Assembly (NCBI GenBank): GCA_963753125.1
Contig: CAVWAU010000006.1
Location: 77,413-141,412 of the forward strand
Reading direction: 5' to 3'
DNA from: an uncultured Chloroflexia bacterium
Lineage (GTDB): Bacteria; Chloroflexota; Limnocylindria; QHBO01
DNA length: 64,000 nt
In this document: piece after piece, positions 1 through 64,000 of the stretch
Layout of the letters: the number at the start of each line of letters is the position of its first letter
Numbering within the stretch: the stretch's first letter is position 1
The notes under the pieces: generated by a model
Seen by the model: the letters and a program-made list of their open reading frames with translations, nothing else
Told to the model about the DNA's origin: nothing
Databases searched by the model: none
Translations under genes and position numbers: made by a program

Positions 1-1049
1 TTCATGAAGTACGCGCTGGGAGCGACGAGCGTGCCTGCCAGGCCGCGGTCGAGGCCGAGCTTGGCGCAGCGGATCGCATCGGTGATGACCCCGGCGCTGT
101 TCGGCGAGTCCCACACCTCGAGCTTGAGCTCGAGGTTCAGCGGCACGTCGCCGAAGGTGGTGCCCTCCATGCGGATGTGGCACCACTTGCGGTCCTTCAG
201 CCAGGGCACGTAGTCGCTGGGTCCGACGTGGACATCGGTCTCGTCGATCTCGTAGTCGATCATGCTGGTGACCGCGTTGGTCTTGCTGATCTTCTTGGAC
301 TCGAGGCGCTCGCGCTCGAGCATGTTCAGGAAGTCGGTGTTGCCGCCGAAGTTCAGCTGGTAGGTGCGGTCGATGCGCACGCCGCGGTCCATGAACAGCC
401 GGGTCAGGACCCGGTGGGTGATCGTGGCGCCGACCTGCGACTTGATGTCGTCGCCGATGACCGGCAGGCCCGCCTCGGCGAACCGGCGCTGCCAGTACGG
501 CTCGCGACCGATGAACACCGGAATCGCGTTGACGAAGGCGACGCCGGCCTGGAGCGCCTGCTCGGCGTACCACTTCGTGGCCTGCTCGCTGCCGACCGGC
601 AGGTAGCTGACCATGACGTCGACCTTGCGCTCCTTGAGGATGCCGACGATGTCGGCCGTCGGCCCCGGCGCCTTCTCGATGATCTCCGAGAGGTACTTCC
701 CGAGCCCGTCGTGGGTCATGCCGCGCTCGACGGACACGCCGAGGTGGGGCACGTCGGCGAAGCGGTAGGTGTTGTTGGGCTCGACGTAGATCGCCTCCGA
801 CAGGTCCTTGCCGACCTTGTTGCGGTCGACGTCGAAGGCGGCCACGAACTCGATGTCGCGGACGTGGTAGCCACCGAGGTTGACGTGCATGAGGCCCGGG
901 ACGAAGTCGCCGTCCTTCGCATCGGCGTAGTAGTAGCGGCCCTGCACGAGGCTGCTGGCGCAGTTGCCGACGCCCACGATGGCGACGCGCACCTTGCCGT
1001 CGCCCGTCCGATGGCCGTTGCCGGCGGCCTTGCCGTTGTTGCGAGCCAC
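1..1049 (-). CDS. ino1: myo-inositol-1-phosphate synthase (3' end runs off window)
   Basis: Manual translation from GTG 1049 (SD AGGAG upstream): [54 protein letters not shown], all MIPS motifs; no stop before position 1. Confidence 0.95.
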
Positions 1050-1054
1050 GATGC

Positions 1055-1726
1055 TCAACTCTCCTTGTTGATGGATGCGGCCTGGCTGAGGCGCCAGACG
1101 TGGAGGATTCGCTGGATTACGGTCGCCACCGTCAGGACGGCGAGGATGACGAGGATGCCGATCAGGCCGGCAGTGAACCCGAACCCTGCAAGCGCCACGC
1201 CCACGATGACGAGGATGAGGCGCTCGGTGCGCGGCGCCAGCCCGACGTCGGCAGCGAGGCCGATGCCCTGCGCGCGGGCGTGCGCGTAGCTGACGAGGAA
1301 CGAGCCGGCCATGGCGGCCATGAGGGCGACGAGCGGCAGGACCGGGTCGGCCAGGTTGAGGACCAGCCAGGCGCCGATGCCGATGTAGAGGATCGCCTCG
1401 CCGGCGCGGTCGAGGGTCGAGTCGAGGAAGCCGCCGAACGACGTCTCGCCCCCGGTCGCGCGGGCCAGGGCGCCGTCGACGGCGTCGAGCAGCGATCCGG
1501 CGGTGAGGAGTGCCGCGCCAACGAGCAGGAAGTCGCTGGCCACGAGCACGGCGGCGACGACGGTGATGCCGAGGCCGATGACCGTGATGGTGTTCGGAGT
1601 GAGATGCAGCGCGATGGCGAGCCGGACGACCGGGTTCAGGAGGCCACGCGCGGCCGTCTTCAGCCACGCAGGCAGGACCGATGCGCTGGGGCGCAGCTCG
1701 TGCGCCCCCTGGCCGCTAGCGGACAT
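1055..1726 (-). CDS. CDP-alcohol phosphatidyltransferase, probably phosphatidylinositol-phosphate synthase
   Basis: TPNTIT plus DAVDGALAR...[13 protein letters not shown]-alcohol motif; hydrophobic; directly upstream of ino1. Confidence 0.88.
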
Positions 1727-2078
1727 CGGCCACCGTCCCCCGCGCGTCGCCGGTGCTGGCGATCCCCGCCGTGCCGCCGATCAGACGCGCCTCGGCGTCG
1801 TGCAGCTCCTCGAAGGCGTCCGTGCGCAGCCGGCAGATGACGGTCCGCCCCTGGCGCTGGGTGTCGACGAGGGCCGCCAGGCGCAGGATGCGCAGGTGCC
1901 AGCTGATGAGCGGCTGCGACATCCCGATCTCGTGCGAGAGCCGGTTGACGGGCATCGGCCCGACCTCGGCCAGCAGGCCGATCATGCGCAGGCGCGTCTC
2001 GTCGCCGAGCGCGCGATAGAGCGTCCGGAGACGGCGCAGGTCGTGCTCGACCGGGGTCTCCGCGGGCGGGTTCATCAT
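1716..2078 (-). CDS. ArsR/SmtB-family transcriptional regulator
   Basis: RALGDETRLRMIGLL...SQPLISWHLRILRLAALV...RQGRTVICRL winged-HTH pattern; start 2078 or 2075 (TTG 2096 possible). Confidence 0.88.
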   Translation of the reverse strand: MMNPPAETPVEHDLRRLRTLYRALGDETRLRMIGLLAEVGPMPVNRLSHEIGMSQPLISWHLRILRLAALVDTQRQGRTVICRLRTDAFEELHDAEARLIGGTAGIASTGDARGTVADVR

Positions 2079-2090
2079 CGAGCGCTTCTT

Positions 2091-2109
2091 TATCAAATGC
2101 GGATTTATA
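2091..2109. promoter_or_regulatory. putative ArsR autoregulatory operator (imperfect palindrome)
   Basis: TATCAAAT-GCGG-ATTTATA in an AT-rich patch immediately upstream of the ArsR gene. Confidence 0.4.
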
Positions 2110-2179
2110 TGTAGGAACGCTTATGATTGCCGATGCGCCCGGGCCTGTCAAGGCTGCGCTGCGATAGGATCGGTCGAAG

Positions 2180-2976
2180 GTGACCAGCTCGACGCCCGAC
2201 GCCCTGTGGGGAGCCCCTGCCGTGCGGGCCCTGCGCCCGTCGGCGATCACCTGCACCGAGATCTCACGCGGCCGGCTGCTCGACCGATGCAGCCTCGCCG
2301 TCCCGGTCGGGATGCGGCTCCTGCTCGTCGGCCAGCCCGATACGGCGGCCTCGATGCTGGTGCGGATCCTGGCCGGGCTGTCCCGCCCACAGCGCGGCCG
2401 GATCGAGATCGCCGGCCTCACGGACTCGACCACCGATGGCTGGGGCCGGCGGGTCGCCTACCTGGGTCCGGAGCCTGGGATCCACGCGTGGATGACGCCG
2501 CGCGAGGCGCTCGAGCTCGCCGCGCGCCTTCTGGCGCTCCCGGCGAGCGAGGCCGCGCGACGGGTGGAGCGGGCGCTGGCCTGGGTCCGGATTCCGGCGG
2601 CCTCGGCGGATCGGCCGGTCGGTCGCAGCGGCCCGCCGCTCCTCCAGCGCACCGGGCTGGCGGCCGCGCTGATCGCCGATCCCGAGGTGCTCCTCCTCGA
2701 CGAGCCGCTGCGCGCGCTCGAGGCCCGCGAACGCGCTCGGCTCCTGCGGCTGCCGGGGCGACGGCGGACGGTGGTGCTGGCCAGCCACTATCCCGCCAGC
2801 GAGGAGGGGCTCGTCACGCACGTGGCGCTCGTGCGCGAGGGCCGCGTGGCGCTCCTGGCGTCGATTCGCGACCTGGAGGCGGCCGGGCTGTCGCTCTCCA
2901 TGCGCGGCGTCCTGGCCCTCGCGGAGCCTCAGCGGGAGGCGGTCTCGACGAAGCAGCACCCGCGGCCGCCCGGTGA
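2180..2976 (+). CDS. ABC exporter ATP-binding subunit with degenerate Walker A; apparent frameshift near 2925
   Basis: ABC fold with Walker B LLLDEP. The expected stop TGA 2974-2976 (GTGA overlap with the next gene) is in another frame, so the ORF track reads through to 5233. Confidence 0.75.
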
Positions 2977-3665
2977 GCCAGGCGACCACCGTGGCCCGGC
3001 TCGCCACGCGCGAGCTGTGGATGACCTTCCGCCTGCTGCTCGTGCTGCTCGTGGCGATCGGCGCCGGCGCGGTCGTCGGCCTCCTGCCGGCGCCGCTCCC
3101 CGAGGCGATGGCTCGGCTGGCGGCCGGCCTCGGGCTGGCGATCGTGGTCGCGGCGGCGGTTGCGGCGTGGTCGATGGCCGAGGAGCGCCTCTCCGGCCGG
3201 GCCGGTTGGCTCGTCACCCGCGCCGTGGCGCGCTCCACCTACCTCGTCGGCTGGTACGGGGCACTCGTGGTCGTCGGGGCCGCCGGGCTCGCGGGCGGCG
3301 CCGTCCTCGGCTGGCTGGCGATTCCCGCTGGCTCGGTCGAGGTCGCGGAGTACCTGGCGGTGATCGCCGCGGCCGCCGCGGCGCTCGGCCTGGCGATCGC
3401 GGTCGGCCTGCTGGCGGGGGCGCTGCTGCGGCCGCGCCCCGCGATGACCGTCACCATCGCGGCCTGCGTGATCGCGGCGATCGTCGTCGTGACCCTTCCG
3501 ACGGCGGCCGTCTGGCTGCCCGGCGGTGCGCTGATGCTGCTGGCGCGCGCCGCCGAGCCAGAGCCGATCGTGGCCGATGCGCTGCGCGCGGCCGGCATCG
3601 GCCTGGCGCTGGCCGCCGGCGTGCTGATCGGGTGCCGCGTGGCCCTCGAGCGCACCGACCTGTGA
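2973..3665 (+). CDS. ABC-2-type exporter permease
   Basis: About 6 TM helices; MAEERLSGRAGWLVTRAVARSTY matches the ABC-2 'E..G....L..P..R' motif; GTGA-coupled on both sides. Confidence 0.75.
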   Translation: MSQATTVARLATRELWMTFRLLLVLLVAIGAGAVVGLLPAPLPEAMARLAAGLGLAIVVAAAVAAWSMAEERLSGRAGWLVTRAVARSTYLVGWYGALVVVGAAGLAGGAVLGWLAIPAGSVEVAEYLAVIAAAAAALGLAIAVGLLAGALLRPRPAMTVTIAACVIAAIVVVTLPTAAVWLPGGALMLLARAAEPEPIVADALRAAGIGLALAAGVLIGCRVALERTDL

Positions 3666-5233
3666 GGATCCATCCCGTCGCCGCGTGGGCGGCGCTCGGA
3701 TTCGCGAGCCTCGGCGTGCTGCTCGGTGGGGCCGAGCTGATGGTCGTGGCCATCGCACTGCCGTCGATCGTCGCCGACTTCGGCGGCTGGGCAGACCTGG
3801 CGCGGGTGAGCTGGATCGTCAACGCCTACCTGCTGGCCTACGTGGTGGCGATGCCGCTCGCCGGGCGCGGCGCCGACCTGTGGGGCGCGCTGCGCCTCTA
3901 CGTCGTTGCGCTGCTGCTGTTCGCGATCGGCTCGGCGGGCGCCGGGCTGTCGCGGATGGCCGGGCCGGAGGACGGGCTGACGTGGCTGATCGTATCGCGG
4001 GTGGTGCAGGGCTTCGGCGGCGGGGCGCTGGTGCCGCTGTCGATGGCGCTGGCCAGCCACCTCTTCACCGGGCGGGCGCGGGCAACGGCGCTGGGCGTCG
4101 AGGGGGCGGCGACCTACATCGGCATGGCGATCGGTCCGGCCTATGGCGCCTGGGTGCTGCTCAACTTCTCGCTGCCGATACCCGGCCTCGACGTCGCGCC
4201 CTGGCAGTGGATCTTCCTGCTCAACGTGCCGATCGCCATCGTCACGCTGCTGCTCATCTACGTCTTCGCCGGTGGCGTCGAGACGCCGCGGGTCCGCGGG
4301 AGCCTGGATCTCGCGGGCGCGGCGCTGCTGACGATCGCGCTCGTGGCCGGCATCGGTGCCATGACCGTGTCCGGCGAGGTCGGCTGGACCGATCCGCTCG
4401 TGATCGGCGGGCTGCTGCTGGCGGTCGTGACCGGCGCCGTCTTCGTCTGGTACCAGCTGCGCGCCCGCTCGCCGCTGATCGACCTGCGCCTCTTCGCCGA
4501 TCGAGCCTTCTCCGCGGCCAACCTGGTCAGCCTGCTGACCGGCTACACGCTGGCTACGGCGGTGATCGGCGGCCCGGTCTTCGTCAACCGCGTCCTCTTC
4601 GGCACCGATGCGCAGTCCGCGACCGCGCTGACCGCGCTCACCCTGGCGATCGCCGTCGGCGCGCTGGTCGGCGGGGTCGCGAGCGGCTTCGTCGGCGAGC
4701 GGCTCGTGACGCTGCTCGGGGTCGCCGTCAGTGCCGTCGGTCTGTGGCTGGCCATGGGCTGGGGGGTCGAGACCGATCTCGACCGGCTCGTGCGCGACCT
4801 CGCCATCTTCGGCGTCGGCTTCGGGCTGACCGTCTCGCCGCGCGCCACCGCGGCGGTCGAGGCGGCGGGCGCGGGCGCCTACGGCGTGGCGAGCGCGATG
4901 CTCCAGGTCACGCGGACGATCGGCATGGCATTCGGCCTGGCGCTGCTGACCTCGATCGGCCAGAACCGGATCGACGAGCTCTCGGCGCTCATCGCCGACC
5001 CGGAGCTGCGGGACGCGCTGGTGGTCGAGCTCGGGCGACCGGAGTTCGTCGGCGTCGACCCTCAGGCGTCGCTGGCGCTGGTCGCCGTGCTGGAGGCGTG
5101 GTCGCAGGGCGAGGCGGCCGGGGTGCTGCAGCTCGTATTCGGGATCGCGCTGGCGGTTGCGGTGGTGACGCTGCTTCCAGCCTTCTACGTCCGCGGCCGC
5201 GGTTCGCTGCCCGAGGAGGCGCCGCCCATCTAG
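3662..5233 (+). CDS. MFS drug/H+ antiporter, DHA2 (EmrB/QacA-like)
   Basis: GTG 3662 overlaps the upstream TGA; VAIALPSI...WIVNAYLL...GRGADLWG, SRVVQGFGGG, WQWIFLLNVPI; about 14 TM helices. Confidence 0.9.
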   Translation: MRIHPVAAWAALGFASLGVLLGGAELMVVAIALPSIVADFGGWADLARVSWIVNAYLLAYVVAMPLAGRGADLWGALRLYVVALLLFAIGSAGAGLSRMAGPEDGLTWLIVSRVVQGFGGGALVPLSMALASHLFTGRARATALGVEGAATYIGMAIGPAYGAWVLLNFSLPIPGLDVAPWQWIFLLNVPIAIVTLLLIYVFAGGVETPRVRGSLDLAGAALLTIALVAGIGAMTVSGEVGWTDPLVIGGLLLAVVTGAVFVWYQLRARSPLIDLRLFADRAFSAANLVSLLTGYTLATAVIGGPVFVNRVLFGTDAQSATALTALTLAIAVGALVGGVASGFVGERLVTLLGVAVSAVGLWLAMGWGVETDLDRLVRDLAIFGVGFGLTVSPRATAAVEAAGAGAYGVASAMLQVTRTIGMAFGLALLTSIGQNRIDELSALIADPELRDALVVELGRPEFVGVDPQASLALVAVLEAWSQGEAAGVLQLVFGIALAVAVVTLLPAFYVRGRGSLPEEAPPI

Positions 5234-5245
5234 CCTGCTGCGGGC

Positions 5246-5362
5246 GCCCGATAGATCGGGCAATTTTCAGCATGAGCGCCTCAGATGCGAGATTTCACCC
5301 GATACATCGGGCGCTGGTTCGCATGAGCGCCTCAGATGCGAGATCTCGCCCGATAGATCGGC
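5246..5362. repeat. 51-bp tandem repeat (about 2.3 copies) of palindromic units, REP/BIME-like
   Basis: CCCGAT(AG/AC)ATCGG at 5247, 5298, 5349 and GCATGAGCGCCTCAGATGCGAGAT at 5270, 5321; period exactly 51; lies between convergent stops. Confidence 0.85.
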
Positions 5363-5372
5363 GCGGAAGCGC

Positions 5373-6102
5373 CTAGCCCGCCGGATCGGCGATGACGACC
5401 AGCTCGCCCCAGTTGCGGTTGTAGCCCTGCGAGGTCTGGAGCGTGATGCGCTCGTACTCGGTCGGGGCGGTCCAGAAGGCGCCCTCCGAGCAGTCGTCGT
5501 GGATCTGGAGGGCGAGCGGCGGAGTCACGCCGAAGTCCTCGGGGTTATTGGTCGTCGCGTCCGGGTCGGGGCAGGCGACGTTCGGTCGCACCTCGGTCAC
5601 CGTGTAGCGACGCACGGAGTCGTCGGACATCCGAATGAGCAGCTCGGCGCCGACCTGCACGTTCCACAGCGGCTTGAACAGCGAGTTCAGCGCGTGGGCG
5701 AAGATGTACGAGTTCGTGTTGCGCCCCGGCTGGTTGCCGTTGAGCAGGATGTAGGCGGCGTCGGCGGGCGGGAAGCTGTCGGTCTCCCTGCTCGTCGACT
5801 GCCGGACGATGACGTTGATGCCGACCGACTCGATCTGGAGCTGGACGGCGACCACGTCGTCGGGCAGCGGGGTGGGCACCGGGGTCGGCGGTCGGCTCGG
5901 CGGTCGGGCTGGCCGGCGCGCTGGCGCTGGGAGCCTCGGTCGGGGTCGCCGTCGGAGAGGCCTGAGCCACGGGAGTCGGCGTCAGGATGGCCGGCAGGCT
6001 GGGGGTCGGCTCGTCGCCGAGGTCCATCGACCCGATGATAATGAGCGCCACCCCCGCCACCCCCAGGATGATCGGGAGCGCCCACGAGGAGAGACGCTTC
6101 AC
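5373..6102 (-). CDS. membrane-anchored sortase-fold protein (class F/D-like) with TLxTC>TLQTS; apparent +1 frameshift near 5882
   Basis: N-terminal TM (SWALPIILGVAGVALIIIG) plus Pro/Thr/Ser linker in one frame; sortase domain (QLQIESVGIN, IFAHALNSLF..L, YTVTEV, ITLQTS, LVVIA) in another; -10 TAGACT 8 nt before GTG 6102. Confidence 0.7.
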
Positions 6103-6103
6103 A

Positions 6104-6922
6104 GTGCCGGAGTCTAGCCGCCAGACCGATGCGTCGCTGTCGCGTGCATTGGCGCTGGCGACCGACGCGCTGGCGGCCGAGCCGGCCGGGCTGCTGACCG
6201 ATTTCGACGGCACCATTTCACCGATCGTCCACGACCCTTTCATGGCCGGCCTGGTCGACGGTGCCGATGGCGCGCTGGCCGCGCTCACCCGACGCCTGGC
6301 GGTGGTCGCCATCGTCACCGGCCGCATGCCGCTCGATGCGCGACGGCTGGTCGGCGTGCCCGGTTTGCTGATCGTCGGCAACCACGGGACTGAGTGGCTC
6401 GACCCGGACGCGGAGGCGCCAACGAGCGCGCCCGGCGCCGAGGCGATCGGCCGCGCGCTGGACGCCGCGCTGGCGCGCGTCCCGTCCTTGCCCGGCGTGC
6501 GGACCGATCACAAGGGCATCTCGGCATCGGTCCACTACCGGCAGGCAGCGGATCCTCACGGCGCGCGAGCGGCGATCCTCGATGCGCTGGGTGACCTCGA
6601 GCCGTCTGGCCTGCGGATCGGGCACGGGCGGATGATCGTCGAGCTCCGGGCCGCGGGCCTCGGCGACAAGGGCACCGCGGTACGCGAGATCGTCGAGCGC
6701 TACGGCCTGCGCGGCGCGGTGGTCATGGGCGACGACGTCACCGACCTCGACATGTTCTCGGCGGTCGACGACCTGCGCGCCGCGGGCCGCCTGCGGGCGG
6801 CGATCGTCGCCGTGGGCGGGTCGGATCACGAGGTTCCCCCGGAGATCACCGCGGCGGCGGACGTCGTGCTCGACACGCCCGCCGATGCCGCCGAGCTGCT
6901 GGCTCGGCTCGCCGGTCACTGA
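6104..6922 (+). CDS. otsB: trehalose-6-phosphate phosphatase
   Basis: HAD motifs DFDGTISPI, VAIVTGR, GNHG, SVHYR, DKGTAV, MGDDVTDLDMF; adjacent to otsA. Start uncertain (GTG 6104 or TTG 6149). Confidence 0.9.
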   Translation: MPESSRQTDASLSRALALATDALAAEPAGLLTDFDGTISPIVHDPFMAGLVDGADGALAALTRRLAVVAIVTGRMPLDARRLVGVPGLLIVGNHGTEWLDPDAEAPTSAPGAEAIGRALDAALARVPSLPGVRTDHKGISASVHYRQAADPHGARAAILDALGDLEPSGLRIGHGRMIVELRAAGLGDKGTAVREIVERYGLRGAVVMGDDVTDLDMFSAVDDLRAAGRLRAAIVAVGGSDHEVPPEITAAADVVLDTPADAAELLARLAGH

Positions 6923-6925
6923 CCG

Positions 6926-8443
6926 TCAGCCGGCGAGCTCGGCGAGGTCCTCGAGCTGGCGGCGCAGCCACCAGGTGATGTCCTCGCGCTCCACGCCGCG
7001 GCGCAGCAGGGCCAGGCGACGACGGCGCTCCTCGACGGGCATCGCGAGGGCCGTGGCGAGGGCGTCGGCGGTGCCGGCGACGTCGGCGGGGGCGACCGGC
7101 AGGGCGCCATCGGCCATCTGGTCGAAGGCTCCGGCGGTCTCGGAGAGGACGAGGACCGCGTCGCGCTCGGAGACGACGGCGGCCTCCTTGGCGACGAGGT
7201 TCATGCCGTCGACGAGCGGGTTGACGAGCACGACATCGGCGATCGAGAGGCCGGCGAGGGCCTGGGCGTAGTCGTTCTCGTAGAAGAGCTGGACGGGACG
7301 CCAGCCGGCGCGGCCGAATCGGGCGTTGATGCGGTCCACGGCGTTCTGGACCATGCGACCGTATTGCCCGTACTCGCGCAGGCCGGTGCGCGACGGGACG
7401 AGGAAGGCGAGGAAGCTGATCCGTCCGCGCAAGCGCGCATGGCGCTGGAGGAGCGCCTCGTAGGCGAGGAAGCCGCGCAGGATGTTCTTCGACGGCTCCA
7501 GCCGGTCGACGCGGACGATGACCCGCTCGCGCGTCCCTCCCAGGAGCTGATCGGCGCGTCGGCGTGCGGCGCGTGAGCTCGCGATCCGACGGGTGGCCTC
7601 GACGTCGATGCTGATCGGGTAGACCCGCACCCGCGTCGTCCGGCGCTTGCGGCGCACCTCGCTCAATTCGTAGTCGACGGTCGCATCGGGCACGAACGAC
7701 TCGACCATGCGCAGGAAGTTGTGCGCATAGCGATCGGTCTGGAAGCCGACGACGTCGTTCGCGAGCAGACCGACCGCGATGCCCTCGCGGATCGGCGGCG
7801 CGATCGCCTGCCAGATCGACGACGGCGGCATCGGGATGTGGGTGAAGTGGCTGATGATCGCGTGCGGCCGGGAGCGGCGGATCGGCTCGGCGGCGCAGTA
7901 GAGGTGGTAGTCGTGGAGCATGATTCGCGGCCGCTTGTCCCCTCGTGCCTGGGCCACAACGGCGGAGGCGAAGGCCTCGTTCATCGCCACGTACCCGCGC
8001 TCCCACGAGCGCAGGGTGCTCGCGTCGATCACCGGGCGCTCCGGCAGGTTCCACATCTGGTGCTGGAGGAACCAGAGGAACGGGTTGGCGATGACGTTGT
8101 AGGCGGCCTCGTAGACGGCGCGCTCGGCCGCCACGAAGCGCAGCCGGACCTGGCCGTCGCCGACGGCGGCACGCACCAGCCGAGGATCAGCCGCGGCCCG
8201 GCGGTCGCCGTCGCTCATCGCCGCCGCGACCCACGTCACCGGCACGTGGCGGCCCACCTGGCCGAGGGCCGTGACCAGTCCGCCGGACCCGCGTCGGGGC
8301 CGCAGCGAGCCATCGGCCGCAGACGTGAACGTCACCGGCCCGCGGTTGGTGGCGATGATCAGGCGTCTGTCACCGAGCAGGCTGGCCGCGGCGGCACCGA
8401 GGTTGGCATCGGCCAGGGCCTCGGCGTCGGCGGGGGCTGCCAT
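6926..8443 (-). CDS. otsA: trehalose-6-phosphate synthase (GT20)
   Basis: GSGGLVTAL, HDYHLY, HFTHIP, DVVGFQT, RVDRLEPSKNI, DGMNLVAKE. Confidence 0.95.
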   Translation of the reverse strand: MAAPADAEALADANLGAAAASLLGDRRLIIATNRGPVTFTSAADGSLRPRRGSGGLVTALGQVGRHVPVTWVAAAMSDGDRRAAADPRLVRAAVGDGQVRLRFVAAERAVYEAAYNVIANPFLWFLQHQMWNLPERPVIDASTLRSWERGYVAMNEAFASAVVAQARGDKRPRIMLHDYHLYCAAEPIRRSRPHAIISHFTHIPMPPSSIWQAIAPPIREGIAVGLLANDVVGFQTDRYAHNFLRMVESFVPDATVDYELSEVRRKRRTTRVRVYPISIDVEATRRIASSRAARRRADQLLGGTRERVIVRVDRLEPSKNILRGFLAYEALLQRHARLRGRISFLAFLVPSRTGLREYGQYGRMVQNAVDRINARFGRAGWRPVQLFYENDYAQALAGLSIADVVLVNPLVDGMNLVAKEAAVVSERDAVLVLSETAGAFDQMADGALPVAPADVAGTADALATALAMPVEERRRRLALLRRGVEREDITWWLRRQLEDLAELAG

Positions 8444-8447
8444 CGGC

Positions 8448-9908
8448 CTAGAAGAGGCTGGCGGCGCTGACCTCGAGGAGGCGCAGGATGGCGCCGGGGA
8501 AGACCCCCAGCGCGATCACGCCCGCCACGGAGACGGCGAGGGCCACCGAGCCGAATGGATGGTTGTCGAGGGGCGCGGGCTCCGGCTCGGGATCGCGCAT
8601 GTACATGTAGACGATGACGCGCAGGTAGTAGAACGCGGCCAGCGCGGCGTTGAGGACGATCACCACCGCCAGCCAGACGAGGCCCGACTCGACCGTGGCG
8701 ATCAGGACGTAGAGCTTGGCGAAGAAGCCGACGGTCGGCGGGATGCCGGTCAGGCTCAGCATGAGCACCGCCATCGCCCCGGCGCGCCACGGCGCCCGCG
8801 AGGCGAGCCCGGCGAACGAGGCGAGGCCGCCGAAGCGGGTCGTGTCACGCTGGAGCATGGCCACCACCGCGAAGGCGGCGATGTTCATGACCGCGTAGCC
8901 GAGGACGTAGAAAAGGACCGACTGGATGCCCTGTGCCGCGGTCTCGGCGTCGGGCGCGGCCGCGTAGGCCGCCAGCCCGGCCATGATGTAGCCGGTGTGC
9001 GCGATGCTCGAGTAGGCGAGCATCCGCTTCACGTTGGTCTGGACGAGGGCCACGATGTTGCCGACCGTCATCGTCAGCACGGTCAGCACCAGGAAGATCG
9101 CCAGCCAGTCCGCTTTCAACGGGGCGAGGGCCTCGGCGAAGATCCGGATCAGAAGCGCGAAGGCGCCGATCTTCGGGCCGACCGACAGGAACCCGGTGAT
9201 CGGCGTCGGCGCGCCCTGGTAGGCGTCCGGGGTCCAGTAGTGGAACGGGACCGCCGCGATCTTGAAGGTGGCGCCGACGGTCAGGAAGCCTATGGCCACC
9301 AGGATGCCGGCGTTCATCTGCCCCTCGAGTGCCGCGGCGACGCCGTCGACGCTGGTCGTGCCGGTCAGCCCGTATATCCACGCCGCCCCGAACAGGAGGA
9401 TCGCGCTGGCGAACGAGCCGAGCAGGAAGTACTTCAGGCCGCCCTCGTTGCTGTACCGATCGGTCTTGTGGAGGCCGGTGAGCAGGTACGACGGCATCGT
9501 CATCAGCTCGAGGCCCAGGAACAGGGTGATGAAGTCGCTGCTCGAGGCGAGGACGCACATCCCGATCAGCGCGCTGATGAGGATCGTGTTGAACTCGCCG
9601 AGCGGGATGCGCCGCACGAGCAGGTAAGACGGCGCGAAGAGGGCGGAGAGGACACCGGTCACGATCGTCGCCCCCTTGATGAAGACCGACAGGTCGTCGA
9701 CGACGTAGTAGCCGTCGTAGATCGTCTCGTTCGTGCCCCACACCACGAAGCAGGCGACGCCGGCGATGAGCAGCCCGAACACCGTGAGCGGCGTGAGCAG
9801 CCACTTCGAGCGTCGCGGCAGGAAGAGGTCGACGGTGATGACCACCAACAGGAGGACCGTGAGGACCAGCTCCGGCAGCAGCGCTCCGAGGTCTTCCATC
9901 AGCTCCAT
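8448..9908 (-). CDS. nuoN: NADH-quinone oxidoreductase subunit N
   Basis: EGGLKYFLLG, FKIAAVPFHYWTPDAYQGAPTP, KRMLAYSSIAH, SLTGIPP. Confidence 0.97.
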   Translation of the reverse strand: MELMEDLGALLPELVLTVLLLVVITVDLFLPRRSKWLLTPLTVFGLLIAGVACFVVWGTNETIYDGYYVVDDLSVFIKGATIVTGVLSALFAPSYLLVRRIPLGEFNTILISALIGMCVLASSSDFITLFLGLELMTMPSYLLTGLHKTDRYSNEGGLKYFLLGSFASAILLFGAAWIYGLTGTTSVDGVAAALEGQMNAGILVAIGFLTVGATFKIAAVPFHYWTPDAYQGAPTPITGFLSVGPKIGAFALLIRIFAEALAPLKADWLAIFLVLTVLTMTVGNIVALVQTNVKRMLAYSSIAHTGYIMAGLAAYAAAPDAETAAQGIQSVLFYVLGYAVMNIAAFAVVAMLQRDTTRFGGLASFAGLASRAPWRAGAMAVLMLSLTGIPPTVGFFAKLYVLIATVESGLVWLAVVIVLNAALAAFYYLRVIVYMYMRDPEPEPAPLDNHPFGSVALAVSVAGVIALGVFPGAILRLLEVSAASLF

Positions 9909-9922
9909 CGGTCAGCCGCCCC

Positions 9923-11437
9923 TCACCACAGCGGCCCGAAGCCGGTCAGCCCGGCGCCGTTGACGGCCTCGACGATGCGGTCGACCGGCACCTCGATCAT
10001 CTCCAGCACCGGCCCCGGGTAGACCCCCAGCGCCACTACGAGCACGATGAGCGGCGAGAGCGACACCCACTCGCCGCGGCTCATGTCGCGCAGCGACGGC
10101 CAGAATCGGCGCATCCAGTCCGACGGCACCGTGAAGAAGGCGCGCTGGAACATCCACAGCATGTAGACCGCGCTGAGGATGACGGCGGTCATCGCCACGG
10201 CCGCCACCCAGCCGTTGTAGGCGAACGCGCCCAGCACGACCAGGAACTCACCGATGAACCCCGAGAGGCCGGGCAGCCCTATAGAGGCGAACGTGAAGAG
10301 GCCGAACATGGCGGCGTACGCAGGGACGCGCGCGTTGAGCCCGCCCATGTGCGCGATCTCGCGGTCGTGGGTCTGCTCGTAGATGATCCCGACCAGGAGG
10401 AACAGCGCCCCGGTCGTGATGCCGTGGCTGATCATCTGGAAGATCGCGCCCTGCAGGCCCTGCACGTTGAAGACGAAGGCGCCGAGCATCACGAAGCCCA
10501 TGTGACTGACGCTCGAGTAGGCGACCAGCTTCTTCATGTCCGGCTGCACCATCGCCACCAGCGCGCCGTAGATGATCGCGATGAGCGCCAGACCGATGAT
10601 GACCGGCGCGAACGTCGCCGACGCGTCGGGCAGCAGCGGTAGGTTATAGCGCAGGAACCCATAGCCGCCGAGCTTCAGAAGAACTCCCGCCAGGATGATC
10701 GAGCCGGCCGTTGGCGCCTCGACGTGGGCATCGGGCAGCCACGTGTGGAGCGGCCACATCGGCACCTTGATGGCGAACGCCAGGAAGAACGCGATGAAGG
10801 CGAGCGCCTGGAGCGTATCGGTGTAGGCGAAGCCTCTCAGTGCCTCGTAGCTGAACGTGAACTCGTTGCCGGCCGACGCGTACGCGATCGCCACCGCAAG
10901 GATCGCGACGAGCATCAGCAGCGAGCCGACCAGGGTGTAGATGACGAACTTCACCGTCGCATAGATGCGGGCCGGGCCGCCCCAGATGCCGATCATGAAG
11001 TACATCGGGAAGAGGCTGACTTCCCAGAAGACGTAGAACAGGAACAGGTCGAGGCTGACGAAGACGCCGAGCATGCCGACCATGAGCAGCAGCATCACGG
11101 CGTAGTAGGCCTTGATCTTGGTCTGGATCGGCTCCCAGCTGTAGACGATGGCCACCACGCTCAGCAGCGTGGTCAGGATCACGAGCACGACGCTGATGCC
11201 GTCGACGCCGAGCGTGTATCGCATCCCGAAGAAGTCGATCCACGGGAGGTCCTCGCGGAACTGGAACTCGGCGCCGCTCGGGTCGTAGCCGAGCAGCGCA
11301 AGGCTGAGCCCGAAGCTGATCAGCGCGGTGACGAGCGCGATCCAGCGGATGGCGGTGTGGGCGGTGCCCGGGACGAACAGCAGGAGGAGCGCGCCGAGCG
11401 CCGGCACGAAGACGATGGCGGAGAGGAGGGGCACCAC
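9923..11437 (-). CDS. nuoM: NADH-quinone oxidoreductase subunit M
   Basis: GTG 11437 overlaps the nuoL stop (TAGTG); FAIKVPMWPLHTWLPDAHVEAPT, LLKLGGYG, KKLVAYSSVSHMG. The ORF-track extension to 13258 is a shadow. Confidence 0.97.
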   Translation of the reverse strand: MVPLLSAIVFVPALGALLLLFVPGTAHTAIRWIALVTALISFGLSLALLGYDPSGAEFQFREDLPWIDFFGMRYTLGVDGISVVLVILTTLLSVVAIVYSWEPIQTKIKAYYAVMLLLMVGMLGVFVSLDLFLFYVFWEVSLFPMYFMIGIWGGPARIYATVKFVIYTLVGSLLMLVAILAVAIAYASAGNEFTFSYEALRGFAYTDTLQALAFIAFFLAFAIKVPMWPLHTWLPDAHVEAPTAGSIILAGVLLKLGGYGFLRYNLPLLPDASATFAPVIIGLALIAIIYGALVAMVQPDMKKLVAYSSVSHMGFVMLGAFVFNVQGLQGAIFQMISHGITTGALFLLVGIIYEQTHDREIAHMGGLNARVPAYAAMFGLFTFASIGLPGLSGFIGEFLVVLGAFAYNGWVAAVAMTAVILSAVYMLWMFQRAFFTVPSDWMRRFWPSLRDMSRGEWVSLSPLIVLVVALGVYPGPVLEMIEVPVDRIVEAVNGAGLTGFGPLW

Positions 11438-13638
11438 TAGCGCACCACCGTCGCGTACACGAGCAGCACGATCGCCAGCCCAGCGGCGATCCCCAGGCCG
11501 TAGTTCTCGACGTGCCCGGTCTGCACCTTGCGCAACCCGCCGCCGATCGTTCGCGCCAGCCAGCCGGTGCCGTTGACGATGCCGTCGATGACCCGAACGT
11601 CGAACCACCACAGTGCGTTCGCGACGATCACGCCGCCACGGGCGAAGACGAGCTGGTAGACGTCGTCGATGTAGTACTTGTTCAGGCTGGCGCGGTACAT
11701 CCCCGGCCCGAGACCCAGCGGGAAGCGCTCGATGAAGCGCGCCGGCAGCCCTGGTTCGCGAACGTAGAACCGATGTGCGAGCCAGACGCCGGCGACGGCC
11801 ACGAGCGCGCCCGCGGTGAGCAGCACCCCGCCGCTTCCGAGGAGCTGGAACTCGGGGTGATCGCCGTCGGCGATCGACCCGGGCAGGACGCCGGCATGCG
11901 CCTCCTCGGCGACGAGGAAGACCTCGTGGAGCCATTCGTGGATGAGCCCGGCCTCCGGCGGGATGCCGAGCAGCAGACCGATGAAGATCGTCGGCACGGC
12001 GAGGATGGCCAGCGGCGCGACCATGGTCGGGGCGCTCTCGTGGACGTGGTCCCACACCGCGCGCGGCCCGCGCCACTCGCCCCAGAAGGTCATGAAGATC
12101 ATCCGGAACGTGTAGAAGGCGGTCATCAGCGCGACGACCACGCCGACGATGTAGAAGACGAGATAGCCGCGGTTGAAGGCCTCGGCCAGGATCTCGTCCT
12201 TGCTGAAGAAGCCGGAGAAGATCGGGATGCCGGCGAGGGCCAGCGAGCCGATGACCATCGTGACGTAGGTCCAGCGCATCCGCGCGCGCAGGTTGCCCAT
12301 GTAGCGCATGTCCTGCTCGCCTCCGGCGCCGTGGATCACGGAGCCGGAGCCCATGAACAGCAGCCCCTTGAAGAAGCCATGGCTGACGAGGTGGAAGATC
12401 GCCGATGCGAACGCCCCGATCCCGAGCGCCATGAACATGTACGCCAGCTGGCTGACCGTCGAGTAGGCGAGGACCTTCTTGATGTCGTTCTGGGTCAGCG
12501 CGATGGCCGCGGCGAGGACGGCGGTGAAGGTGCCGATGATGGCGACCACCAACATGGCGGTGGGCGCCTCGGCGAAGATCGGGTTGGCGCGGGCGACCAT
12601 GTAGACGCCGGCGTTGACCATCGTGGCGGCGTGGATCAGCGCCGATACAGGGGTCGGGCCCTCCATGGCGTCCGGAAGCCAGACGTGGAGCGGGAACTGG
12701 GCGGACTTGCCGACGGCGCCGGCGAAGAGGAGGAGGGCGATGATCGTGACGGTGCCCTCGTCGAGCGTGCCGATCCGCTCGAAGACCTCGTGGAAGCTCA
12801 GCGTCCCGAGGTTGACCCAGATCATCATGATCCCGAGGCCGAACCCGAAGTCGCCGATCCGGTTGACGACGAAGGCCTTCTTGGCCGCCCCGGCCGCCGA
12901 GGGCTTCTTGTACCAGAAGCCGATGAGCGCGTAGCTGCACAGGCCGACCGCCTCCCAGCCGACGTACAGCATCAGGAAGTTGTCGCCCAGGATCAGCAGC
13001 AGCATGCTGAACATGAACAGGTTCAGGTAGGCGAAGAAGCGCCACAAGCCCCGGTCGCCGTCCATGTAGCCGATCGAGTAGACGTGGACGAGGAAGCCGA
13101 CCGTGCTGACGACGAGCAGCAGCATCGCGGTCAGCGAGTCCACCAGGAAGCTGACCTCGATGTTGAACGAGCCAGAGGCGATCCACTCGTAGACGGTCAC
13201 CTCGTGCTCGTTGCCGCCGAAGACAACGTCGGCGAAGACGACCATCGAGATGACCCACGTCAGGCCGACGAGCACGGTCGGGACGATCCAGGACCGATAG
13301 CGCGGCCGCTCCGCGCCCGGCGAAACGTGCCCGGCCTGGCCGAGCCCGTCGTTCAGCTCCGCCGGGATGACGCCGGCAGCGCCCTCGGCGTTGGAGAGGT
13401 CGTCGGAGTGGCCGGCATGCGGGCTCGTCGCGGCCTGCTCCTCCTCGGTCGGGACGGTGCGGAAGGCCGAGTCGTCGACCGGGCCGTGGCCGTGGGCGTC
13501 ATCGGTCTCGTGCTCTGCATCGTGGTCTTCGTGGCCGTGAACGGGGACGCGGTCGAGCCGCGGGCCGACGAGGACGGCGAAGAGGAACCCGATCAGGGGC
13601 AGCGCCGGGATGAGGGCGATCAGGAGGTCGATGGACAT
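11437..13638 (-). CDS. nuoL: NADH-quinone oxidoreductase subunit L with a long His/acidic insert after TM1
   Basis: GKSAQFPLHVWLPDAMEGPTPVSALIHAATMV, KKVLAYSTVSQL, HGFFKGLLF, SKDEIL. Confidence 0.97.
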   Translation of the reverse strand: MSIDLLIALIPALPLIGFLFAVLVGPRLDRVPVHGHEDHDAEHETDDAHGHGPVDDSAFRTVPTEEEQAATSPHAGHSDDLSNAEGAAGVIPAELNDGLGQAGHVSPGAERPRYRSWIVPTVLVGLTWVISMVVFADVVFGGNEHEVTVYEWIASGSFNIEVSFLVDSLTAMLLLVVSTVGFLVHVYSIGYMDGDRGLWRFFAYLNLFMFSMLLLILGDNFLMLYVGWEAVGLCSYALIGFWYKKPSAAGAAKKAFVVNRIGDFGFGLGIMMIWVNLGTLSFHEVFERIGTLDEGTVTIIALLLFAGAVGKSAQFPLHVWLPDAMEGPTPVSALIHAATMVNAGVYMVARANPIFAEAPTAMLVVAIIGTFTAVLAAAIALTQNDIKKVLAYSTVSQLAYMFMALGIGAFASAIFHLVSHGFFKGLLFMGSGSVIHGAGGEQDMRYMGNLRARMRWTYVTMVIGSLALAGIPIFSGFFSKDEILAEAFNRGYLVFYIVGVVVALMTAFYTFRMIFMTFWGEWRGPRAVWDHVHESAPTMVAPLAILAVPTIFIGLLLGIPPEAGLIHEWLHEVFLVAEEAHAGVLPGSIADGDHPEFQLLGSGGVLLTAGALVAVAGVWLAHRFYVREPGLPARFIERFPLGLGPGMYRASLNKYYIDDVYQLVFARGGVIVANALWWFDVRVIDGIVNGTGWLARTIGGGLRKVQTGHVENYGLGIAAGLAIVLLVYATVVR

Positions 13639-13645
13639 TCGGCCT

Positions 13646-13954
13646 CTATTCCTTCAGGTCGGCGTACTGGTCGACCTCGGCCGTCTGCCGGGTGCGGATG
13701 ATGGCGATGACCAGCGCCAGGCCGACCGTCACCTCGGCGGCGGCGACCGCCATGATCATCAGCGCGAAGACCGCGCCGGCGTTCGCGTCGCTCGGCGGCA
13801 GGTAGGCGTTGAACGCCACCAGGCTCAGGTTCACGGCGTTGAACATGAGCTCGATGCTGATGAGCATCAGGATCGCGTTGCGCCGCGCCATGAAGCCGAA
13901 CGCGCCGATCGCGAACAGCAGCGTCGAGACGATCAGGTAGCCCTCGAGGCCCAT
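13646..13954 (-). CDS. nuoK: NADH-quinone oxidoreductase subunit K
   Basis: RRNAILMLISIELMFNAVNL...VAAAEVTVGLAL. Confidence 0.97.
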   Translation of the reverse strand: MGLEGYLIVSTLLFAIGAFGFMARRNAILMLISIELMFNAVNLSLVAFNAYLPPSDANAGAVFALMIMAVAAAEVTVGLALVIAIIRTRQTAEVDQYADLKE

Positions 13955-13957
13955 CGG

Positions 13958-14467
13958 TCAGTTCGCCCGCTCGTCTTCTTCCGGCCGGCGGGCCAGGTAG
14001 ATGGCACCGATGATCGCCACCAGCAGCAGCAGGCTGATGATCTCGAACGGCAGCGCGAACTCGGTGAAGATGGCGGTGGCGATGTCCTCGACCGCAGCGG
14101 AGGCCGCCTGGGCGGCGGCGGGCCAATCGGTCTGGATGACGGCCCAGCCGACGAGACCGATGATGGCCAGCGAGATGACCGCGGCGATCGGCACCTGCCG
14201 ATGGAACGGCGCCGGCAGGTTCGCGTCACCGGCCTGGGTGAGCATGATCGCGAAGAGGATCAGGACGCTGATCGCGCCGAGGTAGATCAGCACCTGCGCG
14301 GCGGCCACGATCGGCGCGCCGAGCAGCGCATACATGCCGGCGAGCGACCCGAAACAGACCATCATCGCCACGGCCGAGTGGATGATGTTGCGCAGCGTGA
14401 CGACGGCGAGTCCGGCTCCCACGACACCGATGGCGAGCAGGAAGAAGAGGACGCTGGAGATGTCCAG
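13958..14467 (-). CDS. nuoJ: NADH-quinone oxidoreductase subunit J (probable CTG start)
   Basis: NIIHSA, QVLIYLGAISVLILFAIML, F.LPFEIISLLLLVAIIGA; TM1 needs the CTG at 14467 (SD GGGAG 9 nt upstream). Confidence 0.93.
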   Translation of the reverse strand: MDISSVLFFLLAIGVVGAGLAVVTLRNIIHSAVAMMVCFGSLAGMYALLGAPIVAAAQVLIYLGAISVLILFAIMLTQAGDANLPAPFHRQVPIAAVISLAIIGLVGWAVIQTDWPAAAQAASAAVEDIATAIFTEFALPFEIISLLLLVAIIGAIYLARRPEEDERAN

Positions 14468-14524
14468 GGTCGAGGGCTCCCTTCGAATTCGAGCGCACCG
14501 TGGCCCGCCCGGGGGCCGCGCTCG

Positions 14525-14530
14525 ATTCTA
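14525..14530 (-). promoter_or_regulatory. -10 element (TAGAAT) of a separate nuoJKLMN promoter
   Basis: TAGAAT followed by a GC hairpin (CGAGCGC...GCGCTCG), then the SD and nuoJ start. Confidence 0.55.
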
Positions 14531-14600
14531 GCGTAGCGATCATTGAGGCTGCGGTGCCAGCACGGATGAAGGTTTCCGTGCGCTCGATTGTCATGTCATC

Positions 14601-15168
14601 GTGACGCAGCGAGCTGAGGTGGATGCCGTGCCGGGTGCGGAGGTGCTGAGCGCCGGGGAATCGAGTCCTCGTGCGATCGCCTTCGTGGAGCTCGCCGAAC
14701 GTCACCTGGACGCGAGCTATCGCCTGGCGCGAGCCATCCTGCACGATCCCGCTGATGCGGAGGACGCCACCCATGACGCAGTCGTCACGGCGTGGCGACA
14801 GTTCTCGACCCTGCGCGACGTTGCGCACTTCGAGGGCTGGTTCCACCGCATCCTCGTGAACACCTGCCGCAACCGGTTGGCCCGCGCCGGGCGCTGGCAC
14901 ACCCAGGACCAGCCGCCCGACTGGGCAGGCCGCGGGTGACGCGTTCGGGCAGGCCGATGACCGGGACCTCATCGGGGCCGCGCTGCGGCAGCTCACTCCA
15001 GACCACCGGGTCGTGGTCGCACTGCGGTTCTATCGAGATCTGAGCGTGGACCAGATCGCCCGGCAGCTGGGGGTTCGTCCGGGCACCGTCCACTCCCGCC
15101 TGCACTATGCGATGAAGCGGCTGGCGGCGTTGATCGACGCGGCCGATGCCAAGAGGACACTCCGATGA
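14601..15168 (+). CDS. ECF sigma factor; apparent +1 frameshift near 14925
   Basis: Region 2 (DAEDATHDAVVTAWR...FEGWFHRILVNTCRN) in 14601-14939; region 4 (LRQLTPDHRVVVALRFYRDLSVDQIARQLGVRPGTVHSRLHYA) in the next frame, ending TGA 15168. Confidence 0.85.
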
Positions 15169-16124
15169 TTGATGACGATCTCGAGCGCCGACTGCGGGCG
15201 TGGTACCAGGCCGAGATCGGCACCCGGGAGGCGGCTCCGGCATCGCTGTATGCCAGCCTGGCGGAGATCGCTGACACGGCGCCGGCACCGGCACGGCCGC
15301 ATCGCCAATCGGCGCGGCTTCGTTCTTGCTGGTGGCCGCAGCACTCGTCCTGTCGCTGCTGGTCGGCGGCGCCATTGCCATCGGCTCCGGGCTGTTGACG
15401 TTGCCCTGGGCGGTCGACGAGGCGCCTCGCGCCGTCGATGCCCTGACTTGGACCCCATCGAGCCTCGAGCAGGACTGGCCGGTGCCAATTCGCGCCGAGC
15501 CGGTCGGATGACGTGGTCGTCGTGCCGCTCGTCGACGCCGAACGCGGCGAATACATAGATCCCAGTGGAGACATCGGACCGACCGGGCCTCTTTGGCTCG
15601 ACATCGAGCACGTGCGCCTCTCGGGAGGCCAACCGGCCATCACCCGACACGGGGTGATCTGGTCTGTCGACGTCGAGCTCGCCGCCGAGATGCCGTCGCG
15701 ACGGGATCTCCGCGAGGAGTATCTCGGCGCCGATATCCCGTCGCGGGTGGCTGATCCCCGCGAGGAATGGATCGCGTACGGACTCGTCCTGGACACCAAC
15801 GCCGACGGTGTGCCCGACGTGAGGATCGGGATGGACAACATGCCCGAACCGGGCCACCGCGCGTGGCGCACGGAGCTCGACACCGGTCGAACCATGTCGG
15901 CTGCCGGGGCGCCATACGGCCTCGTTGGTGATCGCTATGTGGACACGTTCTTCCCGGGCGAGACATCGAGCAATGTCCCGGAGTTCAGCGTGGGCTTGCG
16001 CGAGGGGGAGCCAGCGTTCCGCTTCTACGTGTGGGCATCGCTGATCGAGGACGGCCGGGTCGTGGCGACGGATTACGCCCCCGATATCGGCTGGCTGGAG
16101 CCGGCGCCCGGGGCGGACCAGTGA
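15165..16124 (+). pseudogene. putative anti-sigma/single-TM protein, broken by about 3 frameshifts (decay or sequence error)
   Basis: ATGA-coupled to the sigma gene; MIDDDLERRLRAWY N-terminus, RRGFVL/LVAAALVLSLLVGG TM and extracellular domain lie in three frames. Confidence 0.55.
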
Positions 16125-16903
16125 ACCCGCGGATCGGCCATGAGTCAGCCGCGCGGAGACGGCTGCGGTCAATGCCCCTGGGTGCGACAATTCACGCGGC
16201 GGTGGCGCTGATTCTGGTCGCCGGCTGCGCCAGCGTCGCCCCGACGTCCGCCTCGCCGAGCGGCCCGACGAGTTCGGCCTCGAACGCACCACGCTCCACG
16301 CCTGGTGCCGCCGCTGGCGCTCGTCACCTCCCCGGCAGCGGCCCGATTGAGCCTGGCACGGTACTTCATCGCCGAAGGGCCCGTGGACGCCGGCGACCTT
16401 CTCGTTCACGATGCCCGCCGGCTGGGTCGCGGAGAACGGGGGCAGACGATCTCGAAGCATGCGAACGAATCGGGTCGCGAGGTCGGCTGGAGCGTGTCGA
16501 TCGTCGATCGGCTCTTCGCCGACCCGTGCGGCCCGAACGAGACGATCGACATCGGGCCGACCGCCGACGACCTCGCGGCCGCGCTGCGCGCATTGCCGGG
16601 CCCGGACGTAGCGGCGCCAATGGAGGTCACGATCGGCGGGCGATCCTGGAAGGTCATCGAGGTGACTGTCTCGGCCGACGTCGACGTCGAGCAGTGCGAC
16701 CCGCCGATCGGGCTCCAGATCTGGCTCGACCGAAGCGGCAACAAGTACTTCCTGCGCGGGCCATGAATCCGTGGCGCGGGTCTACACCGTCGATGTCGAC
16801 GGGCGCCCGCTTCGTCGTGGTGGCGAACCATCGCTCAACGTCGGCGCCCGAGGACGTCGCCGAGATGGAGGAGATCCTCGCCTCGATCGAGTTCGAGCCA
16901 TAA
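16121..16903 (+). pseudogene. lipoprotein (LVAGC lipobox), broken by about 5 frameshifts
   Basis: Coherent protein stitched across frames: EPGT/YFIAEGP/WTPATFSFTMPAGWVAENG/QTISKH...KYFLRG/HESVARVYTVDVDG/ARFVVV...ASIEFEP. Confidence 0.55.
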
Positions 16904-16913
16904 GGTTCCCGGT

Positions 16914-16932
16914 GCTGAGGCGGCAACTCAGC
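16914..16932. terminator. hairpin between convergent genes
   Basis: GCTGAG-GCGGCAA-CTCAGC; no U-tract. Confidence 0.3.
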
Positions 16933-16976
16933 GGCGCGCGGCCGTCCAGCCCGTCAGGCCCGCCAGGCGCATCGGT

Positions 16977-19368
16977 CTAGCGGGTGGGTCGCTCCCGGTC
17001 GGACATCTCGAGGATGTCGAGCATGGGCAGGTCGCGCTGGTACTCGCTGAACTCGAACTCGGGGCCGCAGCGCAGGGCGTCGTACGGGCAGGCATCGGCG
17101 CAGATGCCGCAGAAGATGCAGCGCGACACGTCGAGCTGGTAGGTCTCGAGGATGCGCGGGCGCGGCATGAGTGCGCCGACCGGGCATGTCTCGGCGCATC
17201 GGCCACAGGAGACGCACGGCGTCTCGTTGAGGGAGACGAAGTCGGCGGTGGTGACGAGGGAGTCGAAGCCCTTGCCGATGAAGTCGTAGCAGCCGGCGCC
17301 GACGATGTCCTTGCAGACCTGGGCGCATCGGCCGCAGTCGATGCAGCGCGAGTAGTCGCGCAGGATGAACGAGTGCGTCTCGTCGCGGCCGTAGCCGTGG
17401 TTGACGCCGACGTACGGGTTGTCCTGGATCGAGCGCTCGTCGATCGCCATGTTCAGCGTCGTCTCGTACTCGATCGCCGCCTCGCGCAGGTCGCAGTGGC
17501 CGATCGCCTCGCACGTGCACTGCAGGCAGCGTGACGCCTCGGCCATGGCCTGGTCGCCGGTGTAGCCGAACTCGTACTCGTTGAAGTTCGTGCTGCGCTC
17601 CTCGGGGCCGAGCTTGCCCATGATCGCCTTGGGCTCCTTCACGTCATCGGTGAAGGGGACGATGGTCAGGAAGTTCGGCTGCGGCTCGGTGACGATGCGC
17701 CGGACCTGCGGGTCGTCGAGGTCGTGGCCGCGCAGCCAGTAATCCATGGCGTACGAGGCGCGGCGGCCCTCGCCGATGGCCTCGACCACGGTGGCGGCAC
17801 CGGTCCGGACGTCGCCGGAGGCGAAGACCTTGGGGACGTCGGTGCGGAAGATGTGCTCCTCCGACTCGAGCGTGCCGCGCCGCGAGACGACGAGCTTCGA
17901 GCGGATCTCCTCCGGCTCCGAGTCGATCCACGACAGCTCCGGTCCCTGGCCGATGGCGCCCAGCACGGTGTCGCACTCGACGATGAACTCGGTGCCCTCC
18001 ATCGGCTCCGGCCGGCGGCGGCCCTGCTCGTCGGGCGCGCCGAGCTTCATGCGCTGGAACTCGACGCCGGTGACCTTGTCCTTCTCGTCGGTGACGATCC
18101 GGACCGGGGCGGCCTGGAAGATGAGCCGCGCGCCCTCCTCGATGGCCTCGTGCGCCTCGTCGGCGGCGGGCATGTCCTTGAGGTCGCGGCGGTAGACGAG
18201 GGTCACCTCGGCCGCGCCCTGGCGCACCGAGGTCCGGGTGCAGTCGATGGCGGTGAAGCCGCCACCGATGACGACCACCCGCGCGCCCTTCAGCCGCGGC
18301 ACCGGGATGCCGCGGGTCGAGTTGTAGAGGTTCTCGAGCGCGTTGACGGTGCCCTGGGCGAACTCGCCGGGGATGCCGAGCTCGTTGGGCTTGTAGCAGC
18401 CGATGCCGATGTAGATCGCGTCGTAGTCGTCGATGATGTCGCCGATGTGGAAGTCGCGCCCGAGCCGCATGTTCGGCTTGAAGGTCGCGCCGAGCTCCCA
18501 GACGTGGTTGAGCTCGCGGTCCATCCAGCCCTTCGGCAGGCGGTACTGCGGGATGCCGTAGCGCAGCATGCCGCCCTGCTCGGGATCGGCCTCGAAGACG
18601 TCGCACTGGTGGCCGCGCAGCTGGAGGTAGTACGCGACGCTCATCCCGGCCGGGCCGGCACCGATGATCGCCACGCGGCGACCGGTCGGCGGCTCCTTCG
18701 GCCACGGGATCGGCGCCGGGGCATCCACCTCCAGGACGCGGTCGGCGCAGTACCGATGCGAGTCGCGGATGGCGATCGCGGTGTCGACCTCCTCGCGCCG
18801 GCAGTGGGTCTCGCACGGCGCGGGGCAGACGCGGCCGAGGATGGCCGGGAACGGCAGCGAGCGCTTCAGGATGCGCGTCGCCTCCTCCCAGTTGCCGAGG
18901 GTGTTCTGCTTCAGGTAGCCGGGGATGTCGACCCGGGTCGGGCACTTGAACTGGCACGGCGGCAGGCAGTAGGCGTCGTGGTCGCTGAAGATGAGCTCGA
19001 GGACCATGCGCCGGTTCTCGATGACGCGGTCGGAGTGGGTGGTGATGACCATCCCCTCTTCGATCGTCGTCCCGCACGAGATCGGGGTGTCGTCGCGCCC
19101 CTCGACCTCGACGGCGCAGATGCGGCACGCCCCGTACGGCGCCAGCTTCGGCTCGTAGCACAGCGTCGGGATCTCGATGCCGAGCACCCGGCAGGCCTGG
19201 AGGATGGTCTGTCCCTCCTCGGCCTCGACCTGCTGCCCGTTGATCGTGACCGTGATCTTCTGCGTGCCGGGCACCATCGGCCAGATCGGCGTGTAGTCGG
19301 TGACCTGCCCGTCGCCGCGTGCCGTTGCCGTTGCCGGTCGGGTGGCCGTTCGTCGTGCCGAAGCTCAT
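16977..19368 (-). CDS. NuoG-like [2Fe-2S]/[4Fe-4S] protein with inserted GltD/NfnB-type FAD/NADPH domain and C-terminal NuoI half (StnC-like::NuoI-C)
   Basis: C-x10-C-x2-C-x13-C, HDAYCLPPCQFKCP, GRVCPAPCETHC, GAGPAG, GGGFTA..YRR, SGD, EASRCLQCTC..C, two CxxCxxC motifs, then CIFCGICADACP. Unbroken ORF 16977-19277; the real start is probably ATG 19368 with a +1 frameshift near 19318. Confidence 0.88.
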
Positions 19369-19374
19369 CGGTCC

Positions 19375-20740
19375 CTACTCTAGCCCGGCCGGCTCGAGGC
19401 CGGGCAGCGGCTCCCGGAGCGGTGGCACCTCGGCGACGCGACAGGCGCCGGCCAGGCAGACGCCACGCTCCGCATGGGCGCGGTACTCGTCGGGGAAGCG
19501 CTCCATGGTGGTGAGGATCGGGTTCGGCGCCAGGCTCTCGAGCTTGCAGAGTGCGGTGTCGCTCATCTTGCTCGACAGCTCGCGCAGCATGACGAAGTCG
19601 TTCGGACGCGGGGTGGCGGCCAGGATGCGGTCGAGCGCCTCCACCAGCCGCTTCGTGCCGATGCGGCACGGCACGGCCTTGCCGCAGGCCTCTCTTGCGC
19701 TGAAGTCGACGAAGAAGCGCGCCGAGTCGACCATGCACGTAGCGGCATCGGTGACCAGGACCGATCCGGAGCCGATGATCGCGCCGGCCTTCTCGAGCGG
19801 CTCGTAGTCGTAGGCCAGGGTGAGCCGGCCGACGTCGATGGCGCCACCGCCGGGGCCGCCGACGAAGACCGCCTTCGTCGAGCCGGTCCCGCCGCCGGCC
19901 ATGCCGACGAGGTCGAGCAGGCTCGTGCCCAGCGGCACCTCGAGCAGCCCGGGCTCCATCACGCGGCCCATGACCGTCACGAGCTTCGTGCCCTTGCTCG
20001 CGTCGCTCCCAACCGAGGCGAACGCCTCCGGGGAGTGCGAGATGATCCAGGCCACGTGCGCCAGGGTCTCCGCGTTCTGGACGACCGTCGGTGCGCCCCA
20101 CAGGCCGGTCGTGGCCGGGTACGGCGGCCGGATCGCCGGCATGCCGCGATCGCCGGCCAGCGCGTGCAGCAGCGCGGTCTCCTCGCCGGCGACGTAGGCG
20201 CCGGAGCCCTCCCATACGCGACAGCTGGATGCTGGTGTCGGTGCCGAGCACCAGGTAGCCGGCCAGGTGCGCCTCGGTCGTCTCGCCGACCGCGGTTCGC
20301 AGCCGGTCGATGGCGTCGGTCCACTCGCGGCGCACGGCGACGATTGCCTCGCTCGCGCCCACCGCGTACGCCGCGATGAGGAGGCCCTCGAGGACGAGGT
20401 GCGGGTTGCCCTCGGCCAGCGCCCGGTCGCCGAGGGAGCTGGGATCGGCGCCCATGAGGTTGGCGACGACGATCCTGCGGTCGGTTTCGATGCCGCGTGC
20501 GACGCGCCACTTCTCGGCGGTCGGGAAGCCGGAGCCGCCGCGGCCGCGCAGGCCGGCTGCCTCGATCTCGTCGATCACGCCCTCCGGCGAGAGATGGGTG
20601 ACGGCGCGCTTCAGGCCGCCGTAGCCGCCATGCTCGCGGTAGCTGGCCAGGCTGCTCGGGTCGATCCGCCCGATGTCGGTCAGCACCCGGCGCTCGCCGG
20701 CGCCGAGGATGCGGATCTGGGGCGAGATCGTGCCGGCCAT
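19375..20740 (-). CDS. nuoF: NuoF/HydB-like flavoprotein subunit, degenerate; apparent +1 frameshift near 20220
   Basis: GLRGRGGSGFPTAEKW, GSGAYVAGEETAL, RPPYP, QNAETLA, IGSGSVLV, EACGKAVPCRIG, ALCKL; halves are in the 18911-20740 and 19375-20142 frames. Confidence 0.88.
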
Positions 20741-21582
20741 CAGCTGCGGGTGCTCGCCGTGGCGCGTGTCGCGGCGGCAACCCGCTCGCTGACGATGTGG
20801 CGAGCCTTGGCGGCATCGACCGGCCCGTAGACGAGGGTGTCGACGCGAATGGCCGGGCTGATCGCGCCCGCCCCGACGTCAGTCGCCAGCTCCAGGCTCC
20901 ACTGACCGTCGGGCGTCTCCTCGCCTGCGCGGATGCCGAGCTCCTCCTCGATGGCGGCGCGCACCGCCGGCCCGCCGGCGAAGCGGCACGCGGCGCAGTC
21001 GCAGACGGTGACGACGTGGCCGGCGGCGGGCAGAAGGCGGAAGCCGCCGAGGCCGGCGGCGCCGAAGACCTGCGCCCAGTGGATGCTCATCCGGTCGCTC
21101 ACCCGGCGCAGCGCGCGCTCGGGCAGGTAGCCGTATCGGTCCTCGATGGCCCGGAAGATGGCGACCAGCGCCTCCGGACGGCCGCCGAAGGCGTCGATCG
21201 TCTCGTCCACCCACGGCGTGTCGATCGCCTCGTCCCAGCGCGCCGGGTTGCGCATCGGTCTCGCCGGCTGGCCGGCGCGGCGGTATGCGTTGGCGTCCTT
21301 GCGCTCGTCGTAGATCTCCGGCATCCCGTAGCGGATCCGGTTGCCCCGCGAGTCGAAGCCGCTCATGTCGATGGCCTCGACCGGGCAGACCTGCGCGCAC
21401 TGGAAGCAGACCTCGCACTTGTGCTCGCCGAACGGGTCGTAGATGAGGTCGAGCCGGCCGCGCCATCGGTCGGGGATCGGCGGGCGCTCCTCGGGATACT
21501 GCCGCGTCACCTTCGGCGCGAAGAAGTTGCGGAAGGTGGTGACCATGCCCTTGGCGATGCCGACGCCCGGAAACGCCATCAA
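20740..21582 (-). CDS. fusion of NuoI N-terminal half and NuoE-like domain
   Basis: GMVTTFRNFFAPKVTRQYPEE...RWRGRL...CEVCFQCAQVCPVEAI (NuoI-N, one motif only), then RYGYLPERALRRVS...VCDCAAC...LGIRAGEETPDGQWSLE (NuoE). Confidence 0.88.
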   Translation of the reverse strand: MMAFPGVGIAKGMVTTFRNFFAPKVTRQYPEERPPIPDRWRGRLDLIYDPFGEHKCEVCFQCAQVCPVEAIDMSGFDSRGNRIRYGMPEIYDERKDANAYRRAGQPARPMRNPARWDEAIDTPWVDETIDAFGGRPEALVAIFRAIEDRYGYLPERALRRVSDRMSIHWAQVFGAAGLGGFRLLPAAGHVVTVCDCAACRFAGGPAVRAAIEEELGIRAGEETPDGQWSLELATDVGAGAISPAIRVDTLVYGPVDAAKARHIVSERVAAATRATASTRS

Positions 21583-21592
21583 TGCACCCCGC

Positions 21593-22603
21593 TCACAGGT
21601 CGAAGACCACCACCGCGATGGCGGTGAGGAACAGGTTCACCAGCGCCAGCGGCAGGAGCACCTTCCAGGCCAAGCCCATGAGCTGGTCGACACGGACCCG
21701 CGGCAGCGTGCCGCGCAGCCAGACCGCGATGGCCACGAAAATGTAGGTCTTCAGGAAGAACCAGAAGATCCCGTACACCGTCCCCGCGAAACCGCCGAGC
21801 TGGGCGGGCAGCGGCCACGGCGCCAGCCAGCCGCCGAAGAAGAGCGTGATGAGGATGCCGCTCATGATGAACAGCGCGACGTACTCGGCGAAGAAGAAGA
21901 ACCCGAAGCGCATCCCCGAGTACTCGGTGAAGGGCCCCGCCACCAGCTCCGAGTCGGCCTCGACCATGTCGAACGGAGTGCGGTTGACCTCGGCCAGGCT
22001 GGCGACGTAGAAGATGGCGAGGCCGACCGGCTGCCACCACAGCAACCAGCCGTTCTCGAGCTGCCAGGCGATGAGCTCGCTGAAGCTGAGCGTGCCGGCC
22101 AGCACCACCGCGCCCACGATTGAGAGGGTGAGCGGGATCTCGTAGCTCACCATCTGCGCCGCTGATCGCAGGCCACCCAGGAGCGAGTACTTGTTGTAGC
22201 TCGCCCAGCCGGCCACCAGCAGCCCGACCACCGAGAGGCCGAGCACGGCGAAGAAGTAGACGATGCCGATGTTGAAGTCCGCAGCGATCGCGCCGGGCGC
22301 GAAGGGGATCACGATCATGCTCATCGCGGCGGCCATGTAGACCATCCACGGGGCGAGCGTGAATGTGCCGCGATCGGCCTGGTCGGGAACGGTGTCCTCC
22401 TTGGCCAGCACCTTGAAGCCGTGGATCGTGCTCTGGAACATCCCGCGCGGGCCGATCCGGTTCGGCCCGTAGCGCAGCGCCAGCTGCGCGATGATCTTCA
22501 TCTCCATCTGGATGATGACGAACGCGGTCGGCACGGTGAGCAGCAAGATCAGGGTCGTGGCCAGGACGAAGCGGCCGAGGCCGAGCAGCAGCTCCCAGTC
22601 CAT
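21593..22603 (-). CDS. nuoH: NADH-quinone oxidoreductase subunit H
   Basis: RYGPNRIGPRG, KYSLLGGLRSAAQMVSYE, AEVNRTPFDMVEADSEL, LPRVRVDQLM..WK. Confidence 0.97.
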   Translation of the reverse strand: MDWELLLGLGRFVLATTLILLLTVPTAFVIIQMEMKIIAQLALRYGPNRIGPRGMFQSTIHGFKVLAKEDTVPDQADRGTFTLAPWMVYMAAAMSMIVIPFAPGAIAADFNIGIVYFFAVLGLSVVGLLVAGWASYNKYSLLGGLRSAAQMVSYEIPLTLSIVGAVVLAGTLSFSELIAWQLENGWLLWWQPVGLAIFYVASLAEVNRTPFDMVEADSELVAGPFTEYSGMRFGFFFFAEYVALFIMSGILITLFFGGWLAPWPLPAQLGGFAGTVYGIFWFFLKTYIFVAIAVWLRGTLPRVRVDQLMGLAWKVLLPLALVNLFLTAIAVVVFDL

Positions 22604-22606
22604 CGG

Positions 22607-23890
22607 TTACTTGTCCACGCCGCCCATGACCGGGTCGAAGCTGGCCATGACCGCCATGAGGTCGGCGATGAGGCGGCGCGGCATGATCTTCGGCAGCGCC
22701 TGAAGGCTGATGAACGAGGGGTCGCGCATCCGGAACCGATACGGGTTCGGCCCGCCGTCGCTGATGGCGTAGATGCTGTAGAGGCCGCGCGGCGACTCGA
22801 CCGCCGCGTAGGCCCGCCCCGGCTTCGGCCGGATGATGCCGGGCACCTGGGCCTGCACCGGCCCGTGCGGCATCTTGTCCATGATCTGGTCGATGAGGTG
22901 GATGCTCTGCTTGATCTCGGCGATGCGCTGGAGATACCGCGCGTACGAGTCGCCTGATTCCTGGGTGATCACGTCGAACTCGAGCTCGTCGTAGATCGAG
23001 TACGGACGCGCCTTGCGCACGTCGAAGGGCACGCCAGATGCGCGCAGGTTCGGGCCGGTCACGCCGAGGCTGATGGCCTGGTCTCCGGTCAGCACGCCCA
23101 TCCCCTTCGTTCGAGCCGTGAAGATCTCGTTCTCGGTGATCATCCACTCGTTCATCTCGATGTTCTTCAGCACCCCGCTTCGCCACGTGCCGAGGCGGCT
23201 GAGGAACTCGTCGTTGACGTCCCAGTTCACGCCGCCGACGCGGAAGAAGTTGAAGAGCATGCGCTGGCCGCTGATGGCCGACAGCATCTCGACGATCTCG
23301 TCGCGGTTGATGAAGCTGTACAGGATCGGAGTCAGCCCGCCCATGTCGAGCGCCAGGAAGCCCATCATCAGGCTGTGGCTGAAGACGCGGTTCAGCTCGA
23401 CGACCAGCGCCCGGATGTACTCGGCCCGCTCCGGGGCCCTGATGCCATACAGCTTCTCGAAGGCGATCGCCGGCGCGTGCTCGTTGTGCATGGTGGCGAG
23501 GTAGTCCATGGGGTCGACGTACGTGAGCACGGTCGTGTAGGTCGCGTTCTCGCACAGCTTCTCGATCCCGCGGTGGAGATAGCCGAGGACGGGGTCGACC
23601 TCGATGATCACCTCGCCGCGGACCTTCACCACCAGACGCATGACGCCATGGGTCGAGGGATGCTGCGGGCCGAGGTTGAGCAGCATCTCGCCTTCGTCGA
23701 GGCTATAGACCTCGCGCTCGCGGTCGGTCTGCGGCGGCCGGTCGGGGATGCCGACCTGCTCGAACCCGGCGAATTCGGCCGACTCTCGGTGGACCGGCCG
23801 CAGCCCGGCGACGGCCCGCAGGCGGTCCTCCTCGGCGCGGTCGAGATCGATGGGGTCCGGGATGCGGACCTCGGGGTCGACCTTCGTCAT
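22607..23890 (-). CDS. nuoD: NADH-quinone oxidoreductase subunit D
   Basis: NLGPQHPSTHGVMRL, GYLHRGIEK, TGPNLRASG, GDSYARY, ESPRG, DPVMGGVDK. Confidence 0.97.
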   Translation of the reverse strand: MTKVDPEVRIPDPIDLDRAEEDRLRAVAGLRPVHRESAEFAGFEQVGIPDRPPQTDREREVYSLDEGEMLLNLGPQHPSTHGVMRLVVKVRGEVIIEVDPVLGYLHRGIEKLCENATYTTVLTYVDPMDYLATMHNEHAPAIAFEKLYGIRAPERAEYIRALVVELNRVFSHSLMMGFLALDMGGLTPILYSFINRDEIVEMLSAISGQRMLFNFFRVGGVNWDVNDEFLSRLGTWRSGVLKNIEMNEWMITENEIFTARTKGMGVLTGDQAISLGVTGPNLRASGVPFDVRKARPYSIYDELEFDVITQESGDSYARYLQRIAEIKQSIHLIDQIMDKMPHGPVQAQVPGIIRPKPGRAYAAVESPRGLYSIYAISDGGPNPYRFRMRDPSFISLQALPKIMPRRLIADLMAVMASFDPVMGGVDK

Positions 23891-24513
23891 CGCGGGCGGC
23901 TCTTGTCGGCGTCGGTCTCGCCGGCCTCGACGGTGGCGGGGTGCTGTTCGGCGGGAACGCCCACCGCAGGGGCGTCACGGAAGCGGGTCAGGTCCCACGT
24001 CTCGGGGCGCTCGAGCGGGTTCACGCCGTGGGCCGACGAGTCGGCGGCGTCGTCGGGCAGGATGAAGTCCCTGCGCTGCGGGAAGGACCGATAGTCGGGC
24101 GACATGTAGATCCGGCGCAGGTCGCGGTTGCCCTCGAAGACGATGCCCATCATGTCGTACATCTCGCGCTCGTGGAACATCGCGCCCTCCCACATGTGGG
24201 TGATGGTGCGGATGCGCGGGTCGGCGCGATCGACGCGGGCGCGGACGCGGAGCCAGGCCGGGTGCTTCCAGCTGAAGAGGTGGTAGACGACCTCGAAGTG
24301 CGCGTCGACGCCGTAGTCGACGGCGGCCTCGTCGGCGAGCATGAAGAATGCGAGGTCCTCGTCGTCGCGCAGCGTCGTCAGCACCTCGACGTTGGTTGCG
24401 CCGTCGATGGTGAACTCGACCGTGTCCTCGTCGGTCCACAGGTCGCGCAGGTCGGCGGACAGGCGCTCGTTGAGAAGCCTCACGAGCGCCCCCGCGGCCA
24501 CAGGCGTGGTCAG
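23887..24513 (-). CDS. nuoC: NADH-quinone oxidoreductase subunit C (probable CTG start; alternative GTG 24501)
   Basis: [29 protein letters not shown]...FPQRRDF; SD GGAG 7 nt before the CTG, which overlaps the nuoB TGA. Confidence 0.93.
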
Positions 24514-25178
24514 CGGACGTCTCCTTCCCAGCGCATGCGCTGCGGACCGCGATCGACGAAGGTGGGCCACTGGCCGCGGCGTTCCTTGACCAGCTCGTGG
24601 AGCTTCATCATCCCGTAGATGAGGCCCTCGGGGCGCGGCGGGCAGCCGGGAACGTAGACGTCGACGGGCATGACGCGGTCGACGCCCTGCACCACCGAGT
24701 AGGAGCGCTTGAACCGGCCGCCGGAGGTGGTGCAGGTGCCCATCGCCACGCACCACTTCGGCTCGGGCATCTGCTCCCAGAGGCGCACGAGCGGCCCGGC
24801 CATCTTCGTGGTCAGCGTCCCGGCGACGATCAGCACATCGGCCTGTCGTGGCGAGGCACGGAACGGGAACATCCCGAATCGGTCGATGTCGTTGACGCTG
24901 GTGGCGGTCGACATCATCTCGATCGCGCAGCAGCTCAGGCCGGACAGGAGCGGCCACAGCGAGTTGGCGCGGATGAGGTCGAGGACGTAGTCGGCCTTGG
25001 TCGGGATCACCTCGAGCAGGCCGTGGAAGCCGCCCTGTGGGTGCTCCTCCATGCCGAACTCGCGGAGGAGGGCGTCCTCGGCCCCGGCGTCCGGAATGAT
25101 GATCGGGCCGTCGCCGTCATCGGTCTTGGCCAGCTCTGTGCTGGTGGTGGTGGGGTCGTTCGGTCGGTCTACTGCCAT
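24510..25178 (-). CDS. nuoB: NADH-quinone oxidoreductase subunit B
   Basis: [39 protein letters not shown] (N2 ligands intact). Confidence 0.97.
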
Positions 25179-25528
25179 CGCAGGTCACCCTTCTTCCACG
25201 CGTAGAACTCGCCGAACATGAGGATCGCAAGGAAGATGCCGATGAGCACGATCCCCTGGAACTCCAGCGCCCGCACGGTGATGGCCCACAGGTAGACGAA
25301 GATGATCTCCACGTCGAAGGCCACGAACAGCAGGGCGTACAGGTAGAAGGCCAGCCCGAAGCGGCTCCACGTGTCACCGATGGTGTCCACGCCCGACTCG
25401 TACGGCAGGCCCTTCTGGGGGCGACGCCGCCGATGGGTGATCAGCCAGCTGAACAGGATCGTGCCGAAGACGAAGGTCGTCGCCGCGAACCCGAAGCCGA
25501 TGACGTAGAGCAGTCCGGTGTGATCCAT
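25169..25528 (-). CDS. nuoA: NADH-quinone oxidoreductase subunit A
   Basis: [29 protein letters not shown]; SD GGAG before ATG 25528. Confidence 0.96.
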
Positions 25529-25595
25529 TTCCACTCCGGTACCACGCGCGGTATCCACGCGGGCCACGCCGGCCCGCCGATTGGTTCAGTCTCGT

Positions 25596-25629
25596 TCGAG
25601 GCGAGGCTCCTCGCCTCGATCACAGTCTA
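25596..25629 (-). promoter_or_regulatory. nuoA promoter -10 (TAGACT) followed by a perfect palindrome
   Basis: TCGAGGCGAGG-CT-CCTCGCCTCGA at 25596-25619, just downstream of TAGACT (25629-25624). Confidence 0.5.
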
Positions 25630-25641
25630 GCAGTCCGCTCC

Positions 25642-26766
25642 TCAGCGCCCCTGCCAGGCGGCCGCCACGATCAGTCGCAGCCCGTCGCTGACCAGCGCGT
25701 GCCCTCCGAGCAGGAACGGCACCGATGCGCCCTCGGCCGCGTCGCCAAGCTCCCGCAGCCACGCCGTCTCGACGCGCGAGACGTCGCCGAAGTCGGAGGC
25801 GAATCGCTCCTCCTCCGGCGGCCAGGCAGCCGCATCAGCAGAGCCCGCTACCGCCGCCATGAGCACGCGCGTGTCCAGCACGACCGCGTCGCCCAGACGC
25901 GCCAGCTCCGCGATCAGCTCGGCCGGCGACGTGCGCGCCATCAGCGCCGCGAGAATCGAGCGCGGCTCCTGCCCCGACCCGGGCGCCGACCGCATCCCGC
26001 GCTCCTCCACGAGGGCACGCACGCGGCAGGCGGTCTCGGTCTCGAGCATCTGCCAGGTCGTCGTCGGCACCCGTCCGGCGACCACCAGCTCGGCCGATCG
26101 GTCCCGCACGACTGCGCCGATGGCATCCAGGTGCGGAACCTCCAGCGCACGGTCTCCGGGCAGCCGCGCCATCTCGAGGAAGCCGCTCACGGAACCGTCG
26201 AGCGCCCGCGTGCCCTCGAGACGCGTTGCCAGACGAAGGAGCGCCAGGTCGAGCGTGGTGTCGACGTCGAACCGCGCCCAGTCGGTGGCGCCCAGGTCGC
26301 GCCACTCCCAGCCCGCATCGTTGAGCGCGCGCGGCGCGCCGTTATCGCTCTCGCACTCCTCCAGCGCTGCGAGCGCCCGATCCAGCTCGCCGGCGACGAC
26401 GAAGGCATCGGCGCTGAAGCGGTTGTTGGCGACGACTTCGCCGCGGATCGGGGAGAGCAGTGCGTCCAGCCCGGCGTCGTCCAGCAGCGCCAGGGCTCCG
26501 GCGCCCGCGTAGCCGATCGCGTCCACCTGCGCGCCCTCCAGCGCCCGGCGCGCCCCAGCCGCGAACCATCGCCCCCAGTCGAACGCGCCATCAGGCGCCG
26601 CCTCGAAGGGTAGCGGAGCCACCGCCGCCCCGACGCGGCCGAGGCGGTGCGACAGCTCGGCCGCCAGCAGACGCTGACCCTCGGCCGCCACTGCGGCGTG
26701 GGAGCCGAACGGCTGACCGGTGGCCGGCGTGGCCACCAGGACGAGCGGCGCCGGGCGCTCAGGCAT
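25642..26766 (-). CDS. uncharacterised protein with CofC/GT-A nucleotidyltransferase-like N-terminal part
   Basis: Strong GC3 coding bias; VVANNRFSADAFVV and WARFDVDTTLDL resemble CofC-like motifs (recalled, unverified); ATG overlaps the upstream stop (ATGCCTGA). Confidence 0.55.
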   Translation of the reverse strand: MPERPAPLVLVATPATGQPFGSHAAVAAEGQRLLAAELSHRLGRVGAAVAPLPFEAAPDGAFDWGRWFAAGARRALEGAQVDAIGYAGAGALALLDDAGLDALLSPIRGEVVANNRFSADAFVVAGELDRALAALEECESDNGAPRALNDAGWEWRDLGATDWARFDVDTTLDLALLRLATRLEGTRALDGSVSGFLEMARLPGDRALEVPHLDAIGAVVRDRSAELVVAGRVPTTTWQMLETETACRVRALVEERGMRSAPGSGQEPRSILAALMARTSPAELIAELARLGDAVVLDTRVLMAAVAGSADAAAWPPEEERFASDFGDVSRVETAWLRELGDAAEGASVPFLLGGHALVSDGLRLIVAAAWQGR

Positions 26767-27389
26767 CCACAGTGCCGGCGGCGCTGCCATCGGTCTCGAG
26801 CAGGCGATGCAGCTGTTCGAGGTGCATGCAGTCGTGGATGCCGAGGAAGAGGAGCCACTCGCCACAGCGCAGATGGCCGATGAGCGGATGGTCCAACCCG
26901 CATCGCTGGCGCTCGTTCCCGGAGATCCGCGCCGCGGCCTCGCGGATCGCGCGACGCGACTTGTCGAGGAGGACCAGGAGCTCCTCGCGCGTCGCGTCCG
27001 GCCGGCCGGGAATCGGAGGGAGTGACCACCGGCGCCCGCTCTTTCGGCCACTCCCGGCCTCCAGCGTCGAGCGCCGCCCACGTCCCCAGGAATCGTCGCG
27101 CGGCGGTCGTGTGGGCGAAGGCCTGGGCGACGTTCCAGTTCTCTTCGCCGCCAGGCGCGCGCAGCAGGCCCTCGGGCATGGCGCGGAGGACCGACTCGAG
27201 CGCGTCGCCGACGACCTCCTGCTGCCCGAGGATCCGCGGCGTGTCGCCTTCGTGGACGCGGTCGCGGAGCTCGCGGCGCAGCGCCTTCAGGCCGGTGAAG
27301 GAGTTGTCGAGGGCGTGCCAGCAGGCGACGACGTCGGGCGCATCGGTCTCCAGGGTGGTGAGCCAGGAGGGTGCTGGTGCCGAGGTCAC
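26759..27389 (-). CDS. DinB/YfiT-family metalloprotein; apparent +1 frameshift near 27015
   Basis: WNVAQAFAH...HPLIGHLRCGEWLLFLGIHDCMHLEQL gives the DinB His...H-x3-H triad once the frame is corrected. Confidence 0.75.
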
Positions 27390-27420
27390 CGAGTGATTAT
27401 GGACGCCCGGTTCGGCCCGC

Positions 27421-27750
27421 CTACAGCCGCTCGAAGCGCTCCACGGGCAGGACGAAGACGGTGGCCCCGCCGACCTCAACCTCGACCGGATAGGGCATGT
27501 AGAACTCGCCCGGCTCCATGATCGGGGGCATCGGGTTCACGAACTGCTTGCGCGAGTGGCAGTTCGCGCTGATGAGCTCGAGCACGGCGTCGACCTGGTT
27601 GTCCTCGACGCCGACCAGGATGGTGGCGTTGCCCTGCTTGAGGAATCCCCCCGACGAGTTGACGCGGGTCGCGCGGTACTCCTTCTCGAGCAGCGCGTCC
27701 ACCAGCGTGGCGGCATCCTCGTTGTGGACGATGGCGGTCACGAGCTTCAT
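27421..27750 (-). CDS. darA: PII-like cyclic-di-AMP receptor (DarA/PstA, YaaQ family)
   Basis: MKLVTAIVHNED, SSGGFLKQGNATILVG, VEVGGATVFVLPVERF; downstream of tmk as in Firmicutes. Confidence 0.92.
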   Translation of the reverse strand: MKLVTAIVHNEDAATLVDALLEKEYRATRVNSSGGFLKQGNATILVGVEDNQVDAVLELISANCHSRKQFVNPMPPIMEPGEFYMPYPVEVEVGGATVFVLPVERFERL

Positions 27751-27785
27751 CGGGCGGATGCTCCTTCATGGGAGGGGCACGGCGA

Positions 27786-28012
27786 GGAATGCGCTCAGTA
27801 TGGCGCAGGGGAGCGACCGAGGGCCACCCGCCCTGCGTCCCTCGACTTGGTCCTCAGCGCGTACTTTCGAGCGCATTCCGCTCGAGATCCCGGCTCTTTC
27901 CGGGGGCGCAAGTAACGACCAACTTCGCCCTCCTGGATGGCCGTGGGTGTCTCCGCCCGCAACACCCGACCACGTTGGCGCCGCATCCGGCTGCTGCTTC
28001 GTCGTTACTTGC
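27786..28012. other. two long imperfect hairpins in the tmk-darA intergenic region
   Basis: Closing stems GGAATGCGCTC (27786-96)/GAGCGCATTCC (27869-79) and GCAAGTAACGAC (27908-19)/GTCGTTACTTGC (28001-12), with further internal pairing. Confidence 0.7.
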
Positions 28013-28030
28013 TGTCGGCGAAACGCGCTA

Positions 28031-28666
28031 TCACAGCCCAAACGCATCCGCCACGACAGCCCGGATCGCCTCGTCCGAGGCATCCACCGAGCCCGCTCCA
28101 TCGACAATCCGGAAGCGATCCGGCTCGTCGGCAGCCATCCGCAGGTAGGCCTGTCGCACGCGATCGAAAAAGGCCACCTCTTCGGTGTCCTCGAAGCGGT
28201 TCCATTCCTTGCGCCGCCGCGTCCGCTCCAGGCCGACCTCGACCGGCACGTCGAGGAGGATCGTCAGGTCGGGCCGCAGCCCGGCGGTGGCGAAGTCCTG
28301 GAGGCGGCCCATCTCGTCGGCGTCGTTGCCGTAGCCGGCGCCCTGGTAGGCCATCGACGAGTCGATGAAGCGGGCGCACACCACCCACTCGCCGCGCTCG
28401 AGGGCCGGGCGGATGACGCGCGCGACGTGCTGGGCGCGCGCGGCGGCGTACAGCAATGCATCGGCGCGAGGGTCGAGGTCGTCGCTCATGCCGCGCATGT
28501 GGAGCACGATTCGCCGCACCTCCTCGCCCAGCGGCGTCCCGCCCGGCTCGTGGGTCAGCACGGTCGCGACCTCGCGGCCGCGCAGCCACTCGGCCAGGTG
28601 GCGCGCCGCCGTGGTCTTGCCGCTCCCCTCGGGTCCCTCCAGGGTGATGAACCGGCCGCGGCTCAC
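28031..28666 (-). CDS. tmk: thymidylate kinase
   Basis: FITLEGPEGSGKTT, THEPGGTPLGE, LLYAAARAQH, RFIDSSMAYQG, PDLTILLD. Confidence 0.96.
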   Translation of the reverse strand: MSRGRFITLEGPEGSGKTTAARHLAEWLRGREVATVLTHEPGGTPLGEEVRRIVLHMRGMSDDLDPRADALLYAAARAQHVARVIRPALERGEWVVCARFIDSSMAYQGAGYGNDADEMGRLQDFATAGLRPDLTILLDVPVEVGLERTRRRKEWNRFEDTEEVAFFDRVRQAYLRMAADEPDRFRIVDGAGSVDASDEAIRAVVADAFGL

Positions 28667-28755
28667 GCCGGCGGAATCACGCTGGTCGCGACGAGCGCGA
28701 GCGCCACGAGCGCGAGGATGACGAGCACGACGACCCGCCCGATCCGGCCGCTCAC
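28663..28755 (-). CDS. 30-aa single-TM microprotein ([30 protein letters not shown])
   Basis: Fills the whole gap, with GTGA start/stop overlaps at both ends; one hydrophobic helix preceded by two Arg. Confidence 0.65.
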
Positions 28756-30554
28756 CGCCAGTTTCCGCCGTCCTCGGGGATCAGCTCGACACGCCGGTTC
28801 GGCTCGGAGCCACGGGAGCGTGACATCAACGCGTTCCGCTCGGCCATCTGGTGCTGGAGCCGCCGGACATAGGCGTTCTGCGGAGCCAGCTCGACCGGCC
28901 GGCCGGAGGCCTGCACCAAGCCGATCGCCTCGGCCGTCTCGCGCAGCGCCGCCTCCTGCGGATCGGCCTCGAGGTCGAAGAGCGAGGCCAGCATGTTCTC
29001 CATCTGGAGCGTCGTGTTCGTCTTGAGCACGTAGATCGGCACGCCGTTCGACTCGGCGTCGCGCAGGGCGGCGGGCTTGCGTTTGTAGTAGTTCCGCAGG
29101 GTGACGACGGCATCGGCCTCGTCGAGGTCGCGGGCGACGTTGACCGGCACGCTGAGCTCGCGCACCGCCTGCTCGAGGCGCTTGCGGCTGACGCCGAAGG
29201 CGAAGACGCTCATCGGCCGCTGCTGGCGCATCCGTTCGGAGGCCGGTCGCTGGGCCCCGACCGGGCGCTCGACCGCGCTGCGCTCGTCCATCTCCGCAAG
29301 GGCCTGCTCGAGCTCTCGGCGCGGGTTGCGCTCCTCCGCCGGCTGGGCGCCGGCGATGCGCTCGCCGGGGAGGGCCCGCGTGCCACGTGTCGCACCGCCG
29401 CCGGCGCCGCCGGGCAGCGGACGCAGGCCACGCTCGTAGCGCGCGCCGGCGGAACCCCGGCCGCTGCGGCCGAAGGCACCGAAGCCGCCGGTCGGCTCGA
29501 GGGGGGCGAAGGCCGGCGTGCCCGACGCCGTCTCGCTGATGCGGTAGTCGTACTTCGTCGTCGCCCGCACACCGCCGGCCTCGTCGCGCGAGCGCGACTC
29601 GGGCGGAACCATGTGGCCGCGCAGGATGGCGTCGACGGTCTCGGCCACGCTGCGGTGGACGATGACGTTGTCGCGCTCGACGATCTCGACGAGCACGTCG
29701 AACGTCGGCGGGGCCTTGCGCTCGAGGACCGTCTTCTGCGTCCCGCGCCGCCGCGCCTCCTCGTCCCCCAGCGTCACCGGCTGGATCCCACCGACCAGGT
29801 CGGAGAGCGTGGGATTCAGCATGAGGTTGTCGAGCGTGTTGCCGTGAGCGGTGCCGACCAGCTGCACGCCGCGCTCGGCGATCGTGCGCGCCGCGCCCGC
29901 CTCCAGCTCGGTCCCGATCTCGTCGATGACGATGACCTCGGGCATGTGGTTCTCGACCGCCTCGATCATCACCGCGTGCTGCTCGGTCGGCGTCCGGACC
30001 TGCATGCGGCGCGCGTCGCCGATGCCGGGGTGCGGGATGTCGCCGTCGCCGGCGATCTCGTTCGAGGTGTCGACCACCACGACCCGCTTACCGAGGTCGT
30101 CGGCCAGGACGCGAGCCACCTCGCGCAGCATCGTCGTCTTGCCGACGCCGGGCCGTCCGAGCAGGAGCACCGACTGCCCGCCCTCGACGATGTCGCGGAT
30201 GATGTCGATCGTCCCGAACACCGCGCGGCCGATGCGACAGGTCAGGCCCACCACCTTGCCCGAGCGGTTGCGGATGGCGCTGATGCGGTGGAGCGTGCGC
30301 TCGATCCCGGCCCGGTTGTCGTCGCCGAAGACGCCGATGTGGTCGATGACGTAGGCGATGTCCGCATCGGTCACCTCGCGGTCGAGGAGGTCCTCCTCGC
30401 CGGTCGTGAAGCGCGCCTCGGGCCGGCGCCCGAGGTCCATGACCACCTCGAGCAGGTCGGTGCGGTTGGACAGCGCGCTCAGGCGCTGGACGATCTCGGG
30501 AGGCAGGGCCTGCATGAGGGCGTCGAGATCGTCGGTCGTCTCGCGGCGTTCCAC
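28752..30554 (-). CDS. SpoIIIAA/Ycf45-like AAA+ ATPase with C-terminal R3H domain
   Basis: [54 protein letters not shown] (R-x3-H). Confidence 0.9.
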
Positions 30555-30582
30555 GTGTGCTCGTTACCTCCCTGGTTCGCGG

Positions 30583-31644
30583 TCAGCGGGTGGTGGCCGG
30601 CACCATCGCCGGCTGGCGAACCTGCGCACGCACCTCGCGTACCAGCATCGTCACGCGGCCGATGGGTTCGAAGCCCGTGGCCTCCGCGGCGCGCATGCCC
30701 GCCGACTCGTATGTTCGCACCGGTGACAGGATGCCCGCACCGATCGCGTCGCGCCCGACGCGTCCCAGCACGGCACGCAGGAAGCGCGGCCCGTCGACGC
30801 CGTCGCGCACCAGGAAGCGCAGGTAGTGCGGACCGCCGCGGCTGGTCCCGTGCTGGGCGAATCCGCCGGCGCGTTGCTCGGTCGGCTGGAGCCAGGCGTT
30901 GACCTCGGTGAAGTGGAGGAGCGGGTTGAGCGCCGAGCGCGGCACGATCGCCTCGTGCCCGACCGCCTCCCAGTCGCCGGCGCTGTAGCCCTCGAGCCGG
31001 GCGATCGCCGGCGGCGTGGCGTGGGTCCACAGGTCGAACAGGTGCCAGGCGTCCGGTGCCCCGGCGGCCTGGAGGTCGAGCGTCTCGTCGGCGGCCTCCG
31101 CCCGGGTCGAGCTCCGGCCGTCGCGGCCGATGAAGCGCAGCCAGGAGCGCGGCCCGCGCAGCTGCTCCGGCGGGCGATACCAGATCTCCTCCTGGGCGTA
31201 GGCCATGAACCCGGCCTGCCCGAAGAGCTCGAGGTTGTCGCGCACGTCGGCGCAGGCGGCGTGGAAGCGGGCGACGTCGTGGTTGGCGCCCTCCTCGACG
31301 AGCGCGCGCAGGAGGTCGAAGCGGATCTCGGCCGCCATCGGTCCGTCGGCTGCGTCGAGCTCGGTGATGACCCAGTCGTCGCGATGCGGCTCCTCGATGG
31401 CGCGGCTGGACCCGACCAGGTCGCCATCCACCTCGGCCACGAGATGGACCGATGGCGCGCGCAGCGGCAGCCACGACGGGATGAGGGTCGAGAGGCTGAT
31501 GCGATGCGCATCGGTGCTCGGCGCCGGCACGCCGAGACTGCGTCGGTGGGCGTCGCGGGCGGCGTGGACCCGACGCGACAGGTCGGCCAGCGCCTGGCGA
31601 TCGGTGAGGCGCGCGCTGCGGATCGTCCGCTCGACCTCGATCAC
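30583..31644 (-). CDS. tandem GNAT-fold protein (putative)
   Basis: IRSARLTDRQAL, VAEVDGDLVG, LFGQAGF, and a second repeat ending AAEATGFEPIGRVTMLVRE; GTGA-coupled to pdxT. Confidence 0.55.
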   Translation of the reverse strand: MIEVERTIRSARLTDRQALADLSRRVHAARDAHRRSLGVPAPSTDAHRISLSTLIPSWLPLRAPSVHLVAEVDGDLVGSSRAIEEPHRDDWVITELDAADGPMAAEIRFDLLRALVEEGANHDVARFHAACADVRDNLELFGQAGFMAYAQEEIWYRPPEQLRGPRSWLRFIGRDGRSSTRAEAADETLDLQAAGAPDAWHLFDLWTHATPPAIARLEGYSAGDWEAVGHEAIVPRSALNPLLHFTEVNAWLQPTEQRAGGFAQHGTSRGGPHYLRFLVRDGVDGPRFLRAVLGRVGRDAIGAGILSPVRTYESAGMRAAEATGFEPIGRVTMLVREVRAQVRQPAMVPATTR

Positions 31645-32254
31645 GCCGGGCGTCTCTGTTCCTCGCCGACCATTCGCAGCAGGAGCCGATGCAGGCGTCG
31701 ATCGCCGGTCAGCTCGGGATGGAAGGCGGTGGCCAGGACCCGGCCCTGGCGCACGGCGACCGGGTTGCCGTCGGGGTCGCGCGCCAGCACCTCGGCGTCG
31801 GGCCCCACGTCGGTGACCAGCGGGGCGCGGATGAAGACGCCGTGCAGCCGCTCGTCGCCGAGCTCCGGCACGTCGAGATCGGCCTCGAAGCTGTCGAGCT
31901 GGCGGCCGTAGCCGTTGCGTCGCACCTCGATGTCGAGCAGGCCGAAGTACGGCGCCTCGCCATCGGCCAGGCGTCCGGCCAGCAGGATCATGCCGGCGCA
32001 GGTGCCGTACAGCGGCGCGCCGGCGCGCGCCAGGGCCGCGATCGGCTCGCGGAGGCCGTAAGCGTCGATCAAGCCGCCGCATGCGTGGTCGACTCGCCGC
32101 CTGGCAGGATCAGCGCGTCGAGGCCGACGAGGTCGCGCGGCAGGCGCACCTCCACCGGCTCGGCGCCGATGTCGCGGATGGCGACCACGTGCTCGCGGAC
32201 GGCACCCTGCAGGGCCAGCACGCCGATCCTGGGCACGCTGGCATCGGCACTCAT
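31641..32254 (-). CDS. pdxT: PLP synthase glutaminase subunit; apparent 2-nt frameshift near 32072-32085
   Basis: [45 protein letters not shown]. Confidence 0.93.
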
Positions 32255-32262
32255 CGGTCCGT

Positions 32263-33153
<891 letters not shown>

Positions 33154-33368
33154 TCGAGGCCGCATTCTACTCTCGGCACGCTCGAACGCCCATCGAGGGG
33201 CTCGTCTGGCCCGCCCGATGCCAGTGCAGTTGGCCCTACGACCGACGAACCGATGGATTCGCCTCTTCCTCGGTCGTCGGGCCATCGTGATTGGCCGCTC
33301 GACCGAGGAGCGCGCCGTCATCGGTCACAAGGCCAATCGGGTTGGCGCCGCTGTCTATCCTGTACCCG

Positions 33369-33782
33369 ATGAAGCGCTCGATCGCCCTGCTCGCGCTGCT
33401 GGCGCTGTCCGCCTGCGCGATCACGAGCCGCGAGGCGACCACGGAGCTGCCGGGAACCTCGTGGGCGCTCGTCGACCTCGACGGCGCCGAGCCTGTCGGC
33501 GAGACCCCGCCGAGCATCACCTTCAACGACGACGGCAGCGTGACGGGCACGACCGGCTGCAACACCTTCAACGGCGAGGTCACCATCGAGGGCTCCGAGC
33601 TCACTTTCGGTCCGATGGCCACGACCCGCATGGCGTGCCTGGACGAGGGCGCGAGCCTGCAGGAGCATGCCTTCCTGACGGCCCTGGAGGGCGTGACCGG
33701 CTACACGGTCGACGACGAGGGCCGCCTCGTGCTCGAGGGGGACGCGCCCCTCACCTTCGAGGTCGCTCCCGCAGCCGAGTAG
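33369..33782 (+). CDS. META-domain (HslJ-like) lipoprotein
   Basis: Lipobox LSAC; TSWALVDL, GTTGCNTFNG, GPMATTRMAC. Confidence 0.9.
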   Translation: MKRSIALLALLALSACAITSREATTELPGTSWALVDLDGAEPVGETPPSITFNDDGSVTGTTGCNTFNGEVTIEGSELTFGPMATTRMACLDEGASLQEHAFLTALEGVTGYTVDDEGRLVLEGDAPLTFEVAPAAE

Positions 33783-33856
33783 CCCGCGTCGGGCACTGGA
33801 GCGTGCGCGAGCACGCGGCGTGGACGTTGGTATGATCCGGCGCAGGAAGCGCACGA

Positions 33857-34417
33857 ATGATGATCAACGCACCGGTGCTGGTCCTCAACCAGAACTACGA
33901 GCCGCTCAACGTCTGCGATATCAGGCGTGCCTTCCGGCTGCTCGGCGCCTCGAAGGCCGAGCTGCTCGCGAAGAACCACCAGATGATCCACACGCCGACG
34001 ATCGAGATCCCGGCGCCGTCGGTCATTCGGCTCCAGCACCACGTCAAGCGACCGCAGCCGCGCGTCAAGCTGAGCCGCCGCGAGGTCTTCAGCCGCGACC
34101 GTCACACCTGCCAGTACTGCGGCAAGGTCAGCCGCGACCTGACCATCGACCACGTCACGCCCAAGCACCGCGGCGGACGCCACGAGTGGGAGAACCTCGT
34201 AGCCGCCTGCCGCCCGTGCAACCACCGCAAGGGCGGCAAGACCGTCGCCGAGGCGCGCATGGCGCTGCTCCGTGAGCCGCGCGCGCCGCGCGCGGACCTG
34301 CGCTACATGTTCGGCAGCTATCTCGCCGATGAGCGCAACGACGCCTGGCGCACCTTCCTCTTCCTGGAGCCCCTGCGTCCGGCGAGGTCGACCGCCCCGC
34401 AGGCGCCGACCGCCTAG
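33857..34417 (+). CDS. stand-alone HNH endonuclease
   Basis: VLVLNQNYEPL, RDRHTCQYCG, TIDHVTP, WENLVAACRPCNHRKG; -10 TATGAT at 33831. Confidence 0.92.
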   Translation: MMINAPVLVLNQNYEPLNVCDIRRAFRLLGASKAELLAKNHQMIHTPTIEIPAPSVIRLQHHVKRPQPRVKLSRREVFSRDRHTCQYCGKVSRDLTIDHVTPKHRGGRHEWENLVAACRPCNHRKGGKTVAEARMALLREPRAPRADLRYMFGSYLADERNDAWRTFLFLEPLRPARSTAPQAPTA

Positions 34418-34827
34418 GCCGTCCGGCCCGCGCCCTCGCCGACGGCCATCGCCTCGGCAACTTCGGGGGAGTCGTACTCCCAGACCGGTCGAACCTCGAT
34501 GGCGCCCCACTTGGCGCCGGGGCACGCCGCGGCGAGCTCGAGCGCCTCGTCGAGGTCTCGCGCCTCGACCAGGTAGAAGCCGCCTAGCGCCTCCTTGGCC
34601 TCGATGAACGGCCCGTCGGTGATGATCGTCTTGCCGTCCTCGACGCGCACCGTCGTGGCCGTCGGATTCGGCTGGAGGGCCTCGCCGCCCAGGTAGATGC
34701 CGCGGTCGCGGAGCATCTGGGTGTACTCGGTGTACTCCCTCGTGACCTGGGCCGCGACCTCGGGGGCGGGCGGCTCGGGCGATGGATGGGCGGTCTCGCC
34801 GCCGACGATGAGGAACGCGTAGCGCAT
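34414..34827 (-). CDS. YciI-family (DGPF) protein
   Basis: TDGPFIEAKEALGGFYLVEARDLDEAL...IEVRPV. Confidence 0.92.
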   Translation of the reverse strand: MRYAFLIVGGETAHPSPEPPAPEVAAQVTREYTEYTQMLRDRGIYLGGEALQPNPTATTVRVEDGKTIITDGPFIEAKEALGGFYLVEARDLDEALELAAACPGAKWGAIEVRPVWEYDSPEVAEAMAVGEGAGRTA

Positions 34828-34945
34828 ATCGGTACCTCCGGAAGAGTCGGCGGCGCGGGTGGCCGCTCCTGCCATCAACGACGATCGGGATCGGCGCCGA
34901 TCGACATCGGTCGCCGCCCCGCGGCGCGGTCCTAGTATGCGCGTC

Positions 34946-36301
34946 ATGCCCGGCGAGCTGGTCTACCCCGAACTGCCCGAGCGCGTACTCCACGTGCTCC
35001 GGACCTTGGCCGATGCCGGCCACGAGGTCGCGCTCGTCGGCGGAGTTGTGCGAGACCGCCTCCTCGGCCTCCCGCATGACGGCGAGTGGGACGCCGCGAC
35101 TGCCGCGCTCCCCGAGGAGGTCGTCGCCCTCTTCGAAGGCGCGACCTGGGAGAATCGGTTCGGGACGGTCACCATCGGTTCCCATCGGCCGGTCGAGATC
35201 ACCTCGTACCGCGCCGAGGGCGCGTACCGCGACCGGCGCCGCCCAGACGAGGTCCGCTTCGGCGTCTCGCTGACCGAGGACCTCGCGCGGCGCGACTTCA
35301 CGATCAACGCCATGGCCTGGCTGCCGATCGACCTGGACGCGCGCCGCGGCGCGCTGGTCGACCCGCACGCCGGGCAGGACGACCTCGACGCGCGCGTCCT
35401 GCGTGCCGTGGGCGATCCCCGGGAGCGGTTCGCCGAGGACGCGCTGCGCCTGATTCGTGCGGCGCGCTTCGCCGGGCGCCTCGAGCTGACGATCGAGGAG
35501 GCCACCGACGAGGCGATCCGCGAGCTGGCACCGACGGCGGCAACGGTTTCGGCCGAGCGGGTGCGTGACGAGCTGCTGCGCATCCTGGCCCGCGACCCGG
35601 TGCCGTCCCGCGCAATCGGCATCCTCGAACGGCACGGGCTCCTGGCCATCATCCTGCCCGAGCTCGCCGCGCTGCGCGGCGTCCCGCAAGCGAAGGCGCT
35701 TCCCGGCGACGCGCTCGACCACTCCCTCCGTGCCGCGGACGCCGCCCCGCCGGACGATCCCCCGGCGCTGCGCCTGGCCGCGCTCCTCCACGACCTCGGC
35801 AAGGCCGAGACCCTGCGCGGGGGCCACTTCATCGGCCACGAGAAGGTCTCCGCCGAGCTCGCGACCGGTGTCCTGGTCCGCCTGCGCGTGCCGCGGGTTA
35901 TCACCGAGCGCGTCGTCGGAGCCATCCGTCACCACATGTACGACTACGACTCGACCTGGACCGATGCCGCAGTGCGCCGATTCGTCCGCCGCCTCGACGG
36001 CGTCGACCGTGACCTCCTGTTCGCGCTGCGTCGCGCCGACAACGCGGCGTCGGGCGTGGGGCCGGCCGGCGACGCCAACCAGGCCGAGCTCGAGGCGCGC
36101 ATCGCCGAGCAGGTTTCCGCCGAGCCCGCGTTGCTGGTGGAGCATCGGCTGGCGATCGACGGCCACGACCTCCAGCGCGAGCTGGGCATGCAGCCGGGAC
36201 CGGAGATCGGTGCCGTTCTCGATCGGCTCACCGAGATCGTTCTCGACGACCCGAGCCAGAACCGGCGGGACATCCTGCTCGAACGCGCGCGTCGGCGGTG
36301 A
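34946..36301 (+). CDS. cca: CCA tRNA nucleotidyltransferase with HD domain
   Basis: VGGVVRD..D.D, DLARRDFTINAMA, FAEDALRLIRAARF, VSAERVRDEL, LLHDLGK; -10 TAGTAT 7 nt before ATG 34946. Confidence 0.88.
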   Translation: MPGELVYPELPERVLHVLRTLADAGHEVALVGGVVRDRLLGLPHDGEWDAATAALPEEVVALFEGATWENRFGTVTIGSHRPVEITSYRAEGAYRDRRRPDEVRFGVSLTEDLARRDFTINAMAWLPIDLDARRGALVDPHAGQDDLDARVLRAVGDPRERFAEDALRLIRAARFAGRLELTIEEATDEAIRELAPTAATVSAERVRDELLRILARDPVPSRAIGILERHGLLAIILPELAALRGVPQAKALPGDALDHSLRAADAAPPDDPPALRLAALLHDLGKAETLRGGHFIGHEKVSAELATGVLVRLRVPRVITERVVGAIRHHMYDYDSTWTDAAVRRFVRRLDGVDRDLLFALRRADNAASGVGPAGDANQAELEARIAEQVSAEPALLVEHRLAIDGHDLQRELGMQPGPEIGAVLDRLTEIVLDDPSQNRRDILLERARRR

Positions 36302-36437
36302 CGGCGCGCACCGTCGGGCGGGCTGGACCGATGTGGACCGGCCGATGCCGAGAGTCACGCTGCTACAATCGGCCGTCCAGACCATGTCTGGATCGTCCTC
36401 ACCCACCGCCGAGCACAATCGGAGGGACCCCGCTCCG

Positions 36438-37130
36438 ATGACCTTGACCGGCCGACGCCCGCTCCGGGTCGAGCACCGGTTGACGCAGCCAAATGCGTCG
36501 CTTGCCGACCTTGCCGCGGCAGTCGGGCTTGCCACCGAACACGAGCTGGCCGCGCTGACGGTGAGCCCGTGGCTGGTCAAGGCGGCGAAGCGGACATTGG
36601 GCCGGTCGCGGGTGACCCTCGGCACGGTGGTCGGCTTCCCGCACGGCGGCCAGCTGCTGAGCGTCAAGGCCTTCGAGGCCTCGAAAGCGCTCGAGCAGGG
36701 CGCCACCCAGATCGACTTCGTGCTCAACAGCGGGGCGCTCGTGTCCGGCGACGACGAGACCGTCTTCAACGACATGCTGGCGGTGGTCGACATGGCTCAC
36801 TCGGCGCTGGCCGCGGCCGGCGTGATCGTCGGGACCGATCCGCTGGCCGAGGACCTGGTGCGTCGGGCATGCCACCTCGCCGAACGGGCCGGCGCCGACT
36901 ACGTCGTCACCGGAGCGGGTCTCGCCAGCGCGAGCGCCACCGTCGCCCGCACGCGGCTCCTGCGTGACAGCGTCGGGCCGCGCATCGGGGTCAAGGCCAG
37001 TGGCCGCTTCCGCAGGCTCGAGGAGCTCACCGACGCCGTCGCGGCCGGGGCAACGCGGGTCTCCAGCCAGCTGACACCGGCCCTGGCGCGCACCGTCACC
37101 GGCGAGCCTGCCGCCGCGCTGGCCCGCTAG
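36438..37130 (+). CDS. DeoC-like TIM-barrel protein lacking the catalytic Schiff-base lysine
   Basis: VVGFPHG, GATQIDFVLN, GVKASG, GATRV are DeoC-like, but AGADYVVTGAG replaces AGADFxKTSTG. Confidence 0.8.
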   Translation: MTLTGRRPLRVEHRLTQPNASLADLAAAVGLATEHELAALTVSPWLVKAAKRTLGRSRVTLGTVVGFPHGGQLLSVKAFEASKALEQGATQIDFVLNSGALVSGDDETVFNDMLAVVDMAHSALAAAGVIVGTDPLAEDLVRRACHLAERAGADYVVTGAGLASASATVARTRLLRDSVGPRIGVKASGRFRRLEELTDAVAAGATRVSSQLTPALARTVTGEPAAALAR

Positions 37131-37149
37131 GAAGAGGGGAGAGCGTGGA

Positions 37150-38190
37150 TTGAAGATTCTCGTCGTCGGCGGCGCGGGCTACGTGGGCTCCACGAGCGTC
37201 GAGCGCTTCGTCGAGCGCGGGCACGAGGTCGTCGTCTACGACAACCTGACGAGCGGCCACGCGGCCGCTGTGCCGGATGGCGCCACCCTGGTGGTGGGCG
37301 ACCTGGCCGACCGCATGCAGCTGCGCCACATCCTCTCCGACGGCGTCGACGCGGTCCTCCATTGCGCGGCGCGCTCGCTGGTGGGCGAGTCGATGGAGAA
37401 CCCGGGCGCCTACTACCGCACCAACGTCGCCCACGGCGTGTCGCTGCTCGAGGCGATGCGCGATGCCGGCATCGCGCGCCTGGTGTACAGCTCGACCGCC
37501 GCGGTGTACGGCGAGCCGCGGCGGGTCCCGATCGCCGAGGCCGATCGCACCCAGCCGATCAACCCCTACGGCGAGACGAAGCTCGCCTTCGAGGGCGCGA
37601 TGCGCTGGTTCTGCGCAGCGCACGACCTGCGCGCCATCAGCCTGCGGTACTTCAACGTGGCCGGCGCAACCGAGCGCAACGGCGAGGACCACGACCCGGA
37701 GACGCACCTCATGCCGCTGATCCTGCGGGTGGCGGCGGGCGAGGCGACCCATGTCCAGATCTACGGGCAGGACTACCCGACGCCCGACGGCACATGCATC
37801 CGCGACTTCATCCACGTCCGCGACCTTGCCGACGGCCACCTGCTGGCGCTCGAAGCCACAGCCGAAGCCGATCCGTCGCTCGAGGTCTACAACCTCGGCT
37901 CGGCCGCCGGCTTCAGCGTCCGCGAGGTGGTCGAGGCCGCGCGGCGCGTCACCGGGCGCCCGGTGCCGGCGCGTGCCGTCAAGCGTCGAGTCGGCGACCC
38001 GCCCGTGCTGGTGGCGTCATCGCGCCGGGCGCGCCGCGAGCTCGGCTGGCATCCGACCCACTCGACGCTGGAGCACATGCTGGCCGACGCCTGGACCTGG
38101 CGCCAGAAGCACCCCGGCGGCTACGCCGATCGCAACGCGGGCGGACAGACCTCGATGGCACAGCGCAAGCAGATCGCGACCGCGGGCTAG
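37150..38190 (+). CDS. galE: UDP-glucose 4-epimerase
   Basis: GGAGYVGS, YSSTAAVYG, YGETK, LRYFNVAGA, DGTCIRDFIHV. Confidence 0.95.
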   Translation: MKILVVGGAGYVGSTSVERFVERGHEVVVYDNLTSGHAAAVPDGATLVVGDLADRMQLRHILSDGVDAVLHCAARSLVGESMENPGAYYRTNVAHGVSLLEAMRDAGIARLVYSSTAAVYGEPRRVPIAEADRTQPINPYGETKLAFEGAMRWFCAAHDLRAISLRYFNVAGATERNGEDHDPETHLMPLILRVAAGEATHVQIYGQDYPTPDGTCIRDFIHVRDLADGHLLALEATAEADPSLEVYNLGSAAGFSVREVVEAARRVTGRPVPARAVKRRVGDPPVLVASSRRARRELGWHPTHSTLEHMLADAWTWRQKHPGGYADRNAGGQTSMAQRKQIATAG

Positions 38191-38612
38191 CCCCGCCGCG
38201 CGCAGCTCGCGCACAGCCCGTAGAAGTCGACCCGCGCGTCGTCGATCCGGAACCCGAGGTTGACCGCCACGCGCTCCGCGACCGGCCTGATGTAGGCCTC
38301 GTCGATCTCCTCGACGCGCCCGCATCGGTCACAGGCGAGGTGGTGGTGGTGCTCCGGGCGGCAGGCGACGTAGCCATAGACGTGTCCATCCAGCTCGAGG
38401 CGCCGAGCGACGCCGGCGGCGACGAGCGCCTCCAGGGTGCGGAAGACGGTCGCGCGGCCGATGCTCGGGTCACGCCGATGCAGCCGCCCGTACAGGTCCT
38501 GGGCCGAGATCTGGCGGCCAGCCGCGGTCAGCGCGTCGGCCACCGCGAGACGCTGGCGCGTGACGCGCTCGCCGGCCCCGCGCAGCCGATCGGCCGTGGA
38601 GGTCGCAGTCAA
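38187..38612 (-). CDS. Fur-family regulator, probably Zur
   Basis: TRQRLAV, ATVFRTL, HHHHLACDRCG, GLCASC; coupled downstream of a ZIP transporter. Confidence 0.88.
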   Translation of the reverse strand: MTATSTADRLRGAGERVTRQRLAVADALTAAGRQISAQDLYGRLHRRDPSIGRATVFRTLEALVAAGVARRLELDGHVYGYVACRPEHHHHLACDRCGRVEEIDEAYIRPVAERVAVNLGFRIDDARVDFYGLCASCARRG

Positions 38613-39361
38613 TGCCCGCCGACCGCCGCGGCGAACATAGAGAAGGCGTAGATCGCGATCACGCCGACCAGCGTCGCGGCCACCACCCAGCGCGAGCGGT
38701 CGCTGCGGTGGGCCTCCGGCAGCAGCTCCGCAGCACCGATGTAGAGGAAGAAGCCGGCGAAGACCGCCAGCATCGCCCCGAGAACGACGTCCGGCACCGG
38801 CAGCAGCAGCCCGACGATCACGCCCACCACCGGCGCCAGCGCAACCAGCCCCACCCAGCGATAGATCTCGTTCTGCGGGGTCCGACTGGCCAGCAGCAGG
38901 CTGACGATGCCGATGCCGTCGCTGAAGCGGTGGACGACGACGACCACCGCGATGACCAGCCCCAGGCCCCCGCCTACGGTGAGCCCCGCGGCCAGCGCCA
39001 CGCCGTCGAGGAAGCTGTGCAGGCTCATGCCGATCGCGCCGATGAGGCCGATGTGGTGGTGCTCGGCGTCGCCATGGTCCAGCTCGGTGGCCGTCTCGTG
39101 CCCGACGTGCAGGGCTGTCAGCTTCTCGATGGCATAGAAGGCGAGGAAGCCGAGGGCGGTGAAGATCATCGCCAGGTCGAGCGAGCCCAGGTGCTCGATG
39201 CCCTCGGGGATCAGGTCGAAGAAGGCGGCACCGATGCGGATCCCGGCACCGAACGCGATGACCAGCCCGACATGGCCGACGGCGCGCATCGCCAGCAGCC
39301 CGCCGACCAGGGCGGAGACAAAGGCGCTGAGCGAGACGAGCGCGGCGGTCATTGGCACCAT
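38609..39361 (-). CDS. ZIP-family metal (zinc) transporter
   Basis: His-rich loop, LHSFLDGVAL, VHRFSDG, LYIGAAELLPEAH; start uncertain (39352/39361/39379). Confidence 0.9.
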   Translation of the reverse strand: MVPMTAALVSLSAFVSALVGGLLAMRAVGHVGLVIAFGAGIRIGAAFFDLIPEGIEHLGSLDLAMIFTALGFLAFYAIEKLTALHVGHETATELDHGDAEHHHIGLIGAIGMSLHSFLDGVALAAGLTVGGGLGLVIAVVVVVHRFSDGIGIVSLLLASRTPQNEIYRWVGLVALAPVVGVIVGLLLPVPDVVLGAMLAVFAGFFLYIGAAELLPEAHRSDRSRWVVAATLVGVIAIYAFSMFAAAVGGH

Positions 39362-39363
39362 GA

Positions 39364-39378
39364 CGAGACTCAGTATCA
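39364..39378 (-). promoter_or_regulatory. putative Fur/Zur box
   Basis: TGATACT-G-AGTCTCG, an imperfect 7-1-7 inverted repeat (5 of 7 pairs) immediately before the ZIP start. Confidence 0.45.
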
Positions 39379-39484
39379 TCTGCGTCCCGATGGGCGTCAA
39401 GGGTCGAGACGGCTCACGTGGTAGCATCGAAACGCCCGACAGAGGCAGCGCCATCCCGAGCGCGCCCCCATCCAGGAGTCCCGT

Positions 39485-40753
39485 TTGCCCGATACCCATA
39501 CCCAGCGCGCCCGCCCGCGCCGCCGTCGTGCGGCGGCGAAGAGCGATCCCGTCGCCATCGAAGTGGCCAGCGAGGAGGCCGAGGCGCCATCGGAGTTCGA
39601 GGCCGCCGCCATCGCCGCCGCCGGCGGCTATCGGTTCGGCGACATCGAGGTTCCCGCCACGATCGCGCGCGCCATCGAGTCGCTGGGTTTCGTGACCCCG
39701 ACCGAGGTGCAGGCGCGATCCATTCCGCCGCTGCGGCGGGGCGAGGACCTCATCGGCCAGGCGCAGACCGGCACCGGCAAGACCGCGGCCTTCGGCATCC
39801 CCATCGTCGAGAAGATCGAGCCTTCGAGCATGCACGTCCAGGCCCTGGTGCTGACGCCGACCCGCGAGCTGTGCGTGCAGGTCACCGAGGAGATCGAGCG
39901 GATCGGCCGCTTCCGCGGCGTGCGCACGGTAGCCATCTACGGCGGCTCATCGATGGACAAGCAGATCGAGTCCCTCAAGCGCGGGGCACAGGTAGTGGTC
40001 GGCACGCCGGGACGGGTGCTCGACCTCATCCGTCGCCGCGAGCTGCTGCTCGACCGCGTCAACACCGTCATCCTCGACGAGGCCGATCGGATGCTCGACA
40101 TGGGCTTCATCGTCGACGTCGAGACGATCCTGTCCCGCTCGCCGCGCAGCCGCCAGACCGCGCTCTTCAGCGCCACCATGCCGTACGCGATCCTGCGCAT
40201 CTGCGACCGCTTCATGAAGCCGAACCCGGCCCACGTCACGGTTCGCCCCGACCTGCGCACCGTCGAGACCGTGCGCCAGCTGGTCTACTTCGTGGCCGAG
40301 CAGGACAAGGTCGCCGCGCTCGTCGAGCTCAACGAGCACTACGGCTTCGATCGGCTCCTGACCTTCCGCCACACCCAGATCGGGGTGGACCGACTGGCCG
40401 CGACGCTCAAGCGACGCGGCAAGAACGTCGCCGCCCTCCACGGCGGGCTGTCGCAGCGCGAGCGCGACCGCACCCTGGCCGCCTTCCGCGCCGGCAAGAT
40501 CCAGTTCCTCATCGCCACCAACGTCGCCAGCCGCGGCCTCGACATCACCGACCTGCCGTATGTCCTCTCCTTCGACATCCCCGAGGATGCCGACACGTAC
40601 ATCCATCGGATCGGCCGCACCGGACGCGCCGGGCGGGAGGGGACCGCCATCACCTTCGTGGGTGAGTGGGACCTCGACGCCTGGGAGGCGATCCGTGCCG
40701 AGGTGGGCGCCGAGGTCGAGGTCGGCGAGCTCGACCTGTACGGCCCGGGCTGA
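39485..40753 (+). CDS. DEAD-box RNA helicase
   Basis: AQTGTGKT, PTREL, GTPGR, DEAD, SAT, YIHRIGRTGRAG; TTG start with SD AGGAG. Confidence 0.96.
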   Translation: MPDTHTQRARPRRRRAAAKSDPVAIEVASEEAEAPSEFEAAAIAAAGGYRFGDIEVPATIARAIESLGFVTPTEVQARSIPPLRRGEDLIGQAQTGTGKTAAFGIPIVEKIEPSSMHVQALVLTPTRELCVQVTEEIERIGRFRGVRTVAIYGGSSMDKQIESLKRGAQVVVGTPGRVLDLIRRRELLLDRVNTVILDEADRMLDMGFIVDVETILSRSPRSRQTALFSATMPYAILRICDRFMKPNPAHVTVRPDLRTVETVRQLVYFVAEQDKVAALVELNEHYGFDRLLTFRHTQIGVDRLAATLKRRGKNVAALHGGLSQRERDRTLAAFRAGKIQFLIATNVASRGLDITDLPYVLSFDIPEDADTYIHRIGRTGRAGREGTAITFVGEWDLDAWEAIRAEVGAEVEVGELDLYGPG

Positions 40754-40860
40754 GGCGTTCGATTCGCGCCCGATTGCCGGCCAGTGACGCTAACGGCCAA
40801 GATGCGCCTGGAATGGGCTCGAAGTTGGCCGGGCGTTGCGCCTCGGGGTAATTCCCGGAC

Positions 40861-41262
40861 ATGTTGAGCGCCCGGATCGGTCCAACTTCTCCGTTAGCTC
40901 CGCTCCGGGGCAAGTTCGTCGTGGCGGCGGAGCTGCTCGCTGCCTCGACGCTGGCCGGCTGTGCGATGTTCGGCGCCGAGATCACGGTCGACGCGCGAAA
41001 CGACAGTGACGAGGTCATGGTCATCCAGGTCATCGACGGGAACGGCGCGCCGCATGGTCCGGCCCAACGGCTCGAACCGCTCGAGGAGCGCTCGGTCGAG
41101 CTGGCCGTCCCGGGCGGGACCTGGGACGTCACCGTCAACGGCGTGCTTCTGCTCACCAGCTCTGAAGCCGCCGGGTGGATGGGACGGGTGCCGGGGACGC
41201 TCGTGCTTCCGGCGCCCGACGATCCGATCGACGTACCGCATTGGCTGGCGCCGTCGGACTGA
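40861..41262 (+). CDS. hypothetical lipoprotein
   Basis: LAGC lipobox followed by a beta-rich domain of about 100 aa. Confidence 0.55.
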   Translation: MLSARIGPTSPLAPLRGKFVVAAELLAASTLAGCAMFGAEITVDARNDSDEVMVIQVIDGNGAPHGPAQRLEPLEERSVELAVPGGTWDVTVNGVLLLTSSEAAGWMGRVPGTLVLPAPDDPIDVPHWLAPSD

Positions 41263-41347
41263 GCTGGGCGGTAACTCGAGGGGCCGCGGTGCTACCATCG
41301 GGGACCCGAGCCACCAGCGGCTGACGCACCATCGAGGAGGCTCTGCC

Positions 41348-42661
41348 CTGACCGCCACCCCTGCCGCAGGAACTCCATCGGCACTGGATGCCGATGGGCT
41401 GGCCGAGGTCAGACGCGTCGGCAACGCCGACCTGATGGTGGGCATCCCGTCCTTCGGCAACGCCGAGACCATCGGCTACGTCGTGCGCGCCACGACGGCC
41501 GGCATGGTGCAGTACTTCCCCGAGCTGAAGCCGATCCTGGTCAACAGCGACGGCGGCTCGCCCGACGACACGCCGCGGGTGGCGGTCAGCACCGAGAGCC
41601 CGGACTACCTCGAGAAGGTCATCCTGGTCAGCCCGAAGCACAAGCTCCAGCGCATCAGCGTCACCTACCAGGGCACCAGCGGCAAGGGCACGGCGGTGCG
41701 CGCGCTGTTCGAGGTCGCCCGCGAGCTCAAGGTCAAGGCCATGGTCATGGTCGACTCCGACCTGCGCTCGATCGTGCCCGAGTGGGTCGAGCTGTTGGCC
41801 GGACCGATCCTGAAGGGTGGCTACGACTTCGTGGCGCCGATGTACGCGCGCTACAAGTATGACGGCACGATCACCAACAACATCAGCTACCCGCTGACGC
41901 GGGCCCTCTACGGGTCGCGTATCCGCCAGCCGATCGGCGGCGACTTCGGAGTCTCCGGCGACCTCGTCGCCCGCTACCTGGAGCTCGACACGTTCGACGA
42001 CCTCGCCGCGCGATTCGGGATCGACATCTGGATGACGCACTCGGCGATCAACGAGGGCTTCGCCGTCTGCCAGGCCCGCCTCGGCGCCAAGATCCACGAC
42101 GCCAAGGATCCCGCCAGCGACCTGGGGCCGATGTTCCGCCAGGTGGTCGGCACCCTGTTCAAGCTGGCTGGCCACTATGAGGACCGATGGCTGCGGGTGA
42201 AGGGCTCGCACCCGATCCCGGAGTACGGATTCGAGCGGGTGGTGGCGCCGGAGGAGATCAATGTCAACCACGCCAAGCTGGTCGACCAGCTCGAGCAGGC
42301 GCGGCTGGCCCAGCAGGAGGTCTGGACCGAGATGCTCGCCGCCGAGCAGCTCGAGCGCGTCAACAATCTCGAGATCGGCGGCGACCCGGCCGACTTCCGC
42401 TTCAGCTCCGACCTCTGGATCCGCTGCCTCTACGACAGCATGGTCGCCTTCCATCGCCCCGGAGCCGATCGCGAGCGGCTGCTCGCAGGCCTCACCCCGC
42501 TGTACTTCGGGCGCACCGCCGGCTTCATCAGCGACACGCTCGAGCTGACCACCGACCAGGCGGAGCGCGTCATCGACGACCAGGCGCGCCAGTTCGAGGA
42601 GCTCAAGCCCTATCTCGTCGCCCGCTGGCAGGCGGCGCGAACGAACGGGGCCGGGAGCTGA
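41348..42661 (+). CDS. GT-A glycosyltransferase, mannosylglycerate/glucosylglycerate-synthase-like (CTG start)
   Basis: VGIPS, VNSDGGSPDDT, GKGTAV, VDSDLRSI, KYDGTITN, RQPIGGDFG, FGIDIWMT; SD GAGGAGG 7 nt before the CTG. Confidence 0.75.
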   Translation: MTATPAAGTPSALDADGLAEVRRVGNADLMVGIPSFGNAETIGYVVRATTAGMVQYFPELKPILVNSDGGSPDDTPRVAVSTESPDYLEKVILVSPKHKLQRISVTYQGTSGKGTAVRALFEVARELKVKAMVMVDSDLRSIVPEWVELLAGPILKGGYDFVAPMYARYKYDGTITNNISYPLTRALYGSRIRQPIGGDFGVSGDLVARYLELDTFDDLAARFGIDIWMTHSAINEGFAVCQARLGAKIHDAKDPASDLGPMFRQVVGTLFKLAGHYEDRWLRVKGSHPIPEYGFERVVAPEEINVNHAKLVDQLEQARLAQQEVWTEMLAAEQLERVNNLEIGGDPADFRFSSDLWIRCLYDSMVAFHRPGADRERLLAGLTPLYFGRTAGFISDTLELTTDQAERVIDDQARQFEELKPYLVARWQAARTNGAGS

Positions 42662-44640
42662 TGGCGGCGGCCCGGCGCCGGACCCCGTACCGCATCCTCC
42701 TGCCTCTCGCCAACCCGCGGACGGCCCGCGACCTCGTGCGCATCGGAGCCGGCGTCGCCAACGGCCGTCCGACCGAGATCACCGCGCTCGGCATCGTCGA
42801 GGTCCCGGAGGGCGTCAGCCTCTCGGAGGGGGCAACGCAGGCGCGGACCTCGCGCCGACTCCTCCAGCGCGTCCTCGACTTCGGCGACGAGGAGGGGGTC
42901 GAGCTGCGCACGCTGGTCCGCATCGGCCGCCATGCATCCGATGGCGTGATCGAGGCGGTCGGCGAGGAGAGCAGCGACCTCGTCATCTTCGGCTGGGGCG
43001 GGCCACCGACCCCGTCGCAGGCCGCCCGCGCCGAGGCGGAGGCCACCGAGCTGGCTTTGGCCGGCGAGCGGGCACTGCCCCGCGCGGTCTTCAGCCCGAC
43101 CATCGACGCGGTCGTGCGCGAGTCGCCCTGCGACATCGCGGTCGTCAAGCAGCGCGGCCTCGAGGGGGTGCGCTCCATCCTCGTGCCGGTCCGCGGCGGG
43201 CCGCACGCCGAGCTGGCAATGCGCATCAGCCGCGACCTCGCCAAGCGCTTCGGGGCGAAGGTGGTGGTGCTCCATGTCGTGCCGAAGGGAATCGGCGGTC
43301 GGGCCGTCGAGCGCGAGCAGACGGCGGTCGACGCCTTCGTCCGCGAGCACGCTGGTTCACGTCGGGCGATCGGCCTCATCCGCGAGGCGACCAGCGTGAG
43401 GCAGGCGATCATCAAGGAGGCCGCCAACCACGACCTGGTGGTGATGGGCGCATCGGCCCAGCCGACGAACGCCAGCCCCGACGGGCGCTACCTGTTCGGC
43501 ACTCTGGCCGAAACGGTCGCGAGCAAGGCCAAGCCAACGGTCATCGTGGTCAAGACGAAGCAGTCGCTCGGCCTCGCCACCTTCGACGAGCTGCGCGCCT
43601 CCGAGGGCACCCTTGCGCATGCCGATGCATTCGTCGAGCGGACGCGGTCGCTTCCGGTCGTCGTCGACAAGTGGTTCGCCGAGAACACGTTCCACGCTCA
43701 CGAGTTCGCCGACATCCGCAAGCTCGTCGCGCTCAAGGAGCGCCACAACCTGACGATCAGCCTCGGGTTGCCCGCTCTGAACGAGGAGAAGACGATCGGC
43801 ACCGTCATCAAGCGCGTGAAGAGCGCTCTGGTGGACCGCGTTCCGCTCATCGACCAGATGGTCGTGATCGACTCGGACAGCGAGGACCGCACCGCCGAGA
43901 TCGCCGCCGACCTCGAGGTGCCGGTGTACCGCCACTCCCAGATCCTGCCTGATCTCGGCTCCTTCGTCGGCAAGGGCGAGGCGCTGTGGAAGAGCCTTCA
44001 CGTCCTCGACGGCGACATCGTGGCCTGGATCGACACCGATATCAGCAACATCCAGCCGCGCTTCGTCTACGGGCTGATCGGTCCGCTGCTTCGTGAGCCC
44101 CAGCTCCAGTACGTCAAGGGCTTCTACCAGCGGCCGATCCGCGACGGCGACAAGCTCCAGGCCGAGGGCGGCGGCCGCGTCACCGAGCTCATGGCACGAC
44201 CGCTCATCAATCTCTTCTTCCCCGAGCTGTCGGGCATGATCCAGCCGCTTTCGGGCGAGTACGCCGGGAGGCGCTCGCTCCTCGAGCGGCTGCCGTTCTT
44301 CACCGGGTACGCCGTGGAGATCGGCCTGCTCATCGACATCCTCGACCACGCCGGCCTGGCGACGGTCGGGCAGGTCGACCTCGAGCGGCGCATCCACCGC
44401 AACCAGCCGCTGCCCAACCTGTCGCAGATGGCCTACGTCATCCTCCAGGGAGCCATCCGCAAGCTCGAGGAGCGCCACCGCCTGGAGCTGCTCACCGAGG
44501 TCGGCCGCGGCATGAAGCTCATCAACACCGGCAAGGACCACTTCAACCTCGAGGTCCGCGAGATCGGCGACGAGATCCGCCCACCGATGACCTCGATCCC
44601 GGCCTACGTCGAGCGCCGTCGCTCACTGAAGGCCCGATAG
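42661..44640 (+). CDS. gpgS: tandem universal-stress-protein domains fused to glucosyl-3-phosphoglycerate synthase
   Basis: USP motifs (ILVPVRGGPHA, DLVVMGAS..FGT.AE.V); GpgS motifs LPALNEE, GKGEALWKS, GGRVTEL.ARP, QPLSGEYA, GYAVEIGLL, HRNQPL. Confidence 0.88.
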   Translation: MAAARRRTPYRILLPLANPRTARDLVRIGAGVANGRPTEITALGIVEVPEGVSLSEGATQARTSRRLLQRVLDFGDEEGVELRTLVRIGRHASDGVIEAVGEESSDLVIFGWGGPPTPSQAARAEAEATELALAGERALPRAVFSPTIDAVVRESPCDIAVVKQRGLEGVRSILVPVRGGPHAELAMRISRDLAKRFGAKVVVLHVVPKGIGGRAVEREQTAVDAFVREHAGSRRAIGLIREATSVRQAIIKEAANHDLVVMGASAQPTNASPDGRYLFGTLAETVASKAKPTVIVVKTKQSLGLATFDELRASEGTLAHADAFVERTRSLPVVVDKWFAENTFHAHEFADIRKLVALKERHNLTISLGLPALNEEKTIGTVIKRVKSALVDRVPLIDQMVVIDSDSEDRTAEIAADLEVPVYRHSQILPDLGSFVGKGEALWKSLHVLDGDIVAWIDTDISNIQPRFVYGLIGPLLREPQLQYVKGFYQRPIRDGDKLQAEGGGRVTELMARPLINLFFPELSGMIQPLSGEYAGRRSLLERLPFFTGYAVEIGLLIDILDHAGLATVGQVDLERRIHRNQPLPNLSQMAYVILQGAIRKLEERHRLELLTEVGRGMKLINTGKDHFNLEVREIGDEIRPPMTSIPAYVERRRSLKAR

Positions 44641-44651
44641 ACCACGAGCCG

Positions 44652-45197
44652 ATGCGGGTCGTGGTCCTCCCCTATGACCCGGGATGGCCCGAGCAGTTCC
44701 GCGGCGTCCGCCACGACCTGCTGAGGGCGTTGGCCGGCGTCCCTGTAGTGGCCGTCGAGCACGTCGGCAGCACCGCGGTTTCGGGGCTGGCAGCCAAACC
44801 GCGCCTCGACATCGATGTGGTCGTCGCGCGCGAGCACGTCACGCCCGCTCGGGCGGCGCTGGAGGCCGCGGGCTACAACTGGCTAGGGGAGCAGGGCATC
44901 CCCGACCGCCACGCGTTCCGAGCGCCCGACCGGGTTCCGCCCCGGAGCGTATATCTCGTCGTCGAGGGCTGCCTCGCCCTCCGGAATCACCTCGCGCTAC
45001 GGGATCTGCTGCGCCGCGACGCTCGGCTGCGCGACGAGTACGGGCGGCTGAAGCTCGAGCTCGCGGGACGCGACTACGAGGACACGGACCAGTACGTGGT
45101 CGACAAGTCGCCGATGATCCAGCGCATCCTCACCGCGGCCGGCCTCGATGCCAAGGAGCGAGCCGCAATCGACGCGATGAATCGCCTCGACCCGTAG
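44652..45197 (+). CDS. GrpB/UPF0157-family protein
   Basis: YDPGWP..F, EHVGSTAVSGLAAKP.LDIDV, RNHLALRD.LR, YG.LK, Y...KS. Confidence 0.9.
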   Translation: MRVVVLPYDPGWPEQFRGVRHDLLRALAGVPVVAVEHVGSTAVSGLAAKPRLDIDVVVAREHVTPARAALEAAGYNWLGEQGIPDRHAFRAPDRVPPRSVYLVVEGCLALRNHLALRDLLRRDARLRDEYGRLKLELAGRDYEDTDQYVVDKSPMIQRILTAAGLDAKERAAIDAMNRLDP

Positions 45198-45220
45198 ACG
45201 CCCGTATCATCGGACGGGCC

Positions 45221-46402
45221 ATGCCAGACCGATCCTTGCGCGTCCTCGTCGCGCCCGACTCCTTCGGCGGTGCCCTCGACTCGGTGGCGGTGGCTGCCGC
45301 CATCGCCCGGGGTTGGTCGCGCGTCCGTGGCGGCGACGAGGTGACCCGCCGCCCGATGGCCGACGGAGGCGAGGGCACCCTGGCCGCGGTGGCCGATGCG
45401 CTCGGCGACGCCGCCGAGCGACGAACCGCGTCGACCACGGACGCCCTCGGGCGGCCGATCGAGGCCGACTGGCTGCTCCTGGACCATGGTCGCGGGGCGT
45501 TCGTGGAGATGGCCGCCGCCTCCGGACTGGCGCGGTTGAGTTCCGAGGAGCGAACCCCCGAGAACGCGCGGCGTGCCTCGACGCGGGGTACCGGCGACCT
45601 GCTGCGCGCGGCCCTGGACGCGGGGGTCGAGCGGATCACGATCGGGCTCGGTGGCTCGGCCACCACCGACGGCGGCAGCGGCCTGCTGCGGGCGCTCGGC
45701 ATTCGTTTCCTCGGAACGGGCGACGCCGAGCTGCCCGACGGCGGAGCGGCGCTGGCGGACCTCGATCGGATCGATCCAGCCGGCATCGACCCGCGGCTTG
45801 CGCAGGTGGAGCTCACCGTCGCCTCCGACGTCACGAACACCCTGGTGGGGAGTCGCGGTGCAGCCGCCACCTACGGCCCGCAGAAGGGCGCCGACCCCGA
45901 CGCGGTGGCTGAGCTCGACGCGGCGCTCGCGAGGTTCGGCCGCGCCATCGAGACCGCCACGGGCCGGCTCGTGGCCGACCTGCCCGGCGCCGGCGCCGCC
46001 GGCGGTACGACCGCCGGCCTGCTCGGCCTCACCGGTGCGACCGTGCGGCCCGGCGTCGAGGTGGTCGCCGAGCTCGTCAACCTCGCGGCGGCGCTCGAGG
46101 AGGCCGACCTGGTCATCACCGGCGAGGGGCGCGCCGACGAGCAGACGCTGCAGGGCAAGGCGGCGATGGGCGTCGCCACGTTGGCCCGCCCGCGCAACAC
46201 GCCGGTCGTGCTGCTGTGCGGCGCCCTCGGTCCGGGCGCCGAGGCGCTCGACGCCGCAACGGCCATCACCGTGGTGCACCCGATCGCCGACCGTCCGACC
46301 GACCTCGCGACCGCCATGGCCGACACGGAACGGCTGCTCGAGGCGGCTGCCGCAAGGCTGGCGCGCAGCGTCGGCATCGGCCTGGAGCTGGCGCGCCCGT
46401 AG
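45221..46402 (+). CDS. glxK: glycerate kinase (GlxK/GarK family)
   Basis: VAPDSFGG, PMADGGEGT, GLGGSATTDGG, YGPQKGA, GAGAAGG, ITGEGRAD.QT..GK. Confidence 0.93.
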   Translation: MPDRSLRVLVAPDSFGGALDSVAVAAAIARGWSRVRGGDEVTRRPMADGGEGTLAAVADALGDAAERRTASTTDALGRPIEADWLLLDHGRGAFVEMAAASGLARLSSEERTPENARRASTRGTGDLLRAALDAGVERITIGLGGSATTDGGSGLLRALGIRFLGTGDAELPDGGAALADLDRIDPAGIDPRLAQVELTVASDVTNTLVGSRGAAATYGPQKGADPDAVAELDAALARFGRAIETATGRLVADLPGAGAAGGTTAGLLGLTGATVRPGVEVVAELVNLAAALEEADLVITGEGRADEQTLQGKAAMGVATLARPRNTPVVLLCGALGPGAEALDAATAITVVHPIADRPTDLATAMADTERLLEAAAARLARSVGIGLELARP

Positions 46403-46418
46403 CGGGCGTCATCGGTCG

Positions 46419-47261
46419 ATGGCGAGGAAGGGCCCGAGCCCGCAGAAGCGGGCGGCCGACCGGCGGAAGCGACGCAGGCTGGCCGACGTCGTGCTCGACC
46501 GGCTGGGGGACCGATACGACCATCCGGCCTGGGCCGGACCGCGCGTCGACACGGTCAGCGAGCTGGTGCTCACGATCCTGAGCCAGAACACCGCCGACGT
46601 GAACTCGTTCCGCGCCTTCACCGCGCTCCGCGCGCGCTATCCCGACTGGGACGCCGTTCTGGCCGCGCCGACCGACGAGCTCGAGGAGGTAATCCGGCCC
46701 GGCGGCCTGGCGCCCACGAAGTCGCGCCGCATCCAGCACGTCCTTGCCGAGGTCCATGCGGCGACGGACGGCACCTGGGATCTGGGCTTTCTGGGGACGT
46801 GGCCGTTGACCGAGGCGCGCGAGTGGCTCACCGCGCTGACCGGGATCGGGCGCAAGACGGCGGCGATCATCCTGCTCTTCGGCTTCGGGCGACCGCAGAT
46901 GCCGGTCGACACCCACGTCCACCGCGTCACCACTCGGCTCGGGATGCTGCCGACGCGCACGCCGCTGCCGAAGGCCCATGACCTTCTCGAGGAGGTGCTC
47001 GAGCCCGACGAGATGTACCCGTTCCACGTCGAGACGATCCGCCACGGGCGCGACACCTGCCGCGCCCCGCGACCGATCTGCGGCCTCTGCCCCCTGACTG
47101 ATGTCTGCGCCTACTACGCGCTCGCCATGAAGGGCAAGGCACCGATGGCACCTCTTCCGAAGGGGTCAGCCGCGGACGGCCCGCCGCGATACCACGACGA
47201 GCTCATCCACGGCTGGATGCCGCCCGAGAAGCCGGCTATCCGCGCAGATCCCTCCGGCTGA
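46419..47261 (+). CDS. endonuclease III-family HhH-GPD DNA glycosylase
   Basis: LVLTILSQNT, GIGRKTA, VDTHVHRV, CRAPRPICGLCPLTDVC Fe-S motif. Confidence 0.92.
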   Translation: MARKGPSPQKRAADRRKRRRLADVVLDRLGDRYDHPAWAGPRVDTVSELVLTILSQNTADVNSFRAFTALRARYPDWDAVLAAPTDELEEVIRPGGLAPTKSRRIQHVLAEVHAATDGTWDLGFLGTWPLTEAREWLTALTGIGRKTAAIILLFGFGRPQMPVDTHVHRVTTRLGMLPTRTPLPKAHDLLEEVLEPDEMYPFHVETIRHGRDTCRAPRPICGLCPLTDVCAYYALAMKGKAPMAPLPKGSAADGPPRYHDELIHGWMPPEKPAIRADPSG

Positions 47262-48921
47262 AGCCCCAGGCGCCGATCAGCAGGCCGCCGATCGCCAGCG
47301 CCAGCGAGGCGATGATCCCGATCGGGTCCCAGCTGCCGATCATCGGCTCACCGTAGTGATGGGCCAGCGACAGGTTCGTGACCCAGTCGGGAAGCTCGAG
47401 GATGGGCGCCAGGATGTCGATCAGCAGCATGCCGACCACGACCACGATCACGGTCGGCGCGGCGATTGACGGGCGGAACAGACCACCCGCCGCCAGACCG
47501 ATGCCGGCCACGGCCGTCCCGTACAGGGCGATCACCGAGATGCCGGCAAGCGGCGTCAGGATGTCGCCGCCGGTCCCCGCGATGCCGAGCGCGGTGATAA
47601 CGCCGACGATCAGCGCCACGACCACGATTGCCAGGTACGTCCCGATTTCCGACTCGAGCATCCAGCGGAAGCGGCCGATCGGCGCGGTGAGCAGCATCTC
47701 CATCCGGCCCTCCGACTCGTCGGAGGCCCAACCGCCGACCAGCCCGGCGGCGGCGAACCCGGCGAAGATCGTCCCGAGCTGCACGAAGAGAACCTGGAGC
47801 GCGAACCCCGGTTCGGTCAGGTCGGCGTTGGGGAACGCCAGGCGCATGACCTCCTCCAGGGTCGGCGTCTCCGCGATCACCCGCGCCAGGTCCTCCGCCG
47901 ACACCGCGATGATGAAGGCGTAGACGCCGACACCCAGCCCCCAGGCGATCGCTGCGCTGAGCCGCTCTCCGAGGGTCCGGGTGAGCGGCCCGGAGAGGCC
48001 GAGCAGCCATCGCGGCCGTGACGCCAGGCGCAGGGCACCGACGTCGCCGAGGTCACGCCGCTCGAACGCGAGGACGCCGATCGTCGCGGCGACCAGGATG
48101 ATCGCGGCCAGCGGCAGCAGCGAAGTGAAGTCACTGATGCCGGCGATCGGCCGGTGGCCCGCGGTCCAGCTGAACAAGGAGATCGACGAGATGGTCTCGA
48201 AGGCCGCGATCGACTCGCGGTAGCCGTAGACGAGCCAGCTGCCGACCAGGACGACGGCGGCGATGGCGGCCGCCCCGCCACGACCGACGAACGGCGCGAG
48301 CGCGAAGGCGAACGTGCCGGCCCCCAGGGCCGAGAGCCCCATGCCCAGCGCGTAGCCGAGGGCGGCGCCCACCCCGATCTCGTCACCGGGGAGGGTGGCG
48401 AAGACCACCCCGATCAGCCACAGGAAGAACGCCACGATGAGCATGGCCAGCGTCATCGCTGCGACGTGCCCGGCCAGCTTCTCGAGCGCGACCCAGCGGC
48501 GGGGGATCGGCGAGCCGGCCATGAACTCCATGGAGCCACGCCGCATCTCGCCCACGAGCGTGCCCGACAGGGCCATCAGCGACCAGACGCCGGGCAGCAC
48601 GAAGAAGATGAGCCCGTAGCGCCAGTTCGTGAAGCCGCCGAGCGTGTCGGCGTTGACGGCGCTGCCGCCGTAGAGGCCGGTGAAGATTGCTGGCAGGACC
48701 GTGGTCAGCGCCACGCCCTCGGCACGCGTCTCGGGCGTGCCCCAGGTGGACGCCACGAATGCGCCGCTGACGAGTATCAGCAGCGAGAGGAAGCCGCCGA
48801 CGATGAGGATCGCACGCCGCGAGTCGCGCAGCGTCTTTCCGAAGATGCTGCCCAGCCCGAAGAGCCGGCTGCGCAGCGGGATGCCGAACTGAGTCCGCAA
48901 CGGCCGTGCTCCGGCGGTCAT
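47236..48921 (-). CDS. ABC-2 exporter permease (duplicated, about 12 TM)
   Basis: GEMRRGSMEFMAGSPIPR and DESEGRMEMLLTAPIGR repeats; AFERRDL and FSRRDL termini. Confidence 0.88.
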   Translation of the reverse strand: MTAGARPLRTQFGIPLRSRLFGLGSIFGKTLRDSRRAILIVGGFLSLLILVSGAFVASTWGTPETRAEGVALTTVLPAIFTGLYGGSAVNADTLGGFTNWRYGLIFFVLPGVWSLMALSGTLVGEMRRGSMEFMAGSPIPRRWVALEKLAGHVAAMTLAMLIVAFFLWLIGVVFATLPGDEIGVGAALGYALGMGLSALGAGTFAFALAPFVGRGGAAAIAAVVLVGSWLVYGYRESIAAFETISSISLFSWTAGHRPIAGISDFTSLLPLAAIILVAATIGVLAFERRDLGDVGALRLASRPRWLLGLSGPLTRTLGERLSAAIAWGLGVGVYAFIIAVSAEDLARVIAETPTLEEVMRLAFPNADLTEPGFALQVLFVQLGTIFAGFAAAGLVGGWASDESEGRMEMLLTAPIGRFRWMLESEIGTYLAIVVVALIVGVITALGIAGTGGDILTPLAGISVIALYGTAVAGIGLAAGGLFRPSIAAPTVIVVVVGMLLIDILAPILELPDWVTNLSLAHHYGEPMIGSWDPIGIIASLALAIGGLLIGAWGFSRRDLRG

Positions 48922-49823
48922 CAGGACGCCTCCTTCGCCTCGCTGCTGTACTCGGCCAGGAATGTTTCCTCGAGCGTCGGCTCGCGGCTGACGAAGTCGA
49001 GCAGCTCGTAGCCGGCGGCGGCCCTGACCACCGGTGTGATTGGTCCGCTGACGCGCATGCGCAGGACGCCGTCCTCGGCAACGACCTCGCTGACGCCGGG
49101 CAGGCCCTCGAACTCGGCGCGCGGCGCCGGTCCCGTGAAGCGCAGCTCGACCTGGTGGTGGGCCATGTCGCGCAGCGCGTCGACACGGTCGATGCGGGTC
49201 AGCCGCCCGTCGCGGATGATCGCGACGCGGTCGCAGGTGCGCTCGACCTCCGACAGGATGTGGCTTGACATGAAGATCGTCCGGCCCTCCGCCTTGGCCT
49301 CGCGGATGACGCTGAAGAACTCCTGCTGGATGAGCGGGTCCAGTCCCGAGGTCGGCTCGTCGAGCATGAGCAGGTCCGGCCGATGCTGGAGCGCCACGAC
49401 CAGACCGACCTTCTGCTTGTTGCCCTTGGAGTACTCCTTGAACTTCCGGCTCGGATCGACCTCGAGGCGCTCGATGAGCTCGGCCTGGTAGGCCAGATCG
49501 ACGTTGCCACGCAGGTTCGCGAAGTACTCGATCGTCTGCCCCCCGGTCAGCTGGTCGTAGAGGGCGAACTCGCCCGGCAGGTAGCCGAGCCGCCGGTGGA
49601 TGGATACCGGGTCCGCGGTCGTCTCGATGCCGAACACCGTCGCGCGCCCGCTCGTCGGGCGGATGTGGTCGAGCAGGGTGCGGATGGTGGTCGTCTTGCC
49701 CGCGCCGTTGGGGCCGAGGAAGCCGAATGCCTCACCCTCGTTGACGGTGAGGTCGACGTCGACGATGCCACGATGGGGGCCGTAGGACTTGGTCAGCTGT
49801 TGGGTCTCGATCACCGCGGTCAC
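48921..49823 (-). CDS. ABC exporter ATP-binding subunit
   Basis: GPNGAGKTT, YSKGNKQK, LDEPTSGLDP, SSH. Confidence 0.96.
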   Translation of the reverse strand: MTAVIETQQLTKSYGPHRGIVDVDLTVNEGEAFGFLGPNGAGKTTTIRTLLDHIRPTSGRATVFGIETTADPVSIHRRLGYLPGEFALYDQLTGGQTIEYFANLRGNVDLAYQAELIERLEVDPSRKFKEYSKGNKQKVGLVVALQHRPDLLMLDEPTSGLDPLIQQEFFSVIREAKAEGRTIFMSSHILSEVERTCDRVAIIRDGRLTRIDRVDALRDMAHHQVELRFTGPAPRAEFEGLPGVSEVVAEDGVLRMRVSGPITPVVRAAAGYELLDFVSREPTLEETFLAEYSSEAKEAS

Positions 49824-50302
49824 GCGGTCACGTCCTTTCGTTCACCGATGGTTTCTCGCTCGTGCATTCGCTGGAGGATTGCGGGCCACTCCGCCTCGAA
49901 GAAGGCGTACAGGTCACGGATGTCGCGCAGCCGGGCCTGCGACTCCGGCGGCCGGTCCGCGACGAGCGCCAGCCCTGCCTCGGCCATCTCCCGGTTCTGC
50001 CGCAGACGCACGATCGCGACTTCCATGAGCCGATGCAGCGCGTCGGGCGGGATGTCGAAATACTCGCGCCGATCGCCCGGCCTGGTGCGGCGGCGGATGA
50101 GGCCGATCTGCTCCAGCAGGCGGGCCATCCCGCTCACCGAGCCGCGGCTGGCGTGCAGCCGTTCGGCGATCTCCGCCGCCGTCTGTTCGGGGGGCTCGCA
50201 GATGGCGAGATAGGCCCACATCCGACCGGCCATCGGCGGCATGCCGGCGCCAAAGACCCTCGCGGCCTCCTCGATGAAGCTGTCCTCGTCGGTGATACTC
50301 AC
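49820..50302 (-). CDS. GbsR/MarR-family transcriptional regulator
   Basis: GMPPMAGRMWAYL, TAAEIAERLHASRGSVS...L, PGDRREYF. Confidence 0.9.
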   Translation of the reverse strand: MSITDEDSFIEEAARVFGAGMPPMAGRMWAYLAICEPPEQTAAEIAERLHASRGSVSGMARLLEQIGLIRRRTRPGDRREYFDIPPDALHRLMEVAIVRLRQNREMAEAGLALVADRPPESQARLRDIRDLYAFFEAEWPAILQRMHERETIGERKDVTA

Positions 50303-50329
50303 GGCGTCGAGTCTGCGCCGTATCTCGTA

Positions 50330-50347
50330 TTTCAGTCAATACTGAAA
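50330..50347. promoter_or_regulatory. palindromic operator for the GbsR-type regulator
   Basis: Perfect 7-4-7 inverted repeat TTTCAGT-CAAT-ACTGAAA, 28-45 nt upstream of its start. Confidence 0.75.
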
Positions 50348-50423
50348 CACTCGATATTGAGGCGGTATTGAGGTCGAACAGGCCACGCAGGCGGATGCGT
50401 TAGAATCGGCCCTCGCGCGCTGG

Positions 50424-50498
50424 GCCGAAGTAGCTCAGGGGTAGAGCATCGGTTTCGTAAACCGACGGTCGTGGGTTCGAATCCCACCTTCGGCTCCA
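50424..50498 (+). tRNA. tRNA-Thr (anticodon CGT)
   Basis: Acceptor GCCGAAG/CTTCGGC, D-arm AGCTCAG..GTAGAGC, anticodon arm TCGGT-TTCGTAA-ACCGA, T-loop GGTTCGAATCC, encoded CCA; -10 TAGAAT at 50401. Confidence 0.97.
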
Positions 50499-50532
50499 CC
50501 GTTTCGGCACGCCACATGCGACTCAGATCCGC

Positions 50533-50790
50533 ATGGCTACGCCCGATCGCAATGCTCCCAAGCAACCCGTGGCTGATCTCCGAGCCCGCATCCGGCCAAG
50601 CGGGGTCGCCCGGCCGGCGCACGTCGCGCCGGTGGCGGTGAGACTCGCATCCGGGCTCGCCATGCTGGTGAGCACCTCGCACGCTGCCTTCCTCGTCCAT
50701 CGCGACGGCGCCGAGGTGCTCGGCAATCTCGACATCCGCCAGCGCGCATCGTTCCTGGCGGCGCTTCGCCACCTTCGGGAAGCCGCCTGA
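50533..50790 (+). CDS. hypothetical protein (85 aa)
   Basis: Fills the gap after the tRNA, convergent with the next gene; no motif recognised. Confidence 0.45.
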   Translation: MATPDRNAPKQPVADLRARIRPSGVARPAHVAPVAVRLASGLAMLVSTSHAAFLVHRDGAEVLGNLDIRQRASFLAALRHLREAA

Positions 50791-50810
50791 TCACCGTATC
50801 GGCTCCGCCG

Positions 50811-51593
50811 TCAGGGGGCCGATTCAAGCCTCTCCTGGAGGTCGATGAGCGGCTGCTGACTGACGTTGATCAAGCCGTCCTGTGGCCGGTCGAGGTCGAT
50901 CACGAGCCAGAGGACGGCCCCGAGCGAGATGACGAGCACGGCGACGATGACCGGGCTCCGCCGCCGGTCGAGCCCGGCGTTGTACCCGACGAGCCCGAGG
51001 CTGAGAAGGACGCCGGCCACGAGCAACCAGAGGATCGTCGGCGGCACGCGGGCGTAGACCCCCGCGACGAATCGGGTCGTGTGCAGGTCGATGATCTCGT
51101 TCACCGACTCCACGTAGAGCGCGACGACGTCCGAGCCCTCGGTGCGGGCGGTTTCCTCGGCGATCGCCCACAGGTCAACCTGGATCTCCATCGATCGCTC
51201 GATGTTCGCATTGACCTCGGCCACGTCCGAAGTGGCAATGCGCAGCGGGACGTACTCGCGCAGGAGTGCCCGGGAGTCAGGCGACGCGGGTTCCGACAGG
51301 TAGCCAGCACGGAGATACGCGGTCCCCAGGGCATTCGCTTCCTGCAGCACGAGCCCTCGGCGTGTGTCGAATCGGTCAGATGCGATGCCCATCGTGATCG
51401 CCAGCAGGAAGGCCATCAGCCCGAGGATGGCGCCCACGATCACGCCTGTGGGCCCCTCCGGCGCATCGGGGTTCCGCTCCTTGAACCAGGCACCGCTTCG
51501 GAAGCCGATCTCGTAGGCGGCCAGGCTGAGGAGCACGAACGCGCCGAGGAGCACGATGATCGGGACGCGATCGAGCGGCTGCTGGGTGATCAT
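50811..51593 (-). CDS. membrane protein, DUF4239/bestrophin-like
   Basis: GLMAFLLAIT, RFDTRR..V..EANALGTAYLRA, IDLDRPQDGLI; 4 TM helices. Confidence 0.75.
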   Translation of the reverse strand: MITQQPLDRVPIIVLLGAFVLLSLAAYEIGFRSGAWFKERNPDAPEGPTGVIVGAILGLMAFLLAITMGIASDRFDTRRGLVLQEANALGTAYLRAGYLSEPASPDSRALLREYVPLRIATSDVAEVNANIERSMEIQVDLWAIAEETARTEGSDVVALYVESVNEIIDLHTTRFVAGVYARVPPTILWLLVAGVLLSLGLVGYNAGLDRRRSPVIVAVLVISLGAVLWLVIDLDRPQDGLINVSQQPLIDLQERLESAP

Positions 51594-51605
51594 CTCGGCG
51601 ATCCC

Positions 51606-52688
51606 TCAGGACCCGGGCGGCGGCGGCTGGGTGGGTGGCGTACCGCCGGGCAGGTCGTCGGGTGGAAGGTCCTCGGGCGGCGTCGCCTCGTCCGCCACAC
51701 CGAGCTCCTCGGGCTGCTCCTTCTGGACCTGGTACCAGACCAAGAGTGCGCCTCCGCCGATCCCGAGCACCGCGAGGACGGCGAGCCACGGAAGTGGACC
51801 CGGTCCCTGGTCGCCCGGCTCGGCGCTCGGCGATGGGGACGGTCCCGGCGATGGGCTTGTAGTGGCCGACGGAGACGGCGAAGGCGAGGGTGAAGGAGAC
51901 GCCGACGGCGTGGCACTCGCCGTGGGCGAGGCAGTGGCACTAGCCGTGGGCGACGGAGTAGCACTCGGAGTCGGAGTCGGAGTCGGAGTCGGAGTCGGGG
52001 TCGGTGTCGGCGACGGAGTTGGCGAGGGCGATGGAGTTGGCGAGGGCGAAGGGCTGGGGGAGGGAGACGGGCTGGGCGAGGGCGACGGGCTGGGCGAGGG
52101 CGAAGGCGATGGTGATGGCGAGGCCGTCGGCTCCAGGGTCGGTGACGGTGACGCGGTGGGGGCGATGGTCGATGTCGGCGAGGCCGATGCGGTCGGACTC
52201 GAGTCCGGGCTCTCCGCAGCATTCGGGCACTCGATCTCCAGGCCCTCGACGGTGTTCAGGAAGGTGTCCATGACATCGACCGCACGCTGGACGTCACCCA
52301 TCGCCTCGGTCACGGTGGCGGGGTCACCCGACTCGACCGCCGCCCGCAGGTTCGTCGCCGCGAGCTCGGTTGCATCCAGCGCAGTCTGGAACGTCGCTCG
52401 GATGACCGGCCCGAGGTCGTCCTCGGATGCCGCATCGAGCTCGGCCTGGCCGTCGGCCCGCGCCGCGTCCATGCTGTCGATGGCCGCCAGCGCCGCCTCG
52501 TTCTCCGGTGTTCCGGCCTGGGCCACGAGCTCCGGGTCGAGGGCTAGCAGCTCGTTCAGATCGGCCTGGATCTGGGTGCCGTAGCCAAACAGGCCGCACG
52601 CGGCGGTCTGCACCGTCCCGCAGCCGGCGAGCACGGCGAGCACCACCGTCAGGATCAGAGTCGAGGGCCGGAGACGGCGAGTCCGCAT
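51606..52688 (-). CDS. lipoprotein with helical domain, (SP)n/(TP)n stalk and C-terminal TM
   Basis: MRTRRLR...LAGC signal; Ser/Thr/Pro repeats; [19 protein letters not shown] anchor; acidic Pro-rich tail. Confidence 0.75.
51830..52200 (-). repeat. low-complexity coding repeat (SP/TP dipeptides; GGAGTC hexamers)
   Basis: GGAGTC tandem run at about 51968-51997; long SPSPSP and TPTPTP tracts. Confidence 0.85.
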
Positions 52689-52758
52689 AGGTTGGTGCAA
52701 GGACCTTCGAAGGATGTCGCTCCCTGTACGTGAGCAAACGCCCCTCCGGATGGGCGGA

Positions 52759-53802
52759 TCAGGCGATGAGGTCGCCCGTGACCTCCGCGAGCGAGCGGCA
52801 GCCGGCGAGGGCCATCGCCAGCGAGAGCTCGTCGCGCAGCAGCTCGATGACGTGCTGGACGCCATCCGCTCCGTCCACCGCAAGGCCCCAGAGCGCTGGT
52901 CGACCGATGGCGACCAGATCCGCGCCGAGGGCGAGGCCCTTGAGGACGTCGATCCCGCGCCGCACGCCGCCGTCGACGACGAGCAGCGCTCGATCGCCGA
53001 CCGCCTCGGCGATCTCGGGGAGGGCGTCGGCAGCCGCCACGGACGTGTCGAGCTGCCGCCCACCGTGGTTGCTGACCCAGACTCCGTCGCAGCCGGCGTC
53101 GACCGCCCGGGCCGCGTCATCGGCGCGCAGGACGCCCTTTACCAGCAGGGGGATGGGGCAGACGGAGCGCAGCCAGGCGAGCTCGTCCCAGTCGAAGGTC
53201 GGCAGGACGACGATGCCGGTCTCGGGATCGACGGGCTGCTCGGGCGGCAGATGCACGCCGAGGTCGATCTCGAAGCCACTGCGCCGATCGCGCTCGCGGT
53301 TGCCCGGGAGCGGCAGGTCGACGGTGACCGCCACCGCGGAGTAGCCGGCGGCAGCGGCCCGCTCGACGAGCGCCCGGCAGCCGTCACGGTCGGCTGGCGC
53401 GTAGAGCTGGAACCACCGCGCGCCGACGGGTGCGGCGGCCGCGACCTCCTCCATCGGCACCGAGGAGATCGTCGACAGCGTGAAGAGCCCGCCGGCGGCC
53501 GCAGTCCCGCGGGCGGTGGCGCGCTCGGCATCGGGATGGGAGATCGAGTGGTCGGCGGTGGGTGCCACGACGATGGGATTGCCAAGCTCAACGCCGAAGG
53601 CGGTCGTCGACAGATCACGCTCGGCGACGTTGACGAGGACGCGCGGGCGGAGCCGGATCCGGTCCCAGGCTGCGCGGCTGTCGGCCAGCGAGATCTCGTC
53701 GCCGGCGCCGCCGGCCTGGTAGTCCCAGGCGGCGGCATCGGTCCGCTCACGGGCGAGCGGCTCGTAGTCGGCGATGGTGATCGGGCGCGAAGCATCGGTC
53801 AT
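52759..53802 (-). CDS. FMN-dependent alpha-hydroxy-acid oxidase/dehydrogenase
   Basis: [50 protein letters not shown]. Confidence 0.95.
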
Positions 53803-53821
53803 GAATCCCGATAATGCCCGG

Positions 53822-54748
53822 ATGCAACGACCCGCTGTTCTGAACATCGGCAACGCCGTCCTGGTGACGGCCGCCGTCATCGGTCTCCTTCTCGCCTCGT
53901 GCTCTCCGGAAGAGCCCGCCGCCAGCCCCAGCCCATTGGCGACTCCCGAGCCAACCGCCTCGCCGACGCTATCAGCGGAGCTCATGGACCGACCCTGGAA
54001 CGTCCTCTATGTGGGCACCGATCTCAACGAGCGGCGGGAGGACGAGGGCCAGCCTTCGAACACCGATGCGCTCATGCTCGTCAGCCTGTCGGCCGACCAG
54101 TCGGAGCTGACACTGGTGTCGCTGCCGCGCGACACGGTCGACATCCCGCTGGCGGACGGCTCGATCTACCCGCGCAAGATCAACGGCCTCTACCTCGAGC
54201 AGGGGATCGATGCGCTGGTGGGTGCCATGGAGACGCTCTACGAAGTGGAAATCGACGGCCACGTCGTGCTCGACATGGACGACTTCGTCGCCCTGGTCCA
54301 GGCCGTTGACGGCGTGGAGGTGACGCTCGAAGAGCCGCTGGTCGACCCAATCGTCAACCTCTCGCTGGAGCCGGGCACCCAGACGCTCGACGCGGCCGAG
54401 GCGCTCGGGTACGTGCGGACGCGCGTCGATGAGGACTACGGTCGCATGGGCCGCCAGCAGGAGGTGATCGTGGAGCTCGTCGACCGCCTGGTGGATCCGG
54501 AGAGGGAGCTCGACCTCACCGCGCTCATCGACGGGCTCGACTCGCTCGAGACCGATCTGCCCTTCGACGAGCTGCCGACGCTGATCGAGCTGGGGCGGCG
54601 AGCGGCCGATGCCGAGGTCACCGAGCTCGTGATCGGGCCGCCGGAGCTGATCGTCTTCGAGGGCGACCGCGGCGACGGCCGCGGCTACATCCTGGAGCCG
54701 GACGTCGAAGCCATCCGGGCCGAGGTGCAGGAGCTCATCGGCGAGTAG
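53822..54748 (+). CDS. LCP (LytR-CpsA-Psr) family protein
   Basis: VLYVGTD, NTDALMLV, VSLPRDT.V, KING.Y, YVRTR...DYGRMGRQQ. Confidence 0.92.
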   Translation: MQRPAVLNIGNAVLVTAAVIGLLLASCSPEEPAASPSPLATPEPTASPTLSAELMDRPWNVLYVGTDLNERREDEGQPSNTDALMLVSLSADQSELTLVSLPRDTVDIPLADGSIYPRKINGLYLEQGIDALVGAMETLYEVEIDGHVVLDMDDFVALVQAVDGVEVTLEEPLVDPIVNLSLEPGTQTLDAAEALGYVRTRVDEDYGRMGRQQEVIVELVDRLVDPERELDLTALIDGLDSLETDLPFDELPTLIELGRRAADAEVTELVIGPPELIVFEGDRGDGRGYILEPDVEAIRAEVQELIGE

Positions 54749-54933
54749 GGCCGTTGCGTGCTACACGCCGTGACCTTACGACCGCCCAGGTGGGGGCGTC
54801 AGCGCAATCGGCTACGCGGGGTAGCGGCGCGGACGTGATCCGGTCGCATCGGTCATACCGCGTGCCGATCGGTCGAACGCCGGGCTGCTATGTGGCCGTA
54901 GGGCTACAGCTGGTAGCGCCCACGGCGGTAGCC

Positions 54934-55656
54934 CTACTCGGCGCTCTCGCCCTCGCTCTGAGCGCCGTCCCGCTCGGCCGCGGCACCTTCGCCGCCCTCG
55001 GCGGGCGCGCCCTCCTCGCCCTCGACACCCTCGGCCTCGGCAGCCGCAGCGGCCTCGAGCTCCTCCTCGGTGAGGACCGGCTCCGGCTCCTCCTCGATCC
55101 GCGGCGGGACGACGGTGGCGACGAGTGTGTCGCCATCGGTCAGGACGTGGACGAGGTCGCGGTTGAAGCTGAGGTCGCGGACGTGGATGGCGACGTCGAG
55201 GCTGTGGAGTACCGAGACGTCGACGACAATCTGCTGCGGGATGTCGGTCGGGAGGGCCTTGACGTGCAGGCTCGACAGGTTGTGCAGCAGGGTCCCGCCG
55301 GTCTCCTCGACGGCCGGCGCCTCGCCCGTGAAGACGAGCGGCACGTCGATCTCCATCTCCTGCTTGAGGTTGACGACGAAGAAGTCGACGTGGATCGCGC
55401 CGCCGCTGAGCGGGTTGCGCTGGACGCTCTTGATGATGCCGCTGGTCGTCCCGCTCTTGCCCGGCAGGTGCATGTCGACCACCGAGGTGCGGCCGGCCTT
55501 GCGATAGAGGGTCTCGAAGACCTTCCCGTCAACCTGCACCGGGGTCGACTCCTCGCCCTTGCCAAAGACGATGCCCGGCACGATGCCGATGCGGCGCAGC
55601 CGCTTGTTGGCCTTGCCGTGGGCCTCGCGCGCGTCGAGGGTGAGCTCCAGGTCCAT
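54934..55656 (-). CDS. rplY: 50S ribosomal protein L25 (long Ctc form)
   Basis: KRLRRIGIVPGIVFG, VQRNPL...HVDF, VPLVFTGEAP, LPTDIP, acidic tail. Confidence 0.96.
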   Translation of the reverse strand: MDLELTLDAREAHGKANKRLRRIGIVPGIVFGKGEESTPVQVDGKVFETLYRKAGRTSVVDMHLPGKSGTTSGIIKSVQRNPLSGGAIHVDFFVVNLKQEMEIDVPLVFTGEAPAVEETGGTLLHNLSSLHVKALPTDIPQQIVVDVSVLHSLDVAIHVRDLSFNRDLVHVLTDGDTLVATVVPPRIEEEPEPVLTEEELEAAAAAEAEGVEGEEGAPAEGGEGAAAERDGAQSEGESAE

Positions 55657-55808
55657 GGGTGTCGTGAGTTCCTCTGTGGTGGGCCGCCGGGGGCAGCACC
55701 GATCGAGTCGAAGAGCGCCGTGTGCGAGCCGGCATGGTACCCGCCGAGCGCACGAGCGGCAACCGGGTCAACCGAACCGATCCGGAACGGACCGCGTATC
55801 ACTGGCGG

Positions 55809-57104
55809 ATGAGGAACCGCCTTCGAACCCCGGCCGCCACGCTCCTGGCACTGCTGGTGGCCGCCGGCTGCGCGGCGCCAGGGCCATCCGCCAGCCAGGC
55901 CGATGCATCCGCCTCGCCTTCGGCCTCCCCCGCCGCGACCCCCGAGCCCGATCGCGTTGCCCGCGACCTCGACCAGCTCGTCTCGTCGCTCGACTCCACG
56001 CATCCGAACGCGTGGCACGGGATCGCGCGGGAGGAATTCGTCGCGGCGCTCGACGGGTACGAGGCGGCGCTGCCCGGATACACGCCGGAGGAGGCGGTCG
56101 TGGAGCTCATGCGCGTCGTTGCGCTGCTGAGCCGGGAGGGGCGCGACGGCCACCAGTTCGCGATCCCCCAGCAGGGCAGCGAGCCGCCGGTACTGCCGAT
56201 CACCGTCTACGAGTTCGACGAGGGCGTGACCATCACGGCCGCCGCACCGCCGCACCAAGGGCTGGTCGGCGGCTCGATCACGGCCATCGCCGGCACGCCG
56301 ATCAACGACGTGCTGGCAGCGATCGAGCCCCTCGTACCACGCGACGGCCCGGCCACGGTGCCCGCCTTCCGGCCGATCTTCCTGCCGCGGACCGAGGTGC
56401 TGCGCGGGCTCGGGATCATCGGCGACGGGCCTGTCGAGCTGGCGATCGACCATCACGGGCTCGAGCTCGTCGAGAGCGTCGAGCCGATCCCGTTCGACAC
56501 CTACCAGGAGTTCCTCGACGGCCGGGCCATGCACCAGCTGCCGGCCAGTGACCGCTCGCGCTACCTGACCGATCCCGAGCCGTTGACTGTCGAGGAGATG
56601 GAGGGCGGGGTGCTCTACATCCGCTATCGGAACGTCGTCGCGCCATCGGTGAGCGATGCGCGCGAGCTGGTCGAGGGCGGATCGATCGGGCGCCTGGTGC
56701 TCGACCTGCGCCAGAATCCCGGCGGCGACAACACCACCTACGGCCCGCTGCTCGATCTGGTGCGAGACTTCGCGGCAGCCCATCCGGGCGAGCTGCGGGT
56801 GCTCACCGACCGAGTCACGTTCAGCGCGGCCTCGAATCTGGCGACCGAGATCGAGCAGAGCACCGATGCGGTCTTCGTCGGCGAGCCCATGGCCGGCGGC
56901 CTCAACTTCTGGAACGACGTCAACTACGTGCGCCTCGACTCGCTGCCTGTACCGATGCAGGTGGGCGTGAGCACCCACTACTGGGAGTTCGCCGAGCCCG
57001 ACGACCCGCGCCTGACCATCGAGCCTGACGTCGCGATTCCGGCCAGCTCCGAGGACTTCCTGAGCGGCGGCGACCCGGTGCTCGATGCCGCGCTGGCCGA
57101 CTGA
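55809..57104 (+). CDS. S41-family peptidase lipoprotein
   Basis: AAGC lipobox; LVLDLRQNPGGD, LTDRVTFSAAS, VFVGEP, IEPDV. Confidence 0.82.
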   Translation: MRNRLRTPAATLLALLVAAGCAAPGPSASQADASASPSASPAATPEPDRVARDLDQLVSSLDSTHPNAWHGIAREEFVAALDGYEAALPGYTPEEAVVELMRVVALLSREGRDGHQFAIPQQGSEPPVLPITVYEFDEGVTITAAAPPHQGLVGGSITAIAGTPINDVLAAIEPLVPRDGPATVPAFRPIFLPRTEVLRGLGIIGDGPVELAIDHHGLELVESVEPIPFDTYQEFLDGRAMHQLPASDRSRYLTDPEPLTVEEMEGGVLYIRYRNVVAPSVSDARELVEGGSIGRLVLDLRQNPGGDNTTYGPLLDLVRDFAAAHPGELRVLTDRVTFSAASNLATEIEQSTDAVFVGEPMAGGLNFWNDVNYVRLDSLPVPMQVGVSTHYWEFAEPDDPRLTIEPDVAIPASSEDFLSGGDPVLDAALAD

Positions 57105-57160
57105 GGCTGCGTGAAGGGATCTTCACCGGATGCGAAACGGGTCCGACACGGGCGGATTCC

Positions 57161-57166
57161 TATACT
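57161..57166 (+). promoter_or_regulatory. -10 element TATACT of a probable leaderless promoter
   Basis: 8 nt before ATG 57175; no SD. Confidence 0.6.
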
Positions 57167-57174
57167 TCGCGGGA

Positions 57175-57873
57175 ATGGCAGGCACGATCATGATCGTCGA
57201 GGATGAGCCCGCCGTCGCGCGCGGCGTGCAAGTGGCGCTCGAGCGCGAGGGCTACACGGTCAGCGTGCAGCCCACCGGCGAGGATGCGATCGCCAACTTC
57301 GCCGATGCGGCGCCCGACCTCGTGGTTCTCGACGTGCGCCTGCCGGGGATCGACGGCTTCGAGGTGCTCCGCCAGCTGCGTCGCGACACGCGGGCGCCGG
57401 TCCTCTTCCTCACCGCGCGTGCCGACGAGGTCGACAAGGTGGTCGGCCTCGAGATGGGCGCCGACGACTACCTCGTCAAGCCGTTCAGCGTGCGCGAGCT
57501 GGTGAGCCGGATCAAGGCGCTGCTGCGCCGTGCCTACGGCGAGCTCGCCGACACGCAGACCGGGCGCACGCTGCGCCGGGGTGACCTCGTGATCGACCTC
57601 GAGCGCCGGCGCGTGACGCGCGGCGATGACCGCATCGGTCTGACCACCACCGAGTTCGACCTTCTCCGCCATCTCGCCTCGCGGCCCGGCCGCGTGTTCA
57701 CCCGTGGGCAGCTCCTCGAGCTCGTGCGCGACTACGACGATGCCCTCGAGCAGGACGAGCGGACGATCAACGTCCACATCAGCCACATCCGCGACAAGGT
57801 CGAGCCGGATCCGTCGCAGCCTCGCTACATCCGCACGGTGCGGGGCGTCGGTTATGCCTTCGCCGAGGACTGA
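57175..57873 (+). CDS. OmpR/PhoB-family response regulator
   Basis: VED, LVVLDVRLPGIDG, FLTAR, GADDYLVKPF, RTINVHISHIRDKVE, IRTVRGVGY. Confidence 0.97.
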   Translation: MAGTIMIVEDEPAVARGVQVALEREGYTVSVQPTGEDAIANFADAAPDLVVLDVRLPGIDGFEVLRQLRRDTRAPVLFLTARADEVDKVVGLEMGADDYLVKPFSVRELVSRIKALLRRAYGELADTQTGRTLRRGDLVIDLERRRVTRGDDRIGLTTTEFDLLRHLASRPGRVFTRGQLLELVRDYDDALEQDERTINVHISHIRDKVEPDPSQPRYIRTVRGVGYAFAED

Positions 57874-59458
57874 TCCACCCGGGTCCTCGCGGTCGACGCC
57901 CGACTGGTCCAGCTTCGACCCGCGTGGCCTGCCGGCGCTCGTCGGGCGGCTGAACGTTCGCCTGGTCCTGGCGCTGGCGATCGTCGCCCTCGTCGCCCTC
58001 ATCACCTCGGGGATCGCCATCCAGCAGATCCTGCCCGGCTTCTTCGCCGAGCAGACCGAGCAACGGATCCAGACTGCAGCCGCCTCGACGGCGCTGTCGC
58101 TGCGCGAGACGGTGACGCGGATCGGCACCGACCCGGAGACCCGGCCGACAGCCGAGCTTCGTGAGCTGCGCGATTCTCGTATCGCGACCGAGGTGGCGAC
58201 CGAGTCCGCGCAGGTGTTCGGTGCCACGGTGACCGTCATCAACGACCTCGGCCGCATGGCGGCACGCGCCTCGCCTCCGGACGTCTCCGATCTCGAGGAT
58301 CGAGGCCTTCGGCGTGACACCGAGGTCGGGCCCTCCGGGGTCGGCGTCCTGATCGAGCTGCCGAGCGGCGAGATCGTGAGATACGAGGTGATCGTCAGCG
58401 ACCTGTACTCGAATCGCGCCGCGACGCTGGAGCAGATCCGGAGCGCGCTCATCGGTGCCGGGCTCCTGGCGCTCGCGGCGTCGCTGGTGACCGGCATCAT
58501 CGCCGCCCGCAGTATCACGGTGCCGATCGCCCGCCTGCGGCGCGTCGCCGGGCGCGTGGCGCAGGGGCAGCTCGACGAGCGGGCCGCGCGATCGGGCGTG
58601 CTGGAGATCGACGAGCTCGGCCAGCAGTTCAACGTCATGGCCGACCGCCTGTCGGGCACGCTGCGCATGCTGGAGGCCGACCGCGATCGGCTCCGCGAGT
58701 TCGTCGCCGACGTCAGCCACGAGCTGCGGACGCCGATCGCCGCGCTGCGCATGTACACCGAGCTCCAGCGTGACGGCAGCGTCGACGATGCGACCCGGCG
58801 CGAGTTCCTGGAGCGCTCGCTCGACCAGATCCAGCGCCTGGAGTGGCTGAGCACGAACCTGCTCGACCTGTCGCGGATCGACGCCGGCATCTACCCGCTC
58901 GACATGCGCGACGGCGACCTGCGCGATCCGGTGCAGGCGGTCGTGCAGGCCCTGAGCGAGGCAGCCGTCGAGCGCGGAGTGGCACTCGAGTCGGCGGTGC
59001 CCGCGGAGCCGGTCGAGATGCGTTTCGACCGCGAGCGCATCGTGCAGCTGATGACCAACCTCATCGGCAACGCGATCAAGTTCACGCCGGCCGACGGGGC
59101 CGTATCGGTCCGGCTGGAGCAGCGGCCAGACGACGTGCTCATCGAGGTGCGCGACACTGGGGCCGGCATCCCGGCCGACGAGCTGCCGCACATCTTCGAG
59201 CGCTTCTATCGCGGCACGAACACCGGCGAGGCGCGGGCATCCGGGAGCGGGCTGGGGCTCGCGATCGTGCGCTCGATCGTCGAGATGCACGACGGCCAGA
59301 TCGAGCTCGCCAGCGAGGTCGGCAAGGGCACCCAGGTCCGGATCATCCTGCCGCGGCGCATCGCCGAGACGGCCGAGACGGCCGATGCCGCGATCGAGAA
59401 GGTCAACGAAACTTCACGTGGCGGTCGCGCTGCGCGCAACCCGGGCACCGTAGGCTGA
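57854..59458 (+). CDS. HAMP-containing sensor histidine kinase
   Basis: Two TM helices, HAMP, SHELRTP, NLIGNAIKFT, DTGAGI, GSGLGL; start approximate. Confidence 0.95.
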   Translation: MPSPRTDPPGSSRSTPDWSSFDPRGLPALVGRLNVRLVLALAIVALVALITSGIAIQQILPGFFAEQTEQRIQTAAASTALSLRETVTRIGTDPETRPTAELRELRDSRIATEVATESAQVFGATVTVINDLGRMAARASPPDVSDLEDRGLRRDTEVGPSGVGVLIELPSGEIVRYEVIVSDLYSNRAATLEQIRSALIGAGLLALAASLVTGIIAARSITVPIARLRRVAGRVAQGQLDERAARSGVLEIDELGQQFNVMADRLSGTLRMLEADRDRLREFVADVSHELRTPIAALRMYTELQRDGSVDDATRREFLERSLDQIQRLEWLSTNLLDLSRIDAGIYPLDMRDGDLRDPVQAVVQALSEAAVERGVALESAVPAEPVEMRFDRERIVQLMTNLIGNAIKFTPADGAVSVRLEQRPDDVLIEVRDTGAGIPADELPHIFERFYRGTNTGEARASGSGLGLAIVRSIVEMHDGQIELASEVGKGTQVRIILPRRIAETAETADAAIEKVNETSRGGRAARNPGTVG

Positions 59459-59466
59459 CGTCGCCT

Positions 59467-60756
59467 ATGAAGACCGATTCGAACCCAAGCCCAGACGATC
59501 CCGACCGCACGCAGCCGGTCGAGGTGCAGCGCTACGGCCCCGACGTGCACACCGATCCCGCGCAGACCGCGTGGCAGGCGGCACCGGCCTGGTCGACGCG
59601 ACCGCCTCAGCCGCCGCCGGCGGTGCACGTGAACCGAGGGCTCGGCGCGGCACCGATCATCGCCATCGCCGTGGTCGCCGGGCTTCTTTCCGGCGCGCTC
59701 TCCGCGATCGGCGTCGCCTCGCTGCTCGAGGGCGGCCCGTCCGGACTCGTGACCGGCACTGATAGCACCGACGCCAACACGATCAGCGACGTCACGATCG
59801 ACGAGTCGAGCGCCGTGATCACGGCCGCCGACAAAGTCGCTCCGGCGGTGGTCACCATCCTGCGCACGACCGGCGGCATCTTCGGCGACGGCAGCGACGG
59901 CTCCGGATCGGGCTTCATCTACCACGAGGACGGCTTCATCCTCACCAACCGCCACGTCGTCGAGGGCGCCGAGAGCCTGACCGTCATCCTCAACGACGGC
60001 CGCCAGTTCGCCGGCTCCGTCTACGGCATCGACACGCTCACCGACCTTGCGATCGTGACCATCGACGCCACCGGCCTGCCCAGTGCCCCGATCGGCAACT
60101 CCGCCGACCTCGAGCCGGGCCAGCTGGCCATCGCCATCGGCAACCCGCTCGGCAACTTCGAGAACACCGTCACCACCGGTGTGGTCTCCGGGCTCGGGCG
60201 CCAGATCCGGGCCAGCGACGCCACCCAGACGAGCAGCGAGACGCTCAACAACCTGATCCAGACCGATGCCGCCATCAACCCCGGCAACTCGGGCGGACCG
60301 CTCGTCAACAGCGGCGGCCAGGTGATCGGGGTGAACACCGCGGTCAACCCAGACGCGCAGGGGATCGGCTTCTCCATCCCGATCGACGTCGCCAAGCCGA
60401 TCATGCAGCAGGCGGTGGAGGGGCAGGAGATCGCCCGCCCCTGGATCGGCATCTACTACGTCGCGATCAACCCGACCCTGGCCGAGGCCGAGGGCCTCCC
60501 CGTCGAGTACGGCGCGCTGATCGGCACCGATGCCGGCGACTCGGCGGTCTTCCCGGGCAGCCCCGCCGAGGCGGCGGGCCTGCGCGACGGCGACATCATC
60601 GTCGCCATCGACGGCGAGCAGATCGGTCCCGGCGCCGACCTCTCGATGCTGATCGTCACCTTCTCGCCGGGCGACACGATCACGCTGCGCGTCCTTCGCG
60701 ACAGCTCGACCAGCGAGTTCGACGTGACGCTCGGGGAGCTGCCGGACCAGCCCTGA
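59467..60756 (+). CDS. HtrA/DegP-family serine protease (TM-protease-PDZ)
   Basis: GSGSGF, TNRHVV, DLA, QTDAAINPGNSGGPL, PDZ with GSPAEAAGL. Confidence 0.96.
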   Translation: MKTDSNPSPDDPDRTQPVEVQRYGPDVHTDPAQTAWQAAPAWSTRPPQPPPAVHVNRGLGAAPIIAIAVVAGLLSGALSAIGVASLLEGGPSGLVTGTDSTDANTISDVTIDESSAVITAADKVAPAVVTILRTTGGIFGDGSDGSGSGFIYHEDGFILTNRHVVEGAESLTVILNDGRQFAGSVYGIDTLTDLAIVTIDATGLPSAPIGNSADLEPGQLAIAIGNPLGNFENTVTTGVVSGLGRQIRASDATQTSSETLNNLIQTDAAINPGNSGGPLVNSGGQVIGVNTAVNPDAQGIGFSIPIDVAKPIMQQAVEGQEIARPWIGIYYVAINPTLAEAEGLPVEYGALIGTDAGDSAVFPGSPAEAAGLRDGDIIVAIDGEQIGPGADLSMLIVTFSPGDTITLRVLRDSSTSEFDVTLGELPDQP

Positions 60757-60767
60757 TCGGCGGTCGG

Positions 60768-61151
60768 CTACGCGGGGCGGCGCCGGAACAGCGCCGCCTC
60801 GACCGTGTCCAGCTCCCCGTCCAGCGGCGCCTCGGGCTTGCGGACCCGGACCTCGACCGCGTCGACGACTGCCGGGTCGGTCGCGGCCAGAACGGCCCGC
60901 GCGATCGCGCCGGCCAGCGCCTCGATGAGGTCGAAGCTCGGTCCGGTGACGATCGCGCCGACGAGCTCGTGGAGTGCGGAATAGTCGACGGTGTCGGCCA
61001 GTGCGTCGGACTCGGCCGCCCGCGCCAGGTCGGCGTGCAGGACGACGTCGACCTCGAACCGCTGAGGCTCCACCTTCTCGTTCGGCAGGACCCCGTGCCG
61101 CGCCCGGAAGCGCATGCCGCGCAGAACGAGCCGGTCGGGGTGGTCGGTCAC
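60768..61151 (-). CDS. folB: dihydroneopterin aldolase
   Basis: RARHGVLPNEK..QRFEVD, TVDYS, DLIEALA, VRKPEAP. Confidence 0.95.
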   Translation of the reverse strand: MTDHPDRLVLRGMRFRARHGVLPNEKVEPQRFEVDVVLHADLARAAESDALADTVDYSALHELVGAIVTGPSFDLIEALAGAIARAVLAATDPAVVDAVEVRVRKPEAPLDGELDTVEAALFRRRPA

Positions 61152-62002
61152 CGACGCACGATCGCGTCGGCCACGCGCCGGGTGCGGGCCATGTGCGCGA
61201 CGTCGTGGATTCGCACGATGTCTGCTCCGGCGGCGATCGCCAGCGCCACGGTCGCGGCGGTTGCCTCGACCCGATCGTCAGCGGGCGCGCCGTCGAGCAA
61301 CTCGCCCAGGAAGCGCTTGCGGCTGGTGCCGACCATCAGCGGCATCCCGTCGAGCGCCGCCTTCAGCTCCGCCAGGCGGTGGAGCAGCTCGAGGTTCTCC
61401 TCGGTCCCCTTGCCGAAGCCGATGCCCGGGTCGACGATGATCCGCTGGCGCTCGACCCCGCGCTCGACGGCCGTCTCGACCGCCATGCGCAGCCAGCCGA
61501 CGACGGTCTCGAAGACGCCGGCCGCGTAGCCGGATTCCTCCTGGTTGTGCATCAGCACCAGGTGCGCGTCGGCCTCGGCGGCGGCGACCGCAGTGCCCGG
61601 ATCGAGGGTGGCGCCCCACACGTCGTTCACCATCCGCGCTCCGGCGGCCAGCGCCGCGCGCGCCACCGTGCCCTTGGTGGTGTCGATGCTGACGATTGCC
61701 CGATCCCCGAGCGCCGAGGCCACGGCGCGCACCACCGGAATGGCGACGGCCGCCTCGGCCCCGGCATCCACCGGAGCGCGGTCGCCGTACGCGCTTCGCG
61801 GTCGCGTCGACTCGGCGCCGACGTCGATGAGCTCGGCGCCGGCGGCCACGAACGCCTCCGCCTGCGCGACGGCGGCGGCCACGACCTCGTCGATCCCGCG
61901 CTCCGGCGTCGCCAGGCCGTCGCCGGAGAACGAGTCCGGAGTCACATTGACGATCCCCATCAGGTAGGTCCGCGTGCCCCAGGACAGCTGTGGTTCCATC
62001 AC
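61148..62002 (-). CDS. folP: dihydropteroate synthase
   Basis: MGIVNVTPDSFS, DVGAESTRP, SIDT, VNDV, DPGIGFGK, GTSRKRF, RIHDV. Confidence 0.97.
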   Translation of the reverse strand: MMEPQLSWGTRTYLMGIVNVTPDSFSGDGLATPERGIDEVVAAAVAQAEAFVAAGAELIDVGAESTRPRSAYGDRAPVDAGAEAAVAIPVVRAVASALGDRAIVSIDTTKGTVARAALAAGARMVNDVWGATLDPGTAVAAAEADAHLVLMHNQEESGYAAGVFETVVGWLRMAVETAVERGVERQRIIVDPGIGFGKGTEENLELLHRLAELKAALDGMPLMVGTSRKRFLGELLDGAPADDRVEATAATVALAIAAGADIVRIHDVAHMARTRRVADAIVRR

Positions 62003-63309
62003 GCCTCCTCGCTGGTTCGGGTCAGCATGCCGCGAATCGCTCCGACGAGATAGAGGGAACCGGCCACGACCACGGGGTCACCCTCGGCCACGGCCAGCGC
62101 CGCCGACGGGTCCGGCGCCGTCCGCGCGCGCTCGCCCGACACCCGCTGCCATGCCCGTTCCAGCGACTCGGGCCGATGGGCGCCCGGGTCGGCGACGCAG
62201 GTGAACACGAAGCGCGGCTCGAGGGGCATGAGCGCGCGGAGCACGCCACTCACCCTCTTCGTCCGCATCGCTCCGAACACGATCGTCGGGCGGCGGACGC
62301 CCAGGTCGTCGAGCGCCTGAGCCAGCGCCGCGGCCCCGGACGGGTTGTGCGCCCCGTCGAGCAGGACTCGCTTCAGCCCGAGCGACGATCCGTCGAGCAC
62401 CTCCAGGCGCCCCGGCCACCTCGCGTCGGCCATCCCTCGCCGCACGCCGCCCTCGTCGACGGCGATGCCCCAGCGCTCGGCGAGCGCGTCGATCACGCCC
62501 AGCGCCACCGCCGCGTTCTGAGCCTGGTGCCGGCCGAGGAGGCCGACCCGCAGGCTATCGAGCCGCCGCGACGGGGTCCGCGCGTCGACGACGATCCCGT
62601 CCCAGCCGGTCTCGCGCAGGTCCGCCCGGTACGGCTGGCGCGGCCCGGCCCGAAGCAGCGGGACACCGAGGGCGGCGGAGCGGTCGAGGATCGGCCGCAG
62701 CCCGCGGCCCGCGGCACCGGTGACGGCGACGTTGCCGGCCTTGATGATCGGCGCCTTCTCGCCGCCGATGGCGGTGAGCGTCGGGCCGAGGATCGCCTCG
62801 TGGTCGAGCTGGACATTGGTGATCGCCGCCACCCCGAGATCGAGCACGTTTGTCGCGTCCAGCCGGCCGCCGAGCCCGACCTCGACGATGGCGAGGTCGA
62901 CCTTCAGGCGCGCGAGCTCGACGATGGCGGCGGCCGTGAGCGCCTCGAACTCGGTCGGTGCGCCGACGTCGCCTGCGACGCGGTCGATGGCCGGCAATAC
63001 CCGCTCGACCGCGGCGGCGAAGGCGGCCCCGTCCAGCGGCCTGCCGTCCACCGCGATCCGCTCGCGGTAGCTGACGAGGTGCGGCTTCGGCATGCTGCCC
63101 GCGCGCAGCCCGGCCGCGGTCAGCACCGACTGCGTCATCGCCACCACCGAGCCCTTGCCGTTCGTCCCTCCCACAAGGGCGCCGCGCAGGCCGCGCTCGG
63201 GGTGGCCGACCTCGACCATCAGGCGCTCGATCCGTTCCAGGCCGAGGCTGATACCGAAGCGGCCGCGATCGGTGAGGGCGTCGACCGCCTGGCGGTAGGT
63301 GAGGGTCAA
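61999..63309 (-). CDS. folC: bifunctional folylpolyglutamate/dihydrofolate synthase
   Basis: GTNGKGS, PHLVSYRER, TEFE, EVGLGGRLDATN, WPGRLE, DGAHNP, AGSLYLVG. Confidence 0.96.
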   Translation of the reverse strand: MTLTYRQAVDALTDRGRFGISLGLERIERLMVEVGHPERGLRGALVGGTNGKGSVVAMTQSVLTAAGLRAGSMPKPHLVSYRERIAVDGRPLDGAAFAAAVERVLPAIDRVAGDVGAPTEFEALTAAAIVELARLKVDLAIVEVGLGGRLDATNVLDLGVAAITNVQLDHEAILGPTLTAIGGEKAPIIKAGNVAVTGAAGRGLRPILDRSAALGVPLLRAGPRQPYRADLRETGWDGIVVDARTPSRRLDSLRVGLLGRHQAQNAAVALGVIDALAERWGIAVDEGGVRRGMADARWPGRLEVLDGSSLGLKRVLLDGAHNPSGAAALAQALDDLGVRRPTIVFGAMRTKRVSGVLRALMPLEPRFVFTCVADPGAHRPESLERAWQRVSGERARTAPDPSAALAVAEGDPVVVAGSLYLVGAIRGMLTRTSEEA

Positions 63310-63313
63310 GCGG

Positions 63314-63871
63314 TCAGTCCGCGGCGTCCTCGAAGAAGACGCAGTCGTTGAACTGACCGGTCAGGCACAGGTCGTTGACGTACCCCGAGTCGAGATGCAC
63401 GCCGCCGCGCAGCTCGCATCGGGCCACCGTGCCCTCCTGCTTCATGAGCGTGCGCATGAGCTGCGGCGCCTGGATCGGGATGCGGCCCTGGGCGCCGTGC
63501 GTGAGGTAGAAGTTCGGGCAGTGATGGCGCCGCGGCTTCGTGTAGCCGAGCGGAACGCCACGCCTGCCGACGTGGACCGCGATCGGCTCCGGGCTGCCGG
63601 CGTAGCGCTTCTCGGCGATGATGCAGCGGCCGGGCTCGCACTCCTTGCCGTTGTAGCAGCAGGCTCGCGCCGGACCGATGCCCTCCACCGCCCACAGCTC
63701 CCAGCACGGACGGCGCAGGATGAAGGCGGGACACCGGTAGCGGATCGTGAGGTCGCAGTTCTCGACCTCCCAGCACATCGTGCGGCGTTCGCCGCCGCGA
63801 CGATCGGGGGCGAACGGATCCTCGGCCTGGCGTCGTTCGGCGCCGCCGCGGCGCTCGGTCTTGATGATCAT
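63314..63871 (-). CDS. Cys-rich protein with two CW motifs and an ERR/DRR-repeat N-terminus
   Basis: ERRGGAERR...DRRGGERR, CWEVENC...CPAF...PCWE...CC...C...C, then a second Cys module; stop lies 4 nt before the folC start; -10 TACACT upstream. Confidence 0.7.
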   Translation of the reverse strand: MIIKTERRGGAERRQAEDPFAPDRRGGERRTMCWEVENCDLTIRYRCPAFILRRPCWELWAVEGIGPARACCYNGKECEPGRCIIAEKRYAGSPEPIAVHVGRRGVPLGYTKPRRHHCPNFYLTHGAQGRIPIQAPQLMRTLMKQEGTVARCELRGGVHLDSGYVNDLCLTGQFNDCVFFEDAAD

Positions 63872-64000
63872 GCGTGCTCGGGCAGCCTTCCCACGCCGCG
63901 AGTGTAGCGGGTGGTTGCACGCGCAACGCGTGTGCGCGACGGAGGTGAAGCGGTGCGCGAGCGCACCGCTATCGGTCATCGGTCAGGCCAGGAACTGGCT

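What the first reader, a model, noticed from the sequence alone, without database searches (positions are those of the whole stretch)
16977..21582. Complex I with nuoI split in two and an entire NuoE/F/G-like input module inserted inside it
Seen in sequence: the order is nuoA-B-C-D-H, then a gene starting with a textbook NuoI N-terminus (VTRQYPEE..RWRG) but only one ferredoxin motif (CEVCFQCAQVCP, about 21382-21417), fused to a NuoE-like domain. A NuoF-like gene follows. Then comes a NuoG-like gene whose last 63 aa (16977-17168) are the missing NuoI C-half (YQLDVSRCIFCGICADACP.DAL...EFE....R), and then nuoJ-N. There is no intact nuoI. Established knowledge: NuoI is a 2x[4Fe-4S] ferredoxin (N6a/N6b) in which each cluster takes three Cys from one motif and one from the other, and ABCDHIJKLMN is the order of 11-subunit 'headless' complex I operons. 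Inference: a dehydrogenase cassette was acquired in-frame between the two NuoI motifs. The two clusters would then be ligated in trans by two polypeptides, clamping the new head onto the Q-module. I do not recall this architecture being described.
Basis: partly seen in the sequence, partly recalled or inferred. Interest (0 to 1): 0.95.

Follow-up and report, generated by a model that had tools for sequence, protein, structure and literature searches.

The report
Complex I with a split NuoI
In this soil or freshwater Chloroflexota bacterium (Ca. Limnocylindria) the respiratory complex I gene nuoI is cut in two, each half is fused to one end of a three-gene NADPH/NADH flavoprotein module related to soluble transhydrogenases, and I found no paper describing this conserved layout.

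Summary
On the minus strand the order is nuoA-B-C-D-H, P1, P2, P3, a 2.4-kb plus-strand insert, then nuoJ-K-L-M-N.

- **P1:** NuoI model positions 1-72 plus a NuoE-like domain.
- **P2:** NuoF/HydB-like.
- **P3:** [2Fe-2S], a GltD-type FAD/NADPH domain, 4Fe-4S motifs, then NuoI positions 71-112.

**Conservation.** Of 195 high-quality genomes of the class, 191 carry the P1 fusion and only 3 carry an intact NuoI. All eight NuoI cysteines are invariant. The same split occurs in about 70 Thermoleophilia (Actinomycetota) genomes.

**Origin of the module.** P1-P3 are closest to NfnABC/StnABC transhydrogenases, not to NuoEFG. The NuoI C-half replaces StnC's dead formate-dehydrogenase-like domain.

**Cofactors.** In Limnocylindria the NuoE cluster ligands are lost, a NuoF FMN-site Asp is lost, and the second N3 cysteine is often lost. 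The NADPH/FAD site is invariant.

**Best reading.** A proton-pumping complex I whose N6a/N6b clusters are built from two polypeptides and which is fed mainly by NADPH.

**New here.** This assembly has two single-base insertions, in P2 and at the start of P3. They are probably long-read errors.

I found no published description. Earlier agents of this scan reported the same layout about 45 times.

The parts
25169..25567 (-). nuoA
   Evidence: 99% identical to the nuoA (PF00507) called in relative L012.
24510..25178 (-). nuoB, with the N2 cluster cysteines CC...C...CP present
   Evidence: 95% identical to the nuoB of L012. Sequence read: [21 protein letters not shown].
23887..24570 (-). nuoC
   Evidence: 87% identical to the nuoC (PF00329) of L012 over residues 1-227.
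22607..23890 (-). nuoD. It has no NiFe-binding cysteines (GPQHPSTHG; C-terminus FDPVMGGVDK).
   Evidence: Complex1_49kDa in the relatives.
21593..22603 (-). nuoH
   Evidence: 96% identical to the nuoH (PF00146) of L012.
20740..21582 (-). P1: fusion of the NuoI N-terminal half with a NuoE-like domain (280 aa from TTG; relatives start at the ATG at 21579)
   Evidence: The top 120 listed homologues are 273-286 aa long and 78-96% identical.
21331..21549 (-). NuoI N-half (TIGR01971 positions 1-72): amphipathic N-terminus, YPEE, RWRG, and the first 4Fe-4S motif
   Evidence: It aligns to E. coli NuoI residues 23-86 and plant TYKY residues 24-91.
21382..21417 (-). First NuoI motif, CEVCFQCAQVCP
   Evidence: C55, C58, C61, C65 and P66 are invariant in 18 sequences from four families of the class.
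20788..21207 (-). NuoE-like domain. The second Cys pair of the [2Fe-2S] site is lost (TDVGAG).
   Evidence: PF01257 match, E 2.8e-22. The loss is class-wide, and the whole thioredoxin-like part is deleted in family f2 and in some f3 genomes.
19375..20740 (-). P2: NuoF/HydB-like flavoprotein. It is interrupted here by a 1-nt insertion near 20220 and is intact (454-457 aa) in relatives.
   Evidence: dN/dS is 0.137 before the shift and 0.103 after it.
16977..19368 (-). P3: StnC/NfnA-like protein ending in the NuoI C-half. The true ATG is at 19368, a 1-nt insertion lies near 19318, and an internal ATG lies at 19277.
19032..19262 (-). N-terminal [2Fe-2S] domain of P3 (NuoG/HydA N-terminus type)
   Evidence: PF13510 match, E 5.3e-21.
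17727..18965 (-). GltD/NfnB-type domain of P3: two 4Fe-4S clusters, FAD site and NADPH site (GxGPAG, GGMLRYGIP, VYRR)
   Evidence: PF14691, PF07992 and TIGR01318 matches. These motifs are invariant in 21 sequences.
17031..17156 (-). NuoI C-half (TIGR01971 positions 71-112), including the second motif CIFCGICADACP at 17085-17120 and the EFEF..Y.R tail
   Evidence: C720, C723, C726, C730 and P731 are invariant in 21 sequences, including Thermoleophilia.
13958..14422 (-). nuoJ
   Evidence: PF00499 match.
13646..13954 (-). nuoK
   Evidence: PF00420 match.
11437..13638 (-). nuoL
   Evidence: PF00662 and PF00361 matches.
9923..11620 (-). nuoM (the start is approximate and overlaps the end of the nuoL ORF)
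   Evidence: PF00361 match. Frame change relative to L012 at 11622.
8448..9908 (-). nuoN
   Evidence: PF00361 match.

Best explanation
This locus encodes the organism's only respiratory complex I. An ancestral 11-subunit-type operon (A-B-C-D-H-I-J-K-L-M-N) took up a three-gene NfnABC/StnABC-type flavoprotein operon inside nuoI, between its two 4Fe-4S motifs.

**Shown**
- The NuoI N-half is made as the N-terminus of the NuoE-like subunit P1. That half comprises the membrane-proximal helix, the YPEE/RxRG region and motif 1.
- The NuoI C-half (motif 2 and tail) is made as the C-terminus of the StnC-like subunit P3. There it replaces StnC's inactive formate-dehydrogenase-like domain.

**Inferred**
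- The two halves re-form the 2x[4Fe-4S] ferredoxin fold. Each of N6a and N6b then takes three Cys from one chain and one from the other.
- This both completes the wire to N2 in NuoB and staples the new head onto the Q-module.
- Electrons enter mainly from NADPH at the invariant GltD-type FAD site of P3. They run through P3's 4Fe-4S chain to N6a/N6b, then N2, then quinone, driving the L/M/N proton pumps.
- In Limnocylindria the bifurcating parts of the Nfn module have been stripped. The HydB end domains and the NuoE 2Fe-2S ligands are gone, an FMN-site Asp is replaced, and the second N3 Cys is often lost. P1's NuoE part and P2 are therefore probably scaffold, or at most a weak second (NADH) entry.
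- The two single-base insertions in this window are most likely assembly errors.
For: **Domain boundaries.** They are complementary: NuoI positions 1-72 on P1 and 71-112 on P3.

**Synteny.** The layout is the same in independent assemblies.

**Class-wide tally.** The P1 fusion is in 191 of 195 high-quality genomes and in 49 of 49 genera. An intact NuoI over the cut-off is in only 3 of 195, against 7 of 14 control genomes.

**Distribution.** No such fusion was found in the Chloroflexota genomes sampled outside the class, among 301 searched. The same split is present in about 70 Thermoleophilia species genomes.

**Conservation.** All eight NuoI Cys plus both Pro are invariant. dN/dS is 0.07-0.15 for P1, P2 and P3.

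**Family f2.** It encodes B-D-P1-P2-P3 at one locus and A-C-H-J-K-L-M-N at another, and most f2 genomes sampled have no other NuoI (G039 and G344 have one).

**Origin of the module.**
- P3 residues 8-730 align to NfnA 9bov_A residues 4-699 (E 1e-166) and to StnC 8oh5_C.
- P2 aligns to NfnB/StnB (1e-126).
- The NuoE part of P1 aligns to HydC/StnA.
- In StnC a side branch of clusters leads to the dead FdhF domain (PMC10482914). That is exactly the domain the NuoI C-half replaces.

**Cofactor sites.** The NADPH/FAD motifs of P3 are invariant. The NuoE second Cys pair is lost class-wide. In P2 the Asp of the NADE motif is lost class-wide, and the second N3 Cys is lost in f1 and most of f3.

**PntB.** It is present in 22 of 25 relatives.
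Against: **No direct evidence of assembly.** There is no structure, EPR or proteomics. AlphaFold2 monomers gave pLDDT below 50 for both NuoI halves, so fold completion could not be examined.

**P2 may still be active.**
- It is under purifying selection.
- It keeps the GRGGxGFPTxxKW and GEETAL motifs.
- In f2 and in L014 it keeps all four N3 Cys.

An active NADH site therefore cannot be excluded.

**A cis alternative exists on paper.** The last two motifs of P3 have ferredoxin-like spacing (20 residues) and could pair with each other.

Confidence: 0.72

Rival explanations
1. The architecture and the trans-assembled NuoI are as in the best explanation, but P2 still binds FMN and oxidises NADH. 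The enzyme would then be a dual NADH + NADPH:quinone oxidoreductase, or it would also equilibrate the two pools as a membrane-bound transhydrogenase.
For: - dN/dS of P2 is 0.10-0.14.
- The FMN glycine loop and the GEETAL motif are largely kept.
- N3 has all four Cys in family f2 and in L014.
- The Thermoleophilia version keeps a complete HydB-type core and the NuoE cluster.
Against: - The FMN-site Asp of the NADE motif is replaced (by Met, Tyr or Ile) in all 17 intact Limnocylindria P2 sequences read; the window's own frameshifted P2 shows the same NLMG in its upstream frame.
- The second N3 Cys is Ala or Thr in f1 and most of f3.
- The NuoE cluster ligands are lost, or the whole domain is deleted.

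All of these point to loss of redox function in this part.
Confidence: 0.28
2. The NuoI halves do not re-form one ferredoxin fold. P3's last two motifs (CVSCGRCAETCP and CIFCGICADACP) make an ordinary 2x[4Fe-4S] domain in cis, and P1's single motif holds a cluster with another fourth ligand or none.
For: - The 20-residue spacing between the two P3 motifs is typical of clostridial ferredoxins.
- The 82-residue C-terminus of P3 aligns as a unit to polyferredoxins, and to both motifs of E. coli NuoI.
Against: - In the close homologues NfnA and StnC, the motif CVSCGRCAETCP pairs with the preceding CIDCGRCAQVC motif, which is also invariant here. Cis pairing would leave that motif orphaned instead.
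- P1's motif, including its CP cysteine, is invariant over 27-30% overall identity to family f2. That is hard to explain if the cluster is incomplete.
- The HMM boundaries 1-72 and 71-112 are exactly complementary.
Confidence: 0.1
3. In this particular strain the frameshifts are real. P2 is a fresh pseudogene and P3 starts at the internal ATG at 19277, so the complex works without its NuoF-like subunit.
For: - Two uncompensated 1-nt insertions relative to L012 and L010 lie at about 20220 and 19318.
- P3 keeps a conserved internal Met (MVPGT) after the shift.
- The cofactor sites of P2 look degenerate.
Against: - P2 is intact in every other type-1 locus read except L030 (G049), which is itself split by frame shifts.
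- dN/dS is equally low on both sides of the shift.
- The same MAG contains contig C2, which has about one indel per 100 bp. That points to an error-prone long-read assembly.
- Both insertions create a CGCG context.
Confidence: 0.12
4. The complex runs physiologically in reverse. Quinol plus proton-motive force reduce NADP+ at the GltD site for biosynthesis.
For: Complex I is reversible (established knowledge). The head carries an NADP(H) site.
Against: - It is the only complex I in about 98% of the high-quality genomes sampled from a class of heterotrophs.
- PntAB is already present for NADPH supply.
- No lithotrophic context was seen in the window.
Confidence: 0.05

Closest known systems
Canonical 14-subunit complex I (NuoA-N; T. 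thermophilus Nqo1-14, E. coli Nuo) and the 11-subunit 'headless' form
   Same: - The Q-module subunits (NuoB with the N2 cysteines, NuoC, non-hydrogenase NuoD) are all present, apart from NuoI being split.
- The P-module subunits (A, H, J, K, L, M, N) are all present in the usual order.
- NuoI sequence hallmarks and all eight Cys are present.
   Different: - NuoI is on two polypeptides.
- The input module sits inside nuoI rather than between nuoD and nuoH.
- It is Nfn/Stn-derived rather than NuoEFG.
- It carries an extra FAD/NADPH domain.
- The N1a ligands are lost.
NfnABC / StnABC (Bfu-family electron-bifurcating transhydrogenases; PDB 9bov, 8oh5, 9n5u; PMC10482914)
   Same: - P3 residues 8-730 align to NfnA/StnC residues 4-700 ([2Fe-2S], GltD FAD/NADPH domain, 4Fe-4S chain).
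- P2 aligns to NfnB/StnB.
- The NuoE part of P1 aligns to NfnC/StnA.
- The gene order C-B-A is the same.
   Different: - It is membrane-bound through NuoI.
- StnC's C-terminal FdhF-like domain is replaced by the NuoI C-half.
- In Limnocylindria, P2 lacks the N-terminal 2Fe-2S domain and the C-terminal 2x[4Fe-4S] domain that define the bifurcating core.
- In Limnocylindria, the NuoE-like cluster ligands are gone.
Predicted 'Nuo-Bfu' complex I of Geobacter, Deferribacteres, Planctomycetes and Nitrospirae (Schut et al. 2022, PMC9304861)
   Same: It is a complex I whose NADH module is a Bfu-type module encoded in the middle of the nuo cluster.
   Different: As described in that paper, it has the normal E-F-G position. 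No GltD/NADPH domain and no split of NuoI are mentioned. It occurs in other phyla.
Mbx-like complexes of Thermotoga and proteobacteria in which a gltD-related flavoprotein stands in place of NuoI (Degli Esposti 2015, PMC4758237)
   Same: A GltD-type NAD(P)H flavoprotein is attached directly to a complex-I-like Q-module.
   Different: There the NuoI homologue is said to be substituted. Here NuoI is kept, but split and fused. The complex here is a bona fide nuo operon with a non-hydrogenase NuoD.

Membership tests
Respiratory complex I (Nuo/NDH-1) | All seven membrane subunits A, H, J, K, L, M, N are present | tested here: met
   Pfam and BLAST assignments in the window. Family f2 has them at a second locus.
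Respiratory complex I (Nuo/NDH-1) | Q-module: NuoB with the four N2 cysteines, NuoC, and NuoD without NiFe ligands | tested here: met
   Sequences read ([21 protein letters not shown]; NuoD GPQHPSTHG and C-terminus without Cys). PF01058 and PF00346 matches.
Respiratory complex I (Nuo/NDH-1) | NuoI supplying two 4Fe-4S clusters (N6a, N6b) from eight Cys | tested here: inconclusive
   All eight Cys are present and invariant, but they lie on two chains. Assembly in trans was not testable: the AlphaFold2 monomers were low-confidence there.
Respiratory complex I (Nuo/NDH-1) | NAD(P)H:quinone oxidoreduction coupled to proton pumping | not testable with these tools
   This needs membranes or purified enzyme.
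NuoI (NCBIfam TIGR01971) | A single polypeptide reaching the curated cut-off of 113 bits over both motifs | tested here: not met
   P1 scores 58 bits over positions 1-72 and P3 scores 56 bits over positions 71-112. No hit over the cut-off exists in the window's own genome.
Bfu family / Nfn-Bfu / StnABC | BfuA/StnC-type subunit with [2Fe-2S], an inserted GltD FAD/NADPH domain and a 4Fe-4S chain | tested here: met
   E 1e-166 to 9bov_A and 1e-146 to 8oh5_C over about 700 residues. PRK12814 match, E 4.6e-164.
Bfu family / Nfn-Bfu / StnABC | BfuB core with an extra N-terminal [2Fe-2S] and a C-terminal 2x[4Fe-4S] (clusters B2-B5; Schut 2022) | tested here: not met
   P2 in relatives is 454-457 aa and aligns only to residues 99-526 of the 584-aa NfnB. 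These domains are present in the Thermoleophilia version.
Bfu family / Nfn-Bfu / StnABC | BfuC/StnA [2Fe-2S] cluster with four Cys | tested here: not met
   The second Cys pair is replaced (TDVGAG) here, and it is lost or the domain deleted in all 18 class sequences.
Bfu family / Nfn-Bfu / StnABC | Soluble enzyme with a C-terminal FdhF-like domain on StnC | tested here: not met
   The alignment to StnC/NfnA stops at about residue 700 of about 1175. The NuoI C-half follows instead.

The most novel reading that the evidence does not exclude
Limnocylindria, an abundant soil and freshwater class, and a Thermoleophilia lineage may respire with a previously unrecognised class of complex I.

- Its dehydrogenase head was acquired independently of NuoEFG, by in-frame insertion of an Nfn/Stn transhydrogenase operon into nuoI.
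- Clusters N6a and N6b are each ligated by two different polypeptides.
- That would make it a natural split 2x[4Fe-4S] ferredoxin that serves as both wire and docking clamp.
- In Limnocylindria the enzyme would be a proton-pumping NADPH:quinone oxidoreductase.
- In Thermoleophilia, which keep the full Bfu core, it could couple NADH, NADPH and ferredoxin to quinone reduction.
Probability: 0.55. Interest if true: 0.9.

Novelty: new variant of a known kind. Interest (0 to 1): 0.82.

Why it matters
**Evolution of complex I.** Textbooks hold that complex I gained its NADH module once (NuoEFG), and that its core Fe-S subunits are single polypeptides. Here a second, independent way of putting a nucleotide-oxidising head on the 11-subunit core seems to exist. 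It is fixed in a whole class of common environmental bacteria and in part of a second phylum.

**What would follow if the trans-ligated N6a/N6b clusters are real:**
- It would be a natural example of a split ferredoxin fold used as an assembly clamp. That is of interest for complex I assembly, for Fe-S protein engineering and for modular evolution of redox enzymes.
- If NADPH is the donor, energy budgets and redox balancing in these organisms would differ from current metabolic reconstructions. Those reconstructions annotate the genes simply as NuoE/F and glutamate synthase small subunit.

Tried and rejected

**Structure prediction.**
- AlphaFold2 monomers of P1 and P3 used 18- and 21-row alignments.
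- They gave good models only for the NuoE-like, [2Fe-2S] and GltD parts.
- Both NuoI halves and the 4Fe-4S region had pLDDT below 50.
- No conclusion on cis versus trans pairing was possible. I did not run fold searches on these models.
- No multimer prediction is available.

**Second copy on contig C2.** I first took it for a paralogue. It is collinear with C6 over 83 kb of its 100 kb, at 71-88% identity, with about one gap per 100 bp. It is therefore a co-binned relative of poor sequence quality, not a duplicate operon.

**Extra antiporter-like subunit.** I first labelled an extra subunit 'L2'. It is simply NuoM, and the next gene is NuoN. The ORF after that is a GT20 glycosyltransferase.

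**Trees.** NuoD and P3 trees were built to ask whether the Thermoleophilia and Limnocylindria forms share one origin. Three deep clades appeared, but the root and the position of a canonical NuoD outgroup were unresolved.

**Literature.** Six searches found no description of a split NuoI. The nearest ideas are Nuo-Bfu (2022) and the gltD-for-NuoI Mbx-like complexes (2015).

Full report
**What is in the window.**

The window has about 70% G+C. It is C6:77413-141412 of a six-contig, 1.9-Mb MAG that is 62% complete. Close homologues of its proteins are labelled Candidatus Limnocylindria, a class of Chloroflexota.

All genes of interest lie on the minus strand. The order is:
- nuoA (25169-25567), nuoB (24510-25178), nuoC (about 23887-24570), nuoD (22607-23890), nuoH (21593-22603)
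- P1 (20740-21582), P2 (19375-20740), P3 (16977-19368)
- a 2.4-kb insert with plus-strand ORFs
- nuoJ (13958-14422), nuoK (13646-13954), nuoL (11437-13638), nuoM (9923 to about 11620), nuoN (8448-9908)

**Check of the observation.**

P1 (280 aa):
- Residues 12-84 match NuoI (TIGR01971) positions 1-72 (E 6.8e-16).
- Residues 126-265 match the NuoE-type thioredoxin-like [2Fe-2S] domain (PF01257, 2.8e-22).
- It has a single CxxCxxCxxxCP motif (CEVCFQCAQVCP, 21382-21417).

P3:
- Residues 6-658 match PRK12814 ([2Fe-2S] + GltD-type FAD/NADPH + 4Fe-4S; E 4.6e-164).
- Residues 708-749 match NuoI positions 71-112 (2.6e-15).
- The NuoI part includes CIFCGICADACP and the EFEF..Y.R tail typical of NuoI.

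The two NuoI matches meet at the same model position, which chance does not explain. No NuoI hit over the curated cut-off exists in the window's own genome.

*Frameshifts.*
- The NuoF-like gene is not one open frame here. The N-part runs in the 18911-20740 ORF up to about 20213, and the C-part is the 19375-20142 ORF.
- Against the closest relative L012 (90% nucleotide identity), the window has one extra base near 20220.
- A second extra base near 19318 lies just after P3's true ATG at 19368.
- These are the only two uncompensated single-base insertions in coding sequence over 17 kb.

*Why they look like errors.*
- P2 is intact (454-457 aa) in relatives L010, L011 and L012.
- dN/dS between the window and L012 is 0.137 upstream and 0.103 downstream of the shift. 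That is similar to P3 (0.154), and nuoD is 0.067.
- Contig C2 of the same MAG is collinear with C6 over 83 kb of its 100 kb, at 71-88% identity, with about one gap per 100 bp. It is a co-binned relative from a noisy long-read assembly, and it carries the same split layout.

I therefore read both insertions as probable assembly errors.

**Is it real and conserved?**

*Homologues of P1.* The 120 best hits listed are 273-286 aa long and 78-96% identical. They come from NCBI, JGI, ENA and Logan assemblies and are annotated only as 'NAD(P)H-dependent oxidoreductase subunit E'. Independent contigs show A-B-C-D-H-P1-P2-P3-J-K-L-M.

*Among 41 relatives.* The two NuoI halves lie about 4.3 kb apart in 40 genomes.

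*Among 195 genomes of the class at 90% or more completeness and 5% or less contamination.*

| Feature | Genomes |
|---|---|
| P1 fusion | 191 of 195 (49 of 49 genera) |
| Intact NuoI | 3 of 195 |

For comparison, 7 of 14 control genomes have an intact NuoI over the cut-off. One of the three exceptions, G039, has an additional canonical 14-subunit operon (L028).

*Family f2.* The genes are divided into B-D-P1-P2-P3 at one locus and A-C-H-J-K-L-M-N at another. The split NuoI again serves as the only NuoI there.

*Outside the class.* No such fusion was found in the genomes sampled from other classes, among 301 Chloroflexota genomes searched. A profile search of 1.8 billion representatives found more distant full-length fusions. 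A scan of species genomes placed one type in about 70 Thermoleophilia/Actinomycetota MAGs with the same operon order.

*Conservation of the ligands.* The four Cys and the Pro of each NuoI motif are invariant in every sequence aligned. That holds for 18 P1 sequences and 21 P3 sequences, down to 27% identity for P1.

**What the inserted module is.**

It is not NuoEFG.
- P3 residues 8-730 align end to end with residues 4-699 of NfnA (9bov_A, E 1e-166), with StnC of Sporomusa ovata (8oh5_C, 1e-146) and with an archaeal NfnA (9n5u_A).
- P2 is closest to NfnB/StnB/HydB (1e-126 to 1e-107), ahead of Nqo1 (1e-81).
- The NuoE part of P1 is closest to HydC, StnA and NfnC.

The Stn structure paper (PMC10482914) describes two routes in StnC:
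- a path from NADPH to FAD, through clusters C7, C6, C5, C4 and C3, to StnB;
- a side branch (C2, C1) leading into a catalytically dead FdhF-like C-terminal domain.

In P3 that FdhF-like domain is absent, and the NuoI C-half follows the last StnC-type motif after 20 residues. By homology, the side branch that leads nowhere in Stn would here lead into N6a/N6b. This step is inference.

**State of the cofactor sites.**

*P3.* The FAD and NADPH motifs are invariant, including the VYRR strand typical of NADPH-specific GltD/NfnB proteins. So are all the Cys motifs.

*P1.* The NuoE-like domain keeps the helical part that binds the F subunit. It has lost the second Cys pair of the [2Fe-2S] site in the whole class. 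The thioredoxin-like part is deleted altogether in f2 and in some f3 genomes.

*P2.*
- It lacks the N- and C-terminal Fe-S domains of bifurcating HydB/StnB.
- It has Met, Tyr or Ile in place of the Asp of the NADE motif in all Limnocylindria sequences.
- The second N3 Cys is lost in f1 and most of f3, but kept in f2 and L014.
- It keeps the FMN glycine loop and the GEETAL motif.

*Thermoleophilia.* These genomes keep the intact NuoE cluster and a full HydB-type P2 of about 600 aa.

This agrees with notes from other readers of this genome and of other genomes. I re-tested those notes on my own alignments.

**Mechanism proposed.**

*Shown.* This is a complete complex I gene set with NuoI encoded as two fusion halves. 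It is conserved, under purifying selection, and usually has no alternative NuoI.

*Inferred.*
- The halves rebuild the ferredoxin fold, and each cluster takes three Cys from one chain and one from the other.
- This wires P3's Fe-S chain to N2 and clamps the head to the Q-module.
- NADPH is the main donor, through the GltD-type FAD.
- The P1-NuoE/P2 pair is largely structural in Limnocylindria.

PntB is present in 22 of 25 relatives. That would allow NADH to feed an NADPH-driven chain, but it is only circumstantial.

**Rivals.**
- An active NADH site in P2, giving a dual-donor enzyme.
- Cis pairing of P3's last two motifs.
- A real P2 pseudogene in this strain.
- Reverse operation.

**Comparison with the literature.**

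Six full-text searches found no description of a split NuoI. The nearest published ideas are:
- the predicted Nuo-Bfu complexes of other phyla, which have the normal gene position and no split (PMC9304861);
- Mbx-like complexes in which a gltD-type flavoprotein stands in place of NuoI (PMC4758237).

Within this scan the same architecture has been reported about 45 times in at least 40 genomes, with the same reading. Those notes are not independent evidence. They do show that this window is one more member of a recurrent, apparently unpublished, architecture.

**Verdict.**

I rate it a new variant of a known kind (complex I) and of high interest. The claims still untested are trans-ligation, donor specificity and the status of the two frameshifts.

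Noticed in passing
window 20205-20230 and 19300-19330: Two single-base insertions relative to close relatives break P2 and the first 17 codons of P3. Both create a CGCG context. They are probably long-read or basecalling errors, but this is unverified.
   Followed up: partly
G000 contig C2 (L009 = C2:44000-63900) versus C6:41.6-141.3 kb: C2 is collinear with the window's contig over 83 kb of its 100 kb. Identity is 71-88%, with about one gap per 100 bp. It is a co-binned related strain of poor sequence quality, and it carries the same split-nuoI operon riddled with frameshifts.
   Followed up: yes
window 14530-16970: A 2.4-kb insert lies between P3 and nuoJ and carries plus-strand ORFs. One is an ECF sigma-factor region-2 fragment (14601-14939), and two have no Pfam match (15513-16124, 16305-16766). 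The insert is absent in L012. L010 has two unrelated opposite-strand genes at the same place.
   Followed up: partly
window about 11437-11622; L012 15502-19224: In L012, nuoL and nuoM form one 1240-aa ORF because of a 1-nt difference at window position 11622. In the window, L010, L013, L029 and L030 they are two frames that overlap by about 180 nt. It is unclear which state is real.
   Followed up: partly
L022-L027 and L031, L032 (family f2 genomes): In one family of the class the complex I genes sit at two loci: B-D-P1-P2-P3 and A-C-H-J-K-L-M-N. P1 there lacks the whole thioredoxin-like part of NuoE.
   Followed up: yes
L095 (Actinomycetes MAG, CAVXDR010000005.1) 7573-11273: This is a variant of the Thermoleophilia-type operon. 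P2 looks strongly degenerate. In P3 the NADPH-binding part of the GltD domain is replaced by a 2x[4Fe-4S] ferredoxin-like insert (CTGCGLCLRRCP...CIRCGNCRRVC).
   Followed up: no
G039:C21:80000-99000 (L028); also G336 and G344: Three of 195 high-quality class genomes carry an intact NuoI. In G039 it lies in a canonical 14-subunit nuo operon on the same contig as, and about 18 kb from, the split-NuoI B-D-P1-P2-P3 locus (L027); the loci in G336 and G344 were not read.
   Followed up: partly
window 6926-8443: The ORF directly after nuoN is a family-20 glycosyltransferase (trehalose-6-phosphate synthase type), not a nuo gene.
   Followed up: yes

Follow-up and report, generated by a model that had tools for sequence, protein, structure and literature searches.

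Textbook complex I is NADH-specific. Its canonical N-module (NuoE-NuoF-NuoG, as in E. coli; Nqo2/1/3 in Thermus) sits at the tip of the peripheral arm and feeds NuoI, from which electrons pass to cluster N2 in NuoB and on to quinone. Other relatives combine an 11-subunit core (A, B, C, D, H, I, J, K, L, M, N) with a donor-specific head: Fpo with FpoF for F420H2, cyanobacterial NDH-1 for ferredoxin and Campylobacter Nuo for flavodoxin (PMC3144371, PMC4453560; partly general knowledge). For Thermotoga and some proteobacteria, Mbx-like operons have been described in which a flavoprotein related to GltD stands at the NuoI position (Degli Esposti 2015, PMC4758237), and many Chloroflexi are said to lack only NuoG (Spero 2015, PMC4453560). 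The Nfn-Bfu enzymes are defined by a flavobicluster of FMN, B1 [4Fe-4S] and C1 [2Fe-2S], with a ferredoxin site in the C-terminal domain of BfuB (PMC12018979). Their NfnA/StnC subunits are known from structures (PDB 9bov, 8oh5, 9n5u; PMC10482914, PMC12018979). Full-text literature searches turned up no account of an Stn/Nfn module on complex I or of a split NuoI; PMC4453560 and PMC4758237 came nearest.

The window analysed here (the whole stretch of 64,000 nucleotides) is from a soil Chloroflexota bacterium. The gene at 16977-19368 on the minus strand is real, and the span given for it by an earlier sequence-only reading is the true one: the ATG at 19368 begins 'MSFGTTNGH...', the N-terminus of a near-identical database protein (P0003, 796 aa). 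A single surplus base in the assembly near 19318 ('GGCACGCGGC' where P0003 leads one to expect AGC) shifts the frame and breaks the N-terminal tail, so that the uninterrupted ORF (P0001, 766 aa) is limited to 16977-19277, from the ATG at 19277. With 2392 nt, the span is one base longer than 797 codons, in agreement with a one-base insertion. The product is the putative large subunit of an electron-input module, and a membrane-bound NADPH:quinone complex I is the best reading of the locus, one that we consider reasonably probable. The features are collected in Table 1.

Table 1. Features of the StnC-like gene and of the surrounding nuo operon in the window.
Feature	Position	Strand	Remarks
Large subunit (StnC-I''), NfnA/StnC-type Fe-S flavoprotein with C-terminal NuoI half	16977..19368	-	796 aa with N-terminal tail
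N-terminal [2Fe-2S] domain, N1b-type	19032..19262	-	Fer2_4, residues 6-82
His100/Cys start of NuoG N5-type motif, then GltD helical Fe-S domain	18729..19013	-	
FAD and NADPH Rossmann domains	17766..18677	-	residues 201-504; GAGPAG, GGMLRYGIPxYRL, GGGFTAxD, YRR, SGD
Displaced first segment of GltD Fe-S domain, 'EASRCLQCTCEAIGHC'	17490..17597	-	Fer4_20 profile 1-37, residues 561-596
Ferredoxin-like 2x[4Fe-4S] domain	17169..17366	-	residues 638-703; both CxxCxxCxxxC motifs complete
Second NuoI half, 'RCIFCGICADACPYDAL'	17031..17156	-	residues 708-749 = TIGR01971 positions 71-112
NuoF/StnB-like subunit	19375..20740	-	frame broken by surplus base at ~20217-20221
First NuoI half fused to NuoE-like domain (I'E)	20740..21582	-	residues 12-84 = TIGR01971 positions 1-72
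nuoH	21593..22603	-	
nuoD	22607..23890	-	quinone-site His and Tyr present
nuoC	23887..24500	-	
nuoB	24510..25178	-	N2 ligands CC...C...CPP present
nuoA	25169..25567	-	
Membrane-arm genes nuoJ-N	8448..14422	-	
nuoJ	13958-14422	-	
nuoK	13646-13954	-	
nuoL	11437-13638	-	
nuoM	9923-11440	-	
nuoN	8448-9908	-	

Residues 8-730 of the protein align with residues 4-699 of NfnA (9bov_A, E 1e-166) and with StnC (8oh5_C, E 1e-146), and in the fold search NfnA/StnC were again at the top, with 35-38% identity in the fold alignment. NfnB (4ylf_B) is matched at E 9e-87, with a TM of 0.80 on the target in the fold comparison. The protein was placed with NfnA/StnC on the strength of the gap in E-values, 1e-166 to 1e-140 for this group against 1e-87 at best for NfnB/GltD. 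Sequence and fold are thus at one on the StnC-like identity that had been proposed from the letters alone. The NuoG profile TIGR01973 has a cut-off of 470 bits; the protein scores 99.8, with a match confined to profile positions 1-95.

The domain architecture is that of NfnA/StnC, with the same N-terminal [2Fe-2S] domain and His-ligated cluster, the same place of insertion of a GltD-like FAD/NADPH domain, the same displaced Fe-S segment, the same ferredoxin-like 2x[4Fe-4S] domain and the same kind of NuoE-like and NuoF-like partners. An N-terminal [2Fe-2S] motif and a GltD-type block inserted into the NuoG His motif had been noticed earlier, and both are located by profile matches. The Fer2_4 domain has C40, C51, C54 and C68 invariant in 38 homologues. 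The His motif (PF10588) is represented by profile positions 1-17 only, at residues 89-105, and is followed directly by Fer4_20 (profile 29-110, residues 105-183) and Pyr_redox_2 (residues 201-504). All the features of GltD/NfnB/SudA were found, namely the FAD GxGxxG, GGMLRYGIPxYRL, GGGxxAxD with YRR, GD and two [4Fe-4S] sites. The key residues of GAGPAG, GGGFTA, YRR and SGD are invariant in the 38 homologues, and the FAD, NADPH and cluster motifs are kept in every clade. The claim of an intact FAD/NADPH domain therefore holds, in that every motif common to the biochemically NADPH-specific StnC/NfnA is present. The 'EA.RCL.C' segment does lie permuted, after the flavoprotein domain; as a novelty the permutation was rejected, because StnC and NfnA have it too and align column for column. 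The count of two further [4Fe-4S] motifs has to be raised: three CxxCxxCxxxC(P) motifs lie past the flavoprotein, the third belonging to a NuoI half. The molybdopterin/FdhF-like domain is missing, as had been stated, since the alignment to the NfnA/StnC proteins of 1178 and 1172 aa ends at about residue 700 of these; the StnC-like protein itself ends 36 residues past the end of the alignment.

The differences from NfnA/StnC are equally specific. The FdhF-like C-domain, full in StnC and partial in T. sibiricus NfnA, has given way here to the second NuoI half. At the cluster next to the FAD, the Lys ligand that is otherwise strictly conserved (K170 in S. ovata, K165 in T. sibiricus) is replaced by His174, which is invariant in 38 complex-I-linked homologues, whereas the two soluble-type outgroup sequences used (L089 and L090) have Lys at this position. 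C114 is replaced by Ile, and the genes, which stand alone in the known systems, lie here within a nuo operon. A monomer model of P0001 made from the 38-sequence alignment has pLDDT of 75-95 in the flavoprotein domain and below 35 for residues 532-766.

The gene order, nuoA-B-C-D-H-[I'-E]-[F]-[StnC-I'']...J-K-L-M-N, puts a three-gene cassette within nuoI, and the I'E fusion gene is two genes upstream of the StnC-I'' gene. Together the two halves cover positions 1-112 of the 121 of TIGR01971, cleanly divided between the two proteins, and neither protein alone has both CxxCxxCxxxCP motifs of NuoI. An intact nuoI is missing from the operon; all core subunits of complex I (A, B, C, D, H, I, J, K, L, M and N) are encoded, with NuoI solely as two halves. 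The module shares the subunit folds and the N1b-, N4- and N5-type cluster motifs of the canonical N-module and, like it, is predicted to sit at the peripheral arm's tip and to feed the NuoI-NuoB(N2)-quinone route. In contrast to the canonical module, the large subunit has no molybdopterin-like domain but carries an additional FAD/NADPH domain that brings two further clusters; the halves of a split NuoI are fused onto the module, the site for NADH and FMN has degenerated, and the E/F/G genes follow nuoH instead of nuoD. Fpo, NDH-1 and Campylobacter Nuo likewise carry a donor-specific head on the 11-subunit core, but are not known to have an Nfn-Bfu-derived head, an NADPH/FAD GltD domain or a head attached through a split NuoI. 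The Mbx-like operons, too, are described as having a GltD-type NAD(P)H flavoprotein at the NuoI position of a complex-I-like membrane complex; by their description (PMC4758237), however, they are Mrp/Mbx-type and ferredoxin-linked with NuoI substituted, whereas here NuoI is kept though split, it is accompanied by NuoG-, NuoE- and NuoF-like parts, and the Nuo core has a quinone site.

The partner subunits also differ from their Nfn-Bfu counterparts, having lost the B1 Cys, the C1 cluster and the N-terminal and C-terminal Fe-S domains of StnB, of which the C-terminal one binds ferredoxin in StnB. The NuoF-like protein matches StnB/NfnB at E 1e-122, and no complex I NuoF better than E 1e-80. Its N3 motif reads CGKAVPC and its NADH loop ANLMGADPS in the window. 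In all of 65 Limnocylindria sequences the N3/B1 motif has another residue in place of its second Cys, while the Ktedonobacteria keep all three Cys of CGKCVPC. The loop CNADEGDPG has become ANLMGADPS, ANGFEADPG or CNAYDADxRS, according to the clade, and where NuoF has its FMN-stacking Tyr, even close relatives differ from one another; the subunit still has its GRGG(A/S)G(F/Y)P and GEET motifs as well as the Zn-site Cys/His. The NuoE-like domain has lost its second [2Fe-2S] Cys pair (DVGAG) in the window, and relatives have lost either the site or the whole domain. The dN/dS ratio is lowest for the StnC-like subunit (0.146, tied with NuoB), and amounts to 0.26 for I'E and 0.31 for the NuoF-like subunit. 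In dN the NuoF-like subunit (0.23) exceeds the StnC-like one (0.07) about threefold; in canonical complex I the opposite holds.

At least 581 species genomes carry the StnC-I'' protein and, with it, the layout described above. Every one of the Limnocylindria sampled has it, and the same synteny was seen in 11 inspected loci at 60-96% identity; a homologue search with the NuoI'-NuoE fusion returned close Limnocylindria relatives only. In line with the sequence-only reading that NuoG was replaced, a canonical NuoG is absent from the window's family and from 59 of 61 Limnocylindria genomes. A better wording is that an Nfn-Bfu-type E/F/G cassette, to judge from the gene order, is lodged within nuoI of an 11-subunit A-B-C-D-H-I-J-K-L-M-N operon. 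Six relatives' genomes, one of them a complete 2.1-Mb chromosome, have one nuoD locus each, and three of the six have one NuoF-like gene; the window's own bin has a second, strain-level nuoD copy on contig C2. On these gene counts, the StnC-I'' type is the sole complex I of Limnocylindria. PntB was found in seven of eight Limnocylindria genomes searched, the exception being the window's own bin, which is 62% complete; five of the eight have an NDH-2-type match above cut-off. Alternative routes for NADH therefore exist. In cultured Ktedonobacteria (Thermogemmatispora, Ktedonobacter, Dictyobacter, Tengunoibacter) the variant is present next to a canonical nuo operon. Thermogemmatispora carboxidivorans has nuoB-[I'E]-F-[StnC-I''] at one site and nuoA-C-D-H, with no B and no I, at another, besides its canonical operon. 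A transcriptome of Thermomicrobium roseum that lists nuo subunits was set aside, as its locus tags were not matched to the StnC-I'' variant.

By homology, the NuoE-like/NuoF-like/StnC-like module is a descendant of the soluble Nfn-Bfu (StnABC) transhydrogenase family. As there is no ordinary NuoG and a transhydrogenase-type module is wired in through the split NuoI, the proton pump probably runs on NADPH. Hydride from NADPH would reduce FAD in the GltD-like domain, and electrons would then pass over two [4Fe-4S] clusters of GltD type, in the first of which His174 takes over from the Lys ligand of StnC, to the NuoG-type His-ligated cluster and the ferredoxin-like clusters, and from there through the rejoined NuoI clusters to N2 in NuoB and to quinone, with proton pumping. 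In soluble StnC the branch pointing at the FdhF-like domain leads nowhere; here it probably serves as the exit wire, since NuoI'' is fused exactly where that domain starts. Clusters N6a and N6b would each take cysteines from both halves of NuoI; the two fusion proteins would therefore have to meet on NuoB/NuoD/NuoH, and this meeting would anchor the module on the membrane complex. Physical assembly on the membrane arm, and proton pumping, are inferred from the division of NuoI together with the complementary gene sets of Thermogemmatispora. The decayed cofactor sites of the NuoF-like and NuoE-like subunits, together with the selection pattern, favour FAD as the real, or only, entry point of electrons. 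The NuoF-like and NuoE-like subunits would be retained mainly as scaffold; their bifurcation site, made up of FMN and clusters B1 and C1, would have been dismantled, as would the ferredoxin site. On the most far-reaching reading, an 11-subunit complex I would have gained a nucleotide-oxidising head a second, independent time, by entry of an NfnABC/StnABC cassette into nuoI, decay of bifurcation and conversion of a dead-end Fe-S branch into a wire to NuoI, N2 and quinone, to give a proton-pumping NADPH:menaquinone oxidoreductase; for this full scenario we regard the chances as evenly balanced.

The retained features of the partner subunits allow for a dual-input or transhydrogenase-coupled complex I, in which the NuoF-like subunit binds FMN and oxidises NADH, the GltD-like domain takes NADPH, and both feed quinone or the head equilibrates NADH with NADPH. 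The conserved Gly-rich loop, GEET motif and Zn-site residues, the purifying selection on the NuoF-like subunit and I'E, and the full CGKCVPC of Ktedonobacteria speak for it, as do the invariant N1b-type cysteines facing NuoF, with which FMN/NADH entry or a three-Cys [3Fe-4S] relay could still work. A CxxAxxC...C site could hold a [3Fe-4S] cluster. However, the FMN/NADH-contact residues of real NuoF/StnB are replaced, and differently by clade; the NuoE-like subunit has lost its cluster or the entire domain; the NuoF-like dN is far above that of the StnC-like subunit; and the separate canonical NADH complex I of Ktedonobacteria suggests different substrates for the two complexes. We regard dual input as unlikely, though it deserves to be kept in view. 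Still less probable is a complex working in reverse, with the proton-motive force driving quinol electrons to NADP+ for biosynthetic NADPH, for example during oxidation of H2 or CO. Complex I is reversible, as are the Stn/Nfn enzymes (PMC10482914), Ktedonobacteria hold the complex beside a canonical one, and H2 and CO are scavenged in the carrier genus Thermogemmatispora (strain T81, other than the strain searched here; PMC6776052). Against this, the complex is the sole complex I in Limnocylindria, PntAB, itself a producer of NADPH, is present in seven of the eight genomes searched, and sequence gives no direction.

A soluble Stn-like transhydrogenase merely sited in a nuo operon, or a decaying pseudogene cluster, seems barely credible to us, even though the nearest solved relatives are soluble enzymes and both the NuoF-like gene and the StnC-like N-terminal tail are frameshifted in the window. 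The FdhF-like domain through which StnC tetramerises and the ferredoxin domain of StnB are missing, and there is no intact nuoI in the operon. A soluble complex, named by the sequence-only reading as an outcome that would count against its proposal, is very unlikely on this architecture because both NuoI halves are covalently part of the module. The frameshifts are all single inserted bases, and a third occurs in an unrelated ECF sigma gene of the window, which fits a long-read assembly artefact; the pseudogene reading was rejected, since in relatives these genes are intact, with purifying selection acting on them (dN/dS 0.15-0.31).

If the membrane-bound NADPH:quinone complex I is correct, the StnC-I'' layout would explain the remark that many Chloroflexi are missing only NuoG, and genome surveys that score such Chloroflexota as without complex I for a 'missing' nuoG would be corrected (PMC4453560). 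The locus would also provide a natural case of a 2x[4Fe-4S] ferredoxin fold divided over two polypeptides and serving as a docking device, and of a bifurcating enzyme family reduced to a simple dehydrogenase. Models of redox balance and energy yield would change for a very abundant lineage of soil and freshwater. In cultured Ktedonobacteria, a proton-pumping NADPH:menaquinone oxidoreductase would be a second, substrate-specialised complex I, and with carriers among Thermogemmatispora, Ktedonobacter, Dictyobacter and Tengunoibacter the question is open to experiment in bacteria that are in culture and not pathogenic.

P0001, the 766-residue product of the uninterrupted StnC-like reading frame, is colinear through residues 8-730 with residues 4-699 of three proteins of solved structure, without rearrangement. 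These are NfnA of Caldicellulosiruptor saccharolyticus (9bov_A, 1178 aa, E 1e-166), StnC of Sporomusa ovata (8oh5_C, 1172 aa, E 1e-146) and NfnA of Thermococcus sibiricus (9n5u_A, E 9e-140). Matches to stand-alone NfnB and GltD are confined to residues 105-517 (E 1e-87 to 1e-68). The AlphaFold model is confident in the flavoprotein part only, and Foldseek with this model places the same three proteins on top. The permuted GltD segment described in the sequence-only reading is real: residues 561-596 correspond to the head of Fer4_20 (profile 1-37, 'EASRCLQC') that the match at residues 105-183 lacks. It follows from the colinear alignment and the identical top structural matches that the permutation and the GltD block inside the NuoG motif characterise the StnC/NfnA family as a whole. 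All FAD, NADPH and cluster motifs of the subunit are kept in every clade. In all soluble StnC/NfnA proteins a Lys (K170) ligates the FAD-proximal cluster (PMC10482914), whereas here His174 takes its place, the sole systematic change in the motifs of the subunit. The His is found in 38 of 38 complex-I-linked homologues and a Lys in two soluble-type Chloroflexota relatives.

Coordinates of features in the window (nucleotides) and in P0001 (residues)
Feature	Position	Strand	Evidence or remark
StnC-like gene, uninterrupted ORF (P0001, 766 aa)	16977-19277	-	ORF analysis
Fer2_4 [2Fe-2S] domain	residues 6-82		Pfam
NuoG His-cluster motif PF10588, first 17 positions	residues 89-105		Pfam
GltD/DPD helical Fe-S domain, Fer4_20 profile 29-110	residues 105-183		Pfam
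FAD/NAD(P)H domains, Pyr_redox_2	residues 201-504		Pfam
Nqo3-type ferredoxin-like domain	residues 638-703		Pfam
Further 4Fe-4S motif	up to residue 736		Pfam
NuoF-like gene	19375-20740	-	two frames
I'E gene	20740-21582		two genes upstream of the StnC-like gene
nuoD	22607-23890	-	Pfam Complex1_49kDa match broken (profile 1-174 and 198-271)
nuoL	11437-13638	-	733 aa; Proton_antipo_N from residue 152 only
Gene block between StnC-like gene and nuoJ	14547-16900	+	also holds a probable anti-sigma factor, plus two proteins without Pfam match
ECF sigma factor, frameshifted	region 2 14547-14939, region 4 14860-15168	+

StnC carries a ~480-residue FdhF-like domain at its C-terminus, whereas the window protein stops 36 residues past the end of the alignment. 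Its residues 708-749 match positions 71-112 of the 121-position NuoI model (NCBIfam TIGR01971; E 3e-15). Positions 1-72 are matched by residues 12-84 of the I'E protein (E 7e-16), in which a NuoE-like domain follows. NuoI is therefore divided between its two CxxCxxCxxxCP motifs, the second half being fused to the StnC-like subunit (StnC-I''). The gene order is nuoA-B-C-D-H-[I'E]-[F]-[StnC-I'']-(insert)-J-K-L-M-N, with I'E, F and StnC-I'' in place of nuoI; this is the 11-subunit operon order with a cassette within nuoI. A replacement of NuoG had been proposed. The StnC-like protein is indeed present, but it was not exchanged for nuoG in a 14-gene operon. In the 2x[4Fe-4S] ferredoxin fold, either motif gives three Cys to one cluster and a single Cys to the other cluster, and hence I'E and StnC-I'' would have to pair to form N6a and N6b. 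Such pairing would tie the module to NuoB, NuoD and NuoH. The N2 ligands are present in NuoB, as are the quinone-site His and Tyr in NuoD.

The spacer between the StnC-like gene and nuoJ ranges from ~150 bp to ~3.5 kb in relatives; with its plus-strand genes, it splits the nuo genes into two transcription units whose spacing varies. The break in the Complex1_49kDa match recurs in the second NuoD of Ktedonobacteria, is absent from their canonical NuoD and may mark this lineage of complex I. The late start of Proton_antipo_N in NuoL points to an N-terminal extension; NuoL alignments to the 60% clade begin at residues 110-152.

Spurious ORFs are plentiful in the window (G+C ~70%), and the real genes were chosen by third-position G+C. 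The upper limit of 19368 in the sequence-only reading proved to be the true start, as the ATG there opens MSFGTTNGHPTGNGNG, with which the near-identical database protein P0003 (796 aa) begins. A single surplus base near 19318 on the minus strand (GGCACGCGGC) puts this ATG out of the main frame. The N-terminal tail is Gly/Asn-rich and variable in length among relatives. The NuoF-like gene is likewise split by one extra base at ~20217-20221 ('TCGCGTA' against 'AGCGTC' in relatives), which is absent from four relatives; the frame is unbroken in all 11 inspected. A third single-base insertion puts regions 2 and 4 of the unrelated sigma-factor gene in different frames. All three are probably assembly errors, since long-read MAG projects are the source of the close relatives, which show frameshifts in other genes.

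Relatives of the StnC-like protein were found in at least 581 species genomes of a genome collection, and nearly all of the best 80 matches are labelled Limnocylindria or Chloroflexota. Synteny is identical in the 11 loci inspected (59-96% identity). In a sample of 401 genomes from the phylum, the gene is present in all same-genus, same-family and same-class relatives listed, and the match extends through the NuoI half. Canonical NuoG exceeds the model cut-off in two of the 61 class genomes searched, none of them in the window's family. Just one nuoD locus, and no other complex I, is present in six relatives' genomes, among them a complete chromosome of 2.1 Mb; three of the six have a single NuoF-like gene. 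In the window's own bin (62% complete, 3% contamination) the entire nuo cluster occurs a second time (contig C2:45700-61230; about 90% identity, ~75-95% at the amino-acid level; many frameshifts), and this copy probably stems from a second, lower-coverage strain binned into the MAG. Another contig of this bin (C5:29862-31688) encodes a further GltD-like Fe-S flavoprotein, 31% identical to P0001 residues 104-716.

Other Chloroflexota, Thermogemmatispora carboxidivorans among them, encode the fused protein at 46-50% identity; named homologues in Ktedonobacter, Dictyobacter and Tengunoibacter are annotated just as 'FAD-dependent oxidoreductase'. Thermogemmatispora carboxidivorans has a four-gene cluster, nuoB-[I'E]-F-[StnC-I''], a separate nuoA-C-D-H cluster lacking exactly B and I, and a canonical nuo operon at a further site. 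As independent evidence from the genome, these complementary gene sets support assembly on the core of a complex I, and the coexistence of two complexes hints at different substrates. In one Ktedonobacteria-type genome (G036, locus L091, 7566-12395) two tandem StnC-NuoI'' copies follow one NuoF-like gene. One of them has YYR in place of YRR at the NADPH 2'-phosphate motif, and may be a paralogue with changed nucleotide preference.

In the proposed mechanism, NADPH would reduce the FAD, and electrons would pass through the two GltD-type clusters to the His-ligated NuoG-type cluster and the ferredoxin-like clusters, then through the reassembled NuoI clusters to N2 and quinone. The likely exit would be the branch that leads to the FdhF-like domain in StnC, where this side branch is described as a non-functional remnant (PMC10482914); the NuoI'' fusion point is the exact start of that domain. 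NADPH specificity is suggested by the GGGxxAxD...YRR region, identical with that of StnC and NfnA, for which NADPH use has been measured (PMC10482914, PMC12018979).

The main rival is a dual-input enzyme with a still functional NuoF-like subunit, in favour of which the Gly-rich loop and GEET motif of that subunit and the N1b-type cluster are conserved. An intact NuoF-like orthologue (locus L004) is nearest to StnB/NfnB (E 1e-122 to 1e-116; complex I NuoF 1e-80 or weaker). The alignment spans StnB residues 107-524, with the Zn-site Cys and His present. Unlike StnB, the subunit has neither the N-terminal domain nor the C-terminal 2x[4Fe-4S] ferredoxin domain. [quoted passage not shown] These bifurcation and ferredoxin sites are decayed here. 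In 65 of 65 Limnocylindria sequences (CGK[A/T]xPC) another residue stands in place of the second Cys of the B1/N3 motif, CGKCVPC being kept in six sequences of other Chloroflexota lineages, one named Thermogemmatispora. The NADH/FMN loop CNADEGDPG has become ANLMGADPS, ANGFEADPG or CNAYDADxRS in three clades, and the FMN-stacking aromatic position varies even between close relatives. In Limnocylindria the second Cys pair of the NuoE-like domain is lost, and in Ktedonobacteria-type sequences the entire thioredoxin-like domain is missing. By rough Nei-Gojobori estimates within the window's clade, dN/dS is 0.146 for StnC-I'', 0.147 for NuoB, 0.24 for NuoD, 0.26 for I'E and 0.31 for the NuoF-like gene. 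All five genes are maintained; the NADPH subunit is the most constrained and the NuoF-like subunit weakly so.

A complex I fed by NADPH alone is physiologically possible, since other routes for NADH are indicated by PntB in seven and an NDH-2-type match above cut-off in five of eight Limnocylindria genomes searched. The enzyme falls outside NuoG, NuoI and the bona fide bifurcating Nfn-Bfu enzymes, and is best called a new complex I variant with an Nfn-Bfu-derived head. A full-text literature search found no paper describing an Nfn-Bfu/StnC-type head on complex I with split NuoI. Spero et al. 2015 (PMC4453560) scored as without complex I many Chloroflexi that were 'missing only NuoG', having 13 of the 14 nuo genes; the StnC-I'' architecture would account for this remark.

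Follow-up and report, generated by a model that had tools for sequence, protein, structure and literature searches.

The NuoF-like gene found within the window (the whole stretch of 64,000 nucleotides that was analysed) appears to encode a flavoprotein (B) subunit with an electron-bifurcating transhydrogenase as its ancestor; it would come from an NfnABC/StnABC-type (Bfu) module, now built into the respiratory complex I of the class Candidatus Limnocylindria. The best explanation, held with roughly even confidence, is that the protein has lost bifurcation and is still redox-active, with an N3 cluster ligated by three cysteines and one glutamate, or with a [3Fe-4S] N3. Public sources annotate such proteins simply as 'NADH:ubiquinone oxidoreductase subunit F'.

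The gene and its frame break

The gene occupies positions 19375-20740 of the minus strand in two frame pieces. The 5' part (20219..20740, minus strand; residues 1-174, first frame) matches Pfam Complex1_51K (E=2.6e-23) and holds the FMN glycine-rich loop LRGRGGSGFP (20522-20551, minus strand), K77-W78, and the altered flavin loop ANLMGADPSSLGDR (residues 93-106; 20423-20464, minus strand). The 3' part (19375..20217, minus strand; residues 175-454, second frame) matches NADH_4Fe-4S (7.5e-24) and carries GSGAYVAGEETAL (20170-20208, minus strand), an SLBB domain, loop 3 (AGAIIGSGS) and the four-helix-bundle cluster domain. PF01512, PF10531 and PF10589 all score above their gathering thresholds (83 bits for Complex1_51K, 33 for SLBB and 84 for NADH_4Fe-4S, summed over the two pieces), which places the protein in the NuoF/51-kDa superfamily. 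The motifs quoted in the first-pass annotation (ANLMGADPSSLGDR, EACGKAVPC, TCMVDSARFF and HAERGVCLAGAC) are all present letter for letter, and their codons are typical of the gene, as had been claimed: the third base is G or C in 13 of the 14 codons of ANLMGADPSSLGDR and in every one of the 7 codons of CGKAVPC, and GC3 over the whole open reading frame is 0.94. The host is a soil bacterium.

The frameshift that the first-pass annotation implied is real in the assembly and consists of one extra base, the C of TCG-C-GTA at 20218 (minus strand), which shifts the frame between Ser174 and Val175. Programmed frameshifting is excluded, since the junction is read in a single frame by more than 58 orthologues (...QLS-VWEGSGAY... 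in all orthologues) and only this long-read metagenome-assembled genome (MAG) has the extra base. The extra base is probably a long-read assembly error. A recent one-nucleotide insertion that made a true pseudogene of the gene in this genome is improbable: the assembly as given is frameshifted, and this is the only frame break in about 21 kb of the window that was compared with close relatives, but the gene shows no other lesion, its codon usage is undisturbed before and after the break, and the orthologues are unbroken in every species locus examined. The MAG itself is an assembly of six contigs in long-read style, in which contig C2 carries another copy of the operon that is heavily frameshifted, and in other Nanopore MAGs of the genus different essential nuo genes are broken by single frameshifts, each unique. 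The closest relative (G010) is likewise a Nanopore MAG and has its own frame breaks, including in the GltD fusion; stop-to-stop open reading frames also extend past gene boundaries.

Descent from a Bfu-type B subunit

The HydB-type character proposed at first pass is borne out, as belonging to the HydB/StnB/NfnB type, by sequence searches of the PDB with HMMER, by Foldseek on an AF2 model, and by phylogeny. The top sequence matches were NfnB (9bov_B, 6e-125), StnB (8oh5_B) and HydB, whereas Thermus Nqo1 reached just 2e-78. The AF2 model (pLDDT 88.8, pTM 0.90) also retrieved 9bov_B first (TM 0.90, rmsd 1.7 A, 46% identity), with respiratory NuoF at TM 0.83-0.86, and in the phylogeny the NuoF-like protein nests among sequences of the CN[AG]DEGDP type.

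The closest known protein in both sequence and fold is thus NfnB of the Bfu-type NfnABC (Caldicellulosiruptor saccharolyticus 9BOV/9BP5 chain B; Thermococcus sibiricus 9N5U). The two have in common a Rossmann/FMN domain, a ubiquitin-like (SLBB) domain, a four-helix-bundle domain, the NADH contacts (loop 1 with its Phe, Lys, Glu, the aromatic of loop 2, and loop 3), and the 3Cys+His ligands of a zinc (B2) site, as well as their partners, a NuoE-like protein and a large subunit containing GltD. StnB (Sporomusa ovata 8OH5) and HydB (Thermotoga maritima 7P5H, T. kivui 8A6T, A. woodii 7Q4V) share the core fold and a zinc-stabilised C-terminal linker. The putative zinc site, whose resemblance to that of HydB and StnB had been pointed out from the sequence, retains its four ligands (3Cys + 1His; 19441..19737, minus strand), namely Cys335 (19735-19737, minus strand), His422 (19474-19476, minus strand), Cys428 (19456-19458, minus strand) and Cys433 (19441-19443, minus strand). 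The first three are invariant, and Cys433 is Cys in 55 and His in 4 of 59 orthologues; NfnB carries a zinc site of 3Cys+1His (PMC11829005).

The earlier statement that the additional domains of HydB are missing also held. Pfam recognised the three core domains only, so there is neither an extra N-terminal 2Fe-2S domain nor a C-terminal ferredoxin domain. [quoted passage not shown] Together with the [2Fe-2S] cluster of the NuoE-like partner, which NfnB's partner possesses, these would be the bifurcation hardware that was removed. Bifurcation by StnABC is abolished by a cluster deletion (PMC10482914). Unlike that of NfnB, the gene is part of a nuo operon, where it separates the two halves of nuoI.

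In size and in its three domains without extras the protein resembles respiratory NuoF/Nqo1/NDUFV1 (Thermus 2FUG chain 1, Aquifex 6HL2, E. coli 7AWT), its gene belongs to a complex I operon, and the FMN-N3-N1b wiring is presumably the same. It is nevertheless more distant from the respiratory proteins (32-37% identity), has a Bfu zinc site that is missing from the respiratory sequences matched, does not conserve CNADE(S/G)EPG, has three cysteines at N3 rather than four, and is accompanied by a NuoE partner without N1a.

The flavin and NADH pocket

The loop that would have faced the lost cluster of the partner appears to have been rebuilt from CNADEGDPG, as in Bfu enzymes, to ANLMGADPS (ADEGDPGAFM of NfnB corresponds to LMGADPSSLG), and does not conform to the respiratory NADE(S/G/M)EPG pattern either. 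The loop of StnB that lies over FMN (residues 182-191) is the same loop, and the equivalent of StnB D186 is kept as D99. From these changes the first-pass annotation concluded that the NADH site had been lost, which was an overstatement. What the CNADE loop has lost is just its first Cys together with the residues equivalent to Aquifex D94 and E95; the Cys is dispensable, the first position of the respiratory loop varies (Cys or Val), and Aquifex E95 contacts NADH solely via water. All of the first-sphere contacts listed for Aquifex NuoF and Caldicellulosiruptor NfnB (PMC6560083 Suppl. Table 2 and PMC11829005; Aquifex numbering via the published alignment) are retained, nearly all of them invariant or conservatively replaced: G67, G68, F71, K76, the E97 equivalent, D103, Y180, E184, E185, the K202 and F205 equivalents, and loop 3. 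Across 36 FMN/NADH contact positions the mean entropy is 0.28 bits, compared with 0.69 elsewhere (permutation p about 1e-4). K77, G68, G69, E186, E187, N94, D99 and T225 are invariant in both the A-type family and its sister T-type family, and T188 is nearly so.

Other replacements affect Aquifex Y133 (Ala), Y138 (Trp) and the first Asn of NNVET. Despite the contacts that remain, the replacements of D94, E95, Y133 and the NNVET Asn could abolish FMN affinity or NADH turnover. Judging from the conserved contacts, the FMN/NAD(H) pocket has probably been kept, and the protein would bind FMN and oxidise NADH.

Conservation of the substitutions

The view that the altered residues are not errors is confirmed by their fixation in 59 of 59 orthologues of Candidatus Limnocylindria (Chloroflexota). 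The check that had been proposed, of orthologue conservation and selection, thus found the substitutions conserved, and a dN/dS of 0.25 indicates purifying selection, at a value that is the highest of the operon (0.12-0.23 for other nuo genes). The motif substitutions are far beyond chance expectation, while 66 of 77 superfamily-conserved positions are retained. All 59 orthologues have Ala at the second N3 position, where the sister family has Thr or Ser and the deepest lineages have Cys. Of the 150 cluster representatives ranked highest in a search of 1.84 billion, only those of this clade have Ala there. Between families of the class, identity is 41-47% for the NuoF-like protein and 28-46% for the NuoI-N::NuoE-like protein, the most diverged members of the operon, and 48-59% for the GltD fusion. 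For one further family member (P0013), nearly all relatives in the genome collection belong to Limnocylindria/Chloroflexota, with identities of 47% or less.

The first-pass proposal turned on same-operon orthologues being without canonical motifs. This is so for the CNADE loop, which is never canonical among them, but not for C-x2-C-x2-C, which is canonical in two lineages (L094 and L102), so the change at N3 arose later than the operon type did.

Cluster N3/B1

The N3/B1 motif EACGKAVPC (residues 350-358; 19666-19692, minus strand) retains Cys352 and Cys358 and has Ala355 (19675-19677, minus strand) in place of the second cysteine; the fourth ligand, Cys398, is followed by K-L-Glu401 (19537..19548, minus strand). 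With three cysteines (C-x2-A-x2-C plus Cys398), the protein has neither the respiratory pattern of C-x2-C-x2-C with a distal Cys nor the B1-FMN-C1 flavobicluster of Bfu enzymes, for which the [2Fe-2S] C1 is lacking as well, the second Cys pair being missing from the partner in all lineages. The altered N3 cluster suggested at first pass is likely.

Glu401 is the proposed substitute ligand. It stands where the superfamily has Gly (96% conserved), within a short helix (399-403) that is predicted by the AF2 model to begin directly after Cys398, and Cys352, Cys358, Cys398 and Glu401 are invariant in 133 sequences. Across 281 sequences the two positions covary with no exception: the second Cys is accompanied by Gly, Ala or Cys three residues past the fourth Cys (143 sequences), and its absence by Glu (138 sequences). 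It seems from this pattern that one cysteine ligand of N3 has moved to glutamate, the second Cys being given up and the glutamate taking over to leave either a [4Fe-4S] cluster with 3Cys+1Glu ligation or a [3Fe-4S] cluster that has a carboxylate close by. Mere shared ancestry as the source of the covariation is partly countered, though not fully rejected. The ML tree places a lineage with the second Cys and Gly (L094, P0035) within the group lacking that Cys (UFBoot 100), and a topology with a single origin is 28 lnL units worse, which is marginal by the AU test (p=0.047; KH/SH 0.06), so that the phylogenetic argument for two events is itself marginal. More tentatively, the site may represent a natural migration of an N3/B1 ligand to a 3Cys+1Glu [4Fe-4S] cluster, which took place once, perhaps twice, as part of the conversion of an anaerobic bifurcating Nfn/Stn module into an oxygen-compatible, non-bifurcating input for NADH (at FMN) and NADPH (at the GltD FAD).

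The C-x2-X-x2-C centres of succinate dehydrogenase and fumarate reductase (SdhB/FrdB) have lost the middle cysteine and hold a [3Fe-4S] cluster. The present site is like these and like sites of Nfn/Stn enzymes in the loss of the middle Cys of C-x2-C-x2-C, with a three-iron cluster or a carboxylate or amine ligand as the outcome, but differs from them in that the proposed substitute ligand comes from another segment, the Cys4 loop. We know of no description of a replacement ligand from that loop for cluster N3/B1. Other non-cysteine ligands have precedents in a Lys on the cluster next to FAD (3Cys+Lys in StnC/NfnA) and a Glu in NfnB of the NfnSL type (3Cys+Glu) (PMC10482914). In B5 of Caldicellulosiruptor NfnB, 3Cys + 1Glu form a structural zinc site (PMC11829005); this is the exact ligand set proposed here, and the N3 site could hence hold zinc instead of an Fe-S cluster.

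Partner subunits and routes of electron entry

The gene lies in a nuo operon with NuoE- and NuoG-type partners, as a respiratory NuoF would, in an unusual gene order, after nuoH and inside a split nuoI. The N-terminal half of NuoI is fused to a NuoE-like domain (20740..21582, minus strand) that keeps C-x4-C and has lost the second Cys pair (DVGAG), so that the N1a/C1 [2Fe-2S] cluster beside the altered NuoF loop is gone; in some lineages the thioredoxin-like part of the NuoE-like protein is wholly deleted. A second fusion (16977..19277, minus strand) comprises a [2Fe-2S] N1b/A1 domain, a GltD FAD/NAD(P)H domain, 2x[4Fe-4S] and the C-terminal half of NuoI. Its N1b cysteines (C40, C51, C54 and C68) never vary (100% conservation) within the clade or among 7 deep orthologues, and the sole known role of N1b is to join N3 to N4 in the main chain. 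No second NuoF homologue was found in the genus. NDH-2 is present in 22 of its 26 genomes, so NADH oxidation does not depend on the NuoF-like subunit, which rules out the argument that the subunit is physiologically necessary for lack of another NADH dehydrogenase.

The first-pass suggestion that the subunit is becoming structural is the main rival, though the less likely reading. It would make the NuoF-like and NuoE-like proteins a mere mount for the GltD fusion on the split NuoI, with mononuclear zinc (3Cys+Glu) or a redox-dead centre at N3, no turnover of FMN or NADH, and all electrons entering as NAD(P)H at the GltD FAD. Such an arrangement is rather unlikely, even though no member of the operon type has an unaltered CNADE loop, the [2Fe-2S] of the partner and in places its whole thioredoxin-like part are gone, the two subunits are the most diverged between families, and the NuoF-like gene has the highest dN/dS of the operon; change of a cluster into a 3Cys+1Glu zinc site is documented in the same protein family by B5, the path from FAD to clusters in NfnABC reaches the A2-A4-A5 branch (the route towards NuoI) without the B subunit, NDH-2 could handle NADH, and in a NAY-type lineage (L102, P0013, P0025) the Asn pair of the FMN loop has decayed to S-S, N-S or H-S. 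Against it, E186/E187 (ligands of the adenosine ribose), K77, the Gly-rich loop, N222 and T225 are invariant or nearly so in more than 130 sequences while the remainder of the protein drifts, the strict conservation of the N1b ligands would be left without a redox reason, and C-x5-C with a distant Cys suits a cubane and makes no obvious mononuclear site.

A redox-active, non-bifurcating subunit would instead pass electrons from NADH to FMN, to the re-ligated N3 and on to the N1b [2Fe-2S] of the GltD fusion, from where they would reach quinone through the split NuoI and N2, with a parallel entry for NAD(P)H at the GltD FAD. The entry of NADPH through the GltD domain that was proposed at first pass is compatible with the data, and the NuoF-like subunit does not make it exclusive. 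As a counterpoint to this explanation, the equivalent branch of the Nfn/Stn enzymes is an output, at which NAD+ is reduced, and not an input. That the subunit binds FMN and NAD(H) in order to sense the NADH/NAD+ pool or equilibrate it, passing NADPH electrons to NAD+ through the shared cluster chain, is very improbable. The site of the parent enzyme does reduce NAD+ with electrons from NADPH (PMC11829005, PMC10482914), the pocket residues are conserved, and the complex has a nucleotide site in GltD besides that of the NuoF-like protein; the sequence, however, gives no separation of this role from simple NADH oxidation, quinone is a far better acceptor, which disfavours reverse flow to NAD+ thermodynamically, and no regulatory element was identified.

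Significance

The literature searched contained no description of this rewired NuoF-like family, and the plain 'subunit F' label masks a large, class-wide family in abundant Chloroflexota of soil and freshwater. The family offers a stepwise record of a bifurcating flavoprotein module being stripped and rewired for respiration, in which the C1 cluster would have been lost first, the flavin loop rebuilt, and N3 re-ligated afterwards. The covariation of Cys with Glu makes a testable prediction about Fe-S ligation, and hence about the tuning of potential or oxygen stability, in the input chain of complex I. Whether the FMN site is active decides if a widespread complex I takes NADPH only or both NADH and NADPH, which bears on the balance of the pyridine-nucleotide pools in Limnocylindria.

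Genome context and reading frame

The source genome is a MAG of 1.9 Mb in 6 contigs with 70% GC, and its relatives belong to Candidatus Limnocylindria (phylum Chloroflexota), many being Nanopore 'MFD' soil MAGs. The NuoF-like gene lies in a minus-strand nuo operon that begins with nuoA, nuoB, nuoC, nuoD and nuoH, followed on the same strand by a fused gene for the N-terminal half of NuoI and a NuoE-like domain (NuoI-N::NuoE-like, 20740-21582), the NuoF-like gene (19375-20740), and a gene for a 766-aa fusion of [2Fe-2S], GltD FAD/NAD(P)H, two [4Fe-4S] and NuoI C-terminal portions (16977-19277), and then by a variable insert, nuoJ, nuoK, nuoL, an extra antiporter-like gene, nuoM and nuoN. The 2.5-kb insert between the GltD fusion and nuoJ (14422-16977) has plus-strand ORFs, and an ECF-type sigma-70 region-2 protein is encoded within it (14601-14939, plus strand; Pfam 1.4e-13); this gap ranges from ~120 bp to ~4.8 kb in close relatives and is thus a variable spot within the operon. 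The extra gene flanked by nuoL and nuoM (9923-11542, minus strand; Proton_antipo_M, 3e-77) is also found in deep orthologues and brings the antiporter-like subunits of the complex to four.

One surplus base, the C at 20218 (TCG-C-GTA), breaks the NuoF-like gene within ...TSIQLS-VWEGSGAY..., which is in one frame in every orthologue. No other frame break was found in ~21 kb compared with close relatives, and codon usage is undisturbed on either side. Outside the window, contig C2 of the same genome (44188-61228) carries a second complete operon of this type (nuoA-N), with ~85-94% amino acid identity in clean segments and frameshifts in almost every gene, which looks like a low-coverage contig that was binned into this MAG from a related strain. 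Single frameshifts, each different, also occur in nuo genes of sister Nanopore MAGs (the GltD fusion, nuoL, nuoD, nuoH and the NuoF-like gene; locus L025, on contig C7 of relative G010, at ~11465-11640, and loci L024, L040, L056, L066 and L082), and fit sporadic assembly indels rather than biology. Given the frameshift-ridden C2 copy, the unique frameshifts of the sister MAGs and the intact codon usage, the break at 20218 is very probably an assembly error.

Distribution and selection

About 70 species-level loci share this operon layout, with NuoF-like identity of 68-92%, as do loci in other Limnocylindria families, with 41-47%. No second NuoF homologue was found in genomes of the genus. Among 1.84 billion cluster representatives the clade of 59 close orthologues is isolated, with one full-length match at 72% identity and four fragments at 69-77%, the next match being at most 49% identical. 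The dN/dS of the NuoF-like gene (0.25, Nei-Gojobori) is the operon maximum, near NuoL and NuoM (0.22-0.23), and that of the GltD fusion is 0.12; purifying selection acts on the NuoF-like gene, in a somewhat relaxed form.

Ancestry of the NuoF-like protein

The motifs quoted in the first-pass annotation were all found letter for letter, and its observation stands, its interpretation being supported in part only. ANLMGADPSSLGDR occupies the position of CNADEGDPGAFMDR in Bfu enzymes (the bifurcating NfnABC/StnABC/HydABC type), EACGKAVPC that of ESCGKCxxC, and VAGEETAL that of (I/V)CGEETAL; TCMVD and H-x5-C-x4-C are retained. In HMMER searches of all PDB chains, the top match was NfnB of Caldicellulosiruptor NfnABC (9bov_B, 6e-125), other leading matches being StnB (8oh5_B), HydB subunits of NiFe- and FeFe-hydrogenases and Thermococcus NfnB; Thermus Nqo1 scored 2e-78. 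Foldseek, with an AlphaFold2 model of an intact orthologue (92% identical; pLDDT 88.8, pTM 0.90), agreed in ranking: TM 0.90 and rmsd 1.7 Å for 9bov_B, and TM 0.83-0.86 for respiratory NuoF. The B2 zinc site of NfnB consists of three Cys and one His (PMC11829005), and the ligands of this type of site are conserved in the NuoF-like family. Four of 59 orthologues (L016, L020 and two others) have His in place of the last zinc-site Cys, residue 433 (19441-19443), reading CLAGYHPPL versus CLAGACR, a second ligand substitution in this protein.

The designation 'HydB-type' is therefore correct as ancestry, on the PDB and fold rankings and the kept zinc-site ligands, but several defining features of Bfu B subunits are absent. 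The domains named as hallmarks of the bifurcating module by the StnABC authors (PMC10482914) were missing in Pfam domain and PDB sequence searches. Judged by sequence, the protein is a domain-stripped, putatively de-bifurcated Bfu B subunit; no description of such a variant was found in searches of a paper library.

The FMN/NADH pocket

The 59 clade members, 74 members of a sister family, 7 deep orthologues and 137 canonical NuoF/HydB representatives were aligned to one profile, in which 77 positions are conserved in at least 85% of the canonical set. The clade retains 66 of these, with 11 changes; those changed are E97G (Aquifex E95), G101S/T, Y135A (Aquifex Y133), E195A/S/Q, N221Q/H, V223A/G, G236S, S351A, C355A and G401E, and, marginally under the cut-off, Aquifex D94 (to Met). 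Aquifex NuoEF contacts NADH directly through K76, E185, the E97 backbone and G67/G68, and via water through E95, D103, E184 and G394 (PMC6560083, Suppl. Table 2); in Caldicellulosiruptor NfnB, loop 1 with F159, K164, E274, F294 and loop 3 are named (PMC11829005). Only E95 is lost among these contacts. The NADH site described earlier as lost does have changed E95 and D94 equivalents, but the remaining listed NADH contacts are kept. Mean entropy is 0.28 bits at 36 contact positions versus 0.69 in the remaining protein (permutation p ~1e-4), and is likewise low at contacts in the sister family.

StnB loop 182-191, which shifts when NAD+ binds (PMC10482914), is the counterpart of the altered segment, where its key Asp, D186, is kept as D99. 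In Aquifex the CNADE-loop equivalent couples via water with a Cys that ligates the adjacent N1a cluster, which is lost in this family, the second Cys pair being missing from the NuoE-like domain in every lineage. The simplest reading is a coupled remodelling where flavin and N1a meet, rather than a lost NADH site. In three lineages elsewhere in the class, NuoI-N::NuoE-like ends behind the helical portion of NuoE, and the entire thioredoxin-like, cluster-binding part is deleted (L095:8695-9336, L098:7445-8101, L102:8257-8970).

The N3 site

The second N3 Cys (Cys2, residue 355) is Ala in all 59 clade members, Thr (67), Ser (6) or Ala (1) in the sister family, and Cys in two deeper lineages, all sharing one operon type. 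The refuting condition named in the first-pass annotation, canonical motifs in orthologues of this operon type, thus has a divided outcome: canonical N3 motifs do occur in some of them, and the canonical CNADE loop in none. The Gly at +3 from the fourth N3 Cys is 96% conserved across the superfamily; it is Glu in 138 of 138 sequences without Cys2 and in none of 143 with it. The remaining three Cys and Glu401 are invariant, while position 355 varies among small residues, and its codons fit a route Cys to Ser to Thr/Ala (TGC, TCG, ACG/GCG). A Cys/Gly lineage (L094), whose +3 Gly codon GGG is a single step from GAG, is nested within the Glu group in the ML tree (UFBoot 100), indicating two coupled Cys2/Glu events; a single-origin constraint is 28 lnL units worse, of marginal significance only (AU 0.047, KH/SH 0.06). 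Residue 399 (19543-19545), right behind the fourth Cys, is the equivalent of Aquifex G394, which a water connects through its backbone with the phosphate of NADH; the clade has Lys/Arg here and the sister family Asp (then His), opposite charges beside the same invariant Glu.

In the predicted model, Cys398 directly precedes a short helix spanning residues 399-403, with Glu401 inside it. At helix N-termini such spacing could bring both side chains together. Non-Cys ligation has precedents: a Lys ligates the cluster adjoining FAD in StnC and NfnA, and a Glu replaces it in NfnB of NfnSL (PMC10482914). From the covariation, the invariant residues, the Cys398-Glu401 placement and these precedents, we propose that N3 may be a 3Cys+1Glu [4Fe-4S] cluster or else a [3Fe-4S] cluster that has a carboxylate next to it. 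A mononuclear Zn site is the honest alternative, 3Cys+1Glu being the exact ligand set of the B5 Zn site that replaces a [2Fe-2S] cluster in Caldicellulosiruptor NfnB (PMC11829005).

Implications for electron transfer

In NfnABC, electrons follow the path FAD-A7-A6-A3-A2-A1-B1-FMN, B1 corresponding to N3 and A1 to N1b, and the A2-A4-A5 branch is a dead end, its equivalent being the productive route in formate dehydrogenases. We infer that this branch is probably the complex I route towards NuoI; it would continue to the fused NuoI half, and FMN-B1-A1 would become a side arm. All four N1b Cys are present in each of 47 clade members and 7 deep orthologues (100%); combined with the conservation of the pocket and of the 3Cys+Glu set, this speaks for a live redox arm. 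Against it, NuoF-like and NuoI-N::NuoE-like diverge most between families of all subunits, the FMN loop is truly eroded in the NAY-type lineage (L102, P0013, P0025), and NADH could be oxidised elsewhere, by NDH-2, which 22 of the 26 genomes in the genus have. The favoured reading, held at about even odds, is that the protein is still a flavoprotein, with a predicted re-ligated N3; its main rival, in which the protein is a structural scaffold that holds Zn, appears less likely. On these data the NADH/FMN arm should not be discounted. The type II NADH dehydrogenase (NDH2_C above the Pfam cut-off), encoded on contig C4 of the source genome (593436-593606) and in 21 more genomes of the genus, is a non-pumping route for NADH.
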